Assembly (NCBI RefSeq): GCF_036365525.1
Contig: NC_090411.1
Span: forward strand, 21,405,259-21,469,258
DNA: 64,000 nucleotides
Reading direction: 5' to 3'
Source: Heterodontus francisci
Lineage: Eukaryota
Part shown: piece after piece, positions 1-64,000 of the stretch
Layout of the letters: the number at the start of each line of letters is the position of its first letter
How positions within the stretch are numbered: the first letter of the stretch is position 1
Position numbers and translations under genes: made by a program
The notes under the pieces: model-generated
Databases searched by the model: none
The model's input: only the letters and a program-made list of their open reading frames with translations
What the model was told of the DNA's origin: nothing

Positions 1-110
1 CTATATACATTAACATTTTTGCTGACTGGTCCAGACAAGAAGTAACTTTTTTGACCTAGTTAGTCTTAGAGCGAAGAAATTGCAATAAAAAGAAAATGCA
101 CTTCAGCCAG

Positions 111-160
111 CTGTTTCCCACTGCCCGACCCTAACACTGTTTCCCACTGCCCGACCCTGA
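111..160. repeat. 26-bp tandem duplication (ctgtttcccactgcccgaccct x2)
   Basis: Direct repeat read from the sequence. Confidence 0.8.
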
Positions 161-409
161 CCCTACGGAAATATGCCAATTAAATGAAGTTAGAATAATT
201 AAAAGTAGTAAGCTACAAGTGCACATAAATAGAATATTAATTTTTATATGTAATACTTCTAATCTCATTTTCTCTCACGTATCAAAGACTTAGAGGAAAG
301 GTGGGTGAAAGTAAGTTATATTCAGTTTGGGGGGGGGGGGCGCGAAAAGTCACCAGATTTGAATCATTTTGAATTAAACATAAATTAAGACGTAACAATG
401 AGCTTGTTT

Positions 410-1645
410 AAGAACATAAGAAATAGCAGCAAGACTAGGCCATATGTCCCCTCAAACCTATTCCTCAATCATGGCTGATCTTCTACATCAACTCCACTTT
501 CCTACCTATCCACAGATGCCCTAGTGACTAAAAGGCTTTCGATCTCAGTCTTGAATATACTCATTAACTGAGAATCCGCAGCCCTCTGGGGTAGAGAATT
601 TCAAAGATTCACAACCCTCTGAGTGATGAAATTTCTCCTCATCTCAGTCCTAAATGGCCGACCCCTTATCCTGAGATGATGACCCCAAGTTCTAGACTTC
701 CTCACCAGTGGAGACAACCTCTCAACAGTTACAATTGTCAAGCCCTCTAAGAATTTTATACATTTCAATGAGATTACCTTTTGTTCTTCTAAATTACGGA
801 GAACATAAACCCATTTTACTCAACCTCTTCTCATAGGACAGCCCTCTCATCACAGGAATCAATCTTGTGATCCTTCATTGCATGTCTTTTAAGGCAAGTA
901 TATCATTCCTCAGGTAGGGAGGCCAAAACTATACACAGTACTCCAGGTGTGTTCTCACCAAAGCCAGATATAATTGCCGCAAAACGTCCTTACTCTTAGA
1001 CACTAACCCACTGCAATAAAGATGAACATACCTTTTGTCTTCCTAATTGCTTGCTGTACCTGCACGTTAACTTTCTGTGATTCATGTACAAGGACACCTA
1101 GGTCCCTCTGAATACCAACATTTCCCAATCTCTCATCTTTGAAAAGATATTTTACTTTTCCATTCTTCCTACCTAAGTGGTTAATTTTACACTTCCCCAC
1201 ATTCTGCCACCTTCTTGCTTAGTCTCTGTATGTCACTTTGCAGCCTCTTTGCATCTTCCTCATAGCTTACTTTATCATTTAACTTTGTATTGTCACAAAA
1301 CTTACTTACTTTACACTCATTGCCCTCATCTAAGTCACTGATATAGCTTGTAAATAGCTGAGGCCCAAGCACTGATCCTTGCGGCAATCCACTAGTTACA
1401 CCCTACCATCCAGATAATTACCCGTTTGTTCCTTCTCTCTTTTTTCTGTCCATTAACCAATCTTCAAACCATGCTAATCTATTATCCCCAATCCCATGAG
1501 GGGTAAACTTGTGTAATACTTCTTGTGTGGCACAAATGTACTGCATCCACTGGTTCCCCCTAATCTACCCTGCGAGTTACAACCGCAAAAAACTCGAACA
1601 GATTTGTCAAACACAATTTCCCTTTCTTAAAACTGTCAACTCTGC
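410..1645 (-). mobile_element. CR1 LINE, degraded RT and 3' tail
   Basis: Minus-strand ORFs with PQGSVLGPQLF, SKFCDNTKL (FADD-like) and RDLGVLVHESQKV; typical CR1 3' UTR. Confidence 0.9.
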
Positions 1646-3289
1646 AATTGTTGTATAATGGATACAAATACCATCATTAGAATAATAAAAATTGATGAAA
1701 TACTTACACATAGAGCAGGGAGTGTTGTTAGAAGACTCTTGAGAAACGGTGCCAGGATTCAGGAGTCAAAGGGAAGTTCTCTTTAGGGGGTCTGCGACGG
1801 AGAATGGACAAATCGTTCACTTTGTAAGCGGCATGACAGTGTCCTTTCCTCATAGTGCAATAACAGCCTGCAGCAGAGTTGTTTCGAGATTGTGTTGGGA
1901 GACGGTGCACTGAGTATCGGTGCAGGCACTGCAAAGTGGGTCAGTCAAACCCTTTTCATCTCAAATGTCACTGGGTTAGTGAAGACAGAGTGGGGTAACA
2001 ACACCAAGTCTGTTCAGTTGAACAATCAAATGTTCCGCAGATAAGCAAGTTACCAGATCAACACAGCTAAACGGCCGGAGGTAACTAGAGTTTGACCAGC
2101 TGCTCAGATACAGAAACACTAAATTGCTCCTTTACAAAATAAACGTGGCCGTTCCTCTTTTGTTTCTGTAGATAATGTAAGGCAATCACCAAGCGTCACC
2201 ATCGCCAAATCAAGACACAGAGCCGGTGTCCCGGGTTATTCAGTAACTTGTATCGTTGGCGAATTCAACACGAGAGAAAATTCAGCAGCTGAAAGGTCGG
2301 TCAATCTGAGACTCTCTCCACAGATGCTTCCACACCTGCTGAATATTTCTAGCGTTTTCTGTTTTTAAAGAGATGGGAGTTTCCCAAACCCTTGCAAACT
2401 GTTGAATTCTCTCAGTCTTTTCTCTCCCACAAACTACAAAAGCTCATCTAATCCCATCGCTTTGAAATGAGTGTGCAAACGCTTAAAGAGATTTCTTTTT
2501 GTAACAAGGGGTGAGAACGAATTGTTACAAGAAGAAAGTGCCTTTTAACCGAGATTTCAGCCTATTTCTGGATTTCTCTCTTTTATTCGATTTATTCTGA
2601 CTTGTCTCTTACTCTATGGCCCTGCTTTGGGGTTTCTCAGTAGAAATAGCAACCCTTCAATTAATTGTGTAATTCTGAGCTCATCGGAACAGAAAAAAGT
2701 TTTAAATGGGTTCAACTAATAATGTGTGTTAACTGCGAACACAATACCTGCCATTAGTATTTGTATGTAATGGAGTCGTGGGGAGAATATTTCGTAAACG
2801 ATTTATTTGGTAATAAATATTCTTTTAGATCATAACAAGCAATAAAAAATATAACCCGAAAAAGCAAACGGGAATGGTAAATAATTATATGCTTTGTGAC
2901 GAGGGATAGGAATTTATTTGCTTTGAGTAGTTTGTTCACTTTACATTCTAGATCTGGATGTGACTAACATTCCGATAACCGCCCTCGCGTTAAATGAAAG
3001 CTTAATGTAGTAAATCCCAGTCCCCATTGCACCTTCTCCCAAATGATTCAATTATCTTCCATTAACACATTCCTCTTTCATTAAATGGTGTAAAGGTTGA
3101 TCGAATTGAGACTGGGAGCTCAATGGAGAGCGGTAAGTATAACAGGCTTCGTTTAATTATATCCCATTTAAATCCTAATCAAATGTGAGGAACAGGCCAC
3201 TGTGCAAATCTCCGTTGAGGTGTGTGGAGCAAATATTAAACATTGGCCCCCTCCCTTTGATTTACTCTATCTTTGCTGGAGATGCAAAA

Positions 3290-5525
3290 TGGCTTCAGCG
3301 CAGGAGGACGCTATTCGACCCGTCGTGGCTGTTCTGGCTCTCTGCAAGCTTGTTATGTGGCACTATTATCAAATGCCTTTTGGAAGTCCATGGACACATG
3401 CATTACTCTCATCAATCCTGCCTGTTACTTCATCAAAAAATTCAATCAAGTTAGTTCGGCACGATTTGCCCTTAACAAATCTATGTAGACTTTCCTTAAT
3501 TAATCCATGTATGTCCAAGTGACTATTAATTTTGACTTGAATTATTCTTTCTAAAGCTTTCCCACCACCGATGGTATATTGACTGGCCTGTAATTGCTGG
3601 GCTTATTCTTACACCTTTTTTTGAACAAGGGTGTAACATTTGCAATTGTCCAGTCTTCTGGCACCACCCCTGTATCCAAGGAGGATTGGAAGATTATGGC
3701 CAGTGCCTCTGCAAGTTCCACCCTTACTTCCCTCTGTCTCCTCAAATGCATCTGATCCAGTCCTGGTGACTTAGTAACTTTAAGTACAGCCGATCTTTCA
3801 AATACCTCCTATTTATCAATTTTTACTCCATCCAGTATCTCAACTACCTCCTCTTTCACTATGACTTTGGCAGCATCGTATTCCTTGGTAAAGACAGATG
3901 CAAAGTACTCATTTAGTACCTCAGCCATGTTCTCTGCCTCCACGTGTAAATCCCCTCCTTTTAACACCTTTTTACTATTTATATGCCTATAGATGACTTT
4001 TGGATTTCATTTTATGTTAGTTGCCAGCCTCTTCTCATACTCTCTCTTTACTTCTCTTATTTGCTTTTTCACTTCTCCTCTGAATCTTCTAAATTTAGCC
4101 TGGTTCTCAACTGTATTATCCACTTGAATCTGTCACATGCACCCTTTTTCTGCTTCATCTTACTCTCAATCTCTTTTGGTATCCAAGGAACTCTGGATCT
4201 GTTTGTCCTACCTTTCCCCATCGTGGTAATGTACCTTGACTGTACCCGAACTATTTTCTCTTTAAAGACAGCCCATTGTTTTGTTACCAGTTTTTCCTGC
4301 CAATCATTGATTCCAATTTACTTGAGCCAGATCCATTCTCACTCCATTGATTTTGGCCCTTCCCCAATCAATTATCTTTACTCTGGATTGCTCCTTGTCT
4401 TTTTCCATAGCTGACGATGATATGATCACTGTCCCCCTAAATGTTCCCCTACTGATACTTGATTCATTTGACCCGGCTCATTCCCCAGAACCAGATCCAG
4501 CAATGTTTCCTCCCTCGTTGGACTGGAAACATACTGATGTAGTAAATTCTCCTGAACACACTGTAGAAACTCTTGCCCCTCTCTGCCCTTTACACTAGTA
4601 CTATCCCAGCCTACATTAGGATAATTAAAGTCCCCATTATAACAACTCTATAATTTTTGCACCTCTCTGTAATTTCCTTGCAAATTTGTTCCACTACATC
4701 TTTCCCACTAGTTGGTAGCCTATAGAATACACCCAGCAATGTAATGGTACCTCTATTGTTTCTTATTTCTAAACAAATGTCCCTCTAGGACATCCTTTCT
4801 CTCCAGCATGGTAATGTTCTCCTTAATCAATACAACTACTCCTCTTTTTCTTCCTTCCCTATCTTTCCTGAACATCTTGTATCCAGGAATATTTAGTACC
4901 CAGTCCTGCCCTTTTTTGAGTCAGGTCTCTGTTATCATCACAACATCATATTTCCATGTGGCTATCTGTGCCTGCAGCTCACCAACCTTATTTATCACAC
5001 TCTGTGCAATCATATACATGCACAGTAAACCTAATTTAGACCTTATTACATTCCCTCTTACACTGACCCCACTGAATACCTTGCTATTTCCTACTCTAGT
5101 GCTCTCCCAATTATCCGTGTACCTTGTTTCCCTCCCTAATATTACCTCCTGGTTCCCAATACCTGCCAAGTTAGTTTAAACCCTCCCCTATAGCACTAGC
5201 AAATCACCCCGCAAGGTCTCGGCTCTGTTCAGGTACAACCCATCCAGCCTGTTCAGGTCCCATCTCCTCAGAACCAATCCCAATGTCCCAGGAATCTAAA
5301 GCCCTTCCTCCTGCATCATCTCTCCAGCCACACATTCATCTGCTCTGTCCTCCTATTTCTATACTCACTAGTGCGTGGCATCAGGAGTAATCTGGAGATT
5401 ACTACCTTTGAGGTCCTGCTTGCTAGTTTCTTTCCTACCTCCATAAACTCTGCCTGCAGTGACACATCCCTCTTTCTACTTATGTCATTGGTACTGATAT
5501 GGACCATGACTGTTGGCTGTTCACA
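3290..5525 (-). mobile_element. CR1 LINE: ORF1 esterase remnant, endonuclease and start of RT, degraded
   Basis: VHISTNDI..SKVVISRLL (SGNH-type ORF1); AQSVINKVGELQAQIATWKYDVVMITET (APE); VPEDWTIANVTPLFKK..NYRPV (RT). Confidence 0.9.
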
Positions 5526-5659
5526 CTCTCAGACCTTTCACCTGTTGTTCTGCTGTTATGTGAGAGATAAGAAATGCTGTATTAAACCACAAATAAAGGG
5601 GAAACACAACAAATACATTAGAGCAAATGCATTTTAGATGAATATTTATCCATGCTTAT

Positions 5660-5915
5660 ACACAAACTGAAATCTCCTCTAAGAACCATCTGTGCTGTCC
5701 AACCATTCCTCAAACTTGACTTTGGCTTCCTGCCTAGTTTTGCTTTTCGAAGGATCCCCAACTGTTGACAATGATCTGATTGAGGGGAAAGTCCAACTGA
5801 GTCAGGTGGTCATACTCGTAATCTCCCACAAAGAACTTGACCTTGGACCTCTTGGCCACCTTATTCTTGCCCAATATGCAAGGAGGTGGCCCAGGGCCTG
5901 TCAGACATCTCTTTT
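5660..5915 (-). pseudogene. RPL27: Degraded processed pseudogene of 60S ribosomal protein L27
   Basis: Minus-strand translation across frameshifts gives SDRPW, [52 protein letters not shown]. These are colinear with RPL27 SDRPY, [52 protein letters not shown]. No introns. Confidence 0.85.
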
Positions 5916-6349
5916 ACTTAAATCAGATGGGTGGGATTTCTGTTAGGCCGGCCCTGCTTGTACAATACATGTAAACCCCACTTGTTACACTCTATGGAGT
6001 GTGGGTTTACCTGGCCATTCTGTAGGAGGTACAGATTTAACTCATGTTGTGGGAGATAATGAATCATCTCCTGGAGCGTTTGTTTTCTCCACTCGGTCAG
6101 TCGTCACAAAACAATTTGCTGAAAGCAATGATTGATTGAGCCAAATATCCACTGGGCTCTCAGTTTTGCAACACCCTCAGATCCTGTTTGATCTGAGGCA
6201 TTTGTAAGCTTGCATTCGACATTCATTTTCAACTCCTGTACTTATTAGTAGAAGATAGCCTGTTAGTACCAGTTAGTCTGTTGAAGAGACAATGCATAGG
6301 AAATCCATCAGCCTCCATAAATAGAGCTCAGGACAGTTAATCTTTGAGG

Positions 6350-7050
6350 TATTACATAGTATTTACAGCACAGAAACAGGCCATTCAGTCCAAACGATGG
6401 TGGTCGTGCTCCACAGGAGCCTCCTCCCACCCGTCCTCACCTCACCCTATCAATATATCCTTCTCCGTTCTCCCTCAAGTACTTATCTAGATTCACCTTA
6501 AATACACCTATACTATTCACCTCAACCACTCCATCTGGTATTGTGTTCCACATTCTAACCACTCTCTGGGTAAGGAATTCCCGGCTGAATTTGTTTTCAA
6601 AAAATCTAATTTGTTCATAAAATTTGTAAACGTACATAACAGTTCAAATTTGATCTTACATAAAGTCCAATTTAGATCAATTTCCTTCAAGAGTGTAAGT
6701 GGGACTCTGAGGGCTTCACTACACTTACATTTACAGGTTATATCTAGTTACAATATATTAAATTTATTACTGTCTAACTTATGTTTATCTCTAGTTTTCG
6801 ATTCCCCCACGAGTGGAAACAGCTTTATATCTACCCTATCAAACCAGATCATAAGTTTTAAATTAGGTCACCTCTCAGCCATCTCTTTTGTAGATAAGAG
6901 TCCCAGCCTGTTCAATCTATCTTGATAGCTATAATCTCTCAGTTCTGGTACCATCCTTGTATATCTTCTACCAGTGCCTTTATACCATTTTTTGCAACAT
7001 GGAGATCAGAATTGAGCACAGTACTCCTGTAAGTGTGGTCTAACCCAGGT
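6350..7050 (-). mobile_element. CR1 3' fragments
   Basis: FLTQRVVRMWN..GVFKVNLDKYL is the CR1 ORF2 C-terminus. Confidence 0.8.
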
Positions 7051-7199
7051 GTGGACCTCTTGCACACCGTTCGTTGCATTTTCAACATTCCTTTGTTTCA
7101 GTTATGTCCAGTTCCCCACCTTTGCCTCTATCGCGTTCACCGTTTTGAATGTTGTCCAACATATGTGCACGGTGAATTTTTTTAGCATTTTCCGTTCGG

Positions 7200-7260
7200 T
7201 CAAACGCATCGAGATCGAAAGTTTCCGAAACGATGACGTCTACAGGAAGGAGGGAAGAAC
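7200..7260 (+). promoter_or_regulatory. Putative promoter of the VJ receptor: CRE-like TGACGTC (7234-7240) and ETS CAGGAAG (7243-7249) in a CpG-rich patch
   Basis: Motifs lie about 150 bp upstream of the leader ATG; CpGs are locally retained. Confidence 0.45.
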
Positions 7261-7393
7261 AATGAGCGACCTACTTTTTGCTGGTTACCATCTCCTGCAC
7301 CGAACCCCGAGCCCAGTTTGCCCTCCGCTGGGCTGCTCGGCAGGTGCCTGGATCCTCAGGCAGAGATGCTTGGGGTGGAACTAGCAGTGAAAC

Positions 7394-7430
7394 ATGTGGC
7401 ATTTGCTGGCACTTGTTCTCCTGCAGAGCT
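7394..7430 (+). CDS. VJ-type Ig receptor exon 1 (signal peptide MWHLLALVLLQS)
   Basis: aacATG, hydrophobic leader, phase-1 donor gtgagt at 7431; joins exon 2 as ..QS-C-VHC. Confidence 0.85.
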
Positions 7431-7732
7431 GTGAGTTTTAAGCTGGATGTTTACACAAGTAGTAGATATGGTTCTGTTGCTGCTGCATATATTTAAATGA
7501 GAGTGTAATCCTTTTCGATTTATAACTGAACAAAACAGCAAAGGAAATCCTAATGATATTTCTAGAATCTTACTTGTCAACTCAAAAGAAGGAGGGCTGG
7601 CATTTATATAGTGTTTTACAGCCAATGAAGTGCTTTAAAAGTATAATCACTATTGTAATGTAGGAAATAATATGACCATTTTATATTGTACCTTCTTACT
7701 TTCATGATATTTTCTGCATTCAGTCCCTCTAG

Positions 7733-8095
7733 GTGTGCACTGTAGTTACCTGGTTTTGCAGCCTGTTGAATCCCAGTCAGTTCGACTGGGAGATACTGTG
7801 ACCCTGGCATGTTTCATTAACAGTCAGCCCTATATTGACTATACCAACGCATACTGGCTGAGGCAACAGGAAGGAAGAGCTCCTGTGGTTCTGGTGTATT
7901 CATTCCTCAACTCCAAGCAAGTCTTCCGCTCTGAACAGATTCCCAACAATGCATCCATGAAAATTACCCTTGATTACCAGAGTTTAAATTTAACCATACA
8001 GAGTGTCAATTCATCTGATGTTGGTCTTTACTTCTGTGCAGGCTGGCGATATGGGGTATTAGCCTTCGGAAATGGAACCAAATTGATCCTGACAG
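7733..8095 (+). CDS. VJ-type Ig receptor exon 2: germline-joined V-J Ig domain (NITR/TCR-like)
   Basis: Acceptor tccctctag; LGDTVTLAC, YWLRQQEGRAP, LTIQSVNSSDVGLYFC, FGNGTKLILT; phase-1 donor gtaaat. No RSS seen. Confidence 0.93.
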
Positions 8096-8674
8096 GTAAA
8101 TATTTGTATTTTATGGCAGGAGAAAATACTGACAATAAAATAAGGAAAGGCGCATCAAATATAAGTCTGCAATATTTGATCAAGTACCAGATTAGAGACT
8201 TGGGGAAAAGATAATGGCACATAGAAACTGGGGCCACATCAATAGAGAAGTGAAATAAAAACAGGAAGTGCTGGAAATACTCAGCAGGTCTGGCAGCATC
8301 TGTCGAGAGAGAAGCAGAGTTAACGTTTCAGGTCAGTGACCTTTCATCATTTTGCTGCTCTTCAATAGGGAAGTGGTTGAAAGGCAGAAAGCAAAGAGTA
8401 GGGTATAAAGAGGTTTCTCAGACTAGAAAGGCAACCCAGGGGAATCTGGGTTGAGGCTCTGTTTAAATATACTTAAATGATCTGGACTTGGAAGTTGAAT
8501 GAACAACATCAAAATTTGCTGCTGATGTCAATTTTAGGATTAGGGCAAATTATGAGATGGATTATGAAAAAGTGCAGGAGGTCAGAGGCTGGAAGAATGA
8601 GCAGATCGGCAGCAGTTGCAGTTTGATATAGTAAATTGTGAAATAACACATTTCGGGAATAAATAGGGAAAAAG

Positions 8675-9060
8675 GTCTCTTGTCCCCTACTTGAAGGGGC
8701 TGCTCTGTAACTTTTGGCTCCACTTTAGCTCACGCTCCTGATCTTTGGCCACCTGGTGTGGAGGAAGGGGGCAGGTAAGTTGGGCGACATTATCATGGGT
8801 GTGCTCCTGGGCCTGGCCAAAGGTGCAGACAGCACGCAGTCGAGGGAACTGCCTGTTCCAACTGCACTCCTCTCCTCTCTTGCACAGCTACATCCGCACT
8901 CGGGTGTCCCTGGCGAGGGAGCGTGTGGTGTCTGTTGGCATGCTTGAAGTTTTCCACGACAGCTGGGCACTGAATGGATTGTAAGGCATGATGGACTTGA
9001 CCAACGGCACTATAATTTGAGAAGTTTTGTTTTTCTTGGTTTTAGATTAGTGACTCAAAC
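8675..9060 (+). mobile_element. Tx1-type LINE 3' fragment
   Basis: LLIFGHLV..GVLLGLAK and YIRTRVSLARE..VFHDSWA resemble a Tx1 ORF2 C-terminus. Confidence 0.65.
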
Positions 9061-9562
9061 TGGACCTTGTTTTTGTTGGCTCACCCTTTAATGACAAAGG
9101 GGGCATCTCTACTCATTTGTTTCTGATTGGTGACACTAATTATCCCATGGAATAATCAAAAGGAGGAAGAATAGAAAATGGCAAGATTTTAAGTGGAGTG
9201 GAGAAGTAGCTGAATACAAAGCTTAGTAAAGGTGATAATACAAGTAAGTTAAGCCAGTAGAAACAGGACCACAGGAACAGGAAGAGGCCATTTAGCCCTA
9301 TGAGGCTGTTCCACCATTCAATGAGATCATGGCTGATCAACCTAACTCCATATACCTGCCTTTGCCCCATACCCCTCAATACCTTTGGTTAACAAAAATC
9401 TATCAACCTCCGTTGTAAAATTAACAATTGATCTAGCAACAATTGCCATTTTTGGAAGTGAGTTCCAAACTTCTATTATCCATTGTGTGTAAAAGTGTTT
9501 CCTAATTTTACTCCTGAAAAAGGCAAAGGGAACAATAGAATCAGAGGATACAACCTGCACTT

Positions 9563-9908
9563 TTTTTATTTTTATTTTATTTTATTTAGAGATACAGCAC
9601 TGAAACAGGCCCTTCGGCCCACCAGGTCTGTGCCGACCATCAACCACCCATTTATACTAATCCTACACTAATTCCATATTCCTACCACATCCCCACCTGT
9701 CCCTATATTTCCCTACCACCTACCTATACTAGGGGCAATTTATAACAGCCAATTTACCTACCAACCTGCAAGTCATTGGCATGTGGGAGGAAACCGGAGC
9801 ACCCGGAGGAAACCCACGCAGACACAGGGAGAACTTGCAAACTCCACACAGGCAGTACCCGGAATTGAACCCGGGTCGCTGGAGCTGTGAGGCTGCGGTG
9901 CTAACCAC
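9563..9908 (-). mobile_element. HE1-type tRNA-derived SINE
   Basis: Reverse complement of the SINE at 38031; A-rich tail. Confidence 0.85.
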
Positions 9909-9948
9909 TTGAAGGGAGGTAAATTCAAAATGAATCTGTGGAAACGTT

Positions 9949-10779
9949 GGCCTTGATATTAACCTGCCCCTCCCTCAACCCCTCTCCCCAGTGAGAGGCA
10001 GGTGAGGGCTGGGGGAATTTAAAAGTGAAAAATGAGGAACGCGACCACAACCCGCCATATACGCAACTGCTGCCATTTTCACGGCAGCAGATTTCATGTC
10101 ATGTGACTGTCCCAGTCTGGAGAGATGGGACATTTCATTAATAAACTCAACTCAGGCTCCCACTGTTCAACTGGGAGCCTGTTTTAAATTCTACAGCCAC
10201 TGCATGGGCTACCCAGGACTCAACCGACAGCAAAAGGGAAGTGGCAGCTACCAGCTCCCAAAGGGACGTGCTTTTTTACAGCCAGGAGGAATAGGAGTGC
10301 TTTTACTGGCTCCTCAGCTTTCTCTCTCTCTTTCCCTGCTGGGATTGCAGATCTCTTCCCAACTCCCCAAATTTCAATGTCCTCTCTATATCACAATCGC
10401 AGCTGACCTTCTGCTGCCCCAAGTACCGATTTCCGCCTCCCCCTCTCCCATAATGGTCTCTCTCTCCTCCCACCCCCAAGCACCAATCTCCGGCCTTCTA
10501 CCCTATTGCCTTCTTGCAATGTCCTCTCTCTCTCTCTCCCCTCCAGTCCCTAATCTCCTACCCTCACCTCCCTCCCAACTGTTGGGAACCATTCCTTCCT
10601 GCCCGGCAACCGGTCAGCCTAATCATTTGAACAACCGCCAGGGGCAAAACAGAAGAAAAGAATCATAATGAACTCCTGCCGTTAAATCTGGCACAGTCTC
10701 TGGGTCAACAGCCTCGACACGTTCCTGGCCATTTTCACCCTCCCAGAACTTTCCCCACCTCCCCTTAAATATTGAGGAC
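9949..10779. mobile_element. Non-autonomous DNA element (Harbinger-like) inserted in a CR1 tail
   Basis: Imperfect TIRs ggccttgatattaa / ttaaatattgaggac; CR1 3' sequence resumes on both sides. Confidence 0.55.
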
Positions 10780-11935
10780 ATTATTTCAGTAAGTGGTCAA
10801 TCTATGGAACAGACTCCCTAGGGAAATGGTGGAAGCAGTTACCATTGATGCATTCAAATACAAATTTGATAACTTTGTTTCAGAAAATAGCATTTTGGGA
10901 TACAGGTACATGACTCATTAGAGACAAGTGTGACATATGTTGCATGCTTGAGAGGATAAAGGTGACTTTGTGCCTACGCTTCCCAAATCTCTCAACCATA
11001 GAGGTTTTCTTTGTGTAATTTCTGGGTCTGTTGTACATTAATTGATAGAGATATTAATGATTGCCATGATTAGTCAACAACTCCATTATCTTCGTATCTC
11101 GAGACTGGCAGGATGGTAGAAGATAAACTGGATGGACTTTTTTCATCAAACAACTCCTATGAGTGGTCCTGTTAGTTGAATGTTTGTTTTGATCTAGTTG
11201 TTGCTTTTTCCAATTGATTGAAGTTAATGGGGCATTAGTGACTCATGTGACATCAGGGAAACATTTTTTAAAAGTTAAAGCTAAAGGGACTATATATAAT
11301 TGCACAAAGTATTTGCAACATAATAGCCCTTATGGAGATACAGTTGCAGAGTGAACAAGGCTGGGAAGTAAATATTCCAGGATGCTTGACTTTTAGAAGC
11401 AATTGGCAAAATGGAAAAGGGGAAGGGTAGCCCAGATAATAAAGGAAGGAATGAAGACAGTAGAGAGAAAGGATTTTAGCTCTGAAGAGCAAAAAGTAGG
11501 ACTAGTGTGGATGGAGTTAAGAAACAATTGGTGGGAGTAGTTTATAGGCACCTAAACAATGTGTCCTCTACCTTTTCTTTGTACTGGGTGGGCTACAAAT
11601 GCCTCTGAGCAAAACATTTTTGTCCATGGGCAGCTTACATTTTAAAAGACACTAAAATTTCACAAAGTTGTGAGCGGGCCTGTTTATTTCAATGCATGGT
11701 GCATTCCAGATTGCTGCCCAGCCGAGCACAGGCAAACCTGAGAGAAAATATTGCCCCTAACAGTAGTTGTAGTGTCAGGCAGAGTATAAATTAGGAAATT
11801 GGAGGTATATGTAACAAGATTAATACAGTAATCATTGGGAACTTTAATCTTCCTATAGACTGGGCAAACCAAATTTGCAGTAAATGTGTGGAGGAGGATT
11901 TCATGGAATGTATGCAAGCTAGTTTTCTATTGAGG

Positions 11936-13187
11936 AATTAGAATTAGAATTAGAATATTACAGCGCAGTACAGGCCCTTCGGCCCTCGATGTTGCGCCGA
12001 TCATCTGACCTACACTATTCCATTTACATCCATATGTCTATCCAATGACCACTTAAATGCCCTTAAAGTTGGCGAGTCTACTACTGTTGCAGGCAGGGCG
12101 TTCCACGCCCCTACTACTCTCTGCGTAAAGAAACTACCTCTGACATCTGTCCTATATCTTTCACCCCTCAACTTAAAGCTATGTCCCCTCGTGTTTGCCA
12201 TCCTCATCCGAGGAAAAAGACTCTCACTATCCACCCTATCTAACCCTCTGATTATCTTGTATGTCTCTATTAAGTCACCTCTCCTCCTCCTTCTCTCCAA
12301 CGAAAACAACGCCAAGTCCCTCAGCCTTTCCTCGTAAGACCTTCCTTCCATACCAGGCAACATCCTAGTAAATCTCCTCTGCACCCTTTCCAAAGCTTCG
12401 ACATCCTTCCTATAATGCGGTGACCAGAACTGCACGCAATACTCCAGGTGCGGCCTCACCAGAGTTTTGTACAGCTGCATCATGACCCCGTGGCTCTGAA
12501 ACTCGATCCCCCTACTAATAAAGGCTAACACACCATATGCCTTCTTAACAGCCCTATTAACCTGGGTAGCAACTTTCAGGGATTTATGTACCTGGATACC
12601 AAGATCTCTCTGTTCATCTACACTACCAAGAATCTTCCCATTAGCCCAGTACTCTGCATTGCTGTTACTCCTTCCAAAATGAATCACCTCACACTTCTCC
12701 GCATTAAACTCCATTTGCCATCTCTCAGCCCAGCTCTGCAGCCTATCTATGTCCCTCTGTACCCTACAACACCCTTCGACACTATCCACAACTCCACCGA
12801 CCTTCGTGTCATCCGCAAATTTACTAACCCACCCTTCTACACCCTCATCCAGGTCGTTTATAAAAATGACAAACAGCAGTGGCCCCAAAACAGAACCTTG
12901 CGGTACACCACTAGTAACTAAACTCCAGGATGAACATTTGCCATCAACCACCACCCTCTGTCTTCTTTCAGCTAGCCAATTTCTGATCCAAAGCTCTAAA
13001 TCACCTTCAACCCCATACTTGCATATTTTCTGCAATAGCCTACCGTGGGGAACCTTATCAAACGCCTTACTGAAATCCATATACACCACATCCACGGCTT
13101 TACCCTCATCCACCTGTTTGGTCACCTTCTCGAAAAACTCAATAAGGTTTGTGAGGCACGACCTACCTTTCACAAAACCGTGCTGAC
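11936..13187 (-). mobile_element. Young 5'-truncated CR1 LINE with an uninterrupted 387-aa RT ORF
   Basis: ORF 12010-13173 with YMDFSKAFDKVPH, GVPQGSVLGP, FADD; (ttagaa)n tail at about 11936-11956. Confidence 0.95.
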
Positions 13188-13902
13188 TAGGGAATCAACT
13201 AGGGAAGAGTTTATTTTAGATCTAGTATTATGCAATCAGAAAGGGTTAATTAATAACCTCTAAGGAAGAGTGATCATAATGTGATAGCATTTTATACAGT
13301 TCGAGTATGATATAGTTACGTCAGATGCTAAGGTCTTAAATCTGAGCAAAGTAAACTATGTAGGTATGAGGGGAGAGATGGTTAAGGTAGATTGGGAAGC
13401 TACATTAAATATATTAAATTAATATGACGGTAGATAAACAATGGTGTACGTTCATTGCAATAAATATACCCTTAAGGAATAAAAACCCCATGGTAACGGT
13501 GGTCCAACTGTGGTTAACAAAAATTTTTTACAGATAGGAAGTTCTTATAATGTTGTGAAAAAGAGTAGTAAACCTGAGGATTCGGAGGATTTTAGAATTC
13601 AACAAAGGAAGAGGAAGAAATTGATCATGAGAAAAGAGAATATGAGAGGAAACTATCAAGAGACATGCAAACAGATTGAAAAAGTTTCTATAGATATGCA
13701 AAAAGGAAGCGATTAGTAAAATTAAACGTGAGCCTGTTAGAGGCAGAGCCATGAGAAATTAGAATGGGGGATAAAGAAATGGCAGCCGCATTAAACAAAT
13801 ACTTTGTATCTGTCTTCATGGGAGAAAACACAAAAATAATTCTGGAAATAGTGGGGAATCAAGGGTCTAGCGAAAATGGGGAACCTAAAGAAATTAGCAT
13901 TA

Positions 13903-14274
13903 CAGTAAAGGCTTTGTTCTCCAGCATGTGCCAGACCTGAAAAGTGCCAGATAATCAAAAATTCCAGTTAATCAAGAGTCGTGCTTACCAAGGCAGGTGG
14001 AGATCCGACATTCCGTTCTGAAATTACCGCCGGAAAACCGAAGGATGCTGAGAACCCGGCATTGGGAAAGCCGATTTTTAATTTTTCCTTAACCCTTCGG
14101 GGTTGGTGCACCAATATAGTTGTAACATGCGTGAGAGTCAGCCCTTTTCAGAGAGCGTCATTAACTCATGCTGAGAACAATCGACTGCACTCAGGACAGC
14201 TTTGGGAGATTTTGGAAATTCTGGGGAATAGAGCTTGCTGGCAGCTAAAGTGCCAGATAACAAAGCTTTTACTG
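13903..14274. mobile_element. Tc1/mariner-type MITE
   Basis: TIRs CAGTAAAGGCTTTGTT / AACAAAGCTTTTACTG flanked by a TA TSD. Confidence 0.8.
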
Positions 14275-15462
14275 TAGTAAGGAAATAGTAATGGAAAAAT
14301 TCATGGGATTAAAAGTCAACAAATTACCTCAAGCTGACAACCTGCATCCTAGGGTGTTAAAACAGGTGGCTACAGAGATAGCATTGGTTTTGATTTTACG
14401 GAATTCCCTAGATTCTAGAATGGTCTCCATGGATTGAAAATTAGAAAATGTAGCCCCATTGTTTAAGGAGGGAGAGAGAACATAGGAACTATGGACCAGT
14501 TACCCCGACATCCACTTTGTTGGTATTATTAGAGAGGTGGTAACAGGACACTTAGAAAGTCATAACATGATGGCAGAGTCCATATGAATTTATGAAAGGG
14601 AAATTATGTTTGACAAATCTGTTAGTGTTTTTTGAGGTTGTAACTAGTAGGGGAGATAAGTGGGGAACAGTGGATCTATTATATTCGAATTTTCAAAAAA
14701 CATTCAATAAGATGCCACACGAGAGGTTATTAGACAGAATTAGGGCTCATGGGATTAGGGGTAATATATTAGCATGGATTGTGGATTGGTTAATGGACAG
14801 AGAACAGAAAGCAGGAATAAACAGGTCGGATTTCGGGTGCGCGGGGTACCAGTACTTGAGCTTCAGCTATTTGCAATTTATATCAATGCCTTGGCTGATA
14901 GGACCGAGTGTAATGTATCCAAGTTTGCTGATGATACAAAGTTAGGTGGAAAAGTAATCTGTGAGGAGGTGCAAAGAGGCTGTAAAAGGATTAAGGCAGG
15001 TTAAGTGAATGGACAAATATGTGGCAGATGGAATATAATGTGGAGAAATGTGAACTTATCCACTTTGGTAGTAAAAATAGAAAAGCAGAATATTTCTTAA
15101 ATGGTGATAGACTGGGGAATGTGGGCATTCAGAGGGACCTGATTGTCTATCTACATGAATCACAGAAAGTTAACATGCAGGTACAGCAAGCAATTAGGAA
15201 ATGGTATGTTAGCCTTTATTTCAAAGGGTTTGGAGTACAAGAGTGAAGAAGTCTTATTACAATTATGTAGGACCTTGTTAAGACTATACCTGGAGTACTG
15301 TATACAGTTTTGGTCTCCTTACCTAAGGAAAGATATACTTGCCTTAGAGGGAGTCCAACAAAGGTTCAGTAAACTGATTCCTGGGATGAGAGGATGGTTC
15401 TATGAGGAGAGATTGAGTAGACTAGGCCTATATTCCCTAGAGTTTAGAAGAATGAGAAGAAT

Positions 15463-15815
15463 GGGCGGCACAGTGGCGCAGTGGTTAGCACCGCAGCCTC
15501 ACAGCTCCAGGGACCCGGGTTCGATTCCGGGTACTGCCTGTGTGGAGTTTGCAAGTTCTCCCTGTGTCTGCGTGGGTTTCCTCCGGGTGCTCCGGTTTCC
15601 TCCCACAAGCCAAAAGACTTGCAGGTTGATAGGTAAATTGGCCATTATAAATTGTCACTAGTATAGGTAGGTGGTAGGGAAATATAGGGACAGGTGGGGA
15701 TGTTTGGTAGGAATATGGGATTAGTGTAGGATTAGTATAAATGGGTGGTTGATGTTCGGCACAGAAGGTGGGCCGAAGGGCCTGTTTCAGTGCTGTATCT
15801 CTAATCTAATCTAAT
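15463..15815 (+). mobile_element. HE1-type SINE
   Basis: tRNA-like A and B boxes (tggcgcagtgg, ggttcgattcc), V-SINE core, (ctaat)n tail. Confidence 0.9.
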
Positions 15816-16544
15816 CAATACATATAAACTTCTTAAAAGGTTTGACAGGGTAGATGCTGGAAGGATGTTTCCTCTGCCTGGGAAGTCTAGAACTAGGAGT
15901 AGAAGTCTCAGAATAAGGGATTGGTCATGTAGGATTGAGCTGAGGAGAAATTTCTTCACTCAAACGTTATGAATCTTTGGAATTCTGTACCCCAAAGAGC
16001 TGTGGATGCTCAGTCGTTGAATATATTCAAGACAGAGGTTGATAAACTTTTAGGGAATTAAGGTATATAGGAATAGTGTAGGAAGGTGGAGTTGTGGTAG
16101 ACGATTAGCCATGAATGGTGTTGTTGAATGGTGGAGCAGGCTCCAAGGGCCGAATGGTCTACTCCTACTGCTACTTATGTTCTTATGACTGCTCTCTGCA
16201 CACTTACTGTAACCCAAACCGCATTGTCAGATTACAGGAACTGATGGAGGTCCTGCACCGTTTACCCAACCAAATATAACTGACTTTTTTTCCAACGTGG
16301 AGATCGTATCAGTCAAGAGCTGAGAATACAGAGCAGATCAGTCCTCCCTTAAGATTAGTAATTCTAGGCTTACAATTTCAACCAAGAATTTGTGACTTTC
16401 TGGTAACAGTTCAGAATCTTCAATCAGAGATTGGACCTCATAGCTTGTAGCCTATCAGTAAACGGTGCATACTTAGCGAAACAATGCTTTGAGAAGTAAC
16501 AAGCAACAAAGACACAGTGGAGTAAAGCGATAAATGAAAGTACA

Positions 16545-16985
16545 AATGAAAAGAACAAAAACTGCAAAAGCTGGAAATTTGAAACAAAAACTGAAAATGC
16601 TGGAAATACACAGTAGGCCAGTCAGGAGAGAAAAGACAAATGAACATTTCAGTAGGACTCTGCTTCAAGAAAGGAAGAACTTGTATTGATATAGCACCTT
16701 TCACTTCCCTAAACCCTCCACAGCCAAGGAGGTATTTTTGACAAGTACTGGGGATGCTGGAAATCTAAAATAAAAATAGAAAATGTTGGAAATACTCAGC
16801 AGGTCTGGCAGCGTCTGAGGAGAGAGAGAAACAGAGAGTTAATGTTTCAGGTCAACGACTCTATGTCACAAGGTATTTCTGAAGCGTAGTTCCCTACTTA
16901 GCTTTACTCTGTGTTAACTTGCTTTTTCTCTCTACAGATGTTGTCTGGCTCTCCCAGTATCTCTAGCTGTTTTGATTCTTGTTTC
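16545..16985. mobile_element. Penelope-derived terminal fragments, partly an inverted pair
   Basis: The motif gctggaaatactcagcaggtctggcagc and its reverse complement; the same motif ends the GIY-YIG elements at 49.5 and 57-58.8 kb. Confidence 0.6.
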
Positions 16986-17599
16986 AAAGCGATAATTGAG
17001 ACGTGTATTTCAAAGGTCTCTATAGATTAATGTTAGAAAGTTGATGAAGGGCATCCAGAAACACTGCTCCTTAATGCTTTCTTGAGTTGATGTAGAACTT
17101 AACTGGTTTACGGTGATGTTTCTTCATCACTTCTTATTTCAATTTTAAATTTGTGACACTATTGTGCCCAAGATGGCAAAAGAACATGACCTAAAGGAGC
17201 CAAGATGCAGATTACTTTCTGTAGCTGATGCCTAAAAGTGACCTTCACCTTAGCTGAGATATTGAATTAAATGTAGCCTAGTAGATCGCTCCTAATTATT
17301 TCAGTTTTTCCATTCAGAACATAATCATAAATGTGGTGTAAGCTTGGCTCAGTAGCATCCTTCCCTCAAACGCGGTGTCACAAGGAAACATTTTTTACAC
17401 AGTGAGTTGTGAAAGGTTGGCTGAAAGGTTGGTTGGTGAAAGCAGATTCAGTAGTAACATTCAAAATACAATTGGATAAATAATTGCAGAGCTATGGGGA
17501 AAGAGCAGGGGAGTGGGATTAAGCTCTGCCAAAGAGCCGGCACAGGCACAATGGATTGAATGTGCTGTATCATTCTATGATTCTGTGATAATCTTGAAT

Positions 17600-18110
17600 T
17601 GTTCCAAAATTGCTGCCTGGATCCTAACGCGCACCAAGTCCCATTCACCCATTACCACTGTGCTTACTGACCTGCTTGCACTTCCAGTTAAGCAACGCCT
17701 CCGTTTTAAAGTACTCATCCTTGTTTTAAAATACTCCATGGCCTCTCCATCTTGATCTCTGTAACCTCCTCCACCCCCTACAACCCTCTGAGGTCTCTGT
17801 GCTCCACCAATTCTGCCTTCTTGCACATCCCTGATATTAATCGTGCACTTTTCATAGCCGTGTCTGCAGCTGCCTAGGCTCTTGGCTCTCGAATGCTCTC
17901 CCTAAACCTCTCCCCCTCTCTATCTATCTATCTCTGCTCCTTTAAGGTACTCCTCAAAATCCACCTCTTTGACTAAGCTTTTGGTCACCTATCCTCATAG
18001 TTCCTTATGTGGCTCAGTGTCAAATTTTGTTTGCTAGCTCTCTTCTGAAGCGACTTGGGACGTTTTATTACATTAAAGGTGCTATATAAATGCAAGTTGT
18101 TGTTGTTGCC
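17600..18110 (+). mobile_element. L2 LINE 3' end
   Basis: ccattcacccattaccactgtgc..ggtgctatataaatgcaagttgttgttgttg tail. Confidence 0.75.
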
Positions 18111-18482
18111 TCTGAGTCAGACGGTAGTAGCGTGAAGTCCCACTGGGCTTGAGTGCATAATCCAGGCAGACAGTTCAGTGCAGCACTTTGAAAGAGTGCC
18201 ATCTTTCACATGTGGTGTTAAACTAAGATGTCAAATATCCCTTTGCACGATTGAAGATTGAAGTCCTGGCCAGTGTTTATTGCACCAAACAATACTACCA
18301 AAAATAGGTCACTTATCACATTTATGTGTGTGTGTCCTTGCTGTGCACAGTTTAGCTGGCCTCTTTCTCTGCATTACAACAGTGACGACACATCAAAAAA
18401 GGCTCAAATGGACTCTGAAGAGCTTTGGAATATTCCAAGTTAGTGAAAGGATCCATATAAATGAAAGTTCTTTCTTTTCTTG
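18110..18482 (+). mobile_element. Deu-domain (SacSINE-like) SINE
   Basis: Similar to 46230-46600; cagtgcagcact..gtgccatctttc core. Confidence 0.55.
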
Positions 18483-18670
18483 AAGGTTAAGCTATTGTTA
18501 AGATTATGGTAAGGTTAAAGTGAGATTATGGTAAGGTTAAGGGAAGTTTATGATAAGGTTAAGGTGATATTATGGTAAGGCAAAAGAAGGTTATGATAAT
18601 GGTTAAGGTATAGCTTAAGGTAAGGTTATGGTTATGGTCATGTTCAGGTAGGGTTTTGGTAAGGTTGTGA
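18483..18670. repeat. Degenerate minisatellite (ttatggtaaggttaa-like)
   Basis: Repeated ggtaaggtta/ttatg units. Confidence 0.8.
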
Positions 18671-19436
18671 ATGTCACCAAGACCTAAACAGGGCTGATGG
18701 CACAAATACTAAAAACAAGGCTTAAACATCTCCTAACCCCGAACCTCAAGTGGAGTGGCTGCTTCCAGAATCTCTGACTGCCCAGATTGGTAACTTCATC
18801 TGCATGTCAAGGATCCATAAAGAACCAAAAACAGAAGCTGGGAGAAGCACAGCAGACCAGTCGGGGCCAGAGAAACTGACGGATGAACGATTTGGGTGTT
18901 GCCCCTTCAGTTTAGGGTTAGGGTCTACAAGAGAAATCACAACGTGTATAATCTCTGTTCAGATGTTGGGTTTGCTGTATGTTTTCTGCGTCTCTATTGA
19001 TCTGTGGACTCCTCTGATCGATTTCAGACAATGGACAGACAGAGCTACCTCTCGCTCGCTGTAAAGTTTTAAAGTTAGAGATGGAATTGATACTGGTGCA
19101 AGTATGAATTCCGGTGGCGAGATTAGGGTCCAATGAACAATGTTAGAACCTCCAGTGGGACAAATGGTTCGATTGCATCAAAGTCTTTCTCCAAGTTGTA
19201 GCCCGTTTGAACTACTTGTTCTTTGCTGGTTCCCCGGGCACCCTAAAACAAAAAGTTTTCTGCCGCTGTCTCGGAGACAGTGAAGGCCGAGGAGAAATAA
19301 ACTCAGTAGGCATCTGATGTGGTGAAGTTTGGTAAAAGGTTTTTTTTTGGTTAAGAGTCTGGATATTAATTGCTAGCAGTCTGGGGCTTTTCACCCTCCC
19401 CCGGGGGTATCTGATGGGATTGTGTTTGGATTTCAG

Positions 19437-19604
19437 GAGTTGGCTCCTCTGAAGACTCCAGTGTTGCCCCATCTCCGACCAGTAGCTCTCAGTGCCCGGA
19501 CTGCAGCTCACTGGCCTCCGGCTCTATTTATTTCATGGTCCTGACTGCAATTTCGCTGCTGTTGCTGCTGGCGGCGGTGCTGTATGTCAGGCAGCTCAAA
19601 AAAG
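19437..19604 (+). CDS. VJ-type Ig receptor exon 3: stalk and transmembrane
   Basis: Acceptor tttggatttcag, phase 1/1; GVGSSEDSSVAPSPTSSSQCPDCSSLASGSIYFMVLTAISLLLLLAAVLYVRQLKK; donor gtgcgt. Confidence 0.85.
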
Positions 19605-20191
19605 GTGCGTTCTGACTCTCATTGTATTTTTGCTCTTTAAGTAAGTCTGAATGTGTAAATGCAAAGATAGTGCAATGTGATCTGGGAGCTTTTATTGCAA
19701 ATACTAACTCTAAATGGCAATGGTCAAGGAGGCGGAGAAATTGACATCTGCTCTTGTCCTTAAATCTGAGCAGAGAGAGAGAACTGTTTGCAACTTCAGT
19801 CCAGACCACTCCACCCAGGCTGTTTTTTCTTTTAAAACTGTTAAAAACCGATCCTGGTGAACGGTGCAGGGAGAGCGCATGGTCCGGGGGCGATTTTAAC
19901 CTGGGCTCGGCGGAGCGGGGAGCCCGGCGCTGCCGGAAGACGAATTGGGCGGATTTTAACTGCCGGGTTTCCACCGATTGCAATATGATTGGCGGAGCGG
20001 CCGACCCATCGCGTCGACATTCCGCCCGCCCACCTTTTCCGCGCAATTTCCGGCGGCAGCCCCGACCCAGGATATTTAAAGGGTGAATGCGCCGCTGCTT
20101 TCGCCGAATTTCAACGTTGCTTTCTGTTCGCATCTGCTGTGGCGCGGCCCGGGGTAGGGTAGGGGGGTGGTGGCGGTGGTGGGAGGGGGAC

Positions 20192-20431
20192 ATGGCTACG
20201 AGGAGGGGGAAAGTTGCCCGCAGGTTTTCAGACACCTCCCTGGAGGTGCTGGTGGCAGCAGTCAGAGGCAGAGGCAAAGTGCTCTTCCCTCCAACTGGGA
20301 AGAAGGTGCACAGCAGTCTGTCAAAGAAAGCCTGGCTGGAAGTGGCAGAGGAAGTCAGCAGACTGAGTATCACCCCGAGGACCTGGATCCAGTGCAGGAA
20401 GAGATTCAATGATCTCACACGGTCAGCCAGG
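20192..20431 (+). CDS. Harbinger-derived Myb/SANT-like (NAIF1/MSANTD-like) gene, exon 1
   Basis: gacATGG; RFSDTSLEVLV..KKAWLEVAEEVS..RTWIQCRKRFNDL; phase-0 donor gtgagt; CpG-rich region upstream (19850-20190). Confidence 0.85.
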
Positions 20432-20629
20432 GTGAGTAAAGCTTCTCCTCTTCCCATCTGTTGCATTGCAATAAAAGTCACAATCCCTCCCCTCCACCTT
20501 ACAGCATGCAGACCTCTGACAGCCCCTGAAGCATGCCCCTGGCACTGTTTCTGCCTCTCCTGCTCACTCCTAACACGCACTGACCCTGCTGCTTGCTGCC
20601 TTCCTTCACCACATGCCTTTCTCATCTAG

Positions 20630-20970
20630 GTGCATGCACAGGCCATTCAGCCCCTCGACTCTCAGTGAGATCATGGCTGACCTGTACTTTAACTCCATCC
20701 ACTTGGCTCCATATTCCCTCATTCCCCTTGACAAGCAAAAAAAAAATCAGTCAGATTTAAAACGATTAATTGAGCCAGCATCCACTGCTTCTTGTGGGAG
20801 AGAATTCCACACTTCTACCATGTGACAAAGTGTTTCCTGAGTGGCCTGGCTCTGATTTTAAGGTTATGTCCCCTCATCCCAGACTCCCCCACCAGGAGAA
20901 AAACTTTCTGTCCATCAAACCCATCAATTCCTTTCAAATTCCTAAAAGAAAAACTTCAATCAAATCTGCG
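20630..20970 (-). mobile_element. CR1 3' tail inside intron 1 of the Myb/SANT gene
   Basis: ggccattcagcccctcg..gatcatggctga..gagaattccacacttc; decayed. Confidence 0.75.
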
Positions 20971-21151
20971 GTAAGTGGCTGAACCTGCGACTCTCTTCAT
21001 GACTCCTTCCTTAATTGACAATTATGACAATCCCATTGCTTAGCATCTTGCCTCTTCCCTCTCTCAGCTGATGCACTTGCAGAAACTTCAAACTTGGACA
21101 CCTGGCTTCTTGGCAGCCACTGATAACTCTCGCTCTCTCTTTGTTTTGCAG

Positions 21152-21311
21152 GAGAAGGCAGCGCACAATATGAGGGAAAGAAACAAGATTGGCGGGGGAA
21201 CAGCTGATATCGTAGCTCTCAGCCAGGTGGAGCAAGCTGCAATGGAAATAAGTGGGACATCCAGGGCAATCAGCATTGGAGACGGCGAGGCTGGCGGATT
21301 CTCCAAGCACA
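21152..21311 (+). CDS. Myb/SANT-like gene, exon 2
   Basis: Acceptor ctttgttttgcag; EKAAHNMRERNKIGGG..IGDGEAG, typical of Harbinger Myb proteins; phase-1 donor gtgact. Confidence 0.8.
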
Positions 21312-21479
21312 GTGACTGCTTTCCAGTCCTACCCATTCATGTACCACAAGTGATTACAACCAACTTCAAAATCTCAGCCAGTATGGTCAAGCCTCCTCAT
21401 GTCCGCATTCCAGCCATTCATGTGAGAATTCCGGCCTTTCATTCAAACCTGATTCTTGCCTTTTTATTTTCCCCTGCAG

Positions 21480-22573
21480 GCCCACCTGAGCCGCAACAAC
21501 CTCCTCAAGAAGCTTTTGAAGAGGACACGGTGGAGTCGGACAGCCCTCCGGAGGGAGTACAGTCAGTTGCTGCATCCCTCCAAAGCAGCAATGCAGAGAT
21601 TCCTGCCCCAGATCGGGAAGAAAGTGAATTGGAGAGGCCCGTGCCTGATGAAACACACAGCCAAAGAGATCAGGAGCAGGATCAGGAGCAGGAACAGGAA
21701 CGGGAACAGGAACAGCAGCAGGAACAGGAACAGGATCAGGAGCAGGAGCAGGCACTGGTGGTAGGGACAGGCCAGGAGGTGTCTCGCCGGAGGGCCATGT
21801 CCTCTCCTAGCTCTGCTGAGTGGGACAGAGATACAGACCTCCGTGATCCGGCAATAAAAAGGAAAATGCTTGAGGCGCACCACCGACTCTATGAGGTTTT
21901 GGAGGGCCTGCCAAAGACTTTGAGCGCCATGTCTGAAAGTATGGAGGAGTCTACTTCCGCCATGTGTGGAGTTGTGTCGCACGTGGTTTCCACTTTGCAA
22001 ACTACCCTGGAAAGCACGACCACCTCCAGGGACACTATGGCCGAGCCCTCTCAGCAGGAGTCCGCCTCACCAACCATTGAGGCTTTGATAGGAGCTCAAA
22101 CGGCGACCATCCAGACGCTGGGCTCCAATGTTTGTTCCACCTTGGAGCGACTGGTGTGCCAGATGGATAGTCTGGTGGGTCACGTGGACAGGGGCTTTCA
22201 AAGGGTCACCCATCTCCTGCAGTCTGCTCTCCCTCAGATCAGTGGGAGTGAGGAGACAAAGCCCCACGGGAGCAATGGTAGCGCTACAGGACAGGCAAGT
22301 GTCACCCTTGTTCATAAGGCCTTTGCTCTCTCACCACCCCCTCAACCAATGCCTGCCATGGTGCCTAATAACCAGTTGGGCCTGACCGCCCTGGCAGCAG
22401 CCAAGGTGCTCCAATCTGTGGCCGTGCCCTTGCGGGCCCGAGCTCCCAGAGGTCAAAGGCCACGAGCAACTCAAGGATCCCAGGATCAACCGCAACAGCC
22501 TACCACCACCTGCTCAGCTGTGGCCACTGGGGGAGCATCTCGTAGAAGTAGCAAAGTGAGTAAACCTTTTTAA
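21480..22573 (+). CDS. Myb/SANT-like gene, exon 3 (acidic QE repeat, helical region, low-complexity tail)
   Basis: Acceptor ttttattttcccctgcag; open to TAA at 22571-22573 with AATAAA immediately after. Spliced CDS 1494 nt (497 aa). Confidence 0.8.
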
Positions 22574-23718
22574 AAATAAAAGTCACTTATGGGTTGATGC
22601 TCGGGTGTTGAACGTATGATTTGATGCAAATGATTGTGTTCAGCTGTACGTTTAAAAACTTCATCACCTCCACCACTTTGGTGTGCAGGATGTTTTATGG
22701 AGCAACTCTCGATTTGCTTGGTCATTATGGGCTGTTCCTGCTGGGTTTGGGTGGGAATCAGCCTTGCTTCATTTAAACGAGACCCGGCAGATACAATCAG
22801 CTTGGCCTCACTCCAGCTTCTACGTGATGCCTTGAGTTGGGGATGCTACAAACCAATCCTGCACCAGGATTACAATGCAACCCCCCCCCCCCCCCCCCCC
22901 CACCCACCCCAACACCAAATCTCGGCTGCTATAACTGCATCTGGTCATGACATTTTATACAGGGTTTGCAAATGCTTTTGGAGCATTCTGTATGTAAATG
23001 TAAATCTATTATAGCTTTAATGTTAAAGGTATCAGATTCTACACTACGTAGAGTAGTGGGAACAACTGTTGTAACATATTAAGCAGAAATTGCTGCAATT
23101 GCACAGCAGGTCCAACAGGCTAAGGTTTCTGACTGGGATCCTTCATCAGACCTCTTACCCAATCCCACCAGACCTTTCGTAGTATTATCCAGCATAGAAA
23201 TGGCTGTTTGCCCCATTGTCTCTGTACAAGCTCGTCAGTGGACCTCTGCCCTGTCCCATCAGAGCCTTTACCCTGTCCCGTCAGTGGCTCACCTTTCTCT
23301 TTCAGATCCTAACTGAGTTTCTGTCATTTGCTGTTTCTGTTTTAGATCTCTTTAGCTCCATCTTCCAAATATTTAATACTAATTGGGCTTCAGTTCAATG
23401 TTAATAACAGAACATTTTCAAAATTGAATGAGAGTGTTTGATTGCTGTGAGTTCCCTTGTGAAGAGGACAGGATTCTGAGCTCCAGTTACCACAGGACAG
23501 TGTATTTTGAGAAACCCTAATAGGCCAGGAAAGTTCAGCCCTCTGTTTCTCTCTCCCACCAATGCTGCCTGACCTGCTGAGTATTTCCAGCATTTTCTCC
23601 TTTAATTTCAGATTTCCTGCACCTGCAGTGTTTTGCTCTTGTGTTGAGGTTGAGCTGAGTTCGTTTCTGTTCATCCCATTTCTCCCTCTTACAAATCCTC
23701 CTTATTTAAATCCATCAG

Positions 23719-23780
23719 GTTGGGCTCTCGCATTGACTGGGAAGCAGGTGTCAACAAATAGAAGCGCAACGCCCAGCGAG
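23719..23780 (+). CDS. VJ-type Ig receptor exon 4 (cytoplasmic)
   Basis: Acceptor tccatcag, phase 1 in and 0 out; GWALALTGKQVSTNRSATPSE; donor gtaaga. Confidence 0.75.
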
Positions 23781-24627
23781 GTAAGAAGTAACTTGCAACA
23801 ACAACACTTCGCATTTGTATAGCATCTTAACACATCCTCTGGAGGTTGCAAAGCACTTTACAAGTAATGGATTACTTTGGAATTGCAGCCATTGTTGTTA
23901 AATAAGCTGCACACAGCAAGGCACACAAATAAATGTCATACTAATTAATTCGGTGCCATGTGACTTTTAACAGTCACTGGACCAGAAATGTACATGTTAA
24001 CTTCAGCAGGTTAGAGTGTATCCCTGTGACTGCTGGTCTGTGCTTTCAGGCATCGATAACATGTCAATCAGCCAGCTCGGGCAGGAATCTAAATGTAACA
24101 GCATGATAAACTGTTTAATGAAATGAGTTCTGCACTTTAACCATGACCGAGACGCTAGGAAAAATTATCTGGTTGGAGATTTTAACATTTTAGATTGCTA
24201 GTAAATCCAGATTAATAACTAGCTCCATGAGCTAGCCAGTTTTTAAAATGTTTAGCTCTTACACCATAACGTTACAATAATAAAGCGACTCAAGTTTTTT
24301 TTAATATGCAACTAAAATACAAAATTAAAAACAATTTTACATTTAAAAATAGAAACAGTGGCATCGATATATATGGAGAGGGAGAGCGGCAGGATAGTGG
24401 GGGGGAGGTTTTTCTGCTTTGTTTTTGGGGAAAAACGGGTTTCCCCCAGGTTCTGCCGAATTTAACCCACCCCTCCCCACCCAATGTATCGATGTTTCTC
24501 TGCTCCTTCCTTTATAGAGTGGAAGACCACTAGCCTACAAGCACAGAAGTGGCCTCTGCATCAACTTGCCCTAACTTCCTATTTCTTCCATGTTAAATAA
24601 ATGATGCTTATCTTCTTCTCTATTCAG

Positions 24628-24744
24628 AATCATCCAGTGGAAGAGACCCATTATGCCTCTGTGAATTTATCTCCAATAACAAATCCAAAACCAAGAGTGG
24701 CGTGTGAAATGGTGTATGCAGAGGTCAGGCAGGATGCCCTGTAA
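24628..24744 (+). CDS. VJ-type Ig receptor exon 5: tail with ITSM-like and ITIM-like motifs
   Basis: Acceptor tcttcttctctattcag, phase 0; NHPVEETHYASVNLSPITNPKPRVACEMVYAEVRQDAL*. Total CDS 747 nt in frame. Candidate AATAAA at about 25667. Confidence 0.87.
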   Translation, partial: NHPVEETHYASVNLSPITNPKPRVACEMVYAEVRQDAL

Positions 24745-25914
24745 AGAATGCTCATCACCAACCAGTACCAAACAGAATACAACGAAAGCATTTCACCAAC
24801 TTTACTCTGTTTTTCAAAGGTCTTAACATTGTCTTGGCGGAGGTTAAAATGATGCTGAGCAGGAGATGATTGACTGGCTAGGAAATGCTGAAGATCCCCT
24901 GATGGTAGGTGCAGTGCGCAGTGCAAGTTGGCTCATTCAGGCCAGCAAGGTTTCCAGCTTCAATCCCCAGCCTGTGCTGGTGGGGCTTGGGCTCTACAAG
25001 GACTGATCCTAATATTCCTGTTCTTGGGAGGGGAAAATCGGCGAACAGTTCCCACTCCTGATTGCTAGTGAGTCGTTTTCTGCTGGAAGCTGCATGCATG
25101 CTAATATCAATCATGGAATTAGACTTGGCTGGAACAGTCCCCAGCAGTCAAATTGCCTTTGAGAATCTGCTACTTAACCTCACGCATGCAATGCAGCCGT
25201 TTGGTTGAGGGCCTGCCTGGCAGTATCTGGTGCCCATCATGAGGTGGTGGGTTAGGTTTTCAACTTGCCACCTGGGCAGGGTTTTAGAGTGAGTGGCACA
25301 TCTGCAATGCTGGCTTCAACCCTGGGTGGCAAATTGAAAATCTACCCAGTCTCTTCACCCAGCAAGGGACAGCACCTTCAGTTACAGAGAAAATGAAAGA
25401 ATGCAGAAAAAAAAATGGTCAGAAAATGTAAAGAAACATGGTGATGTAGAAAGGTGAATGTTCCATTTTCATTTGGGAAGGATAATTTGAACAAGTTTGT
25501 AAAGTTAAATTACTGATGCAAACCCAGGAATTTTATATCTATATATATCTTTTTTTTTAAAGTTCAGAAATGTATTTTGGTTACTTATTCATGATTAGTT
25601 TCATATTATGGGATGTACAGCTGTGGAGTTTGATTAGAACTGTAGAGTAGATTGTGTCCTGAGTAAAATAAAACAAATCCCATTGATACTTTGGGTGTTA
25701 AGTACCTGTTCTTCAAGGTTATGGTGATGGGACGGAGAAATCAATGTTCAGATTCCAGCACTCTCAGGGGGACTGCTTCTTGCACATACTGAACAAATCA
25801 AGAAGGACACTGAACAATTATGCTAACTAAGATGCATCGCCTATTAATCAGTCCAACACAAGTCAAAGGTCAGCAGTGAATAAGTACCTTCTATTGACCA
25901 ATCCAGCAGCCATT

Positions 25915-26572
25915 GGACCTGGAGCTTCGCCTCAGTTTTTTTCGGTACAATTTGACTGAAATCAGCGAAACCAGCACAAAATATCGTGGATTTTCACATG
26001 TTTATTAGGTTCAGCGCAAATCGAGTTTCTTTGATTCAGTCAGCGTAAATCACCATTGGGAGTTTCCACAATTTGTGCTCGTTTGTTGGGCTTTGAAGAG
26101 GCTCTAAAAAATTTTAAGCTGGTTCTTTTGGGTGCAAGGACACCACTAGACATGTTTTAAAAGCTTTGAATATATACTTTTACTAAGGAACTGGCTACTG
26201 TACCCCAATATAATTAGCAAATGGTTCTGTGTATTTTTTAATAGGTATTGAAAAATGAGTTACTTGCAAGTAATGGATTGACACTGATTAAAATGCTTAT
26301 TTTTGCTGAGAAATCCATTTTTAGTTGCATTAAACTGCACCAAGTTAGCACTCTTTTATATATATCAAGGAATATTTTTAAAAAGCAATTTTTTTTTTCT
26401 GTACAAAAAATTACATTTTAAAACACCCAGTTGCATTGGCTCCTGGTTGATTTTGTGTTCGGTACGCAAATGAGTTTGAGCGAAAACTTGGAAAAACACT
26501 TCTCAACCCCAATGCAATTTTGGGCACAAATTGGACACATTACCGATCACATCCGAAGCAAAAACTCTATTC
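25915..26572. mobile_element. Probable non-autonomous DNA element
   Basis: Weak inverted ends (tggagcttcgc / gcaaaactcta); AT-rich interior. Confidence 0.35.
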
Positions 26573-28164
26573 CTTGTTTTGTTGTGGTCAATAAACATGG
26601 ACCTCCAGCTAACAAACTCAAAACATGCCTTTGGTTACTGAATGGTCCGCAAAAGCTTTTAAAAATCCTTTCCTCTCTGTCAAATTCTCTTGCTGGCATC
26701 CTACAGTACCATGTGACCCTTGACAGTGAGGGTTGTTGGGTAATTTGCCTTTACAGCTTAAATAAAGACAATCTTGTCCTCCTCTAATGTTCACCTGTGC
26801 ACTTAAGGTGACATTGGATAAGCAGGGATCCTCTCCGTAAGCCAGAGAGTACTGAGGCTGGTGGTAGACCTGCCCGCTGCCTCCCCCCTACCAAATCGAC
26901 AAACTGAACACAAAGAGACTGAACTGTGAACCTTTGTGTGTAAGAAGGCTTAACTACTCATTTGATAAATTCATTAAGCCATTGAGAGATCTGTGCATCC
27001 ATAACTTGGGATCTGGAATGCACTGCCTGAAAGTGTGGTGGAAGGAGACACCTTACGAAGAGCTGACACGTGCACAATGGGCCCAGTAGCCTCCTGTATG
27101 ACCTCCTAAATGAGGGGGTGGAATAATTAAATACATGCAAAAGTGACGTCAAGCTATTAAATAATGGACAGAAACTCTGCACAATAGCTCAGTTATTTAT
27201 TAGAAATTTAAAGTTCAACAGTAAACATGTTGCCGGTTAACTGGTAATGCAGTAAGATAGTTATTAATTCAGAAGTAACCACATTCATGACCTGAGCAAA
27301 CATATATTACTGGATGTGAAACTAAATTTAACCTCTAGATGGCATGTGGACCACAAGTCAAAACTGGACCACTACGCTAAGTACACTTTTTAAACATCAT
27401 TTTTAACCCTTCGAGTGCCAGCAGCTCCAAAAGAATTCCACACTCCCCTGGACCAAAGAGTTGAATTTCCTGTCTGCATGCCTGAGGAGAATGACTATAT
27501 GTACTTCTTCTTCCCCTGAACCATTTGTATGGCCTGTGGGAATCGTAGGTGCAGAACCATCCCTCAGTTGGTCATTGCACCTTAAAAGTATCTGCAGATC
27601 TCTCAAGCCCCAAGATCAGGGCCATTGTCATCTGGTGGAAATCAGCAGCCAGAACAGCATAGCTGTCTCAAAATATTCCAGGAGAGCGAGCCTCAAAATT
27701 AAACACGGAAACTTATCTGCCTGCCCTCGACCGACATTGGTTCCCAATCTGGCAACATCTCAATTTTAAAATTCTAATTCTTCTTTTCAAATCTCTATTT
27801 TGTCTTTTTATGATTTCCTATCCAAGTTACTCATCTAACATTCACGTTAGCTTATTGTTTCTTGAGTTTACTTATTAACATTAACTTTACCTTTCTTTTT
27901 CTCTACGCCCATGGAGCTGACCTTCACTCCCCAGCAGGGAATACAAGCTGAAGGCCAGGTTTACCAAAGGGAGAAGCCAAGCCTTCCACATGAAGTGGTC
28001 AGGCTAGAGTCAGCTGGCACAGTTATGGAATATGGACGGGTATATAATAGAGCTGACTCGGACGTTGGCAGGATTCTTTTGAAGTTTACATAATGGAACA
28101 TAGAAACAGGCCATTCAGCCCCTCGGGCCTGTTCCACCATTCAATTAGATCATGGCAGCTCTAT

Positions 28165-28931
28165 GGGCTGGAATTGATACTTCCGCCATCGTAATGGGCA
28201 GTGGATGAAAACAGTGGCGGTCCGTCCGCAGGGACCAGGCGGCGCGGAGCCACAGCAATATTCAGCGCGGCGGCTCATTTAAATAGCCGGGGAGGACCGA
28301 CCACCCAAGTGATGTGGTGGGAGGGGCGGGCTGTCCATCCCTTTGCACAGGCACTGATTTTTAAAGGGCTTCAAGCCCCACATTTCAATTTAAATATTTA
28401 AAGGGAGATTGATAGTAAAAATTTAAATAAATTGATCTTTCCGCTCTCCGACCCCTCCCCCAATAACCATAGATTTAATTACTTGCCCTCTTTTCCCCCC
28501 CCCCAAAATACTTGCCTTTTACATCTGACCTTCCCCCCCCCCCACCACGTGCATCAACTTTACACTTTACCCCTTCCCACCATCCCCTACACCAATGAGA
28601 TGACTGTGACTCCGCTCCACCCCCCCCTCACCCCATACTGAAAAACTTATCTGCTCCCCCCTCCCCACCAATGTTCTGCCTCGCACCAGAACAGATGACA
28701 GGAGCAAGAAGGTAATTTATTCCTTTATTTAAATTTAATTTACATATTTAAATTTGGCTCCCCTCGCCAAGTGGCGGGGGGGCCACCACGAGGCCTCGCT
28801 ACCACCGGCACTATCAGGCCTGGCCTTCCCGGCATCGAGGCCCGTGGCGGGCCTCTGCCAACGGTATTTTCCGTCTAGCCCACCCTGACCCCCGATGTTG
28901 GGGGGGGGGGGTGGTCTGTAAAATTCATCCC
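28165..28931. mobile_element. Non-autonomous Harbinger-type element
   Basis: TIRs gggctggaatt / aaaattcatccc, 3-bp TSD TAT (28162-28164, 28932-28934); splits a CR1 tail. Confidence 0.8.
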
Positions 28932-30109
28932 TATATCTTAACTCCACCACTCTTTTTGGCTTTGTAACCTTTAAATACCCTTGCCTAACAAAAATCTATC
29001 AATCTCAGCTTTGGATCTTTCAGTCTCTGTTTTGGGAGTGAATAGGAATCGATCGTATACTTTACAATTGTCCCAGTCTACCTTTGAGCATCCTAGGAAA
29101 CCTCCTTTCTGTGTTTTTAATGCCAATCTGGCATGGTGCAGCCAGGAGCTTTACACTATCAGGAATCTGGGATCCTCCTGGACGACTTGTAAACAATGGG
29201 TTTGCTTCACTGGAGTTTTACACAATGATGGTGAATAGAAAGCCCCTTGGTCTATTAGAATTGTGTGCAATGGAGTGAATTAGAATGGGTTCATCTATTG
29301 GAATTCTCTGCTGGACTTCAATATACTTCCATCTGGAGAAGATCATCAATGATAGTCATTGGTTCAAATTAGCAGCAATGAAGATTGAATATCAAATGTA
29401 GTTCACAGCCTCCGTTCCCTCTAAACGGTTCGGTATTTGCCATCAATTTACAGGATTCCCAATTGTCCATTAATTACAGGCACCGTTTGCGATGACTCAG
29501 GTATCATCAGCAAGTCCTCAGAAACCAGCCTTTCCAGAAGCACAAAATAGGCTCCCAAAAGTATGGAAAATAAAGCTCACCGCCCAGCAACATCCGTTCA
29601 TTGGGAAATTGCTGTGTTGATACAAGTCTTCAGTGACATTAGTATTGTTCACAAGCCCACTTTTTCCCACCTTGCTCCCACCAAGTACAACAACGTTCAA
29701 CATTTTCAGGTTGGTTGTCTATCTGACACCATCAAATGTGAACAACTCCAGTCAAATACATGAAACTTAAGTCTCCAAGTTCAAAGCACATTACAACACG
29801 TCTACAGTGATCATTCAGAGCATACATATGCAGTCATCAAATTAAAAGCCTGCTACGTGATTAGTTTTGAACTGAGTTAGTGGATCTTAGTCGGGAGTCC
29901 AGCTGGGACATTACAACCGACCTCAGTGTACCTCTGCTAGGGACAGAATCAATTAGGTCTCTGTCTGCGGACACTGGGCGAGAAGATTATTGTCTTAGCT
30001 ATCATGCCCACAACAATTGAATAGTCAGCCCAAAACTCATTGTCTAGCCACACATCAAACTTGGGCTACTTAGGTGAGATCTGATGGCAGTCAAGGAACA
30101 TAGGAGCAT

Positions 30110-30970
30110 GTATACTGACAACATTCAGCTCTGCCTCAGCACCAACTCTCCCCACTCCTCCACTGTCTCTACACTGTCAGGCTATTTGTGCTGGATGAGC
30201 AGAAATTTCCTAAACTATATAGTGGGAATACCGAAGCCATTGTCTTTGATTCACATCACAAACTCCATCCCCTTGCCACTGACCCCATTCCTCTCCCTGT
30301 CAACGGTCTGAGGCTGAACCAGACTGTTCACAACCTTGGTGTTATATCTGACCCTGAGATGAGCTTCCGACCACATATCCACGCAATCACTAGGACCACC
30401 TATTTCCACCACCGGAGCACCACCCTACTCTGCCCCTGCCTTAGCTCATCTGCTGCTGAAACCCTCACTCATGCCTTTTTTACCTCTAGACTTGACTATT
30501 CCAACACACTCCTGACTGGCCTTCCTCATTCTACCCCTCATAAACTTTGATGAGGTCATCCAAAACTCTGCTGCCTGTGTCCTTACTTGCACCAAGTCCC
30601 GTTCACCAATCACCCCTGTGCTTGCTGACCTACACTAGTTCCCAGTGAAGTAACGCCTCGATTTTAAAATTCTCATCCTCACCCTTCCTACATCTGTAAT
30701 CTCCTCCAGCCCCACAATCCTCCATGATATCTAATTCTGGCTTCTTGAGCATCACAGATTTTAATCACTCCACCATTGGTGGCTGTGCCTTCAGTGGCCA
30801 AGGCCCTAAGCTCTGAAATGCCCTCCCTAAACCCCTCTGCCTCTCTACGTCTCGTTCCTTCTTTAAGCCACTCCTTAAAACTCTTTTATCAAATTTTTGG
30901 TCACCTGCTTCAGGGACTTAGGACATTTTATTACATTAAAGGTGCTATATAAATGCACGTTGTTGTTATA
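30110..30970 (+). mobile_element. L2 LINE RT C-terminus and tail
   Basis: TEAIVF..NLGVISDPEMSF..AETLTHAFFTSRLDYSN. Confidence 0.9.
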
Positions 30971-30974
30971 GACG

Positions 30975-31660
30975 ATTCAGCCCCTTAAGCCTGTTCTGCT
31001 ATTCAGTTAAATCATGACTGATTTGTATCTTAACTCCATTTATTTGCCTTAGTTCCGTAACCCTTAATACCCTTGCCTAACAAAAATCTATCAATCTCAA
31101 TTTTTAAGTTTTCAATTGTCCCGACAGTCTCAACAACTTTTTTTGGGGACAGAGTTCCAGATTTCCACTAGCCTTTGTGTGAAGAAGTGTTTCCTGACAT
31201 CACCCCTGAATGGTCTAGCTCTAATTTTAAGGTTCTGGATTTCCCCCACAAGAGGAAATTGTCTCTCTGTCTACCTTATCAATTCCTTTCATTATCTTAA
31301 ACATCTCAACAATCAAAGGAATGAAAGCCTAATCTACACATCCTATCCTCATAATTTAACCCCTTTCACCCCCGTGTCATTCTGCACCCTCTCCAAAGCT
31401 AATATATCCTCCCTGAGGTGTAGTGCCCAAAACTGAAGGCACTACTCTAAATGGAAACTAACCAGAGCTTTATATAACTGTAACATAACTTCCACCCTTC
31501 TGTATTCCATCCCCCTTGAGCTAAAAGCTCATGCCATGAGCCTTTTTAATTCTTGTGCCTGTCGACTAGTTTTTTTTTTTAGCATTTTCTGTACATGGAA
31601 CCCTAAATCTCTCTGCTCCACCACAGTTCCCAGATTCTCACCATTTAGAAAATACTCTGG
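30975..31660 (-). mobile_element. CR1 3' fragment
   Basis: Similar to the other CR1 tails in the window. Confidence 0.75.
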
Positions 31661-32099
31661 TATGGTACCCTTGTCACAGCCGAAGGTTTCAAGTTTGAAG
31701 AGGAGAAAATGGAAAAGAAAATTATGTTACACAATTCACAGCAAAGTTTCATTTACAGGCATGGAGCTTAGAGCATTTTATACCACTTACTGTCATCATT
31801 GACAGTCAGTCACTGAAGGCAATCAAATGAGACATATATCAAATAATTCAAAGACACGTTCACAGCATATTGTAGCATTTGCACTCATTGCCCACAGCAT
31901 ATTCCCTCCTGCTTCATTCTCCTTTATGTTGTTGGCTTCTAATCCTTTCGTTAACAGTTGAGTTTCAGCGTGACCTTGGCCATCCTGAATGTGGCTTCTG
32001 TTCCCTAGAGTGAGCAAACATATAAATTGACCAGAAGCACAGACCGATCCCAGGTCACACTGACAATCCAGCAGAGAAGATCTGAACGTAAAAAATAGT

Positions 32100-32700
32100 A
32101 ACAGAAGTAAGCCAAACAGCGCTTTGTGTCTGCTCTGCCATTTAATAAGACCATGGCTGAATTTTTATATCAACTCCACTTTCCTGCCCCATCTCCATAT
32201 CCTTTGATTACCATTGTACCCTAAAATCTATCGATTTCAGACATGTATATACTCATTAACTCAGCATACACAACCCTCTGAGTGAAGAAATTTCTCCCCA
32301 TTTCAGTCCTAAATGGCCAACCCTTTGTCCTGAGATTATGACCCCTACTTCTAGTCTCTCCAGTCAATGGAAACCACCTCTCAGCATCTACCCTGTCAAA
32401 CCCTCTAAGAATTTTGTACATTTCAATGAGATTACCTCTCATTCTTCTAAATTCCAGAGAATATAGACCCGTTCTACTCAATCTCTCCTCATAGGTCAGC
32501 CTGCTTATCCCAGGAATCAATCTAGTGAACCTTTGTTGCACCACCTTTAAGCCAAGTACATCCTCAGGTAAGGAGACCAAAATTGTACACAGTACTCCAG
32601 GTGTGATCTCACCAAAGCCCTATATGAATGTAGCAAGACTACCTTAGTCTTAAACTCCAACCCCCTTGCAATAAAGCCATTTGTCTTCCTAATTGCCTGT
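32100..32700 (-). mobile_element. CR1 3' fragment
   Basis: QQRFTRLIPG..YSLEFRRMRGNLIE..FFTQRVV. Confidence 0.85.
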
Positions 32701-34775
32701 TAACTTCCTTAAGTCGAGTCCAATTTTCAGCAAACAGGCCCAACTGTTACTGGGAAGAGTTGCAATCTCTCTTATCATTTACCTAACCCAATTAAATGTA
32801 ATTCATTTTTAAGAAAAAGAAAGCTTGGTAAACCTTTTTAAAGGCCAGGCAATGAGACAGAGAGAAGCTGTGCATAATTTTTGCCAACTTCTGGTTGTAA
32901 GACTGGTGGTAGGCAGACTTCAAATGTTGGCTCCTAGTTACACTGAGGATGCAAAGATGGCACCTTTTCTACCTGGGGCACTGCTGCTTTGAACTGCATG
33001 GATGCTCCATTGCTGCTGCCACCCCAGACATCATCTCATCACGGTTCGCTGCTGCCCCAGTTTCTGCTCTTCTATTTCTTAGCAGAGGGTCAAGATGCCA
33101 GAGTAAAATATGATGTACAACAGCTACTAACAGAAACACTGCACATCCTTGGCAGGACAGACATGCACCAGAAGCACAACACAAAGGTGCAGCAGACAGC
33201 GACAATGCCAGACCACAGACATCATTCACCGGCTGAATGAACCAACAGTGTTCTGACCTGGTTTTACCCATGACTTCCACAGATCAATCAGAGATTGCCA
33301 AACACTGGGCAGCCTCAGATCACCCACTGCCCACATCCATCAGCCACAACCAGGATTGTATTATTCATTCAACCTCACTCCTCTCATCCAGAAATTGGGC
33401 TCTGAGCTCTGTCAAACCATCTTTAAACCACTAAACAAGCCAGGACAGATCACCAATCGATCGGACCCAGACTCTCACTTCAGGCTGCTGGTTCCTAACA
33501 CTTCATGCTCTTGCTTTGCCATATTTAGTTTAGTTTTTATATGTGTATCTATAGCCAGTGTTGCTGTATTAACTTGTACATACATACTGGCTGCTGCCTT
33601 GGGTCTGAGCTCCTCTACACCTCCCAGACCTCCCTGCTTTCATAGGGTCATTTACAGCACAGAAGGAGGCCATTTGGCCTATCAGGTTCATGCTGGCTCT
33701 CCATGGAGCAATCGAGCCAGTCCCCCTCCCCCACTTGATCCCCGTAGCCCTGCAAGTTTATTTCCTTCAAGTGGCCATCCAATTTTCTTTGCCACCCATA
33801 GTTTTGCTCACCCCTAATCTTCTGCCCAAATTCACTGAAGTCAATATCTTTGTCCTTGACTACAAATCCCTGCTGTGGCCTCACCCCACTCTGACTCTAC
33901 AACTTCCTCCAGCTTTACATTCCAACTTTTGGTTCAGCAACTCAGGCCCCCTGTGCATCCTTCTCCATCTACCCTTCCATCGGCAGAAGAACCTTCAGCC
34001 ACCTTGATCTAATTCTCTGGAATTCCCCCCTGAACCCCTGCATCTTGCTACTTCTCTTAAAAGCCTCCTCAAAACCCGTTTTTTGGAACCTTGGTTTCTG
34101 CCATTCCTTCTAACTCTCCTACTCCAATGTGAAGCACACTTTGATGTTTATTGAAGGTGCTTTAGAAATGCAAGTTCTTGTTGAGATAGTTTTCTACTGA
34201 TACATGTATTGAAAACAAAACAAATAGGTGCACACCTTTTCACGAAGTACTTTAAGAAAACATTTTGACCTGAAAATCTCACTTTTTTTCCCTTTACAAT
34301 CTGTTGTCTTCAATCCTAACTGAAACTATATTAGTGGCATCCAGGAGCAAGCTTTCGGCCTAGTGGTGGTACCCACCTCGAAGACAGAAGGTGCAGGGTT
34401 CAGACCCCACACCAGACAGACCTGGCTCTAAATTCTGGGTTGACATCTCGCAAGATACTTGAGTCCAGCGGGTCTCGGTGGCGTACACAGACCCCTCACT
34501 ATATGGTTTGTGCGAGCCCACAAACGTTTCCCACTGTATAGGATTAGCCACCCTATATCCTGGTATAAAGACGGTTACAGTCATGGAAGGAGTGTTCACA
34601 TCAAGGCTTGTCAAACTGTTAATCAGTTTGAGAATCTTTCCACCAATTCACACTGCTCTCCAAGGAAAGCTCATGAAGTTATAAAAACAGCATCAACGGC
34701 ACCCAGACAGTACCTAAAGAATTGGAGAGTGCAGCAGTGTGGCGTTGACTTAGTACACGTGGAAAGGACATACCC

Positions 34776-34777
<2 letters not shown>

Positions 34778-34806
<29 letters not shown>
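34778..34806. repeat. (TA)n microsatellite
   Basis: Read directly. Confidence 0.95.
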
Positions 34807-34810
<4 letters not shown>

Positions 34811-35203
34811 ATATAACATACAATATGATCAAAAGTCATCCTGTGTGTATAGGTTGATAACAGATCATCAGTAAACGTTTTTCTAATATAGTTAAACTCA
34901 GTGGATAATGATCAGTAAGAGAAAGCTTGGAAGATTATTTCCCTTCTTTAATCTGAGACTAATTGTAGCTCAACCACTATCACCCAAGGCTAAAATTAGA
35001 CTAATTCAGGGATCCAACCTTACTGATCTGTATGATTTAGCAATGCAGATTCCCTTCAAAATGAGAGCCTTTTTCAGGGAGATATTCGGTATTGAGTTCG
35101 TCCCCCAGTTCAACGTTGTATAGTGTTTATAAACCAACATTTACATTTCAAAAGAAAAACCATCAATAACAGATTGACCTAAGAACAGGAACACTTACCG
35201 GGC

Positions 35204-35265
35204 TCAAACTACAGGATCTGTGAGTTTCAATGAAGCCAGCTCAAACTGCTGTGCAGCCACATCAC
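35204..35265 (-). CDS. B7/ICOSL-like cytoplasmic exon
   Basis: Acceptor ctcttagcag; GDVAAQQFELASLKLTDPVV*; donor gtaagt 5 nt after the stop. Confidence 0.7.
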
Positions 35266-38200
35266 CTGCTAAGAGGTTTGGAGTACAAATTATTTCTTAT
35301 CTTGCAGTGAACATTTGAAGAAGGTTTCACTGGCATTTCTCAAGCGCAGAGAAGAGGACCAGCTAGGTCAGATCTCCCCCCCCATTTAGCTGCCCTGGGA
35401 TTTCCTGGGGCTTTCCCAAGGAGCGTAACTGGGCCTTGCACTTGCAGCAATGCTGGCGCGACTATAAGGCAGGACGGAAGGGTTCCCAGCCTTCCACCCC
35501 ATTTTCCAATATGTCCCCTTCCTTTAAAGGCCTGCTCGGGTCTGCAAATAAAACCCGACCCAAGCCCAACCCGGCCTGAGTCCTTCCATTTTTTCCCCGT
35601 GTCCGACCCGACATGACCATCAGTTAACAAACCTTCTGTTTTTCATTTTGTTGCTGATCTGCACAAGCTTAAAATAACTATAACAAAACCACCTTTCTAG
35701 TCAAAAAATTACATTAACATCGGAGCTACTTAGCTGTGATGTAGCGTGTCCGACCCAACCCGACACGAACCCGAATGCCGGACCTGGAAGTGCAACCCGA
35801 CCAGACCCGAACCCGACACATGTCGTCGGGTCCCGTCGGGTTCGGGTCGGGTAGCAGGCCTTTACTTTCCTGGGTCCCCCTCAGCAGATGGGAACCTATG
35901 AAAATCTGGGGCAAGGGCCTAGCCTCGGACACTGGGGTCAGCTGGGGTCACTGCAGCAGGTTGAAGACATAAAAGTACTGAAAACATTTTATTTAATGCC
36001 AACAAGATAATTCTCAATACTTGGGGCCATTTTGCTGCTCTTCTCCAGCAGCAGCTGTTAGGCCTCAGTCTTAACAGCCAGGAGCACAGTTGAAATTGTG
36101 AGAGGCACGTAGCTGCACTCATACATTACATAGAATTTATACCACAGAAACAGGCCATTCGGCCCGACTATGTCAGTGTTTGTAAAACCACAGAATGATA
36201 CAGCACAGAAGGAGAACTTTTTTTTATTTTGTCATGGGATGTGGGCATCGCTGGCAAGGCCAGCATTTGTTGCCCATCCCTAATTACCCTTGACAACTTG
36301 CTAGGCCATTTCAGAGGGCAGTTAAGAGTCAACCACATTGCTGTGGGTCTGGAGTCACATGTAGGCCAGACCAGGTAAGGAGAGCAGATTTCCTTCCCTA
36401 CAGGACATTAGTGAACCCAATGGGTTTCTAAATAATCCCACTCCCCTGCTCTTTCCCCATAGCACTGCACAGTTTTTCTCTTCTTGTATTTATCTAATTC
36501 CCCTTTGAAAGTTACTATTTAAACTGCTTCCACTGCCCTTTCAGGCAGTGCTTTCCAGGCCACAACAACTTGCTGTGTGTAAAAAAAAATTCTTCTTGTC
36601 ACCTCTGGTTCTTTTGCCAATCACCTTAAATCTGTGTCCTCAGCCACTGGAAATCATTTCTCTTTATTTATCTCCTTAAACTCATGGGATTAAAGGGTCA
36701 GAAAGCAGAGAGTGCTGTTGAACATTGACTTTTTAGTCTAGAGAGAGGTATACAATGGTGTTCCACAGGGGTCAGTAATAGGACCATTACTCTTTCTGAT
36801 ATAAATGACCTTGGGTATGCAGGACCTTATTTCAAAGTCTGCAGCTGTTTCCCAAATGCTCCCACACTGAAACAAGGTCCACTTGCCCTACTTCATTCCC
36901 AGGACTAGATTCAGCACTCCTTCCTTCCTCATTGAGCTGGAAGCACACTGATCAAGAAAGTTCTTGTATACATTTCAGGAATTCTTTCCCTTCTTTGCCC
37001 TTTACACTGTTACTATCCCAGTCTATATTAGGATAATTGAAGACCTCACTATCACTACTGTAGAGTTCTTGCGTCCTTCTGTAATTTACCTGTACATTTG
37101 TTCCTCTATTTCCTTCCCATTATTCGGTCACCTATACATCCAGAATTGTAATAGTTCCTTTTTGTTCTTTAATCCTAATCCAATAGATTCTATCTTTAAA
37201 CCCTCACTACATCATCTCTTTACAATGCTATATTAGCTTCTTGAACAATACTGCCACTCCCTTCTTTTTTTTCCTTCCTTTGCCCCCTCCCGCTCTATTT
37301 ACTTCATCTTATCCTATCACAATATCCTCCTATTCCTTTCTCCCTTGTGGTGTTTACCTAACTTCCCCTTAAATGCATCTATATTATTTGCCTCAATTAC
37401 TCCATCTGATAGCAAATTCCACATTCCAGCCACTCTCTGGGTAAAGAGGTTTCTCCTGAATTGCTTATTTGATTTATTTATGACTATCCTATACTTATGG
37501 CCCCTGGTTTTGGACCTCCCCACAAGTAGAAACATGCTTGGATGAATGCAAATGAAATTGAGCTTTGCAAATTAAGAAGATCTGAGGAGGTGGTTAATCT
37601 CTTCCTGGACAGCATTTTAGGCAATTGAATCAGCCTCAGTGCTTCTTTGCTTGAGCAGGAAAAGATCAGCCAGAGCTGTGAGAAGAGAGGTGGAATCAGA
37701 ACAGTGAGAGGAGATGCTGAAGAGGACAAGCGAGAGCAGAATGAGAATGGGACAAGTGAGGAGTTGAAGAAGGTGACATGTGGGAACAAGGAGAAGGAGG
37801 ACCATGAAAAGAGAGTGAGTATGGGGCAGTGAGAGTAGAGGTACAATGGGACATATGTGCATAGTTGTATGGTTTGAACTCTTAGAGGAGAGGTGGACTA
37901 GGAATGGAAAGAATTGGAGATGTGTTCACACTAGCGTGGATAAAGAGGATGGGACATGTGGAAACAGACCAGTGTTTCCTGAAAGCTGCATGTGTATACC
38001 ACCACACAGAAACCTGGAATAGATATCAATGGGCGGCACAGTGGCGCAGTGGTTAGCACCGCAGCCTCACAGCTCCAGCGACCCGGGTTCAATTCCGGGT
38101 ACTGCCTGTGTGGAGTTTGCAAATTCTCCCTGTGTCTGTGTGGGTTTCCTCCGGGTGCTCCGGTTTCCTCCCACATGCCAAAGACTTGCAGGTTGATAGG

Positions 38201-41200
38201 TAAATTGACCATTATAAATTGTCCCTAGTATAGGTAGGTGGTAGGGAAATATAGGGATAGGTGGGGATGTGGTAGGAATATGGAATTAGTGTAGGATTAG
38301 TATGGATGGGTGGTTGATGGTCGCCACAGACTCGGTGGGCCGGAGGCCTGTTTCAGTGCTGTATCTCTAAATAAATAAAGTTCTTGCCTCTGATTGCGAT
38401 GCAATAACCTCAGCTGGGAAATGCATGTAAGAACATCAGTTGAGGACACAATCATGATTGGTTGTGAAACTCATATATGATTGTGGCGTGGTGGTAGTGG
38501 TAATGTCACTAAGCTAGTAACCCAGAGGCCCAGGCTAATGCCTTTGGGACATGGGTTCAAATCCCACCACAGACGCTGGAGTTTACATTCAATTAATTAA
38601 TAAATTCAATTAATTGATAAAAATCTGGAATTGAAAGCTAGTCTCAGTAATGGTGCCATGAAACTATCATCGATTGCTGTGGAAACTTTTCTGCTTCACT
38701 AATGTCCTTTAGGAAGAGCATTCTGTCGTCCTTACCTGGTCTGGACTATACACTACTCCAGACCCACAGCAATGTGGTTGACTCTTACCTGCTCTCTGAA
38801 ATGGATGAGCAAGCCATTCAGTTGTCAAGGCAATTAGGGATGGGCAACAAATACTGGCACTGCCAGTGACACCCACATTCCATGAAATAATTTTTTTTTT
38901 TGAAGCTGCATGTCATGAATGGGGCCAGGTATGAGGCAAGCCAGCACCTGTAGGACCTCGTCCAGCAGGACTTTTTTTTAATTTCCAAAATATACTTTAT
39001 TCATAAAAATCTGTAAAAAAAATACAAAACAGTTCCAAACAGCATCAAGTCAAAAAATACAGAGTGCAAAGGAGATCAGTTTCCTTCAATACAGGAGTGA
39101 GTTGCCTCACAACCCTTCCATTTCATTTTTCATACCATGTACATTTTACAGAAAACAAATGTTTTCTGGATCCAGTTCGAGGGGTTTTCCATGGATCCAT
39201 CAGTTCAGCTTGGTGGGGGTACCTTACACAGTGGTCTTTCCCCATTGAGCCTTTGCCGCAGCTGCCCCAAGCTTTAGTGCGTCCCTCAGCACGTAGTCCT
39301 GGACATTGGAATGTGCCAGTCCGCAACACTCGGTCGTGGACAACTCTTTGCACTGGAAGACCAGCAAGTTTCGGGCAGACCAAAGAGCGTCTTTCACCGA
39401 ATTGATAGTCCTCCAGCAGCAGTTGATGTCTATCTCAGTGTGTGTCCCTGGGAACAGCCCGTAGAACACAGACTCCTGTGTTACAGAGCTGCTTGGGATG
39501 AACCTCGACAAAAACCACTGCATCTCTTTCCACACCTGCTTTGCAAAGACACATTCCAGAAGCAGGTGGGCAACCGTCTCTTCCCCACCACAGCCACCTC
39601 GAGGGCATTGTGCAGAGGGGGTGAGACTTCGGGCGTGCAGGAAGGATCTGACGGGGAGGGCTCTTCTCACCACCAGCCAAGCTACATCTTGGTGCTTGTT
39701 TGAAAGTTCTGGTGATGAGACATTCCACCAAATGACTTTGGCAGTCTGCTCGGAGAACCATCCGACAGCATCTGCCATCTCCTTTTCCCGTAGGGCCTTG
39801 AGGACATTCCGTGCAGACCACTGCCTGATGGATTGGTGGTCAATGCTGTTTTTCCGCAGAAACTTTTCCATGAAGGATAGGTGGTACGACACAGTCCAAC
39901 TGGATGGAGCATTCCGCTGCAATGTGACCAGGCCCATCCTTCGCAATACTGGGGACAGATAGAACCTCAGCACGTAGTGACACTTGGAGTTTGCGTACTG
40001 GGGGTCTACACACAGCTTGATGCAGCCGCACACGAAGGTGGTCATCAGGATGAGGGCGATGTTGGGTACATTTTTCCCGCCCTCATCCAGAGGTTTGAAC
40101 ATTGTGTCCCTCCGGACCCGGTCCATTTTGGATCCCCAGATGAAGCGGAAAATGGCTCGGGTGACTGCCACGGCGCAGGAGTGGGGTATGGGCCAGACCT
40201 GCGCCACGTACAGCAACAACGTGAGCGCCTCGCACCTGATGATCAGGTTCTTACTCATAATGGAGAGAGATCGCTGCTCCCACATGCTCAGCTTATTTTG
40301 TACCCTGGCTACTCGCTCCTTCCAGGTTTTGGTGCAGCCCCGGCCCTTCTGAACCATATCCCCAGCACCTTCAGGTAGTCTGACCTAACGGTGAAGGGGA
40401 CAAAGGATCGGTCAGCTCAGTTCCCAAAGAACATGGCCTCGCTCTTGCCATGGTTAACTTTGGCTCCCGAGGCCAGTTCGAACTGGTCGCAGATGCTCGT
40501 CAGTCTGCGCACGGACAGCGGATCCAAGCAGAAGACGGCGACGTCATCCATGTACAGGGAAGTTTTCACCTGAGTGCTTCCACTGTCTGGGATTGTCACC
40601 CCTCTTATGCTCGCATCCTTCCTAATAGACTCAGCAAAGGGTTCAATACAGCAAACAAACAAGACCGGGTAGAGAGGACTGCCCTGTCTGACTCCAGATT
40701 GGATCGGGAAGCTTTCTGATTCCCAACCATTGATTGAGACTGCACTACTGATGTTTGTGTCGAGCAGTTTGATCCAATTGCAGATTCCCTCCCCAAACCC
40801 CATTTTGGAAAGCACGTCCATCATGTAGGTGTGCGATATCCTGTCAAAAGCCTTCTCCTGGTCCAGGCTGATGAGGCAGGTGTCCACTCTCCTGTCCCGT
40901 GCATAGGCAATCGTATCCCTGAGTAGTGCGAGACTATCAGAGATCTTCCTGCCGGGTACAGTACAGTACAGGTCTGATCAGGGTGGATCACCAACTCCAG
41001 AGCAGACTTGACTCGACTGGCTATGACTTTGGACAGAATCTTGTAGTCAACATTAAGCAGTGAGATGGGCCGCCAATTTCTGATTTCTGCCCTCTCCCCC
41101 TTCTGCTTGCATATGAGGGTGATGATGCCTTTCCTCATGGATTCTGACATGCTGCCGGCCAGGAGCATACTCTCGTATACTTCCAGCAGGTCCGGGCCGA

Positions 41201-44200
41201 CCCAGTCCCACAGGGCCGAATACAACTCAACCGGTAAGCCATCGCTTCCGTGAGTTTTACTCGTCTTGAAGGACTTGACGGCCTTTGTCAGCTCGTCCAG
41301 AGTTAGCGGCTTGTCCAGTCTCTCCCTCATGCTGTCATCTAAGACCTCTGTGATAGATGACAGGAAGGACTGGGAAGCTCTGCTGTCTGTGGGCTTCACG
41401 TCAGACAGCCCAGCATAAAAGGATTTGCTGATCCTTAGTATGTCGGACTGCGAAGACATTACCGAGCCATCTTCTTCCTCAGGCTTCTGATAACAGAGCT
41501 CTCTCTGTGTACCTTTTGGAAGAAGTAACGCGAGCACATCTCATCCTGCTCGATGGAGCGGACTCTGGACCGGAAGATGATCTTGGAGGCCTCCGTGGCA
41601 AAGAGCGAGGCCTGCTGGCTCTTCACCTCTTGGAGGTCCTCCTTGACCTCAACCCCCATCGACTGCAACCGGAGCAGATTTTGCATACTTTTCTGGAGTC
41701 GGGACATTTCCCTCTGTCTCTCTCTCGCCCTCTGAACCCCTTTGTGGATAAAGAACCTCTTGGTGTTCTCCTTGATCGCTTCCCAACAGTGAACTGGAGA
41801 CTCAAAGAGGGGTTTCACGGTCCTCCAACCTTTGTAATCCCTTTTGAGTTCCTCAACGTTCTCTGGGGTTAGCAGTGTAGCATTGAGCTTCCATGTCCCC
41901 CTACCAACCCGCTGGTCATCCTGTAAGTGACAGTTGGCCAGTCAGAGGCAATGGTTAGAGAAGAACACCGGCTTGACACCGGTGGATCTGACCGTGACAG
42001 CACGGGACACAAACAGGAAGTCAATCCTGGAACGGGCAGACCCGTCCGATCTTGACCATGTGTCTGCAGGTTTGCTGATGACGTCGTGCAGTTTGGCATC
42101 TTTAACTGTTTCTATTAGGAATCTGGACGTAGCGTCCAGTTTGCTGTCGTCTCTGCCAGATCGTCCAGCTGCAAGGATGATGCAGTTGAAGTCACTGCCT
42201 AGGATGACTGGCCTGGACGTCGCCAGCAGCAGTGGGAGCTGCTGGAAGATGGTCAGCTGCTCACTGCATTGAACCATCGCGTACACCGGAGCGGAGCGTT
42301 GTTGTTCATTACATCTGTTACGAGGAGGTGACCGCCCACCACCTCCTTAACTTCGGAGATGGTGAAGTTACCTCCCAGCAGCAGAATACCCAGGCCAGAG
42401 GAACGGCAATCATTAACCCCTGACCAGATCGATGGCCCGTGGGACCACCATCGCGACCATTGCCTGGAGGTGCTGAGGTGTGGTATTCCACACTCCTGCA
42501 GAAACAGTAGGTCGGCTTTGACCTTGGCGAGGTAATCCAAGGTTGAAACACATCGCGTAGTGGATTTAACGCTACGCACGTTAATTGAAGCAGTCTTTAT
42601 ACCCATTTTTAAGTTAGTTGTTGCTTCCCACACCATTTGTCCTTGCTAGTCCCAGTCCTTCAGTATGGTCCTGCATACCCATAGTATACGCAAGCTGCTT
42701 CATGATCGGTGGGCTCAGAAACCCCTCCTGGTTTTTCATGCAGGGTTTGTTCCGCTGGGGTGACATCGGAGGGGGATTCTCGTAGGCAGCAAGGATTGGG
42801 CTGTCCTCTGCTATTCCCCCTCAAAAACATCACTGCTCCCAGATCTGGAGCACGCCAGACGTGTCGTTGCTCTCGGTGTCCAGCAGGACAGTGGAGTAAA
42901 CCAGAAAAAAACACAGTATTCCAAAAAGCAGAATGCTTTAAAAAGGGATCCTACAGGTGAGACTCCTCTGCATGGTAATGGTGGGGTAGAAGGGTACACT
43001 TTTACATACTGATGTGAGGAACGTTAATGGGATGGAACTTTGCTCCACATTTAGTCCCCAGTGTCAGCGTCAAAATTATACTGAGTGTGGATTAGGTGCA
43101 CTGTAATTCAACCTCTTCTCTGGCCACAAATTACCATGAACCAACCTCAGAAAGCATCCTCCACTAAAACATTCTCACTTCTCACACCCACCACCTGGTA
43201 ACCTCTTAGATTATTAATAGTTGCTGAATGTAAGAGTATTTGCACTTCCCACAGTCAAACTGGGTTGATACAGTTTGATATAGTTTTCCTAAAGGTATTT
43301 ATAACGTGCAGAATGGAAACTCTCCACCCATTAGTCTGGGGAGACTTCAAACCCAGTTGATTAGAGTCAAGGTAGAGTTGTCTAACCTCGCTGGACTATT
43401 TAGTTTTGTATTTAAGAGTCAGTTAAGTAAACTAAAAACGAAAAGTCACTTACCTGTCAGTAAAGACCTGGGGAAATACTTCAGGAAAACGTAAATTGCC
43501 AGTGAAACCACAATGATTAGTGCAACTAAGACCACTGGTGTAACCCATTTGTGACGTAGTTCACTGACAGGGTTCACTTTAGGTAAATCTGTCCAAATAT
43601 AAAAAATTAGTGAGATATCGACATAAAGAAAACATGAATCAGTTCATTTTATCCACTTTTCCGCACAATGTTTGGAGATATGGGGCACGCAGTGAGTAGC
43701 AGAACAGGTTTTACCCTTGCAGTTATAAATTTTTAATATCAAAGTGCGCTGTATCCATGACTAGGAAACGATAGGCTAAGAATTTACAGTCAAAACAACA
43801 AGGGTGGCTAACGGCGCTCACCATTATTCATGCACAAAGCACACAGTAACTTTTGGGAAGGGCAGATGTACAGTTATACATGGAAAACTCTGTGCTATTC
43901 ATTTCATTATACCTCAATCTGATTGGTTACAGAGATACATAGTTACTTGCCCTGTTCACAGGTCCCAGGTGCCCTGGAGAGAGCATCATGCTGTTTCCGT
44001 GGCCCACTCCCAGTAACTAACCCTGCAAAATCTCCTGGAAATTAAATGGGCTATGGCAAGTTTAACCACTCAACAGCTATCTGGTCAGCCATGATCTCAC
44101 TGAGTGGCAGAGCAGGTTCGAGGGGCTAAATGCCTACTCCTGTTCCTATGTACAGTAAATTCTGGCTCCATGAGTTGGGCTACTTAAGTAAATCAATAAT

Positions 44201-47200
44201 ATCTGCACTTACGTCATGCCATCAAAATATCTCCAAATTCTACATACAATGAATAATGTTTTGGAATTCAATAACTATATGGTGTTATGCTGAGCTGTAC
44301 AGAACAAGAAAGTCCCACTGTGTGGTGTGGTACTGGGCTACACAGACCAGGTATCTGATTTGGGACCTTCCCACTTTATTCTATGTTACATCTAAGCCAG
44401 GAAGGTAGTGGAGGGTGCTACAACTGACCTCAATGCTCTTGGATGAGGGAGAAATAGAATCAGGCAGAGTTGCAAATCCTGACCACTAATTAATGATCCG
44501 AGGTATAATGGCTGTTGGGGTGAATGCAGGATTACATTCCCCTGATATCCCATGATGGGTCGAATAATATTGAAACTCACCGTTACAAGCCTCACATGTG
44601 ACGTTCAGGACAGTTGGGTTGCCACTAACCGTGGAACAGAACCTCGACATGTCAGGGATTCAAAAATATGAAAAGATGGCTGTCTATACTTGGGTTTTGT
44701 TTCCAAGGGGAAGGAAGTATTGATTAATTTTACTTACTCCAAAATAAGGTTGCAGTTTTATTCTCCTGGAGCTTGGCATTGTATATGGAGCAGGTAATGG
44801 AGTGTGATGTTGCTTGGATCCAAAGGATGGAGGTAACGTTGCACAATTCCTTTCTAGAACAATTAATGTGATTTACAACAGTCCTGTTGCCATCAAGAAT
44901 GTCTGTAATACTATTAGTCCAATGTACAGTTGGTTCTGGATAGCCACCCCATGAGGAGCAAATCAGCTTCACAAGTTCTCCATGACCCAGGTCTGTCTGC
45001 TTAGGTTCTACAGTCAACACTGGCTCTGTGTAGTGGGCTACAATTGCAAACCAAAAGGAACATAAAGTCCAGAAGTTAGTTGCAGAATTCAAGGGTCAGT
45101 TTCAACCTTACTTAAAGGCAGGATTGCATCACTCCCACAAAATAGAAAGTCATCCCACCAATTGAATGCAACACATTGCACATGTTGTCACCTGAGCAGG
45201 GATCGGAATCCTGACCTTGCATCTTCATTCCAGAGCTCCAGCACATGTTCAGTGCTGACGGAGCCCAAGTTCCAGGTTTTCCAATTGATCACTCCTTTTT
45301 CAGTATCCATTTATTAATTCAAACCAGATGGATCCAAAGCTACACTCACAAATAGATTACAGAGGGGAAAAATAGATACGGTGGTTGGATTAAAGTCCAG
45401 AATAAATGGAACTTAAATACACAGTCTGTGAAGTGGGTGATCCAGTAGTCCTCTGGCTGAAGCTGTATTCTTGAAGTCAGAAGGGACCCTAATGAAGTGT
45501 CCACAATCCAGGACATCGATAGGCTAGCAGAATGGGCAGAGAGGTGGCAGATGGAATTAATACTGACAAGTGTGAAGTGATGCATTTTGGCAGAAAGAAT
45601 AGGGGTCTGGCTGTCAGAAGTCAGAAGTGAGAGAAAGTAACTTGCTGAAACCAGTCGGTAGAAACTGTCAGCAGTGTAAAATGGGCAATAGAGGGAAATG
45701 ACATCAATAGAAATCACTCAGGAGGGAAAATGCAATCATTGAGCCATGACTGGCACAGCCTTCTCTTTTTAATTTATTGGATGTGGGTGCCACTGGTAAG
45801 GCCATCATTTAATGCCCATCCCTAACTGACCTTGAGAAGGTGGTGATGAGCTGCCTTCTTGACAACTGAGTGGCTTGCTGGACAGGGGGCAGTTAAGAGG
45901 CAACCACTTTGCTGTGGGTCTAGAGCCACATATCGGCCAGACTGGGTAAGGATGGCAAATTTCCTTCCCTAATGGACATCAGTGAAACAGATGGGTTTTG
46001 ATGACAATCCAATAGTTACATGGTCACCATTAATGATACTGGCTTTTTAATTCCAGATTTATTTAATTAACTGAATTTAAGATCCCCAGCTGCTGTGGTA
46101 AGATTTGACTGCATGTCTCCAGATAATGAGTCCAGGCTTCCGGATTACTAGTCCACTAACATAACCACTATGCTACTGTTCTCAACATGACAAACTGAAG
46201 GTAACAAATTCGATCGTGTGCCTCCTTAATGTCAGCTGTGGCTTACTGGGTAACACTTTTACCTCTAAGTCAGAAGGTGGTGGGTTCAGGTTCCACCCTA
46301 GAGACCTGAGCACAAACTCCAGGCTAACACTTCAGTGCAGTACTGAGGCAGTGCTGCACTATCAGAGGTGCCATCTTTCAGATGACACTTTAAGCTAAGG
46401 CCCCACATGCCCTCTTAAGAGGACATAAAAAAATCCCAGGACACCTTTTCAAAGAAAGGTAGGTGAGTTATCCCCGTGACCTGGCCAATTTTTATCGTTC
46501 AACCAACATAACTAAAAAACAGATTATCTGGTCATGAGCTCATTGTTGTTTATGGGATCTTGCTGTGCGTACATTGGCTGCAGCATTTCCTACAATACAT
46601 TAAACTTTATTAATAGAGGAAGGAAGGAAGTCATAAAACTGGTTAGGCCTCAGCTGGAGTATTTGTGTTCAATTCTAGGCATCACACGTCAGGAAGGATG
46701 TCAAAGCCTTAGAGAGGATCCAGAAGAGATTTAGATTAGATTAGATTAGAGATACAGCACTGAAACAGGCCCTTCTGCCCACCGAGTCTGTGCCGAACAT
46801 CAACCACCCATTTATACTAATCCTACACTAATCCCATATTCCTACCAAACATCCCCACCTGTCCCTATATTTCCCTACCACCTACCTATACTAGTGACAA
46901 TTTATAATGGCCAATTTACCTATCAACCTGCAAGTCTTTTGGCTTGTGGGAGGAAACCGGAGCACCCGGAGGAAACCCACGCAGACACAGGGAGAACTTG
47001 CAAACTCCACACAGGCAGTACCCGGAATCGAACCCGGGTCCCTGGAGCTGTGAGGCTGCAGTGCTAACCACTGCGCCACTGTGTCGCCCCTACCATTTAC
47101 TAGAATGGTACCAGGGATGAGGGAACTTCAGTTTTGTGGAGAGACTGGAGATTGTTCTCCTCAGAGCAGAGAAGGTTAAGAGGAGATTTGATAGAGGTGT

Positions 47201-50200
47201 TCTTTCCAGTGGCAGAAGGGTCAGTAACCAGAGGGACACTGATTTAAAGTGATTGCATTAAGAACCAGAGGTGACGGAGGATTTTTTTTTTTAACACAGC
47301 AAGTTGTTGTGATCTGGAAAATGCTGCATGAAAGGGTGGTGGAAACAGATTGAAAAGTAACATTTAAAAGAGACTTCATTAACAGCTAAGCTCAGGATGA
47401 TCATCAGATGAACAAAGGGGAAAGTCAGGAGACACTTTTTCCACAGAAGAGATTGCTGGAATATCAGTTTGAACTTTACGTGTACTTTACCACAAGTTAC
47501 ATCAAATGGATAATTTATTATGTGCAATAAATGCTGGCAGCACCCACATTCTGAGAATAAATATTAAAATAAGAATTTGCTTGAGGGGCTAAATGACCTA
47601 CTTTCATTCCTATTGAACACATCAAGGGCCAATAATCAAACCTGGGTTCTGTGATGTAATGTCTAATCTCAGTACCACAGTATGCTGTGCATTATACACC
47701 TCAGCTATTAAGGGTGCAAGTCAATTGCAACTATTAAACAAAATGTAGAAAACCTTAAGCCCATTTCTAAACTCTTGCATAAAACAGAGAAAACCTCCGA
47801 ACCCACTTGTCCCTTCTCCAGTTAGAACAGCAAAGTTTAGGAATGAGGGGATAGAGAAAGCAAAACTTTACCTGATACTTGCAATGTGACCACAATCGAT
47901 AGAACCACAGTGTACCCCAATATTGGCTGTTTCATCTGAATTATGCAAGTATAGTCAGCATCATCACTCACTTGGAGGTCAGACAGGAGGAGGGAAAAGT
48001 TGCCTTGTTTAAATTCTTCTGTAAAAAGTTTTGCTCTGTTGCCATAACTCTGGTTAGTTTGTTCTTGCCCTGAGTAAAAGGCATGGACGAAGTGGTCAGC
48101 CGTCTGCCAGTACACACGAATCTCATCATCAGCACGTTTTCCCACATCGCTATTCACACAAGACAGGAGGGCACTTTCCCCTACAATTCCTGAGACAGCA
48201 AGGGTGGACAGAGGAACTGGGGAACAAAAATAAAGAATATGTGATAGTGCAGTTTGCCGATAATCTGAGACCTGGAAATGGAATAAACAGTGAGGAGGAT
48301 TGTAACAGGCTAATAAAGAGGCATTAGGAATGCTAGCTGTACTTAAAGTTGATAAGTTATCAGGACTGGATGGGATGCATCTGAGGATACCTGGAAGTAA
48401 GAGATATTGCAGAGGCACTGGCCATAGTCTTCCAATCCTCCTTAGACATAGTGGTATTCGCTGATGGTGCCAGAAGACTGGAGAATTGCAAATGTTACAC
48501 CCTTGTTTAAAAAAGGGTGTTTGGATAAATCCAGCACTACAGGCCAGTCAGTATAACCTCAGTGGTAGGAAAGGTTTTAGAAACGATAATCCAGGACAAA
48601 ATTAACAGTCATTTGGATATATGTGGATTAATTAAGGAAACCCAGCACGGATTCGTTAAAGGAAAATCATGTTTAACTAATTTGATTCAGTTTTTTGATG
48701 AGGCAACAGAGAGGGTTAATGAGGGTAATGCAGTTGATGTGATGTACATGGACTTTCAAAAGGCATTTGATAAAGTGCCACACAACAGGCTTGCCAGCAA
48801 AGTTGAAGCCCACAGAATAAAAAGGACAGTGGCAGCATGGATATAAATTTGGCTGAGTGACATGTAACAGAGAGAACTGGCAAATGGTTATTTTTCGTAG
48901 TAGAGGAAGGTATACAGTGATGTTTCCCAGGGATTGCTACTAGAATCATGGTTTTTCTTGGGATATATCAATGACCTAGACTCAGGTGTACAGGGCACAA
49001 TTTAAAAATGCAGATGGCACAAAGCTTGGAAGTATTGTGAACTGTGAGGAGGATAGTGATAGACTTCAAGAGGACATAGAAAGGCAGGTCGAAAGGGTGG
49101 ACTCGTGGCTGATAGCAATCCTAACATATTGACTTTGAAAGAAAGAAAACCCTCAAAGAGTAAATTGGCATCCTGGGGCATGTGGAGTCAATTCCTAACG
49201 TTGAGTTTCATTAGAAGGTTCCAGAAAACCTGAAGCAGCCATGTGACTAGCTGTCCATCTCATGGGAAAGCTGGTTTTGTTTCCTTTGGACAAAGAGACA
49301 AGAAGAAACTGAGATTGCAGCAGCAGAGAAAGTTGTAGGCTTCCCTTTCTCTCTCTCTCTCCCCAGAAAACATCCAGTTTGAAAACCGTCTGCGACTGTG
49401 GACCCTCCAAGCCTATAGACTGCTACAGCCAGCAACTAGGGGAAGAGAGCCAACTACAATTCTGCCTTCAAGAAAACCCTTAGCAAAGTAGGCCAATCTC
49501 AAAGTGCACTTTGACCAGCGAGGACTTCAAGAAATAAAAACAAAAAATGCTGGAAAAACTCAGCAGGTCTGCTAGCATCTGTGGAGAGAGAAGCAGAGTT
49601 AACGTTTCAGGTCAGTGACCATTCATCAGAACTGGCAAAGGTTAGAAATGTAATAGGTTTTAAGCAAATAAAGCGGGGGTGGGGCAAAAGATAACACGAG
49701 GGAAGGTGTTGATAGGACATAGGGTCACAGAGAATAACTGACCAAAAAGTCATGGAGCAAAGGCAAAGGGTGTGTTAATGGTGTGGTGAAAGACAAAGTG
49801 TTAGTGCAGAGAGGGTGTTAAATGACGGAATAATGAACAGCCCTGGCCAAAAGCACAAACATGAAAAAAACAGCGGGCAGGCACATGGTAAAAAAATTGA
49901 ATGACGAAACAAACTAAAATAAAATAAAAAGAAAAAATAAAAATAAAAAGGGGGGGCAGTCATGCTCTGAAATTATTGAACTCAATGTTCAGTCCGGTAG
50001 GCTGTAGCATGCCTCATCAGTAAATGAGGTGCTGTTCCTTGAGCTTGGATTGATGTTCACTGGAACACTGCAGCAATCCCAGCACAGAGATGTGAGCATG
50101 ACAGCAGGGGGGAGTCTTAAAATGGCAAGTAACAGGAAGCTCGAGGTCATGTTTTCAGACTGAGCGAAGGTGTTCCGCAAAGCAGATCTGCGTTTGGTCT

Positions 50201-53082
50201 CCCCACTGTAGAGGAGACTGCATTGTGAGCAGCGAATATAGTATACTGAATTGAAAGAAGTACAAGTAAATCGCTGCTTCACCTGAAAGGAGTGTTTGGG
50301 GCCTTGGATAGTGAGGAGAGAGCAGGTAAAGGGGCAGGTATTACACCTCCTGCGATTGCATGCGAAGGTGCCGTGGGAAGGGGACGAGGTGTCGGGCGCA
50401 ATGGAGGAGTGGACCAGGGTGTCGTGGAGGGAACAATTCCTTCGGAATGCTGACAGGGGAGGGGAGGGGAAGATGCGTTTGGTAGTGGCATCACGCTGGA
50501 CATGACGGAATTGGAGAGGATGATCCTTTGGATGTGGAGGCTGATGGGGTGGAAAGTGAAGACAAGGGGACCCTGTCGCAGTTTTGGGAGGGAGGGGAAG
50601 GGGTGAGGGTAGCAGTGTGGGAAATGGGCCAGACACGGTTGAGGGCCCTGTCAACCACAGAGGACTTCAAGAATACAGCTTCAGCCGGAGGACTACTGGA
50701 TCACCCATGTGGAACCAGTAGAAGCAGACAGAACTTAGTTGAGACTGCAGGGCCAGTTACACAACAATTGTTGAAACCATGGGGTTGGATAAAAAGGGGG
50801 CTGCATGCAGATGGCCTAGAGAAATTGCAGACAGTCCGTGAAAAACAGGATGAAACAGGATGAGATTAGCCACAGTGCTAGCAGACTCAATGTCCTTGCA
50901 CAAACCAAATAAGGAGTTGCTATGGACATGAGATGTGATTAGACCTACAGTTAGACAATGAGGCAATATAAGAAATGCGAGTGCTGACAAGGCTCTTACT
51001 GAACCAAATAACGAATTGTCATTATGCAAGACCCCTATGAGTAAGTAAGAGGGGTGGGTCTTGAAAACAAGATTTAACCCCTGACTGAAACTTGGGACAC
51101 CACAAGAACCCAGGACTAACACTTGCAATAAGCACCCTGAGTCTGGGACACAGAGAACAAAGGGCAGATGCAAGTCCAAGACTATTCACCACGTGTTTTG
51201 ATGGGTAGTATACTGTGCAAGTTGTGAGTGCTTGTACTTGATGATTTACTGTGTGAATAAAACATTTGAGATACCTTTCACCAGTCTGCTGTTGTGAATT
51301 CTTTGGAATAAGAACTGAATAGACAAAACAGAACAACACCCACTTCACAGACTGTGTATTTAAGTCCATTTATTCTGGACTTTAATCCAACCACCATATC
51401 TATTTTTCTCTCTGTCATCTACTTGTGTGTGTGTGATTCCCGTGTGAATGTGTGCATGAATGTGCAGCATATTTTTTAGTATTTTTAAATCGGGGTTAGA
51501 GTGTTAAGTATAATAAACTTACCTATTTCTTGTTTAAACTCAAGAAAACCTGTCCAATTGATTCTTTCACAATCATAGTAAAGGAAAAAGGTAAAACACT
51601 GACAAAGGTGGTAAGCACAACCACTGTTTAAAAGGAAAGAACCTTGTTGTGGTCAAACAAGAGGAAGGGCAAGAGGGGAGCTTGAGACCCCCTCCTCACC
51701 TGACTGTAACAAGTTGCTCTGAACATGGGTAGCTCCCAGCAGTAATCACTACAGTGAGCCTACTGATTTCCCCCAGCACCAGCCCTCCCCCAGACCCACC
51801 CTATTGATTGAGAACTGAAATTGTTGCTTTGACACTTCCGCAGAAGAAAAGGGGGAAAGGAAATAGGTTCAAATTGAGAGCCTAACCAGGCACTCTTCCT
51901 ACCATCTGGTAATTGATGAAGGCTTGGGACAGATTGTTTATTGACAGCTTGGATAAGGGTAGTTGTATTGCAACTATTAAACAAAATGTAGAAAACCTTA
52001 AGCCCATTTCTAAACTCTTGCATAAAACAGAGAAAACCTCCGTACCCACTTGTCCCTTCTCCAGTTAGAACAGCAAAGTTTAGGAATGAGGGGATAGAGA
52101 AAGTAAAACTTTACCTGATACTTGCAATGTGACCACAATCGATAGAACCACAGTGTACCCCAATATTGGCTGTTTCATCTGAATTATGCAAGTATAGTCA
52201 GCATCATCACTCACTTGGAGGTCAGACAGGAGGAGGGAAAAGTTGCCTTGTTTAAATTCTTCTGTAAAAAGTTTTGCTCTGTTGCCATAACTCTGGTTAG
52301 TTTGTTCTTGCCCTGAGTAAAAGGCATGGACGAAGTGGTCAGCCGTCTGCCAGTACACACGAATCTCATCATCAGCACGTTTTCCCACATCGCTATTCAC
52401 ACAAGACAGGAGGGCACTTTCCCCTACAATTCCTGAGACAGCAAGAGTGGACAGAGGAACTGGGGAACAAAAATAAAGAATATGTGATCGTGCTGTTTGC
52501 AGATAATCTGAGACCTGGAAATGGAATAAACAGTGAGGAGGATTGTAACAGGTTAATAGAGAATTCTAGTAGCAATCCCTGGGAATCCTTGCTGTATACC
52601 TTCCTTTACTACGAAAAATAACAATTTACCAGTTCTCTCTGTTTCATGTCACTCAGCCAACTTTGTATCCATGCCTTTTATTCCATGGGCTTCAACTTTG
52701 CTGGCAAGCCTGTTGTGTGGCACTTTATCAAACGCCTTTTGGAAGTCCATGTACATCACATCAACTGCATTACCCTCATCAACCGTCTCTGTTGCCTCAT
52801 TAAAAACTGAATCAGTTAAACATGTTTTGCCTTTAACAAATCCGTGCTGGGTTTCCTTAATTGATCCACATATATCCAAGTGACTGTTAATTTTGTCCTG
52901 GATTATCGTTTCTAAAATCTGTCAAAAAGATTAAAGTGAATCACACCCATTGATCATCCACGAAATATAGGCAATACGAAGGACCTTAGAGTCAGTCGCT
53001 GAGAAATGGACATTTATATTTACCTGTTCCCCAACACAAAAGCAATCCGCATTCAAACAGCCCAGGCACCAGTCTGGCTCCC
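35204..53082 (-). CDS. ICOSLG: B7-family ICOS-ligand-like gene span (leader-V-V-C-TM-cyt); first coding exon unresolved
   Basis: Six phase-compatible exons, listed below. ICOSL-like signatures: VYWQ, LGYTVVLSIVVTLQVSAHYTEPV (cf. LGFQEVLSVEVTLHVAANFSVPV), C-terminal LKLTD, phase-2 split leader. CD80/CD86 orthology is not excluded. Confidence 0.55.
35525..35864. mobile_element. hAT-like MITE
   Basis: Perfect 12-bp TIR TAAAGGCCTGCT, subterminal acccga repeats, degenerate 8-bp TSD ccttcctt / ctttcctg. Confidence 0.75.
36120..37940. mobile_element. Mosaic of CR1, SINE and L2-like fragments
   Basis: ORF 37317-37535 (TRGHKY..FTQRVAGMWN) and other LINE remnants. Confidence 0.65.
38031..38380 (+). 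mobile_element. HE1-type SINE
   Basis: Near-identical to the 15463 copy; (taaa)n tail. Confidence 0.9.
38485..38900 (+). mobile_element. tRNA-derived SINE (related copies at 36220-36430 and 45770-46175, - strand)
   Basis: A and B boxes (tagtggtaa, ggttcaaatccc); shared 3' half. Confidence 0.7.
38972..42877 (-). mobile_element. Tx1-clade LINE: ORF1 end plus frameshifted ORF2 (endonuclease, RT, zinc finger)
   Basis: INVRS..FLQEC, SDFNC, SRIDF, SNHC; NWRPISLLNVDYKILSK, DQEKAFD, GVRQGSP, YMDD; CPRGGCGGEETVAHLLLEC; poly(A); 12-bp TSD GTCCAGCAGGAC (38960-38971, 42878-42889). Confidence 0.93.
43454..43588 (-). CDS. B7/ICOSL-like transmembrane exon
   Basis: Acceptor ttttatatttggacag; LPKVNPVSELRHKWVTPVVLVALIIVVSLAIYVFLKYFPRSLLT; donor gtaagt; phase 1/1. 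Confidence 0.88.
44738..45037 (-). CDS. B7/ICOSL-like IgC exon
   Basis: AHYTEPVL..LICSSWGGYPEPTVHW..NVTSIL..ITCSIYN; 300 nt, phase 1/1, ag/gtaagt. Confidence 0.92.
46230..46600 (+). mobile_element. Deu-domain SINE
   Basis: cagtgcagtactgaggcagtgctgcact..gtgccatctttcagatga core. Confidence 0.7.
46731..47090 (-). mobile_element. HE1-type SINE inside a CR1 fragment
   Basis: Reverse complement of the 15463 copy; (attag)n tail. Confidence 0.9.
47872..48216 (-). CDS. B7/ICOSL-like IgV exon, copy 2
   Basis: GESALLSC..RVYWQ..YGNRAKLF..GNFSLLLSDLQVSDDADYTC..VTLQVS; 345 nt, phase 1/1. Confidence 0.9.
48250..49110 (+). mobile_element. CR1 RT fragment
   Basis: QHGFVKGKSCLTNL..YMDFQKAFDKVPH. Confidence 0.85.
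49534..50659 (-). mobile_element. Penelope-like element 3' part (GIY-YIG endonuclease)
   Basis: GTFACNRRRCNTC..FTCTSFNSVYYIRCSQCSLLYSGETKR; 14-bp TSD GAGGACTTCAAGAA (49520-49533, 50660-50673). Confidence 0.9.
50708..51338 (+). mobile_element. Solo LTR (Gypsy-like)
   Basis: TG..CA termini, 4-bp TSD CCCA, internal TATA-like element and AATAAA. Confidence 0.8.
52115..52459 (-). CDS. B7/ICOSL-like IgV exon, copy 1
   Basis: Identical to 47872-48216 except one synonymous change; splice sites intact. Confidence 0.9.
52563..52918 (-). mobile_element. CR1 fragment, inverted paralog of about 48574-48946
   Basis: QHGFVKGKTCLTD..YMDFQKAFDKVPH; shares unusual variants with the 48.6 kb copy. Confidence 0.85.
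53024..53082 (-). CDS. B7/ICOSL-like signal-peptide exon
   Basis: Acceptor ttttactttgtcctag; GARLVPGLFECGLLLCWGT; phase 2 in and 1 out; donor gtaaat. Confidence 0.7.
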
Positions 53083-53739
53083 CTAGGACAAAGTAAAATT
53101 AATTGTTATTGCAGCTTTTGAGATGTTATTGGCAATGCATCTGTGACAAAAATAAGGCATTTTTTCCCGAAATTTGCAGCTGCAATGGTTTTGTCACCTT
53201 ACATAAGGACCTTGAATTTCCTTGGGCCTTTTATTGTCGTATCTTCATTGGAAGTGTAGCAAATATTCCGTTTACACACATAAACGGGGTTTGAACTGCA
53301 CTTCCAAGGAAGTTACAATGACATAGCAACAGAAAGCCCAAGGAAATTCAGGCACAAGGGTCAAAAATTAACCACGAACAGAAGTCACACCCCAGTTTAA
53401 CTTGATTTTTTTCTGCAAAAATTAGGTGGCTTGACAGTGACAGAGGGCCAAGCCACTCAATTCAACTAGAAACATCTTTTAGGATTTGTTCAAATATATG
53501 TGTGATTGGCAGCTGGGTCCTGGTCAATTTTGTGTCTTACTTACCAATTGTCTTTTTCACTTGTTCTTTTACAGTCTTTCGTAGCAAGACAGTCAGACCA
53601 GATAGCTTTGATAGGTGGTGTGAGACGAAAATGAACAGTGACATTACAATGTTACTGAAATCGTTCTGCAGCACAGAAACTAAAAACCTGTTTTCTACAA
53701 TGTGGAATGGGCAAAGCTTAACAATGGCTACGAAATATA

Positions 53740-54510
53740 ATATAAAATATACAGAAAATGCTGAAAATACTCAGCAGGTCATACAGCATCTGTGGAAAAA
53801 GAAACAGTTAACTTTTCAGGTTGATGACATTTCATCAGACGCTGAGAGGATGTTTACCCCTCGTGGGGAAAACCTAGAACTAGGGGGCACAGTTTAAAAA
53901 TAAGGGGTCACCCATCTAAGACGGAGATGAGGAGGAATTTCTTCTCTGACAGTTGTTAATCTTTGGAATTCTCTAACCCAGAGAGCAGTGGAGGCTGGAT
54001 CATTGAATATATTCAAGGATGAATTCGACAGATTTTTGATCTACAAGGGAGTCAAGGGTTATGGGGGGCAGGCAGGAAAGTGGATGTAAGGCCACAATCA
54101 GATCAGCCACGATCTTATTGAATGGAGGAGCAGGCTCGAAGGGCCAAATGGCCAACTCCTGCTCCTATTTTTTATGATCTTATTTAGAAATGGAAGAAGA
54201 TCGCACATCTTCTGGAGATCTTTCTCCCACCTCCAGCCTCACAGTGGCCTCCCCTCCCTCCCCAAATCTTGCACAGCCTGCATCTATCTCCTTCCCAGGA
54301 TCCACAAACAGGACTGTCCGTGTAGACCCACCGTTTCAGCCTATTTCTGCCCCACAGAATTTACTTGTTGCACCATCATCCCTTTTGACGTTTATTCACT
54401 CCTGCACTCTACTCAACACAGACCGTCCCTTTTGTTCTTTACCTATCCCCACCTCCTCGCTTTTCCCTGGTTCCTTACTTGTTTGAAAGCTATTCATCTC
54501 TAACGTCTTC
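53740..54510. mobile_element. CR1 3' end and Penelope fragments
   Basis: CR1 tail at 53845-54185; YLLPRIHKQDCPCRP (Penelope RT-like). Confidence 0.7.
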
Positions 54511-54549
54511 CAGTTTGGCATTAGAATTTGTGACATCGTGAACACAATG

Positions 54550-57500
54550 AGAAGATTTCTTCTGAGATCTATTTTTAATTTCCTCTTGATTGTAGGAAAG
54601 TAAAGGGTAGTGGGGTTGAGGGATATTGTGAACAGTGAGTTTGGAGGTGGTGGAGGTGGGAGCAGAGTTACCTTGACAACTCTGGTAAGGTGACTGAACT
54701 TCTTTCATCATTGCAGCCATTTCTTCTGAGCTCAGCTCCTCATAATGAGCTCTTCTGCAGCTCATCCTCACTGGCGGCAGACGTGGGAACAGAATCTCCC
54801 TCATTCTGTCCACCACCTGGACCAGGGCCTCCAAAGTTGCACTGGAGAAACCAGCTGCCCCTTGTGGACCTCTTGCTGCCAATTTGAAGGTTTCAATGTT
54901 TCCCTGCTGTCCGCAGCCACAGAGCATCATGTTTTTAAGAAATGTGGGCTGACTTTTAAGTGATGTCAGAGATGCCTTATTTTCCACCTCCCCCAAACTG
55001 GTTGGCAGCCAATAAGAAGCATGCACTGGCTACATGCTTAACATATGATAATGAGCTGATAGCTCCAATTTCACATAGTTGCTGTGCCCATGTGAACAGA
55101 TTGGTGCAGTGGATACTCTGCCCTCTGCCCTTCTATTTTTGGGTGTGATCAGATTTCTAGGACATAAACTCTGAGCTACTCGATACTCTAGCGATACTGT
55201 TAACTTCTCAGCTATCTAGGGATTTAATCTTAAAATACACTCACCAATTGTAATAATCACAGAGGCTAATTTCAACTATAATTTATTAGCAACTGTATTG
55301 TTGAATGACGATGATACACATTCTTTACCTTTACAACATCTCTTATCATTTACAACCACTGGGTGACCTTGACTCAGTCTATTCTTATTTATTGAGTGCT
55401 CCTATGTCGAAAGTTGAACTTTTAAGTTGCAATCCTCTAGTCAATGGAGAGTTGTCAGAAAGAATTCATTCATACCTTATGGGTATCAGACTTAGTTGAC
55501 TCAAATATATCCAAACTGTTAATTGTAAAATGATTTGGTTCAGCATCACTCACTCCTAGACCTTAAAACTAAGCTCAAGTTAATGATCCAGATGTCGAGC
55601 CAGTGCTACTGATTGGCTGCATGCCTATTGTGGAGAATTGGGCATCTACGAAGCACTGAAATGCAGCCAATATCCTTTAAAGTATTCTGGCTGTGACCCC
55701 GTAGGAAGACCTTGTTTTGAAAATGCCTGAAGGAGAGAGTGAGTGGACACCAAGGTTCTCCGATGGAAGCCTTAGTGCAGGCAGTGGGAAGAGGAAGGTC
55801 ATCCTCTCACCTCCCCAGGGGGCAGGAACCCCTCTAGGCATCTTTTTTTTACTGCAAGTGTGAAGAAATCGCAGAGTATGCCAGGAGCATTGCACCAAAG
55901 ACATAAGTGGAATGCCATAAAAATTTAAATGATCTAACTAGACCGGGAGCAGTGGCCACTGCTGGGACTGCACCAGCAGAGAGGATGTCATCGATGGATG
56001 CCCTCCTCACTACCAGTAAATGGGGTCTGGAGTCGGCAGGGCCAGTCAGGCAGGCTGCGGCAAAAGTGGTGGGGAGTGGGTCTGATGAGGTAGGCAAGGG
56101 TGGGGAATGGGTTTGATGAGGGCAGGCAGAGAAGGGGGGGTGTTGGTTGCTGTGGGGTCAGCCATTGCTGCCAAGGGGCCCCACTGAGTACCCAATTAGG
56201 AGGGCCCATCGTCCCCGAGCCCGCAGGGAGGCTGCCAGGGTTCATGGGGTGGAAGGCCATCCACTGCTGGTAAAATGCCAGTGGTGCCAGGAAGAGGCCC
56301 TTAATTGGCCACTTAAGTGGCTTGATTGCTCTACGTGCTGGAGGCCGTCCTCCACTTTCCCCATTGCTGGTAAACTGCCACGGCGACAGGAAGGCGCCCC
56401 CCCCCCCACCCCCCGCCATCTAACACCTTCCTCCCCCATCATTTTACGGGTCCCCTGCCTCCCAGCCCATCCTAGAGGGCTGGTAAAAATCCAGACTCTG
56501 GATCCTGGATTGGCCCAGCACTTCATTCGCCATGCGCTGAACTCGCACAGCACAGAGTGGCCCCCTCGCCAGCACTATTTAAAGGGATCACGCAGTACTT
56601 TCAGGTCAGCTGGTTTACCATTTCGGGCTGCTGCTTAATTTCTGGCCATTTCCTAGGTGTGTAACACTGGAAAATTCTCTTTGTCCATACAGAGAAAGAT
56701 TTTGCTCGTCTTCCACTGTTTCTGCTCTTCTCAGAAACAGTCTGGCTGCAGACATGAGTGGTCTCAAAGGGCTGCTTTCAGGAGGAGGGGGATCAGCAAA
56801 GAAGCCACCACAGAGCAGAAGCAGCTGCCCGAGAGAGAGGAGGAGGAGGAGGGTACTCCACAGGATGCCACACTCACAGAGAGTATTCAAGGAGCATCTC
56901 TCCGATATCAGTGTTACTGAGGGCCAATGCATGAGGCTCCTGTAATTCACTGAGCAGGACGTCACCAAACTCCATTTCCTGCTGCAGTCATAACTCCAGC
57001 CTCAAACCAGGGCGTGAACAGCACTAAACCAAAAACACAATAAAAAATAAAAACAGAAAATGCTGGAAATACTCAGTAGGTCAAGCAGCGTCTGTAGAGA
57101 GAGAAACAGAGTGTAACAGGCCGGATTTCCAAAGGGTCACAGGGTTGGGACCCAGCGCGGACGCGATTTGAAAACTGGTGTCCTGGAGGTCATCTCCGGG
57201 ACCGTCCAAAATTTACAATGTGAGGGTGGTGGGAGGGGAGGGAACAGGGAACCTGCTCACTTCTAATTAAGGGCCCACTAAGCCCTTAAAGGATCTTGTT
57301 AAGGGGCTGGGGGGGGTGGGGGGGAAGAGGGCAGGGGGGTGGGGGTTGGAGGGAGTGGGGAAGAGCGGGGAGGAGGCGGAGGGGCCGGGGGCAGGGGGAA
57401 GGGGAGGGGAGGGGGTTGTGTGTCCACACTGCACGCGGTCAGGACCTGGGAATCATCTGGGCGTCGGGTTCCCGACCCTGTTTTGAACATTCAGAAAAAC

Positions 57501-59660
57501 ATTTCCGGTCAATAACCATTGATCAGAACTAGCAACAGTTTTTACGCAATTACAGAGTCAGGGAAAGGAGGGAGGGGAGGGAGGGGAGGAAAGAACAAAA
57601 GAGAAGGTCTGCAATAGGGTGGAAGGCTGGAGAGATTAAATAACAAAAGGGATGATGGTGCAAGGCAAAAGGGGCTGGTAATTGGACAAGTAAAGAACAA
57701 AAGATGGGTCTAGAAGAGATGTAAATGGTAATGACAGCTCCATGACCAGTAACTACCATCCAAATAAAGAGGAGTATTGGTTACAGTCTGAAATTGTTTA
57801 AGTCACCATTGAGTCCAGAAAGTTGAAAAGTGCTGAATCTAAAGATGAGACGTTGTTCCTTGAGCTTCATTGGAACAGTGGAGGAGGCCGAGGACAGAGA
57901 GATCAGAGTGGAATGGAAAATTAAAATGGAAAGCAACTGGTAGCTCAGGGCAATGCTTGCCAACTGAAAGGAGATGTTTAGCCAAACAATCGCCCAATCT
58001 GACTTTGGTCTCCCCAGTGTAGAGGACACCACAAAATGAACGGCAAGTACAGGATAATAAATTGAAAGACGTACAAGTAAATCACTGTTTCAGCCTGAAG
58101 GAGTGTCTGGGCCCTGGATGGTGGGAAAGGAGGAGGTGAAAAAGCAGGTGGTGCATCTCCTGTGCTTGCATGGGAAGGTGCCGTGGGAAGGGAAGCAGTT
58201 GAGCAGTTGTTGGGGGTGACTGAAGAATGGACCAGAGTGTTGCACAGGGAATGGTCCCTTCAGAATGGCTGAACGGGGAGGGGAAGTTATGTTTGGTGAT
58301 GGCATTGCATGGGAGGTGGCAGAAACTCCAACTCTAACCTCTCTGTCCTCAGCTTCCTACACTGTTCCAATGAAGCTCAAGGAACAGCACCTCATCTTTT
58401 GATTAGGCACTTTATAACCTTCCAGACTTGGTATTGAGATCAACGATTTCAGATCATAACCACTGCTCCCATTGTTCTGGTAATGGTTCACCTCCTTTAG
58501 ACCCATCTTTTGTTTCTGTACTTGCCCCATTACCACCCCTATATGACTTTCAGCATCCTCTTTTGTCATTTAATCACTTCTGCCTGCCACCCTACCACAG
58601 ACCTTCCCTTTTGTTCTTTCCGACAACCATTCCCCCACCCCATCCCTTTCTCTGCCTTTGTACTAGCTTAAAACCTGTTACATTTCTAATGGAAAGTCAT
58701 CAAGCTGAAACGTTAACACTGTTTTTCTCTCCACAGATGCTGCCTAATCAGCCGAGTGTTTTGAGCATTTTCTGTTTTTATATCCTGGCCCGCAACTGCC
58801 TTTGGCTGTCAAAGAACTCATGAGGCAGGATTTTCCCCTCCACCTTCAGGACCCTGCCTCATGGTCAAGTGGAGGTCAGAAAGTGTGGGCAAAGTCACCT
58901 GGCTGTTGATTTTCCCCGAATTGGCCAATTAGCGGCTGCAATTAATGACAGTAGGCAGGCTCTCAAAGCTCAATAGGAAGCCTCCAGTACTGAAGAAGCA
59001 GCAGGTTGCCTTTTCAGGGAAGTGCGAGAGAAGGTTCCCCCAAGATGGAGACGCACTCTCTCCAACCTTTTTCAACGTTAATATAAAAAATGGCCTAAGC
59101 AGCTGTGCCACCACTGTAACGGGGAAACCCCCGGCAGCAGCTGAGTCCAGGCAGACAGGGAGGGGGACTCTCAGCCTGCTTGGAGCCATGGATCCCCGAT
59201 GTGCCACCGGGGGGCTGCCTTCAGGCAGTTACACTGTTTTCCTATACCACCAGGAACCTGGAGGCCGACTAGAAAATTCGAGTTGGCCTCTGACAATCGA
59301 CTTTGATAGTCCATTAACGAGGTCAATTGGCTACCTGCCGCTCGCAGACAGTGAGCACTGCCACTCCTCCATCCCCCCATACCACCTTTGGGAAAATGGT
59401 TCAGGGATGGGATGCAGCCGGCAAACTGGCACGCCAACCAGCATCCACCAGCCCTCATTAGGGCCTAAAAATTTGGCCCAAGGCCTTTTAGTTTTTATGC
59501 CACGGGCTCCTTTCAAGCTGCAGCAGATAACATCAACAACATCTCAGAGTTCACAGTGCACAGCTGTCTTAGGGAGGTCATCGAGTCTCTCTGAACCAGG
59601 AGGAACACTTGAATCATTCCTCATGGACAGAGCAAAGAAGCACGAGAGAGGGCTCTCAGC
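54550..59660. mobile_element. Decayed Harbinger complex: Myb remnants (54560-54900 -, 55720-55945 +) and transposase remnants (56750-57025, 59480-59660 +), split by MITEs and Penelope
   Basis: FSSATLEALV; ECHKNLNDLTR; RVFKEHLSDISVTEGQCMRL; FYATGSFQAAA..ISEFTVHSCLREV. Confidence 0.75.
57030..58785. mobile_element. Penelope-like element with an inverted 3' arm
   Basis: HGTFPCKHRRCTTC and LKEQRLIFR on the - strand; homologous arm on the + strand at 58330-58785. Confidence 0.75.
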
Positions 59661-60109
59661 CTCGCATTAGGCCTCTCAAGAGTGCCACACAGACTGCACA
59701 CATGCTGCTTTCCATGCTTGCTTTCACGAGTCTGGCATCTTTATCATTTAAAAGGGATTTCACTCCCTCAAAGTACAGTGGTTTGTAACCACAGGTCTGT
59801 GCCTGCTAACTTGGCAGCATTCACAACTCTTTTATCCTGCGCCAGTCTTCTGTGTCAACATTATTCCAACTGGGCCAAGAAACACAAGGCATACACCCTC
59901 TGGCCATGATAGCTCCTGTGTGACAGGATTTCTATGCCATAGAGAGAACGGCAAAGACGGGGCAGAACAGTGATGGAAAAAAACTTTACAGCAGCAAATG
60001 GTAACTAAATAAGCGCTGCAAATTTAAAAGTTAGAATAAACATAATTTTTAATCTTCTACACTCTGCTTCTACCTGTTGGAGAGACAGTGACTAACGATG
60101 CGGGAAGAG

Positions 60110-60350
60110 ATCAAAGGAAGCCCTTAGTATGCTGAGGAGCTGGATACGTCTCGGGCTGTATGCACCAGAGAATGTTTGGCATGTAATGCAAAGGTACATT
60201 GTAAATATAATCTATAATGGTAAGTGCACCTCATGTACTCTATTGAAAGAAACTGATCAGTATTGCACTTTGCTTAATGTCAAATTTGAACTGTTAATGT
60301 AATTTACTTTTACAAATTTTGTGAATAAAGTATATTTTGGGGAAAAAAAG
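60110..60350 (+). mobile_element. Tx1 3' UTR fragment
   Basis: tgaataaagtatattttgg plus an A-run matches the tail of the 38972 element. Confidence 0.6.
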
Positions 60351-60964
60351 TAAATGGTTGTCTCGATTTATTTGATAGCACTCCTGAGAAGCAACTTGGG
60401 ACACTCTAATACATTAAAGGTGCTATTTAAATGCACACTGTTGTTGTATTTCCCAGCATGTTTTGCTATTTCCTCCTACACCTCTACTCACCACCCACCC
60501 CCTCTAAGTTATACCTTCCCCGATAAATCCTGGAAGGAGAAAAAAAAATCACAGGGATATAGGGAACAAATGGAGAAGTAGGACTAACTGGATTGCTTGA
60601 AAGAGCCAGCACAGACTTATATGAACATATGAATTAGGAGCAGCAGTAGGCCATTCAGCCTTTCGAGCCTGCTCCGCCATTCATTAAGTTCCTGGCTGAA
60701 CTAATTACTCCACGTTTCCTCCTACCCCTGATAACCTTCCACCCCCTTGCTTATCAAGAATCTATCTACCTCTGCCTTAAAAATATTCAAAGACTCTGCT
60801 TCCACCGCCTTTTGAGGAAGAGAATTCCAAAGACTCACGACCCTCTGAGAGAAAAAATGTCCTTCTCTGCTGTACTATACTATGAAAAATGCCAGTTCTA
60901 ATAATAAAATTCTTGTCATCAATATTCTAAACAAAGAATGGAATATTTCTTTTCATTAAATGGA

Positions 60965-61180
60965 TTACGGGAATTCCCCCACTTAAAAATATTTTCTCAG
61001 TGGGAACACAAAAAGCCATTAATTACAGGGGGTTTTCAAATGGTCACTAGAAATGAAAAGAAAATTAGTTCCTTATCCCAATGTTCCTTTTCTCCCTTCC
61101 CACAGCTCTACCTACTCACTTCAGAATTCCCCCACCTTCCTAAAGTGCACTCACATTAACAGCAGTGCTGGGGTTTTTCT
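60965..61180. promoter_or_regulatory. Cluster of NF-kB-like sites, including a perfect GGGAATTCCC at 60969-60978
   Basis: Further near-matches at about 61027, 61123 and 61170, in unique sequence upstream of the B7 gene. Confidence 0.4.
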
Positions 61181-61430
61181 GCAGTGCTTAGAGCTTTTCG
61201 AGTAGGGTGTGATCCTGGTGTTGGCAGCATGCCACTTCTGAAGCGCAGAGTCAGAGGCTCCCTTGACACAGCAATTGTTAGGCATGGAATTTGCTCTCCA
61301 CAGACAGACTCACACCAACTGTGGCTGCCTGGGGTCCAAATTCCTTTCAGTCACGTGAGATCTTTTTAAAAAAAGGAATGCAGCATGCACTTAATGTATG
61401 AATGGTGTAAAACTGAGCCAGACACACCAG

Positions 61431-64000
61431 GGGATGAATTTTACCAGCCCCCTCGACGCTGCAGGTCGTGGTGCGGGGGCCAGTAAAAGGCTGCGGGGAG
61501 AGGCCTGCCACGACCTGCAACATCGAGAAGGGACCGCCACATATTACCGGCGGCAGCGGGACCTCGGTGCAGCCCCCCACCGCATGGCGGCAGCACCACA
61601 ATTAGCATTTGGTTAAAGTGTACTTACTTTCGCTGATGACGCAGCCCACCGCGCCTCCACTGACACTTCCGGATTTTTCCGCTGAACGGGTGGCCGTCAC
61701 ATGCCATCCCATTCACGATTTGAAAAGCCGGCGGGTCCTCAGAGGCAGAAGTTGCCGCCAGCGAAGGTAAGTTCTGTTATCCGGGGGTCTCCCTCTGCAT
61801 TACAGAAAGGAGGAGGAAGGAGGGATATTCAGGGGTCTAACTCTGCATTCTGGAAGAGAAGAGGGAGGGGCGGATATGCAGGGGTCTAACTCCGCATTCT
61901 GGAAGGGAAGAGGGAGGGGGGGATATTCAGGGGTCTCACTCTGCATTCTTAAAGGGAGGAGGGACTGGGATTACTGGAGGGAAAGCTGTGCTGGCATGAA
62001 GGGAAGTACCGTGTACCATCCCTCCGTTAACAGTGTACGCTTTGTGTTTGTGAGGGGGCAATGGCACACTAGGCACCCTGTGTGTGGGAGGGTGCCAGAA
62101 AGGGCAGGAGCATTAAGGTTATATGGATGGTGGGGGCAATCAATTCAGCTGGTAGGATCTTGATGTGGTCATGCTGTGCCACTCTGAGTGTTGGCCAAGA
62201 TGGGCAATGCCATGGCACGCCACATAGTTGATCCAGGAAAGCAGCTGATGTACCCGTCAACACCAATCCCTGCCCTGTTAGGAACCTTTGAATGCATGAA
62301 GGGTTCAACTTTATTTATCACATGGAAATAGGTATGGCTCATCCTACATTGTGTGAACCGCTGCACGTGAGGATCCGTATGCGCCAGAGGCAATACCATC
62401 AGGCAGGTGCGATCCACGTAGAGGCCCCCGGTCGTGAGCAGCAGCCCCCAAGGGGAGCTCGCCATTACGTTTGCCGTGCATCTACAGGCCTCACATGACA
62501 TGCCATTGGATGTCAGAGCACCAACGTCAGAGGAGATTGCACATATAGAGAGGGTGGTGACATGTCGCTGTGCCCTGCTCAAGGCTCCGGTGGACATCCC
62601 ATGCCTTTGTTCCTCACAGTGGCAGCGTTCTCAAGCCTGACGCCTCTGCAGCCTTTTAGGGGCCCACCAGAGACCTTTGTGGGGTCACAGAGTCAGCAGT
62701 GCACTGCTGCATCAGGGAGGTCACCAATGCCCTGCACCGGAAGGCCAGTGAGGATGTCCACTTCAGGACGGACTCTCACAGCCAGGCCCAGAGGGTTATC
62801 GGTTCTGGTACCATTGCTGGAGAACCATAGGTTGTAACGTTCATAGACTGCACTCATGTGGCCATCAGGCCTACTGCCAGGCTACCACCTGCAGACGTCA
62901 CCATTAAAGGAGCCCTCTCAATCTCGGTGAAGCTGGTATGTGAACACCGCAGATGCTTGCAGCGAATATGTGACCACTTCTCAGGCAGCTACCAAGACAC
63001 CTGGGTCTTGCGCCAGTCCCAGCCGCCACCGCTGTTCACTGAACTGGCTCAGATGGAGGGGTGGCTTCTTGGACATAAGGGCTATCCTTTGCAGACATGG
63101 CTCCCGACATCAGTAAGAGACTCCACCACTGCTGCAGAGGAGAGATACAACACCAGCCACTGAGCTACATGAGCCACCATTGAGCAGGAGATTGGCATGC
63201 TGAAAGAACGCCTCCAATGCCTGGATGGATCGGGTGATGCCCTGCACTACGGGCCGAAAAGGCCAGCTCCATTCTTTGCTGCTCTGAACAACTATGCACC
63301 CAATAGGGACCAGGCCTGGCATGATGAGGAGAGACGTCAACAGGATTCCTCCTCATGAGGACACTGAGGACCCATAACATGAAAGACGCATGGGAAGGCA
63401 GATGGCACCCAGGCTCTGCACGCAGGGCTAGCAGTGAGCTAGGGATGTACAGAAGTGGCTTATCAGACAAAGGCAGCCTGCTCCAGAGGAACCGACATGA
63501 GCTCTGCAAGCCACACATCACCCTCGCTCACCTGCTGTGCACCAGTCTACATCTGCAACATCCCTGTGTAAACCATTAGAGGCAGCAACTGACTGAGTCA
63601 ATGTCCATGTCACTGCATCCGTGGAGACGCTCATGTGTAATGGTGGCATGGCAATGATGTTATTGTGTACGTTGGCTCTCCTGAAGGGCCAACGGTGCCA
63701 AGGAATGTGACATTGGCGCTACATGCTGGCACATATCATTCGCACAGAGAAAAGGACAAACATGCTGGTGCAGAATATTTAGTGAAAGATGTATATACAT
63801 AGCTGTAACACCCGTGCTTCCCATTTGTTTCAGTGTGTTCTCTGTAAACTTCTGTAATACCTTTCATGGTGTATTTAAGTCTCACGTCCTGGAATGTGCA
63901 ATTGTAAGATTATTCACCCAGTTGTGGCGCGCCTACAAGAAGGAATGTTACACTTGAGTGGAAGAAGAGCATCGCAACTTCACAGGACACTGGGACACAG
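61431..64000 (+). mobile_element. Harbinger transposon with a decayed HARBI1-like transposase
   Basis: Left TIR gggatgaattttac; DCTHVAI, GSYQDTWVL, WLLGHKGYPL, YNTSH..IEQEIGMLKERLQCL with stops and frameshifts; about 54-bp tandem repeat at 61790-61960. Confidence 0.88.

What the first reader, a model, noticed from the sequence alone, without database searches (positions are those of the whole stretch)
19850..22580. Intact Harbinger-derived Myb/SANT gene nested in an immune receptor intron: candidate new domestication
Seen: CpG-rich upstream region, three exons, 497 codons with no stop or frameshift, and a poly(A) signal. No adjacent transposase and no clear right TIR. Intron 1 holds a decayed CR1 tail, so the locus looks old, and the other Harbinger ORFs in the window are all broken. 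Known: NAIF1 and MSANTD genes are domesticated Harbinger Myb proteins. Inference: kept by selection as a host gene, with its own promoter only about 250-600 bp downstream of the receptor TM exon.
Basis: partly seen in the sequence, partly recalled or inferred. Interest (0 to 1): 0.8.

Follow-up and report, generated by a model that had tools for sequence, protein, structure and literature searches.

The report
Shark Myb gene sharing receptor's exons
A conserved, expressed shark gene for a Myb-type DNA-binding protein sits inside an intron of an immune receptor gene and finishes its message on the receptor's own last two exons, read in another frame.

Summary
The window matches Heterodontus francisci. 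The four exon translations are exact pieces of RefSeq XP_067875575.1 (520 aa, misnamed 'histone-lysine N-methyltransferase 2D-like'). Spliced contigs of 4 of 4 public runs join 20431>21152, 21380>21480, 22555>23719 and 23780>24628.

The Myb gene therefore has a CpG-island start and three private exons. It then splices into the receptor's last two exons, where it stops after five codons (VGLSH*) in a frame other than the receptor's.

One ortholog each was found in 11 shark species of both shark superorders. Their tree follows the species tree. Of 18 listed coding differences to a second Heterodontus-like source, 13 are silent. It is a host gene under purifying selection.

Harbinger descent is plausible (Myb_DNA-bind_5 domain, as in NAIF1/MSANTD) but was not shown. 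The gene belongs to a shark-and-ray paralog family with the same build. No TIRs, transposase or second copy were found. I found no paper describing the locus. The scan noted this stretch before (s1-873813).

The parts
19850..20191 (+). CpG island directly upstream of the start codon, the likely promoter and 5' UTR. It holds GATTTTAAC at 19892 and 19952.
   Evidence: GC 0.637 and CpG o/e 1.09. Motif positions. No contig depth at 19620-19819 in 4 of 4 runs, but depth at 19820-20019 in X5 and X6. The transcription start itself was not mapped.
20192..20431 (+). Coding exon 1: 80 codons, Myb/SANT-like DNA-binding domain.
   Evidence: Pfam PF13873, E 1.6e-9. Exact match to residues 1-80 of P0012. 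Joint 20431>21152, GT..AG, in 4 of 4 runs.
20432..21151 (+). Intron 1, with a decayed LINE ORF2 tail in antisense (about 20662-20970).
   Evidence: High summed contig depth at 20620-21019 marks a repeat.
21152..21380 (+). Coding exon 2 (229 nt, ends in phase 1).
Evidence: Exact match to P0012 residues 81-156. Joint 21380>21480 in 4 of 4 runs.
21480..22555 (+). Coding exon 3: acidic Q/E repeat linker, conserved two-helix C-terminal domain, basic tail.
   Evidence: Exact match to P0012 residues 158-515. Helices 280-341 and 354-406 with pLDDT 76-80. Joint 22555>23719 in 4 of 4 runs.
22556..23718 (+). Intron 3 of the Myb gene.
23719..23780 (+). Exon shared by both genes. In the Myb frame it reads VGLSH then stop (TGA 23734-23736). 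In the receptor frame it reads (G)WALALTGKQVSTNRSATPSE.
   Evidence: Joints 22555>23719 (4 of 4 runs) and 19604>23719 (X1 and X2) both enter it, and 23780>24628 leaves it (4 of 4 runs). tblastn of the Heptranchias receptor matches it.
24628..25400 (+). Shared last exon. It carries the receptor's tail with the tyrosine motifs (stop TAA 24742-24744) and the common 3' UTR, which runs past 25400.
   Evidence: (contigs run over the end of the laid stretch).
19437..19604 (+). Stalk and transmembrane exon of the host receptor gene. RefSeq isoform X2 of the Myb gene starts inside it (MSGSSKK, 19584-19604, other frame).
   Evidence: Joint 19604>23719 in X1 and X2.
7394..8095 (+). Leader exon (7394-7430) and V-type Ig exon (7733-8095) of the host receptor gene.
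   Evidence: tblastn with the Heptranchias, Mustelus and Mobula receptor proteins gives 58-67% identity.

Best explanation
This is a single-copy host gene of sharks. It encodes a 520-residue protein with three features: an N-terminal Myb/SANT-like (trihelix-type) DNA-binding domain, a disordered acidic linker, and a conserved C-terminal pair of long helices.

The gene lies on the sense strand in intron 3 of a five-exon V-type Ig receptor gene whose tail carries tyrosine motifs. It starts at its own CpG island and has three private exons. It then splices into the receptor's last two exons.

In the first of those exons it is read one frame off from the receptor and stops after five codons. The stop lies 44 nt before the last exon junction, which by the usual 50-55 nt rule should spare the mRNA from nonsense-mediated decay (established knowledge, inferred here). 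The two unrelated proteins therefore share a splice acceptor, an 18-nt dual-coding stretch, the 3' UTR and the poly(A) site.

Shown here: the exon structure, the shared exons, presence in transcript-like contigs, one ortholog per shark species, and purifying selection.

Inferred: the protein is a sequence-specific DNA-binding regulator that pairs or recruits partners through its helical domain. The gene descends, directly or through an older domesticated paralog, from the Myb-like gene of a Harbinger transposon that landed in the intron before living sharks diverged and lost its own terminator to the host's exons.
For: - **Exon structure:** the four exon translations are exact substrings of P0012 = XP_067875575.1.
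- **Splicing:** GT..AG joints 20431>21152, 21380>21480, 22555>23719 and 23780>24628 appear in 4 of 4 runs from 2 studies. The receptor joint 19604>23719 appears in 2 of 4 runs. One 1560-nt contig carries exons 1-3 plus 30 nt of the shared exon (table 8).
- **Orthologs:** one search gave 11 hits from 10 shark species, one gene per species. One search added Cetorhinus, making 11 species. Both Galeomorphii and Squalomorphii are represented.
- **Shared C-terminus:** 8 of 9 full-length orthologs seen, and both Heterodontus isoforms, end in VG[LF]SH. The Rhincodon entry reads into the intron instead.
- **Shared exon elsewhere:** the Heptranchias receptor's exon starts GRALALT, which in the other frame can read VGLSH-stop. 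Receptor and Myb orthologs sit on contigs of the same length in Heptranchias (20256265) and in Mustelus (81969703).
- **Tree:** the 10 orthologs form one clade (SH-aLRT 100) in species-tree order.
- **Selection:** 13 silent against 5 replacement changes among 18 listed differences, with 369 silent and 1191 replacement sites. That gives a ratio of about 0.12, binomial P 1.8e-5. If all 8 unlisted differences were replacements, P is 0.003.
- **Domain-wise identity to other sharks:** Myb region 81-91%, helical domain 70-89%, linker 33-62%.
- **Domain:** Myb_DNA-bind_5 above the curated cut-off. The model gives pLDDT about 90 or more for residues 14-92.
Against: - The runs are only guessed to be RNA and are kept as contigs, so starts, ends, strand and levels are not shown.
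- Copy number in the genome was not measured. Only the annotated proteome and the contigs speak for a single copy.
- No ortholog was listed for Scyliorhinus or for any ray.
- Harbinger descent was not tested against transposon-borne Myb-like proteins.
- Fold matches to Myb-type domains are weak (E 0.13-0.5).
- The C-terminal domain matches no Pfam family, no solved structure and no Atlas cluster at a useful score.
Confidence: 0.8

Rival explanations
1. The gene did not come straight from a transposon insertion at this site. It is a duplicate of an older host gene of the same build (Myb domain plus two-helix domain) that was copied into the receptor intron. On this view there was no new domestication event here, only a relocation within an existing shark-and-ray gene family.
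For: - A profile search found 236 relatives at E 0.001 or better, 16 of them at 1e-30 or better.
- All 20 looked up are from sharks or rays.
- Several match both the Myb and the C-terminal part: P0028, P0029, P0031, P0032, P0036, P0038.
- Group B (sharks plus rays, SH-aLRT 100) looks like another one-per-species gene.
- In the tree the orthologs nest inside this family.
Against: - The tree has no transposon-borne or non-elasmobranch outgroup and is rooted at the midpoint only.
- The nearest sister rows have long branches.
- The family itself may be a set of separate domestications of one transposon lineage, as proposed for MSANTD genes (PMC9392472, passages).
- Intron positions of the paralogs could not be compared.
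Confidence: 0.4
2. It is simply the Myb-like ORF of a Harbinger element copy that happens to be still open: a transposon remnant, not a host gene.
For: - The domain family is the one carried by Harbinger Myb-like proteins.
- Harbinger remains lie in the same window.
- A 23-nt, 83% inverted pair (19949-19971 and 22779-22801) brackets exons 1-3.
Against: - There is no second copy in the window.
- There is one ortholog per species in 11 sharks, in species-tree order.
- Silent changes are in excess.
- Splicing into host exons is conserved, as shown by the common VG[LF]SH end.
- No transposase lies beside it.
- The inverted pair is one of 11 such pairs in 4.1 kb and may be chance.
Confidence: 0.03
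3. The main role of the nested unit is at RNA level. Its exon 2 acceptor traps transcripts that start at the receptor promoter and so yields a receptor cut off after the membrane span, without the tyrosine-motif tail. On this view the Myb protein is secondary.
For: - RefSeq isoform X2 (P0001) starts with MSGSSKK. That is 19584-19604 inside the TM exon, joined to exon 2 at 21152.
- Read in the receptor's frame, that joint would meet a stop after about 20 codons of exon 2. This is my own reading of the sequence, not a tool result.
Against: - The joint 19604>21152 is not among the 15 joints listed (3 more were not shown), while 19604>23719 is.
- Strong conservation of the Myb and helical domains and the excess of silent changes show that the protein itself is under selection.
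- In X5 and X6, Myb contigs are present with no listed receptor joint.
Confidence: 0.1

Closest known systems
[quoted passage not shown] 2022, PMC9392472; abstract and passages read)
   Same: - Myb/SANT-like trihelix domain as the only recognised domain.
- No transposase or TIRs.
- One copy per species.
- Negative selection.
   Different: - Found here only in sharks, not from cartilaginous fishes to mammals.
- It has a conserved two-helix C-terminal domain shared with shark and ray paralogs.
- It is nested in another gene and ends on that gene's exons.
- Descent from a transposon was not tested here.
MYPOP (p42POP), named as a putative further Harbinger-derived gene in the discussion of PMC9392472
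   Same: RefSeq names several paralogs of this family 'myb-related transcription factor, partner of profilin-like'. Both have an N-terminal Myb-like domain followed by a helical region (the latter recalled for MYPOP).
   Different: No MYPOP sequence was compared here. The names come from an automatic pipeline. Orthology to MYPOP is untested.
CDKN2A (INK4a/ARF): two promoters and first exons joined to a common exon read in two frames (recalled, no call)
   Same: Separate promoters and private 5' exons. A common downstream exon is translated in two frames for two unrelated proteins. The 3' UTR is shared.
   Different: Only five codons plus the stop of the Myb protein lie in the common exon. The private part here is a whole three-exon gene inside an intron and is probably of transposon origin.
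Host-transposase fusion genes formed by transposase capture (Cosby et al., bioRxiv 10.1101/2020.05.07.082677; search listing and start of abstract only)
   Same: A transposon-type DNA-binding domain inside a host gene becomes joined to host exons by splicing.
   Different: Here the host supplies only the 3' end (five out-of-frame codons, UTR, poly(A) site), not a protein domain. The promoter is the nested gene's own.

Membership tests
Myb/SANT-like DNA-binding domain, Pfam PF13873 (Myb_DNA-bind_5) | Match to the family profile above its curated score | tested here: met
   38 bits against a cut-off of 21.7, E 1.6e-9, profile positions 3-73 of 78. 37 bits on the full protein.
Myb/SANT-like DNA-binding domain, Pfam PF13873 (Myb_DNA-bind_5) | Three-helix Myb-type fold | tested here: inconclusive
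   The model has helices 14-26, 41-58 and 65-92 at pLDDT about 90. Foldseek gives only weak matches to NgTRF, Sap1 and Zeste DNA-binding domains (E 0.13-0.5, TM by target 0.6-0.7).
Domesticated Harbinger Myb-like genes (NAIF1/MSANTD kind) | [quoted passage not shown] | not tested
   No transposon-borne Myb-like protein set was at hand, and the supplements of PMC9179366 and PMC9392472 are closed. The window's own fragments at 55747-56044 and 54739-54849 are 31-45% identical over 66 residues or fewer.
Domesticated Harbinger Myb-like genes (NAIF1/MSANTD kind) | Single copy with orthologs at the same place in related species | tested here: inconclusive
   One gene per species in 11 sharks and a species-tree-like clade. 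No ortholog DNA was seen (closed). Genome-wide copy number was not measured.
Domesticated Harbinger Myb-like genes (NAIF1/MSANTD kind) | Purifying selection on the coding sequence | tested here: met
   13 silent against 5 replacement changes among 18 of 26 differences to organism B, P 1.8e-5, worst case P 0.003. Domain-wise conservation.
Domesticated Harbinger Myb-like genes (NAIF1/MSANTD kind) | Loss of transposon ends and of the partner transposase | tested here: met
   No DDE_Tnp_4 near the gene (5 stop-free pieces of the window scanned). Only short, chance-level inverted pairs.
Autonomous Harbinger transposon | TIRs, 3-bp target duplication, adjacent DDE transposase gene, many copies | tested here: not met
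   Target duplication and genome copy number were not testable here.
Two genes with a common exon read in two frames (INK4a/ARF kind) | Two different upstream exons spliced to one acceptor, and the common exon translated in different frames | tested here: met
   Joints 19604>23719 and 22555>23719. The Myb frame gives VGLSH-stop and the receptor frame gives WALALTGKQ.... RefSeq proteins of both kinds end accordingly.
Host-transposase fusion protein | Transposon-derived domain joined in frame to a host protein domain | tested here: not met
   The Myb reading frame takes only five codons from the host exon, out of the host's frame. In isoform X2 the receptor exon supplies seven codons in a non-receptor frame.

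The most novel reading that the evidence does not exclude
The Myb gene and the receptor gene are a coupled pair kept together in sharks for more than 200 million years (age recalled). A transposon-derived DNA-binding protein captured the receptor's terminal exons. It now controls, or is controlled with, the receptor. For example, it could bind the GATTTTAAC repeats in its own CpG island inside the receptor's intron. That binding could set whether receptor transcripts run through to the inhibitory tail or are cut short at the nested gene.
Probability: 0.1. Interest if true: 0.8.

Novelty: new variant of a known kind. Interest (0 to 1): 0.55.

Why it matters
Domesticated Harbinger Myb-like genes known so far (NAIF1, MSANTD1-4) date to the base of jawed vertebrates, and how they were captured can no longer be seen. 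This locus is a lineage-restricted case in which the capture is still legible. The gene keeps its own promoter and three exons but has handed termination to the host gene, and the two share a dual-coding exon in all sharks sampled. That gives a concrete model for how an intronic transposon gene becomes a stable host gene. It also raises a testable link between a DNA-binding factor and an inhibitory immune receptor. Finally, it flags two misleading RefSeq names and a receptor that seems not to be annotated as a protein of its own in H. francisci.

Tried and rejected
- **Second copy in the window:** blastn of 19600-23100 against the window found only the intron-1 repeat.
- **TIR search:** one search gave 11 short inverted pairs. 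The only suggestive one is 19949-19971 with 22779-22801. I treat it as a lead, not as ends.
- **Mustelus receptor tail:** its odd C-terminus resembles the translated CpG island only weakly (13 of 32, E 0.059). This is not used as evidence.
- **C-terminal domain:** nothing in Pfam, nothing in PDB by sequence (best E 0.25), nothing by Foldseek, and no Atlas score of 0.9 or more. No family could be named.
- **Earlier findings:** look-ups by words and by sequence gave no other copy in this genome.
- **dN/dS across deep orthologs:** not possible, because no ortholog DNA could be fetched.
- **Literature:** no paper in the held library has Harbinger, Myb and elasmobranch together. Searches listed none on this locus. 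Supplements were closed and not asked for. Those of PMC9179366 and PMC9392472 hold transposon Myb-like proteins that would bear on the origin.
- **Joined model:** my spliced model was not searched. Exons were handled apart, and full-length searches used the stored RefSeq protein P0012.
Full report
**What is there**

The stretch 19850-22580 holds a CpG island (19850-20191: GC 0.637, CpG o/e 1.09, against 0.35 for the whole window). It is followed by an open reading frame in pieces.

Exon 1 (20192-20431) encodes 80 residues that match Pfam Myb_DNA-bind_5 at E 1.6e-9, 38 bits against a cut-off of 21.7. AATAAA follows at 22575. No second copy of the locus lies in the window. Only a repeat in intron 1 recurs, at 9318-9503 with 68% identity.

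**The real gene model**

A search with the continuous frame 21152-22570 returned 11 proteins from 10 shark species, one gene per species. The cluster of the best hit holds a 520-residue RefSeq protein of Heterodontus francisci, XP_067875575.1 (P0012).

The translations of 20192-20431, 21152-21380, 21480-22555 and 23719-23736 are exact substrings of it, in that order. So the window matches H. francisci, and the gene has four coding exons. Two things follow:

- The exon 2 donor is at 21380, not 21311.
- Exon 3 ends at 22555 with the donor AAA|GTGAGT.

I did not search my own joined model. Exons were handled apart, and full-length work used the stored protein P0012.

**The last exons belong to the receptor**

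The fourth coding exon (23719-23780) reads VGLSH then stop in the Myb frame. It also has a donor at 23781.

Read in phase 1 from the receptor's transmembrane exon (19437-19604), the same exon gives (G)WALALTGKQVSTNRSATPSE. It continues into 24628-24744, which encodes the tail with the tyrosine motifs HYASV and VYAEV.

tblastn with the Heptranchias receptor protein P0024 lays its parts on the V exon (67%), the TM exon (57%), this exon, and the last exon (77%). The leader exon (7394-7430) was placed only by a weak match of the Mobula receptor P0027 (E 4.7) and by reading. The Myb gene thus sits, on the same strand, in the 4114-nt intron 3 of a five-exon receptor gene and uses that gene's last two exons.

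**Transcript evidence**

Seven small runs from two studies hold parts of the stretch. Their kind is only guessed as RNA. I laid four of the seven (X1 and X2 of organism A, X5 and X6 of organism B) on 19420-25400.

All four hold contigs with GT..AG joints at these places:

- 20431>21152
- 21380>21480
- 22555>23719
- 23780>24628

X1 and X2 also hold 19604>23719, the receptor's own splice over the nested gene.

One X1 contig of 1560 nt carries exons 1-3 and 30 letters of the shared exon. Contigs break about 30 letters into the shared exon, as expected where two upstream exons meet one acceptor in an assembly graph.

That intron-less forms of two genes stand in runs of about 150 million letters makes cDNA by far the likeliest source. 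This is an inference. Contigs cannot give starts, ends, strand or levels.

No contig lies on 19620-19819 in any run, while X5 and X6 have some on 19820-20019. That fits a start in the CpG island.

The joint TM exon>exon 2, implied by RefSeq isoform X2 (P0001, which starts MSGSSKK = 19584-19604 in a non-receptor frame), is not among the 15 joints listed. Three more joints were not shown.

**Conservation**

With Cetorhinus, orthologs are on record for 11 shark species: Heterodontus, Carcharodon, Cetorhinus, Mustelus, Heptranchias, Pristiophorus, Rhincodon, Stegostoma, two Chiloscyllium and Hemiscyllium. They span both Galeomorphii and Squalomorphii.

Of the nine full-length orthologs outside Heterodontus that I read, eight end in VG[LF]SH.

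In a tree of 32 family members the 10 orthologs form one clade (SH-aLRT 100), with the two squalomorphs at the base of that clade under the midpoint root, then Heterodontus, then lamniforms plus Mustelus and the orectolobiforms.

Identity to the Heterodontus protein, by region:

| Region | Identity |
|---|---|
| Myb region (1-116) | 81-91% |
| Helical domain (273-410) | 70-89% |
| Linker | 33-62% |

**Selection**

Organism B's contigs differ from the window at 26 of 1500 coding letters (table 8). Eighteen of the 26 are listed. Of these, 13 are silent and 5 change the residue, on 369 silent and 1191 replacement sites. That gives a ratio of about 0.12, P 1.8e-5. If all eight unlisted differences changed residues, P would still be 0.003.

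All six listed differences in exons 1 and 2 are silent. Organism B also lacks 36 letters, in frame, in the Q/E repeat (21683-21718).

**Nesting in other sharks**

- The receptor search gave four proteins: Heptranchias, Mustelus and two rays.
- The Heptranchias receptor's exon begins GRALALT, which in the other frame can read VGLSH-stop.
- Receptor and Myb orthologs are on contigs of equal length in Heptranchias and in Mustelus.
- The ray receptors read GWPRTLP and GWPCTRP at that place.
- No ray protein fell in the ortholog group among the 20 relatives whose source I looked up.
- No H. francisci receptor protein was returned. The receptor may not be annotated there as a protein of its own.

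**Family and origin**

A profile of eight orthologs, run against 1.84 billion representatives, found 236 proteins at E 0.001 or better, and 16 at 1e-30 or better. All 20 that I looked up are from sharks or rays.

Several share both the Myb domain and the C-terminal helical part. RefSeq calls some of them 'myb-related transcription factor, partner of profilin-like'. One further group is named NAIF1 in Carcharodon.

The published record is as follows:

- NAIF1 and MSANTD1-4 are derived from Harbinger Myb-like genes.
- MYPOP, ZSCAN20, PRDM11 and TSNARE1 are named as further candidates (PMC9392472, passages).
- Transposon Myb-like proteins are similar only in parts of the domain (PMC9179366, passages).

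So a Harbinger origin is reasonable for the whole family. I did not test it. Whether this gene came from a fresh insertion or from a copy of an older host paralog stays open.

The window's own Harbinger remains are distant or far away: a DDE_Tnp_4 piece at 62831-63160, and Myb-like pieces at 55747-56044 and 54739-54849.

**Structure and likely working**

The model is confident for the Myb domain (residues 14-92, pLDDT about 90). It is fair (pLDDT 76-80) for two long helices, 280-341 and 354-406. The rest is predicted disordered.

Foldseek gave only weak matches, all to Myb-type DNA-binding domains. Sequence search of solved structures and the Atlas gave nothing usable.

I therefore read the protein as a DNA-binding factor with a helical pairing domain. 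This is an inference.

**Verdict**

The core of the interpretation (a selected host gene with its own promoter in the receptor intron) holds.

I found no paper on this locus. The scan had noted the same stretch before (s1-873813).

Noticed in passing
window 23420-23619: A short repeat in intron 3 has summed contig word depths of 53,000-81,000 in all four runs, with hundreds of loose ends at 23562 and 23595-23598. It is an extremely abundant element in the transcript contigs. It forms an inverted pair with 23081-23112.
   Followed up: no
window 19892, 19952 and 22779-22801: GATTTTAAC occurs twice, 60 nt apart, in the CpG island. It occurs only once more on the + strand of the window (24178). 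A similar copy in inverted orientation lies after the read-through stop. The Mustelus receptor protein P0025 ends in a tail with SDFNQ twice, which could be the same motif translated.
   Followed up: partly
window 21683-21718 and 25047: Two length differences between sources. Organism B lacks 36 letters, in frame, in the Q/E repeat. X1 and X2 lack 20 letters of the 3' UTR that the window has.
   Followed up: no
window 7394-24744: No H. francisci protein was returned for the receptor's V exon (4 hits: Heptranchias, Mustelus and two rays). Yet its spliced form is in the contigs. The receptor may be hidden in RefSeq as the untranslated 5' part of the Myb gene's isoform X2.
   Followed up: partly
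proteins P0012 and P0001: The RefSeq names 'histone-lysine N-methyltransferase 2D-like' and 'ataxin-2 homolog' fit nothing in the protein. The only Pfam domain is Myb/SANT-like. The names probably come from the Q/E-rich low-complexity stretch.
   Followed up: partly
window 62831-63160: A broken Harbinger-type transposase piece: DDE_Tnp_4, E 1.9e-6, 110 residues between stops. Distant Myb-like fragments lie at 55747-56044 (+) and 54739-54849 (-).
   Followed up: partly
window 12010-13173 (-): An open 387-residue reverse-transcriptase ORF of a LINE lies in the receptor's large second intron. Further RT pieces are at 14571-15658, and a long RT-like ORF set at 39227-42645 (-).
   Followed up: no
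protein P0205 (Heptranchias perlo): A 362-residue protein with a Myb domain 52% identical to this gene's. Its precomputed Pfam hits are PF05903 together with PF13873, an unusual pairing.
   Followed up: no

What the first reader, a model, noticed from the sequence alone, without database searches (positions are those of the whole stretch)
47724..52562. IgV exon duplication creates a V-V-C B7 ligand with identical V domains
Seen: a block of about 595 bp repeated at an offset of 4243 bp. Both 345-nt exons keep their splice sites and symmetric phase and encode the same protein; there is only one C and one TM exon. Known: B7 proteins are mostly V-C, 4Ig B7-H3 is VCVC and HHLA2 is VCV. Inference: a new V-V-C architecture (bivalent or longer reach), or optional skipping to V-C.
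Basis: partly seen in the sequence, partly recalled or inferred. Interest (0 to 1): 0.75.

Follow-up and report, generated by a model that had tools for sequence, protein, structure and literature searches.

The report
Horn shark B7 with doubled IgV
In the horn shark, the exon for the binding end of a B7-family immune signalling gene is present twice and is likely spliced in twice, giving a longer protein with two identical binding ends that would likely grip its receptor more tightly; it is a real but lineage-level variant that public automatic gene models already show.

Summary
Confirmed. A 596-bp block (47724-48319 / 51967-52562, 8 mismatches) duplicates an intact, phase-symmetric IgV exon of a B7-family gene, matching Heterodontus francisci RefSeq 'CD276 antigen-like'. 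Isoforms X1-X4 there are already modelled V-V-C, X5 V-C. It is not an assembly artefact: short-read DNA contigs branch at both block edges, and depth is 1.76x single copy (1.76 expected if homozygous). Contigs of a run guessed to be RNA fit V1-V2 splicing (V/C depth 2.2), but the junction itself was not seen. New here: the upstream copy looks like a templated insertion joined to an inverted copy of a dead LINE piece. That piece is 7% diverged, against 0.6% around the exon, which hints at an older duplication kept alike by gene conversion. None of 18 other sharks and rays has a V-V-C model. Little skate has V-C-V models of the same gene and reedfish a V-V-C B7-like model, so V-V-C is not unique. 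Orthology (ICOSL or B7-H3) is unresolved and function untested. Verdict: new variant of a known kind, modest interest.

The parts
53024..53082 (-). Leader (signal peptide) exon, 59 nt
   Evidence: tblastn of P0001; splice sites. The first 20 residues of the RefSeq protein were not located in the window.
52563..52923 (-). Inverted copy (A') of the dead LINE piece at 48569-48946, joined directly to the V1 block; 25 mismatches in 361 columns plus 3 deletions (17 gap columns); shares two adjacent in-frame stops with its source
51967..52562 (-). Duplicated block 1 (upstream in gene sense; inferred derived copy)
52115..52459 (-). IgV exon V1, 345 nt, phase 1-1, ACT at the diagnostic Thr codon
48320..51966 (.). 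Spacer between the blocks: LINE fragment (48320 to about 49110, containing piece A at 48569-48946), an LTR-like element (about 49120-51712) with two nested insertions, and 254 nt unique in the window
   Evidence: depth shows the repeats are high-copy. The labels CR1-like and LTR-like are recalled.
47724..48319 (-). Duplicated block 2 (inferred original copy; continuous with the LINE fragment)
47872..48216 (-). IgV exon V2, 345 nt, phase 1-1, ACC at the diagnostic Thr codon
44738..45037 (-). Single IgC exon, 300 nt
43454..43588 (-). Single stalk and transmembrane exon, 135 nt
35207..35270 (-). Short cytoplasmic exon (approximate ends)
31826..32002 (-). Alternative last exon, used by TM-less RefSeq isoform X3 (approximate ends)

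Best explanation
This horn shark B7-family gene carries two intact copies of its IgV exon and likely splices both into most transcripts, giving a V-V-C membrane ligand whose extra, identical V domain is predicted to hang on a short flexible linker and would likely add a second receptor-binding face (more avidity) while the inner V keeps the normal position. Shown: the duplication, intact splice sites and phase, presence in raw DNA data at double depth, one C and one TM exon. Inferred: V1-V2 splicing as the main form (about 0.75); V1 as the derived copy, inserted with an inverted copy of the neighbouring LINE piece by template switching or twin-primed reverse transcription (about 0.65); later homogenisation by gene conversion (about 0.5); a CD28-family receptor and an avidity gain (about 0.45, untested).
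For: DNA run X1: one 586-nt contig begins at the first base of the repeat (47724) and ends at 48309, just before the copies part. Its depth is 17, against 8.35-10.7 for the 7 other listed X1 contigs. The ratio is 1.758; 1.755 is expected for a homozygous collapsed duplication, 1.32 for a heterozygous one and 1 for a false one. Run X5 (guessed RNA, same sample): the V contig is exactly the identical 331 nt (52115-52445) at depth 256.7, C is 118.4 and TM 99.6. A simulated V-V-C graph gives 331/330-nt pieces and V/C of about 1.9; V1-C plus unspliced introns gives the same lengths but 1.03; mutually exclusive use gives a 631-nt piece. The intron next to V has depth of at most 31, too low to carry the roughly 138 units that leave V but do not enter C. 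RefSeq X1-X4 (4 of 5 cluster members) are V-V-C. There are 0 amino-acid changes at 264 sites against 8 changes at 329 neutral sites, Fisher p 0.010. AlphaFold2 gives three Ig domains with a low-confidence linker at 157-162. R74-V-Y76-W77-Q78 is invariant in 13 of 13 aligned elasmobranch proteins and is RVYWQ or RVFWQ in three tetrapod ICOSL proteins. Human ICOS-L binds through C-strand Y51, Y53, Q55, and avidity raised apparent affinity from 722 nM to 10 nM (PMC7545189, passages).
Against: No read or contig across the 52115/48216 junction was seen: the joint table showed 15 rows and cut 1157. The tool warns that contig depth cannot rank parts of a gene, and X5 is only guessed to be RNA. X1 and X5 are one sample, possibly the assembled animal. 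The contig crossing the V1 left edge has 30 letters on the repeat side, one short of the tool's 31-letter rule for a bridge. Against the inside-tract neutral rate the lack of amino-acid change is not significant (p 0.12). The clustering of mismatches that suggests conversion is weak once scanning is allowed for (0.03 at either end, 0.11 anywhere). A close relative (run X8, organism B, 8 differences in 738 exonic nt) shows one 925-nt contig with a single V joined to C. Orthology, and so the receptor, is unresolved. Elongating CD80 lowered costimulation (PMC4654228, abstract). V2 had little alignment cover in the structure prediction.
Confidence: 0.5

Rival explanations
1. Real and spliced in, but nearly neutral: the inner V does the ancestral job, the outer V is a tolerated passenger, and the identity of the copies reflects recent origin or conversion rather than need.
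For: Found in 1 of 19 species examined. The close relative's contig has a single V. No significant constraint against the inside-tract neutral rate (p 0.12). A phase-symmetric exon with copied splice sites is included by default (established splicing logic).
Against: 0 replacements where 6.4 are expected at the whole-block neutral rate. If the event is as old as the 7% LINE divergence, long persistence argues against a pure passenger. V copies recur in models of the same gene in little skate.
Confidence: 0.25
2. The extra V lengthens the ligand and damps signalling: receptor bound at the outer V spans a wider gap and excludes large phosphatases less well, so V-V-C (and the TM-less X3/X4 forms) tunes costimulation down or acts as a decoy.
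For: CD80 elongation reduced costimulation without abolishing CD28 binding (PMC4654228, abstract). 2Ig and 4Ig B7-H3 were reported to have opposite effects (PMC3172298, passages). RefSeq X3 and X4 lack the TM exon.
Against: In the elongated CD80 the binding site is moved outward (recalled design; only the abstract was read), whereas here V2 keeps the ancestral position above C. The predicted linker is flexible. Receptor unknown.
Confidence: 0.12
3. Both exons are intact but used one at a time, or V1 or V2 is mostly skipped, so the main protein remains V-C and the V-V-C models are minor.
For: RefSeq X5 is V-C. V skipping occurs in ray isoforms of this gene (P0029, P0030: leader-C-TM). The junction was not observed, and V1-C plus unspliced introns reproduces the contig lengths.
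Against: V/C depth is 2.17 against about 1 expected. The intron depth is too low. 4 of 5 RefSeq isoforms carry both exons.
Confidence: 0.11
4. Assembly artefact: two haplotypes placed in tandem (false duplication).
For: Very high identity of the copies (8 mismatches in 596). No long read spanning both copies was laid.
Against: The block has 1.76x the depth of the single-copy contigs that hold the C, TM and leader exons. The V1-specific flank has full depth (10). Contigs branch at both edges. The flanks of the two copies are unrelated.
Confidence: 0.02

Closest known systems
H. francisci RefSeq 'CD276 antigen-like' XP_067875579-86
   Same: This gene. V exon 100% identical; X1-X4 V-V-C, X5 V-C.
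   Different: Automatic models only. The origin of the duplication, its read support and the gene's orthology are not given in what was retrieved.
Mammalian 4Ig B7-H3 (CD276)
   Same: B7-family gene lengthened by tandem exon duplication, near-identical repeats (V1C1 and V2C2 96%), short and long isoforms by splicing (PMC3172298, passages). Top or near-top sequence and fold match.
   Different: The unit there is V+C (VCVC) and is shared by many mammals. Here only V is copied, in one species of 19 examined. The C-strand motif differs (human B7-H3 NLIWQ, here RVYWQ). Orthology not shown.
ICOS ligand (CD275) and CD80/CD86
   Same: V-C-TM ancestral form. The profile of the elasmobranch family scores human ICOSL 111.6 bits against 108.2 for 2Ig B7-H3 and 79.2 for CD80. 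C-strand YWQ motif shared.
   Different: Single V. The tree does not join the shark clade to tetrapod ICOSL (deep nodes 50/46). The single protein scores B7-H3 higher (89.8 against 78.1 bits).
Little skate models XP_055522047 and XP_055487388 (same elasmobranch gene clade)
   Same: Second near-identical V in the same gene family (112 of 112 and 110 of 112 residues).
   Different: V-C-V order. On small scaffolds (222 kb and 76 kb) beside a V-C model on another, so they may be fused neighbours or assembly artefacts; not checked.
Reedfish B7-like model UniRef A0A8C4XDV2 ('CD276 antigen homolog')
   Same: V-V-C-TM architecture.
   Different: Separate clade; V domains 93 of 108 identical; unverified gene model.
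CD96 and HHLA2
   Same: CD96 has two IgV and one IgC2 domain (PMC13600086, passage). HHLA2 is a three-domain B7 (V-C-V; recalled, not checked).
   Different: CD96 is a receptor outside the B7 ligands; in both proteins the V domains are divergent (recalled).

Membership tests
B7 family | N-terminal IgV followed by a B7-type IgC domain | tested here: met
   Pfam V-set E 2.5e-12; C2-set_3 E 2.1e-10 and CD80-like C2-set_2 E 1.4e-07.
B7 family | Type I membrane protein: leader, single TM, short tail | tested here: met
   Leader, TM and cytoplasmic exons mapped; predicted TM helix 382-408.
B7 family | Closest solved relatives are B7 members rather than butyrophilins or other Ig proteins | tested here: met
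   CD276, ICOSL, PD-L1 and CD80 rank above butyrophilins; CD276, ICOSL and CD80 lead the profile search; the top 4 fold matches are B7-H3 or ICOS-L entries.
B7 family | Binds a CD28-family (or other co-signalling) receptor on lymphocytes | not testable with these tools
   No receptor identified; only the conserved C-strand motif is suggestive.
ICOSL orthologue | Groups with tetrapod ICOSL in a tree | tested here: inconclusive
   The elasmobranch clade is solid (100/99, 14 rows) but its position among 55 rows is unsupported (50/46).
ICOSL orthologue | Receptor-contact residues on strand C (Y51, Y53, Q55 in human) | tested here: inconclusive
   Y76 and Q78 fit Y53 and Q55 by spacing around the conserved Trp; R74 replaces Y51. 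The motif also occurs in other fish B7-like proteins.
ICOSL orthologue | Conserved synteny | not tested
   No whole genome was held; the only neighbour seen in the window is an unnamed V-J receptor gene.
B7-H3 (CD276) orthologue | Groups with amniote CD276 in a tree | tested here: inconclusive
   Not resolved. No named amniote CD276 was among the rows. Another H. francisci gene (XP_067874477) scores higher to human B7-H3 (97.8 bits) than this one (89.8 bits).
4Ig B7-H3-type duplication | Tandem duplication of the V+C exon pair | tested here: not met
   The C exon occurs once in the window; only V is duplicated.

The most novel reading that the evidence does not exclude
The V exon was duplicated long ago (7% neutral divergence), has been kept identical by gene conversion plus selection, and yields a dominant bivalent V-V-C ligand whose length and valence are set by splicing and by copy-number change between the direct repeats. 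With the V-C-V forms in skate, V-domain doubling would be a recurrent way for elasmobranchs to tune one co-signalling ligand: a natural test of avidity against ligand size in the immune synapse.
Probability: 0.17. Interest if true: 0.58.

Novelty: new variant of a known kind. Interest (0 to 1): 0.36.

Why it matters
If V-V-C is the main form, the horn shark offers a natural pair (V-C against V-V-C, identical binding domains) to test whether adding a second binding site outweighs the cost of a longer ligand, a question so far studied with engineered elongation. It is also a compact example of how an Ig domain is added: a phase-symmetric exon copied with its splice sites by a local templated insertion beside a LINE. 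The limits are real: one species, already in automatic annotation, receptor unknown, and Ig exon duplication is common in this family.

Tried and rejected
No whole genome was held, so synteny and other copies could not be searched directly. The run search listed no holder on record as RNA; X5 and X8 are guessed RNA. Run X12 (another organism, DNA) gave no cover of the exons, only repeats; this is no evidence either way. A simple head-to-tail tandem duplication was rejected: homology stops at 596 nt and the spacer has no second copy. Independent insertion of the two LINE pieces was judged unlikely because they share two adjacent in-frame stops that another copy in the window lacks; no family consensus was available. 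A second, decayed C or TM exon was looked for and not found. The tree did not settle orthology. The neighbouring V-J exon found no named homologue (leads only). Paper searches for a description of this gene or of a V-V-C B7 found none in the held library, which lacks most subscription journals. The 2012 B7 evolution paper (PMC3709836) was not held. PMC12227049, PMC12151841 and PMC11599192 (passages) said nothing on this gene. No complex prediction was run because no receptor is known. No divergence rate was obtained (listing only), so no date is given. Earlier scan notes: none near this place; one note on a different shark B7 gene did not bear on the reading.

Full report
1. Observation. The repeat is there: 47724-48319 and 51967-52562, 596 nt, offset 4243, 8 mismatches, no gaps. 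Each block holds a 345-nt minus-strand exon with identical acceptor and donor and phase 1 at both ends. The one exonic difference is a synonymous Thr codon, ACT in the upstream copy V1 and ACC in V2. The exon is a V-set domain; the next exon downstream is a CD80-like C2-set domain. Leader, C and TM exons occur once each in the window.

2. Identity. The V exon is 100% identical to Heterodontus francisci RefSeq 'CD276 antigen-like'. Of its 5 distinct isoforms, X1 and X2 are V-V-C-TM, X3 and X4 are V-V-C without TM, and X5 is V-C-TM. So the architecture already stands in automatic annotation. The gene belongs to a well supported elasmobranch clade (100/99), but a tree of 55 V+C units does not place that clade with ICOSL or with other B7 groups (deep nodes 50/46). 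The single protein scores B7-H3 above ICOSL (89.8 against 78.1 bits); the family profile reverses this narrowly (111.6 against 108.2). The C-strand motif RVYWQ is invariant in 13 of 13 aligned proteins and resembles tetrapod ICOSL more than human B7-H3, but it also occurs in other fish B7-like proteins. I call it ICOSL/B7-H3-like, orthology open.

3. Is the duplication real? In DNA run X1 one contig starts at the first base of the repeat and stops at 48309, just before the copies diverge for good, as expected where two different flanks meet one shared sequence. Its depth is 17; the 7 other X1 contigs listed, which include those over the TM, C and leader exons, have 8.35-10.7. The ratio is 1.758. 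A homozygous duplication collapsed with its allele-specific words predicts 1.755, a heterozygous one 1.32, a false duplication 1. The run may come from the assembled animal, so this tests the assembly, not the population.

4. Are both exons used? No junction read was seen; the joint table was cut (15 rows shown, 1157 not). The indirect evidence is consistent. In run X5 (guessed RNA, same sample) the V contig is exactly the 331 identical bases between the diagnostic site and the exon end, at depth 256.7; C has 118.4 and TM 99.6. I simulated five transcript sets. A single V gives a 704-nt piece and mutually exclusive use a 631-nt piece, neither of which was observed. V-V-C (pure, or 80% mixed with V-C) and V1-C plus unspliced introns give 331 and 330 nt as observed, but V/C depth is 1.7-1.9 for the first and 1.03 for the second; observed 2.17. 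The flanking intron has depth of at most 31, too little to carry the surplus. The tool warns that contig depth cannot rank parts of a gene, so I rate V-V-C as the main form at about 0.75. Against generality: in run X8 (organism B, 8 differences in 738 exonic nt) one 925-nt contig has a single V joined to C, with 322 non-V bases before it. Contigs show presence, not absence.

5. How it arose. V1 is not part of a head-to-tail repeat. In gene sense the segment 52923-51967 consists of an inverted copy of 48569-48946 (a dead LINE piece) joined to the forward copy of 48319-47724, with the 249 nt between them missing. The two LINE pieces share two adjacent in-frame stops that another copy in the window lacks, so they most likely descend from one insertion. 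V2 is continuous with the LINE, so V1 is the likely derived copy. The geometry fits template switching or twin-primed reverse transcription (both recalled; seen only as search listings PMC8421209 and 10.1101/2021.12.20.472354). There is no poly-A tail and only a 3-nt match (TGT) at the two ends, which favours DNA repair slightly. Divergence is uneven: 25 of 361 in the inverted piece and 5 of 74 in the adjoining end of the block (both about 7%), but 3 of 522 across the exon and its near introns. At 7%, 17.7 changes are expected at the roughly 255 neutral sites there and 3 are seen (P 2e-5), so selection on the protein alone cannot explain it. Either one old event was followed by gene conversion over the exon, or the LINE inversion is older and the V copy recent. 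The clustering of the 8 mismatches that would decide this is weak after allowing for scanning (0.03-0.11), and 1 difference between V1 and V2 against 5 to organism B is not significant (0.11). I put conversion at about even odds.

6. How it likely works. AlphaFold2 (34-row alignment that covers mostly V1 and C) predicts three Ig domains, with residues 157-162 between V1 and V2 at pLDDT below 50, which suggests a short flexible link. V2 keeps the ancestral place above C; V1 adds an identical face further out. ICOS is a disulfide-linked dimer, and avidity raised apparent affinity for ICOS-L about 70-fold (PMC7545189, passages), so a second site could matter. Elongated CD80 costimulates less well (PMC4654228, abstract), so the outer site could instead damp signalling. 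No amino-acid change has accumulated: significant against the whole-block neutral rate (p 0.010), not against the inside-tract rate (p 0.12). I favour added avidity with preserved inner geometry, with near-neutrality as the main rival. None of this is tested.

7. Comparison and novelty. Models of this gene were retrieved for 18 other sharks and rays; none is V-V-C, 17 show only single-V forms, and little skate also has V-C-V models with near-identical V copies on small scaffolds. Among 145 more distant relatives from the exhaustive search, my V and C profiles read 1 as V-V-C-TM, 3 as V-V-C without TM and 2 as V-V-V-C (one with TM). The V-V-C-TM one is a reedfish 'CD276 antigen homolog' model with V domains 93 of 108 identical. 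4Ig B7-H3 is the known precedent for exon duplication in the family (PMC3172298, passages), and CD96 for V-V-C among Ig proteins (PMC13600086, passage). Three paper searches found no description of this case in the held library, which lacks most subscription journals; the main B7 evolution paper was not held. No supplements were read.

8. Verdict. A real, homozygous, probably expressed IgV exon duplication in a horn shark B7-family gene, with an informative breakpoint structure. It is a new variant of a known kind, already visible in RefSeq. Interest 0.36; about 0.58 if old, conversion-maintained and functionally bivalent.

Noticed in passing
window 7735-8095 (+) and about 19437-19605 (+): A second Ig gene facing the B7 gene: one exon encoding a V domain with a J-like end (FGNGTKL), and a Ser/Pro-rich stalk plus TM exon. 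No named homologue at near length; leads are NITR-like or CD8A-like clusters and antibody light chains. It could help synteny.
   Followed up: partly
window about 49120-51712: Nested insertions between the V copies: an element of about 1.1 kb with a 13-nt target duplication (49521-49533 / 50661-50673), and a TG...CA element (50708-51338) with a CCCA duplication, both inside an LTR-like element. A related copy lacking the inner element lies inverted at 45342-45478.
   Followed up: partly
P0037, P0045, P0047 (Leucoraja erinacea): V-C-V models of the same gene with identical or near-identical V domains, on small scaffolds; real duplication or artefact not checked.
   Followed up: partly
P0029, P0030, P0032, P0036, P0038, P0039 (rays): RefSeq isoforms of the orthologue that skip the V exon or use only part of it, so V-exon splicing is variable in this gene family.
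   Followed up: no
window 44738 and 32002-31826; P0013, P0014: RefSeq isoforms X3 and X4 skip the TM exon, predicting soluble V-V-C forms; run X5 also holds a contig running from the C exon into its intron.
   Followed up: no
window about 39000-43000 (-): A roughly 4-kb non-LTR retroelement with endonuclease and reverse transcriptase remnants and an A-rich end, in the intron after the TM exon; family label not tested.
   Followed up: no
P0075 (XP_067874477): A second H. francisci B7-like gene on another contig scores higher to human B7-H3 than this gene does, so the RefSeq name 'CD276 antigen-like' should not be read as orthology.
   Followed up: partly
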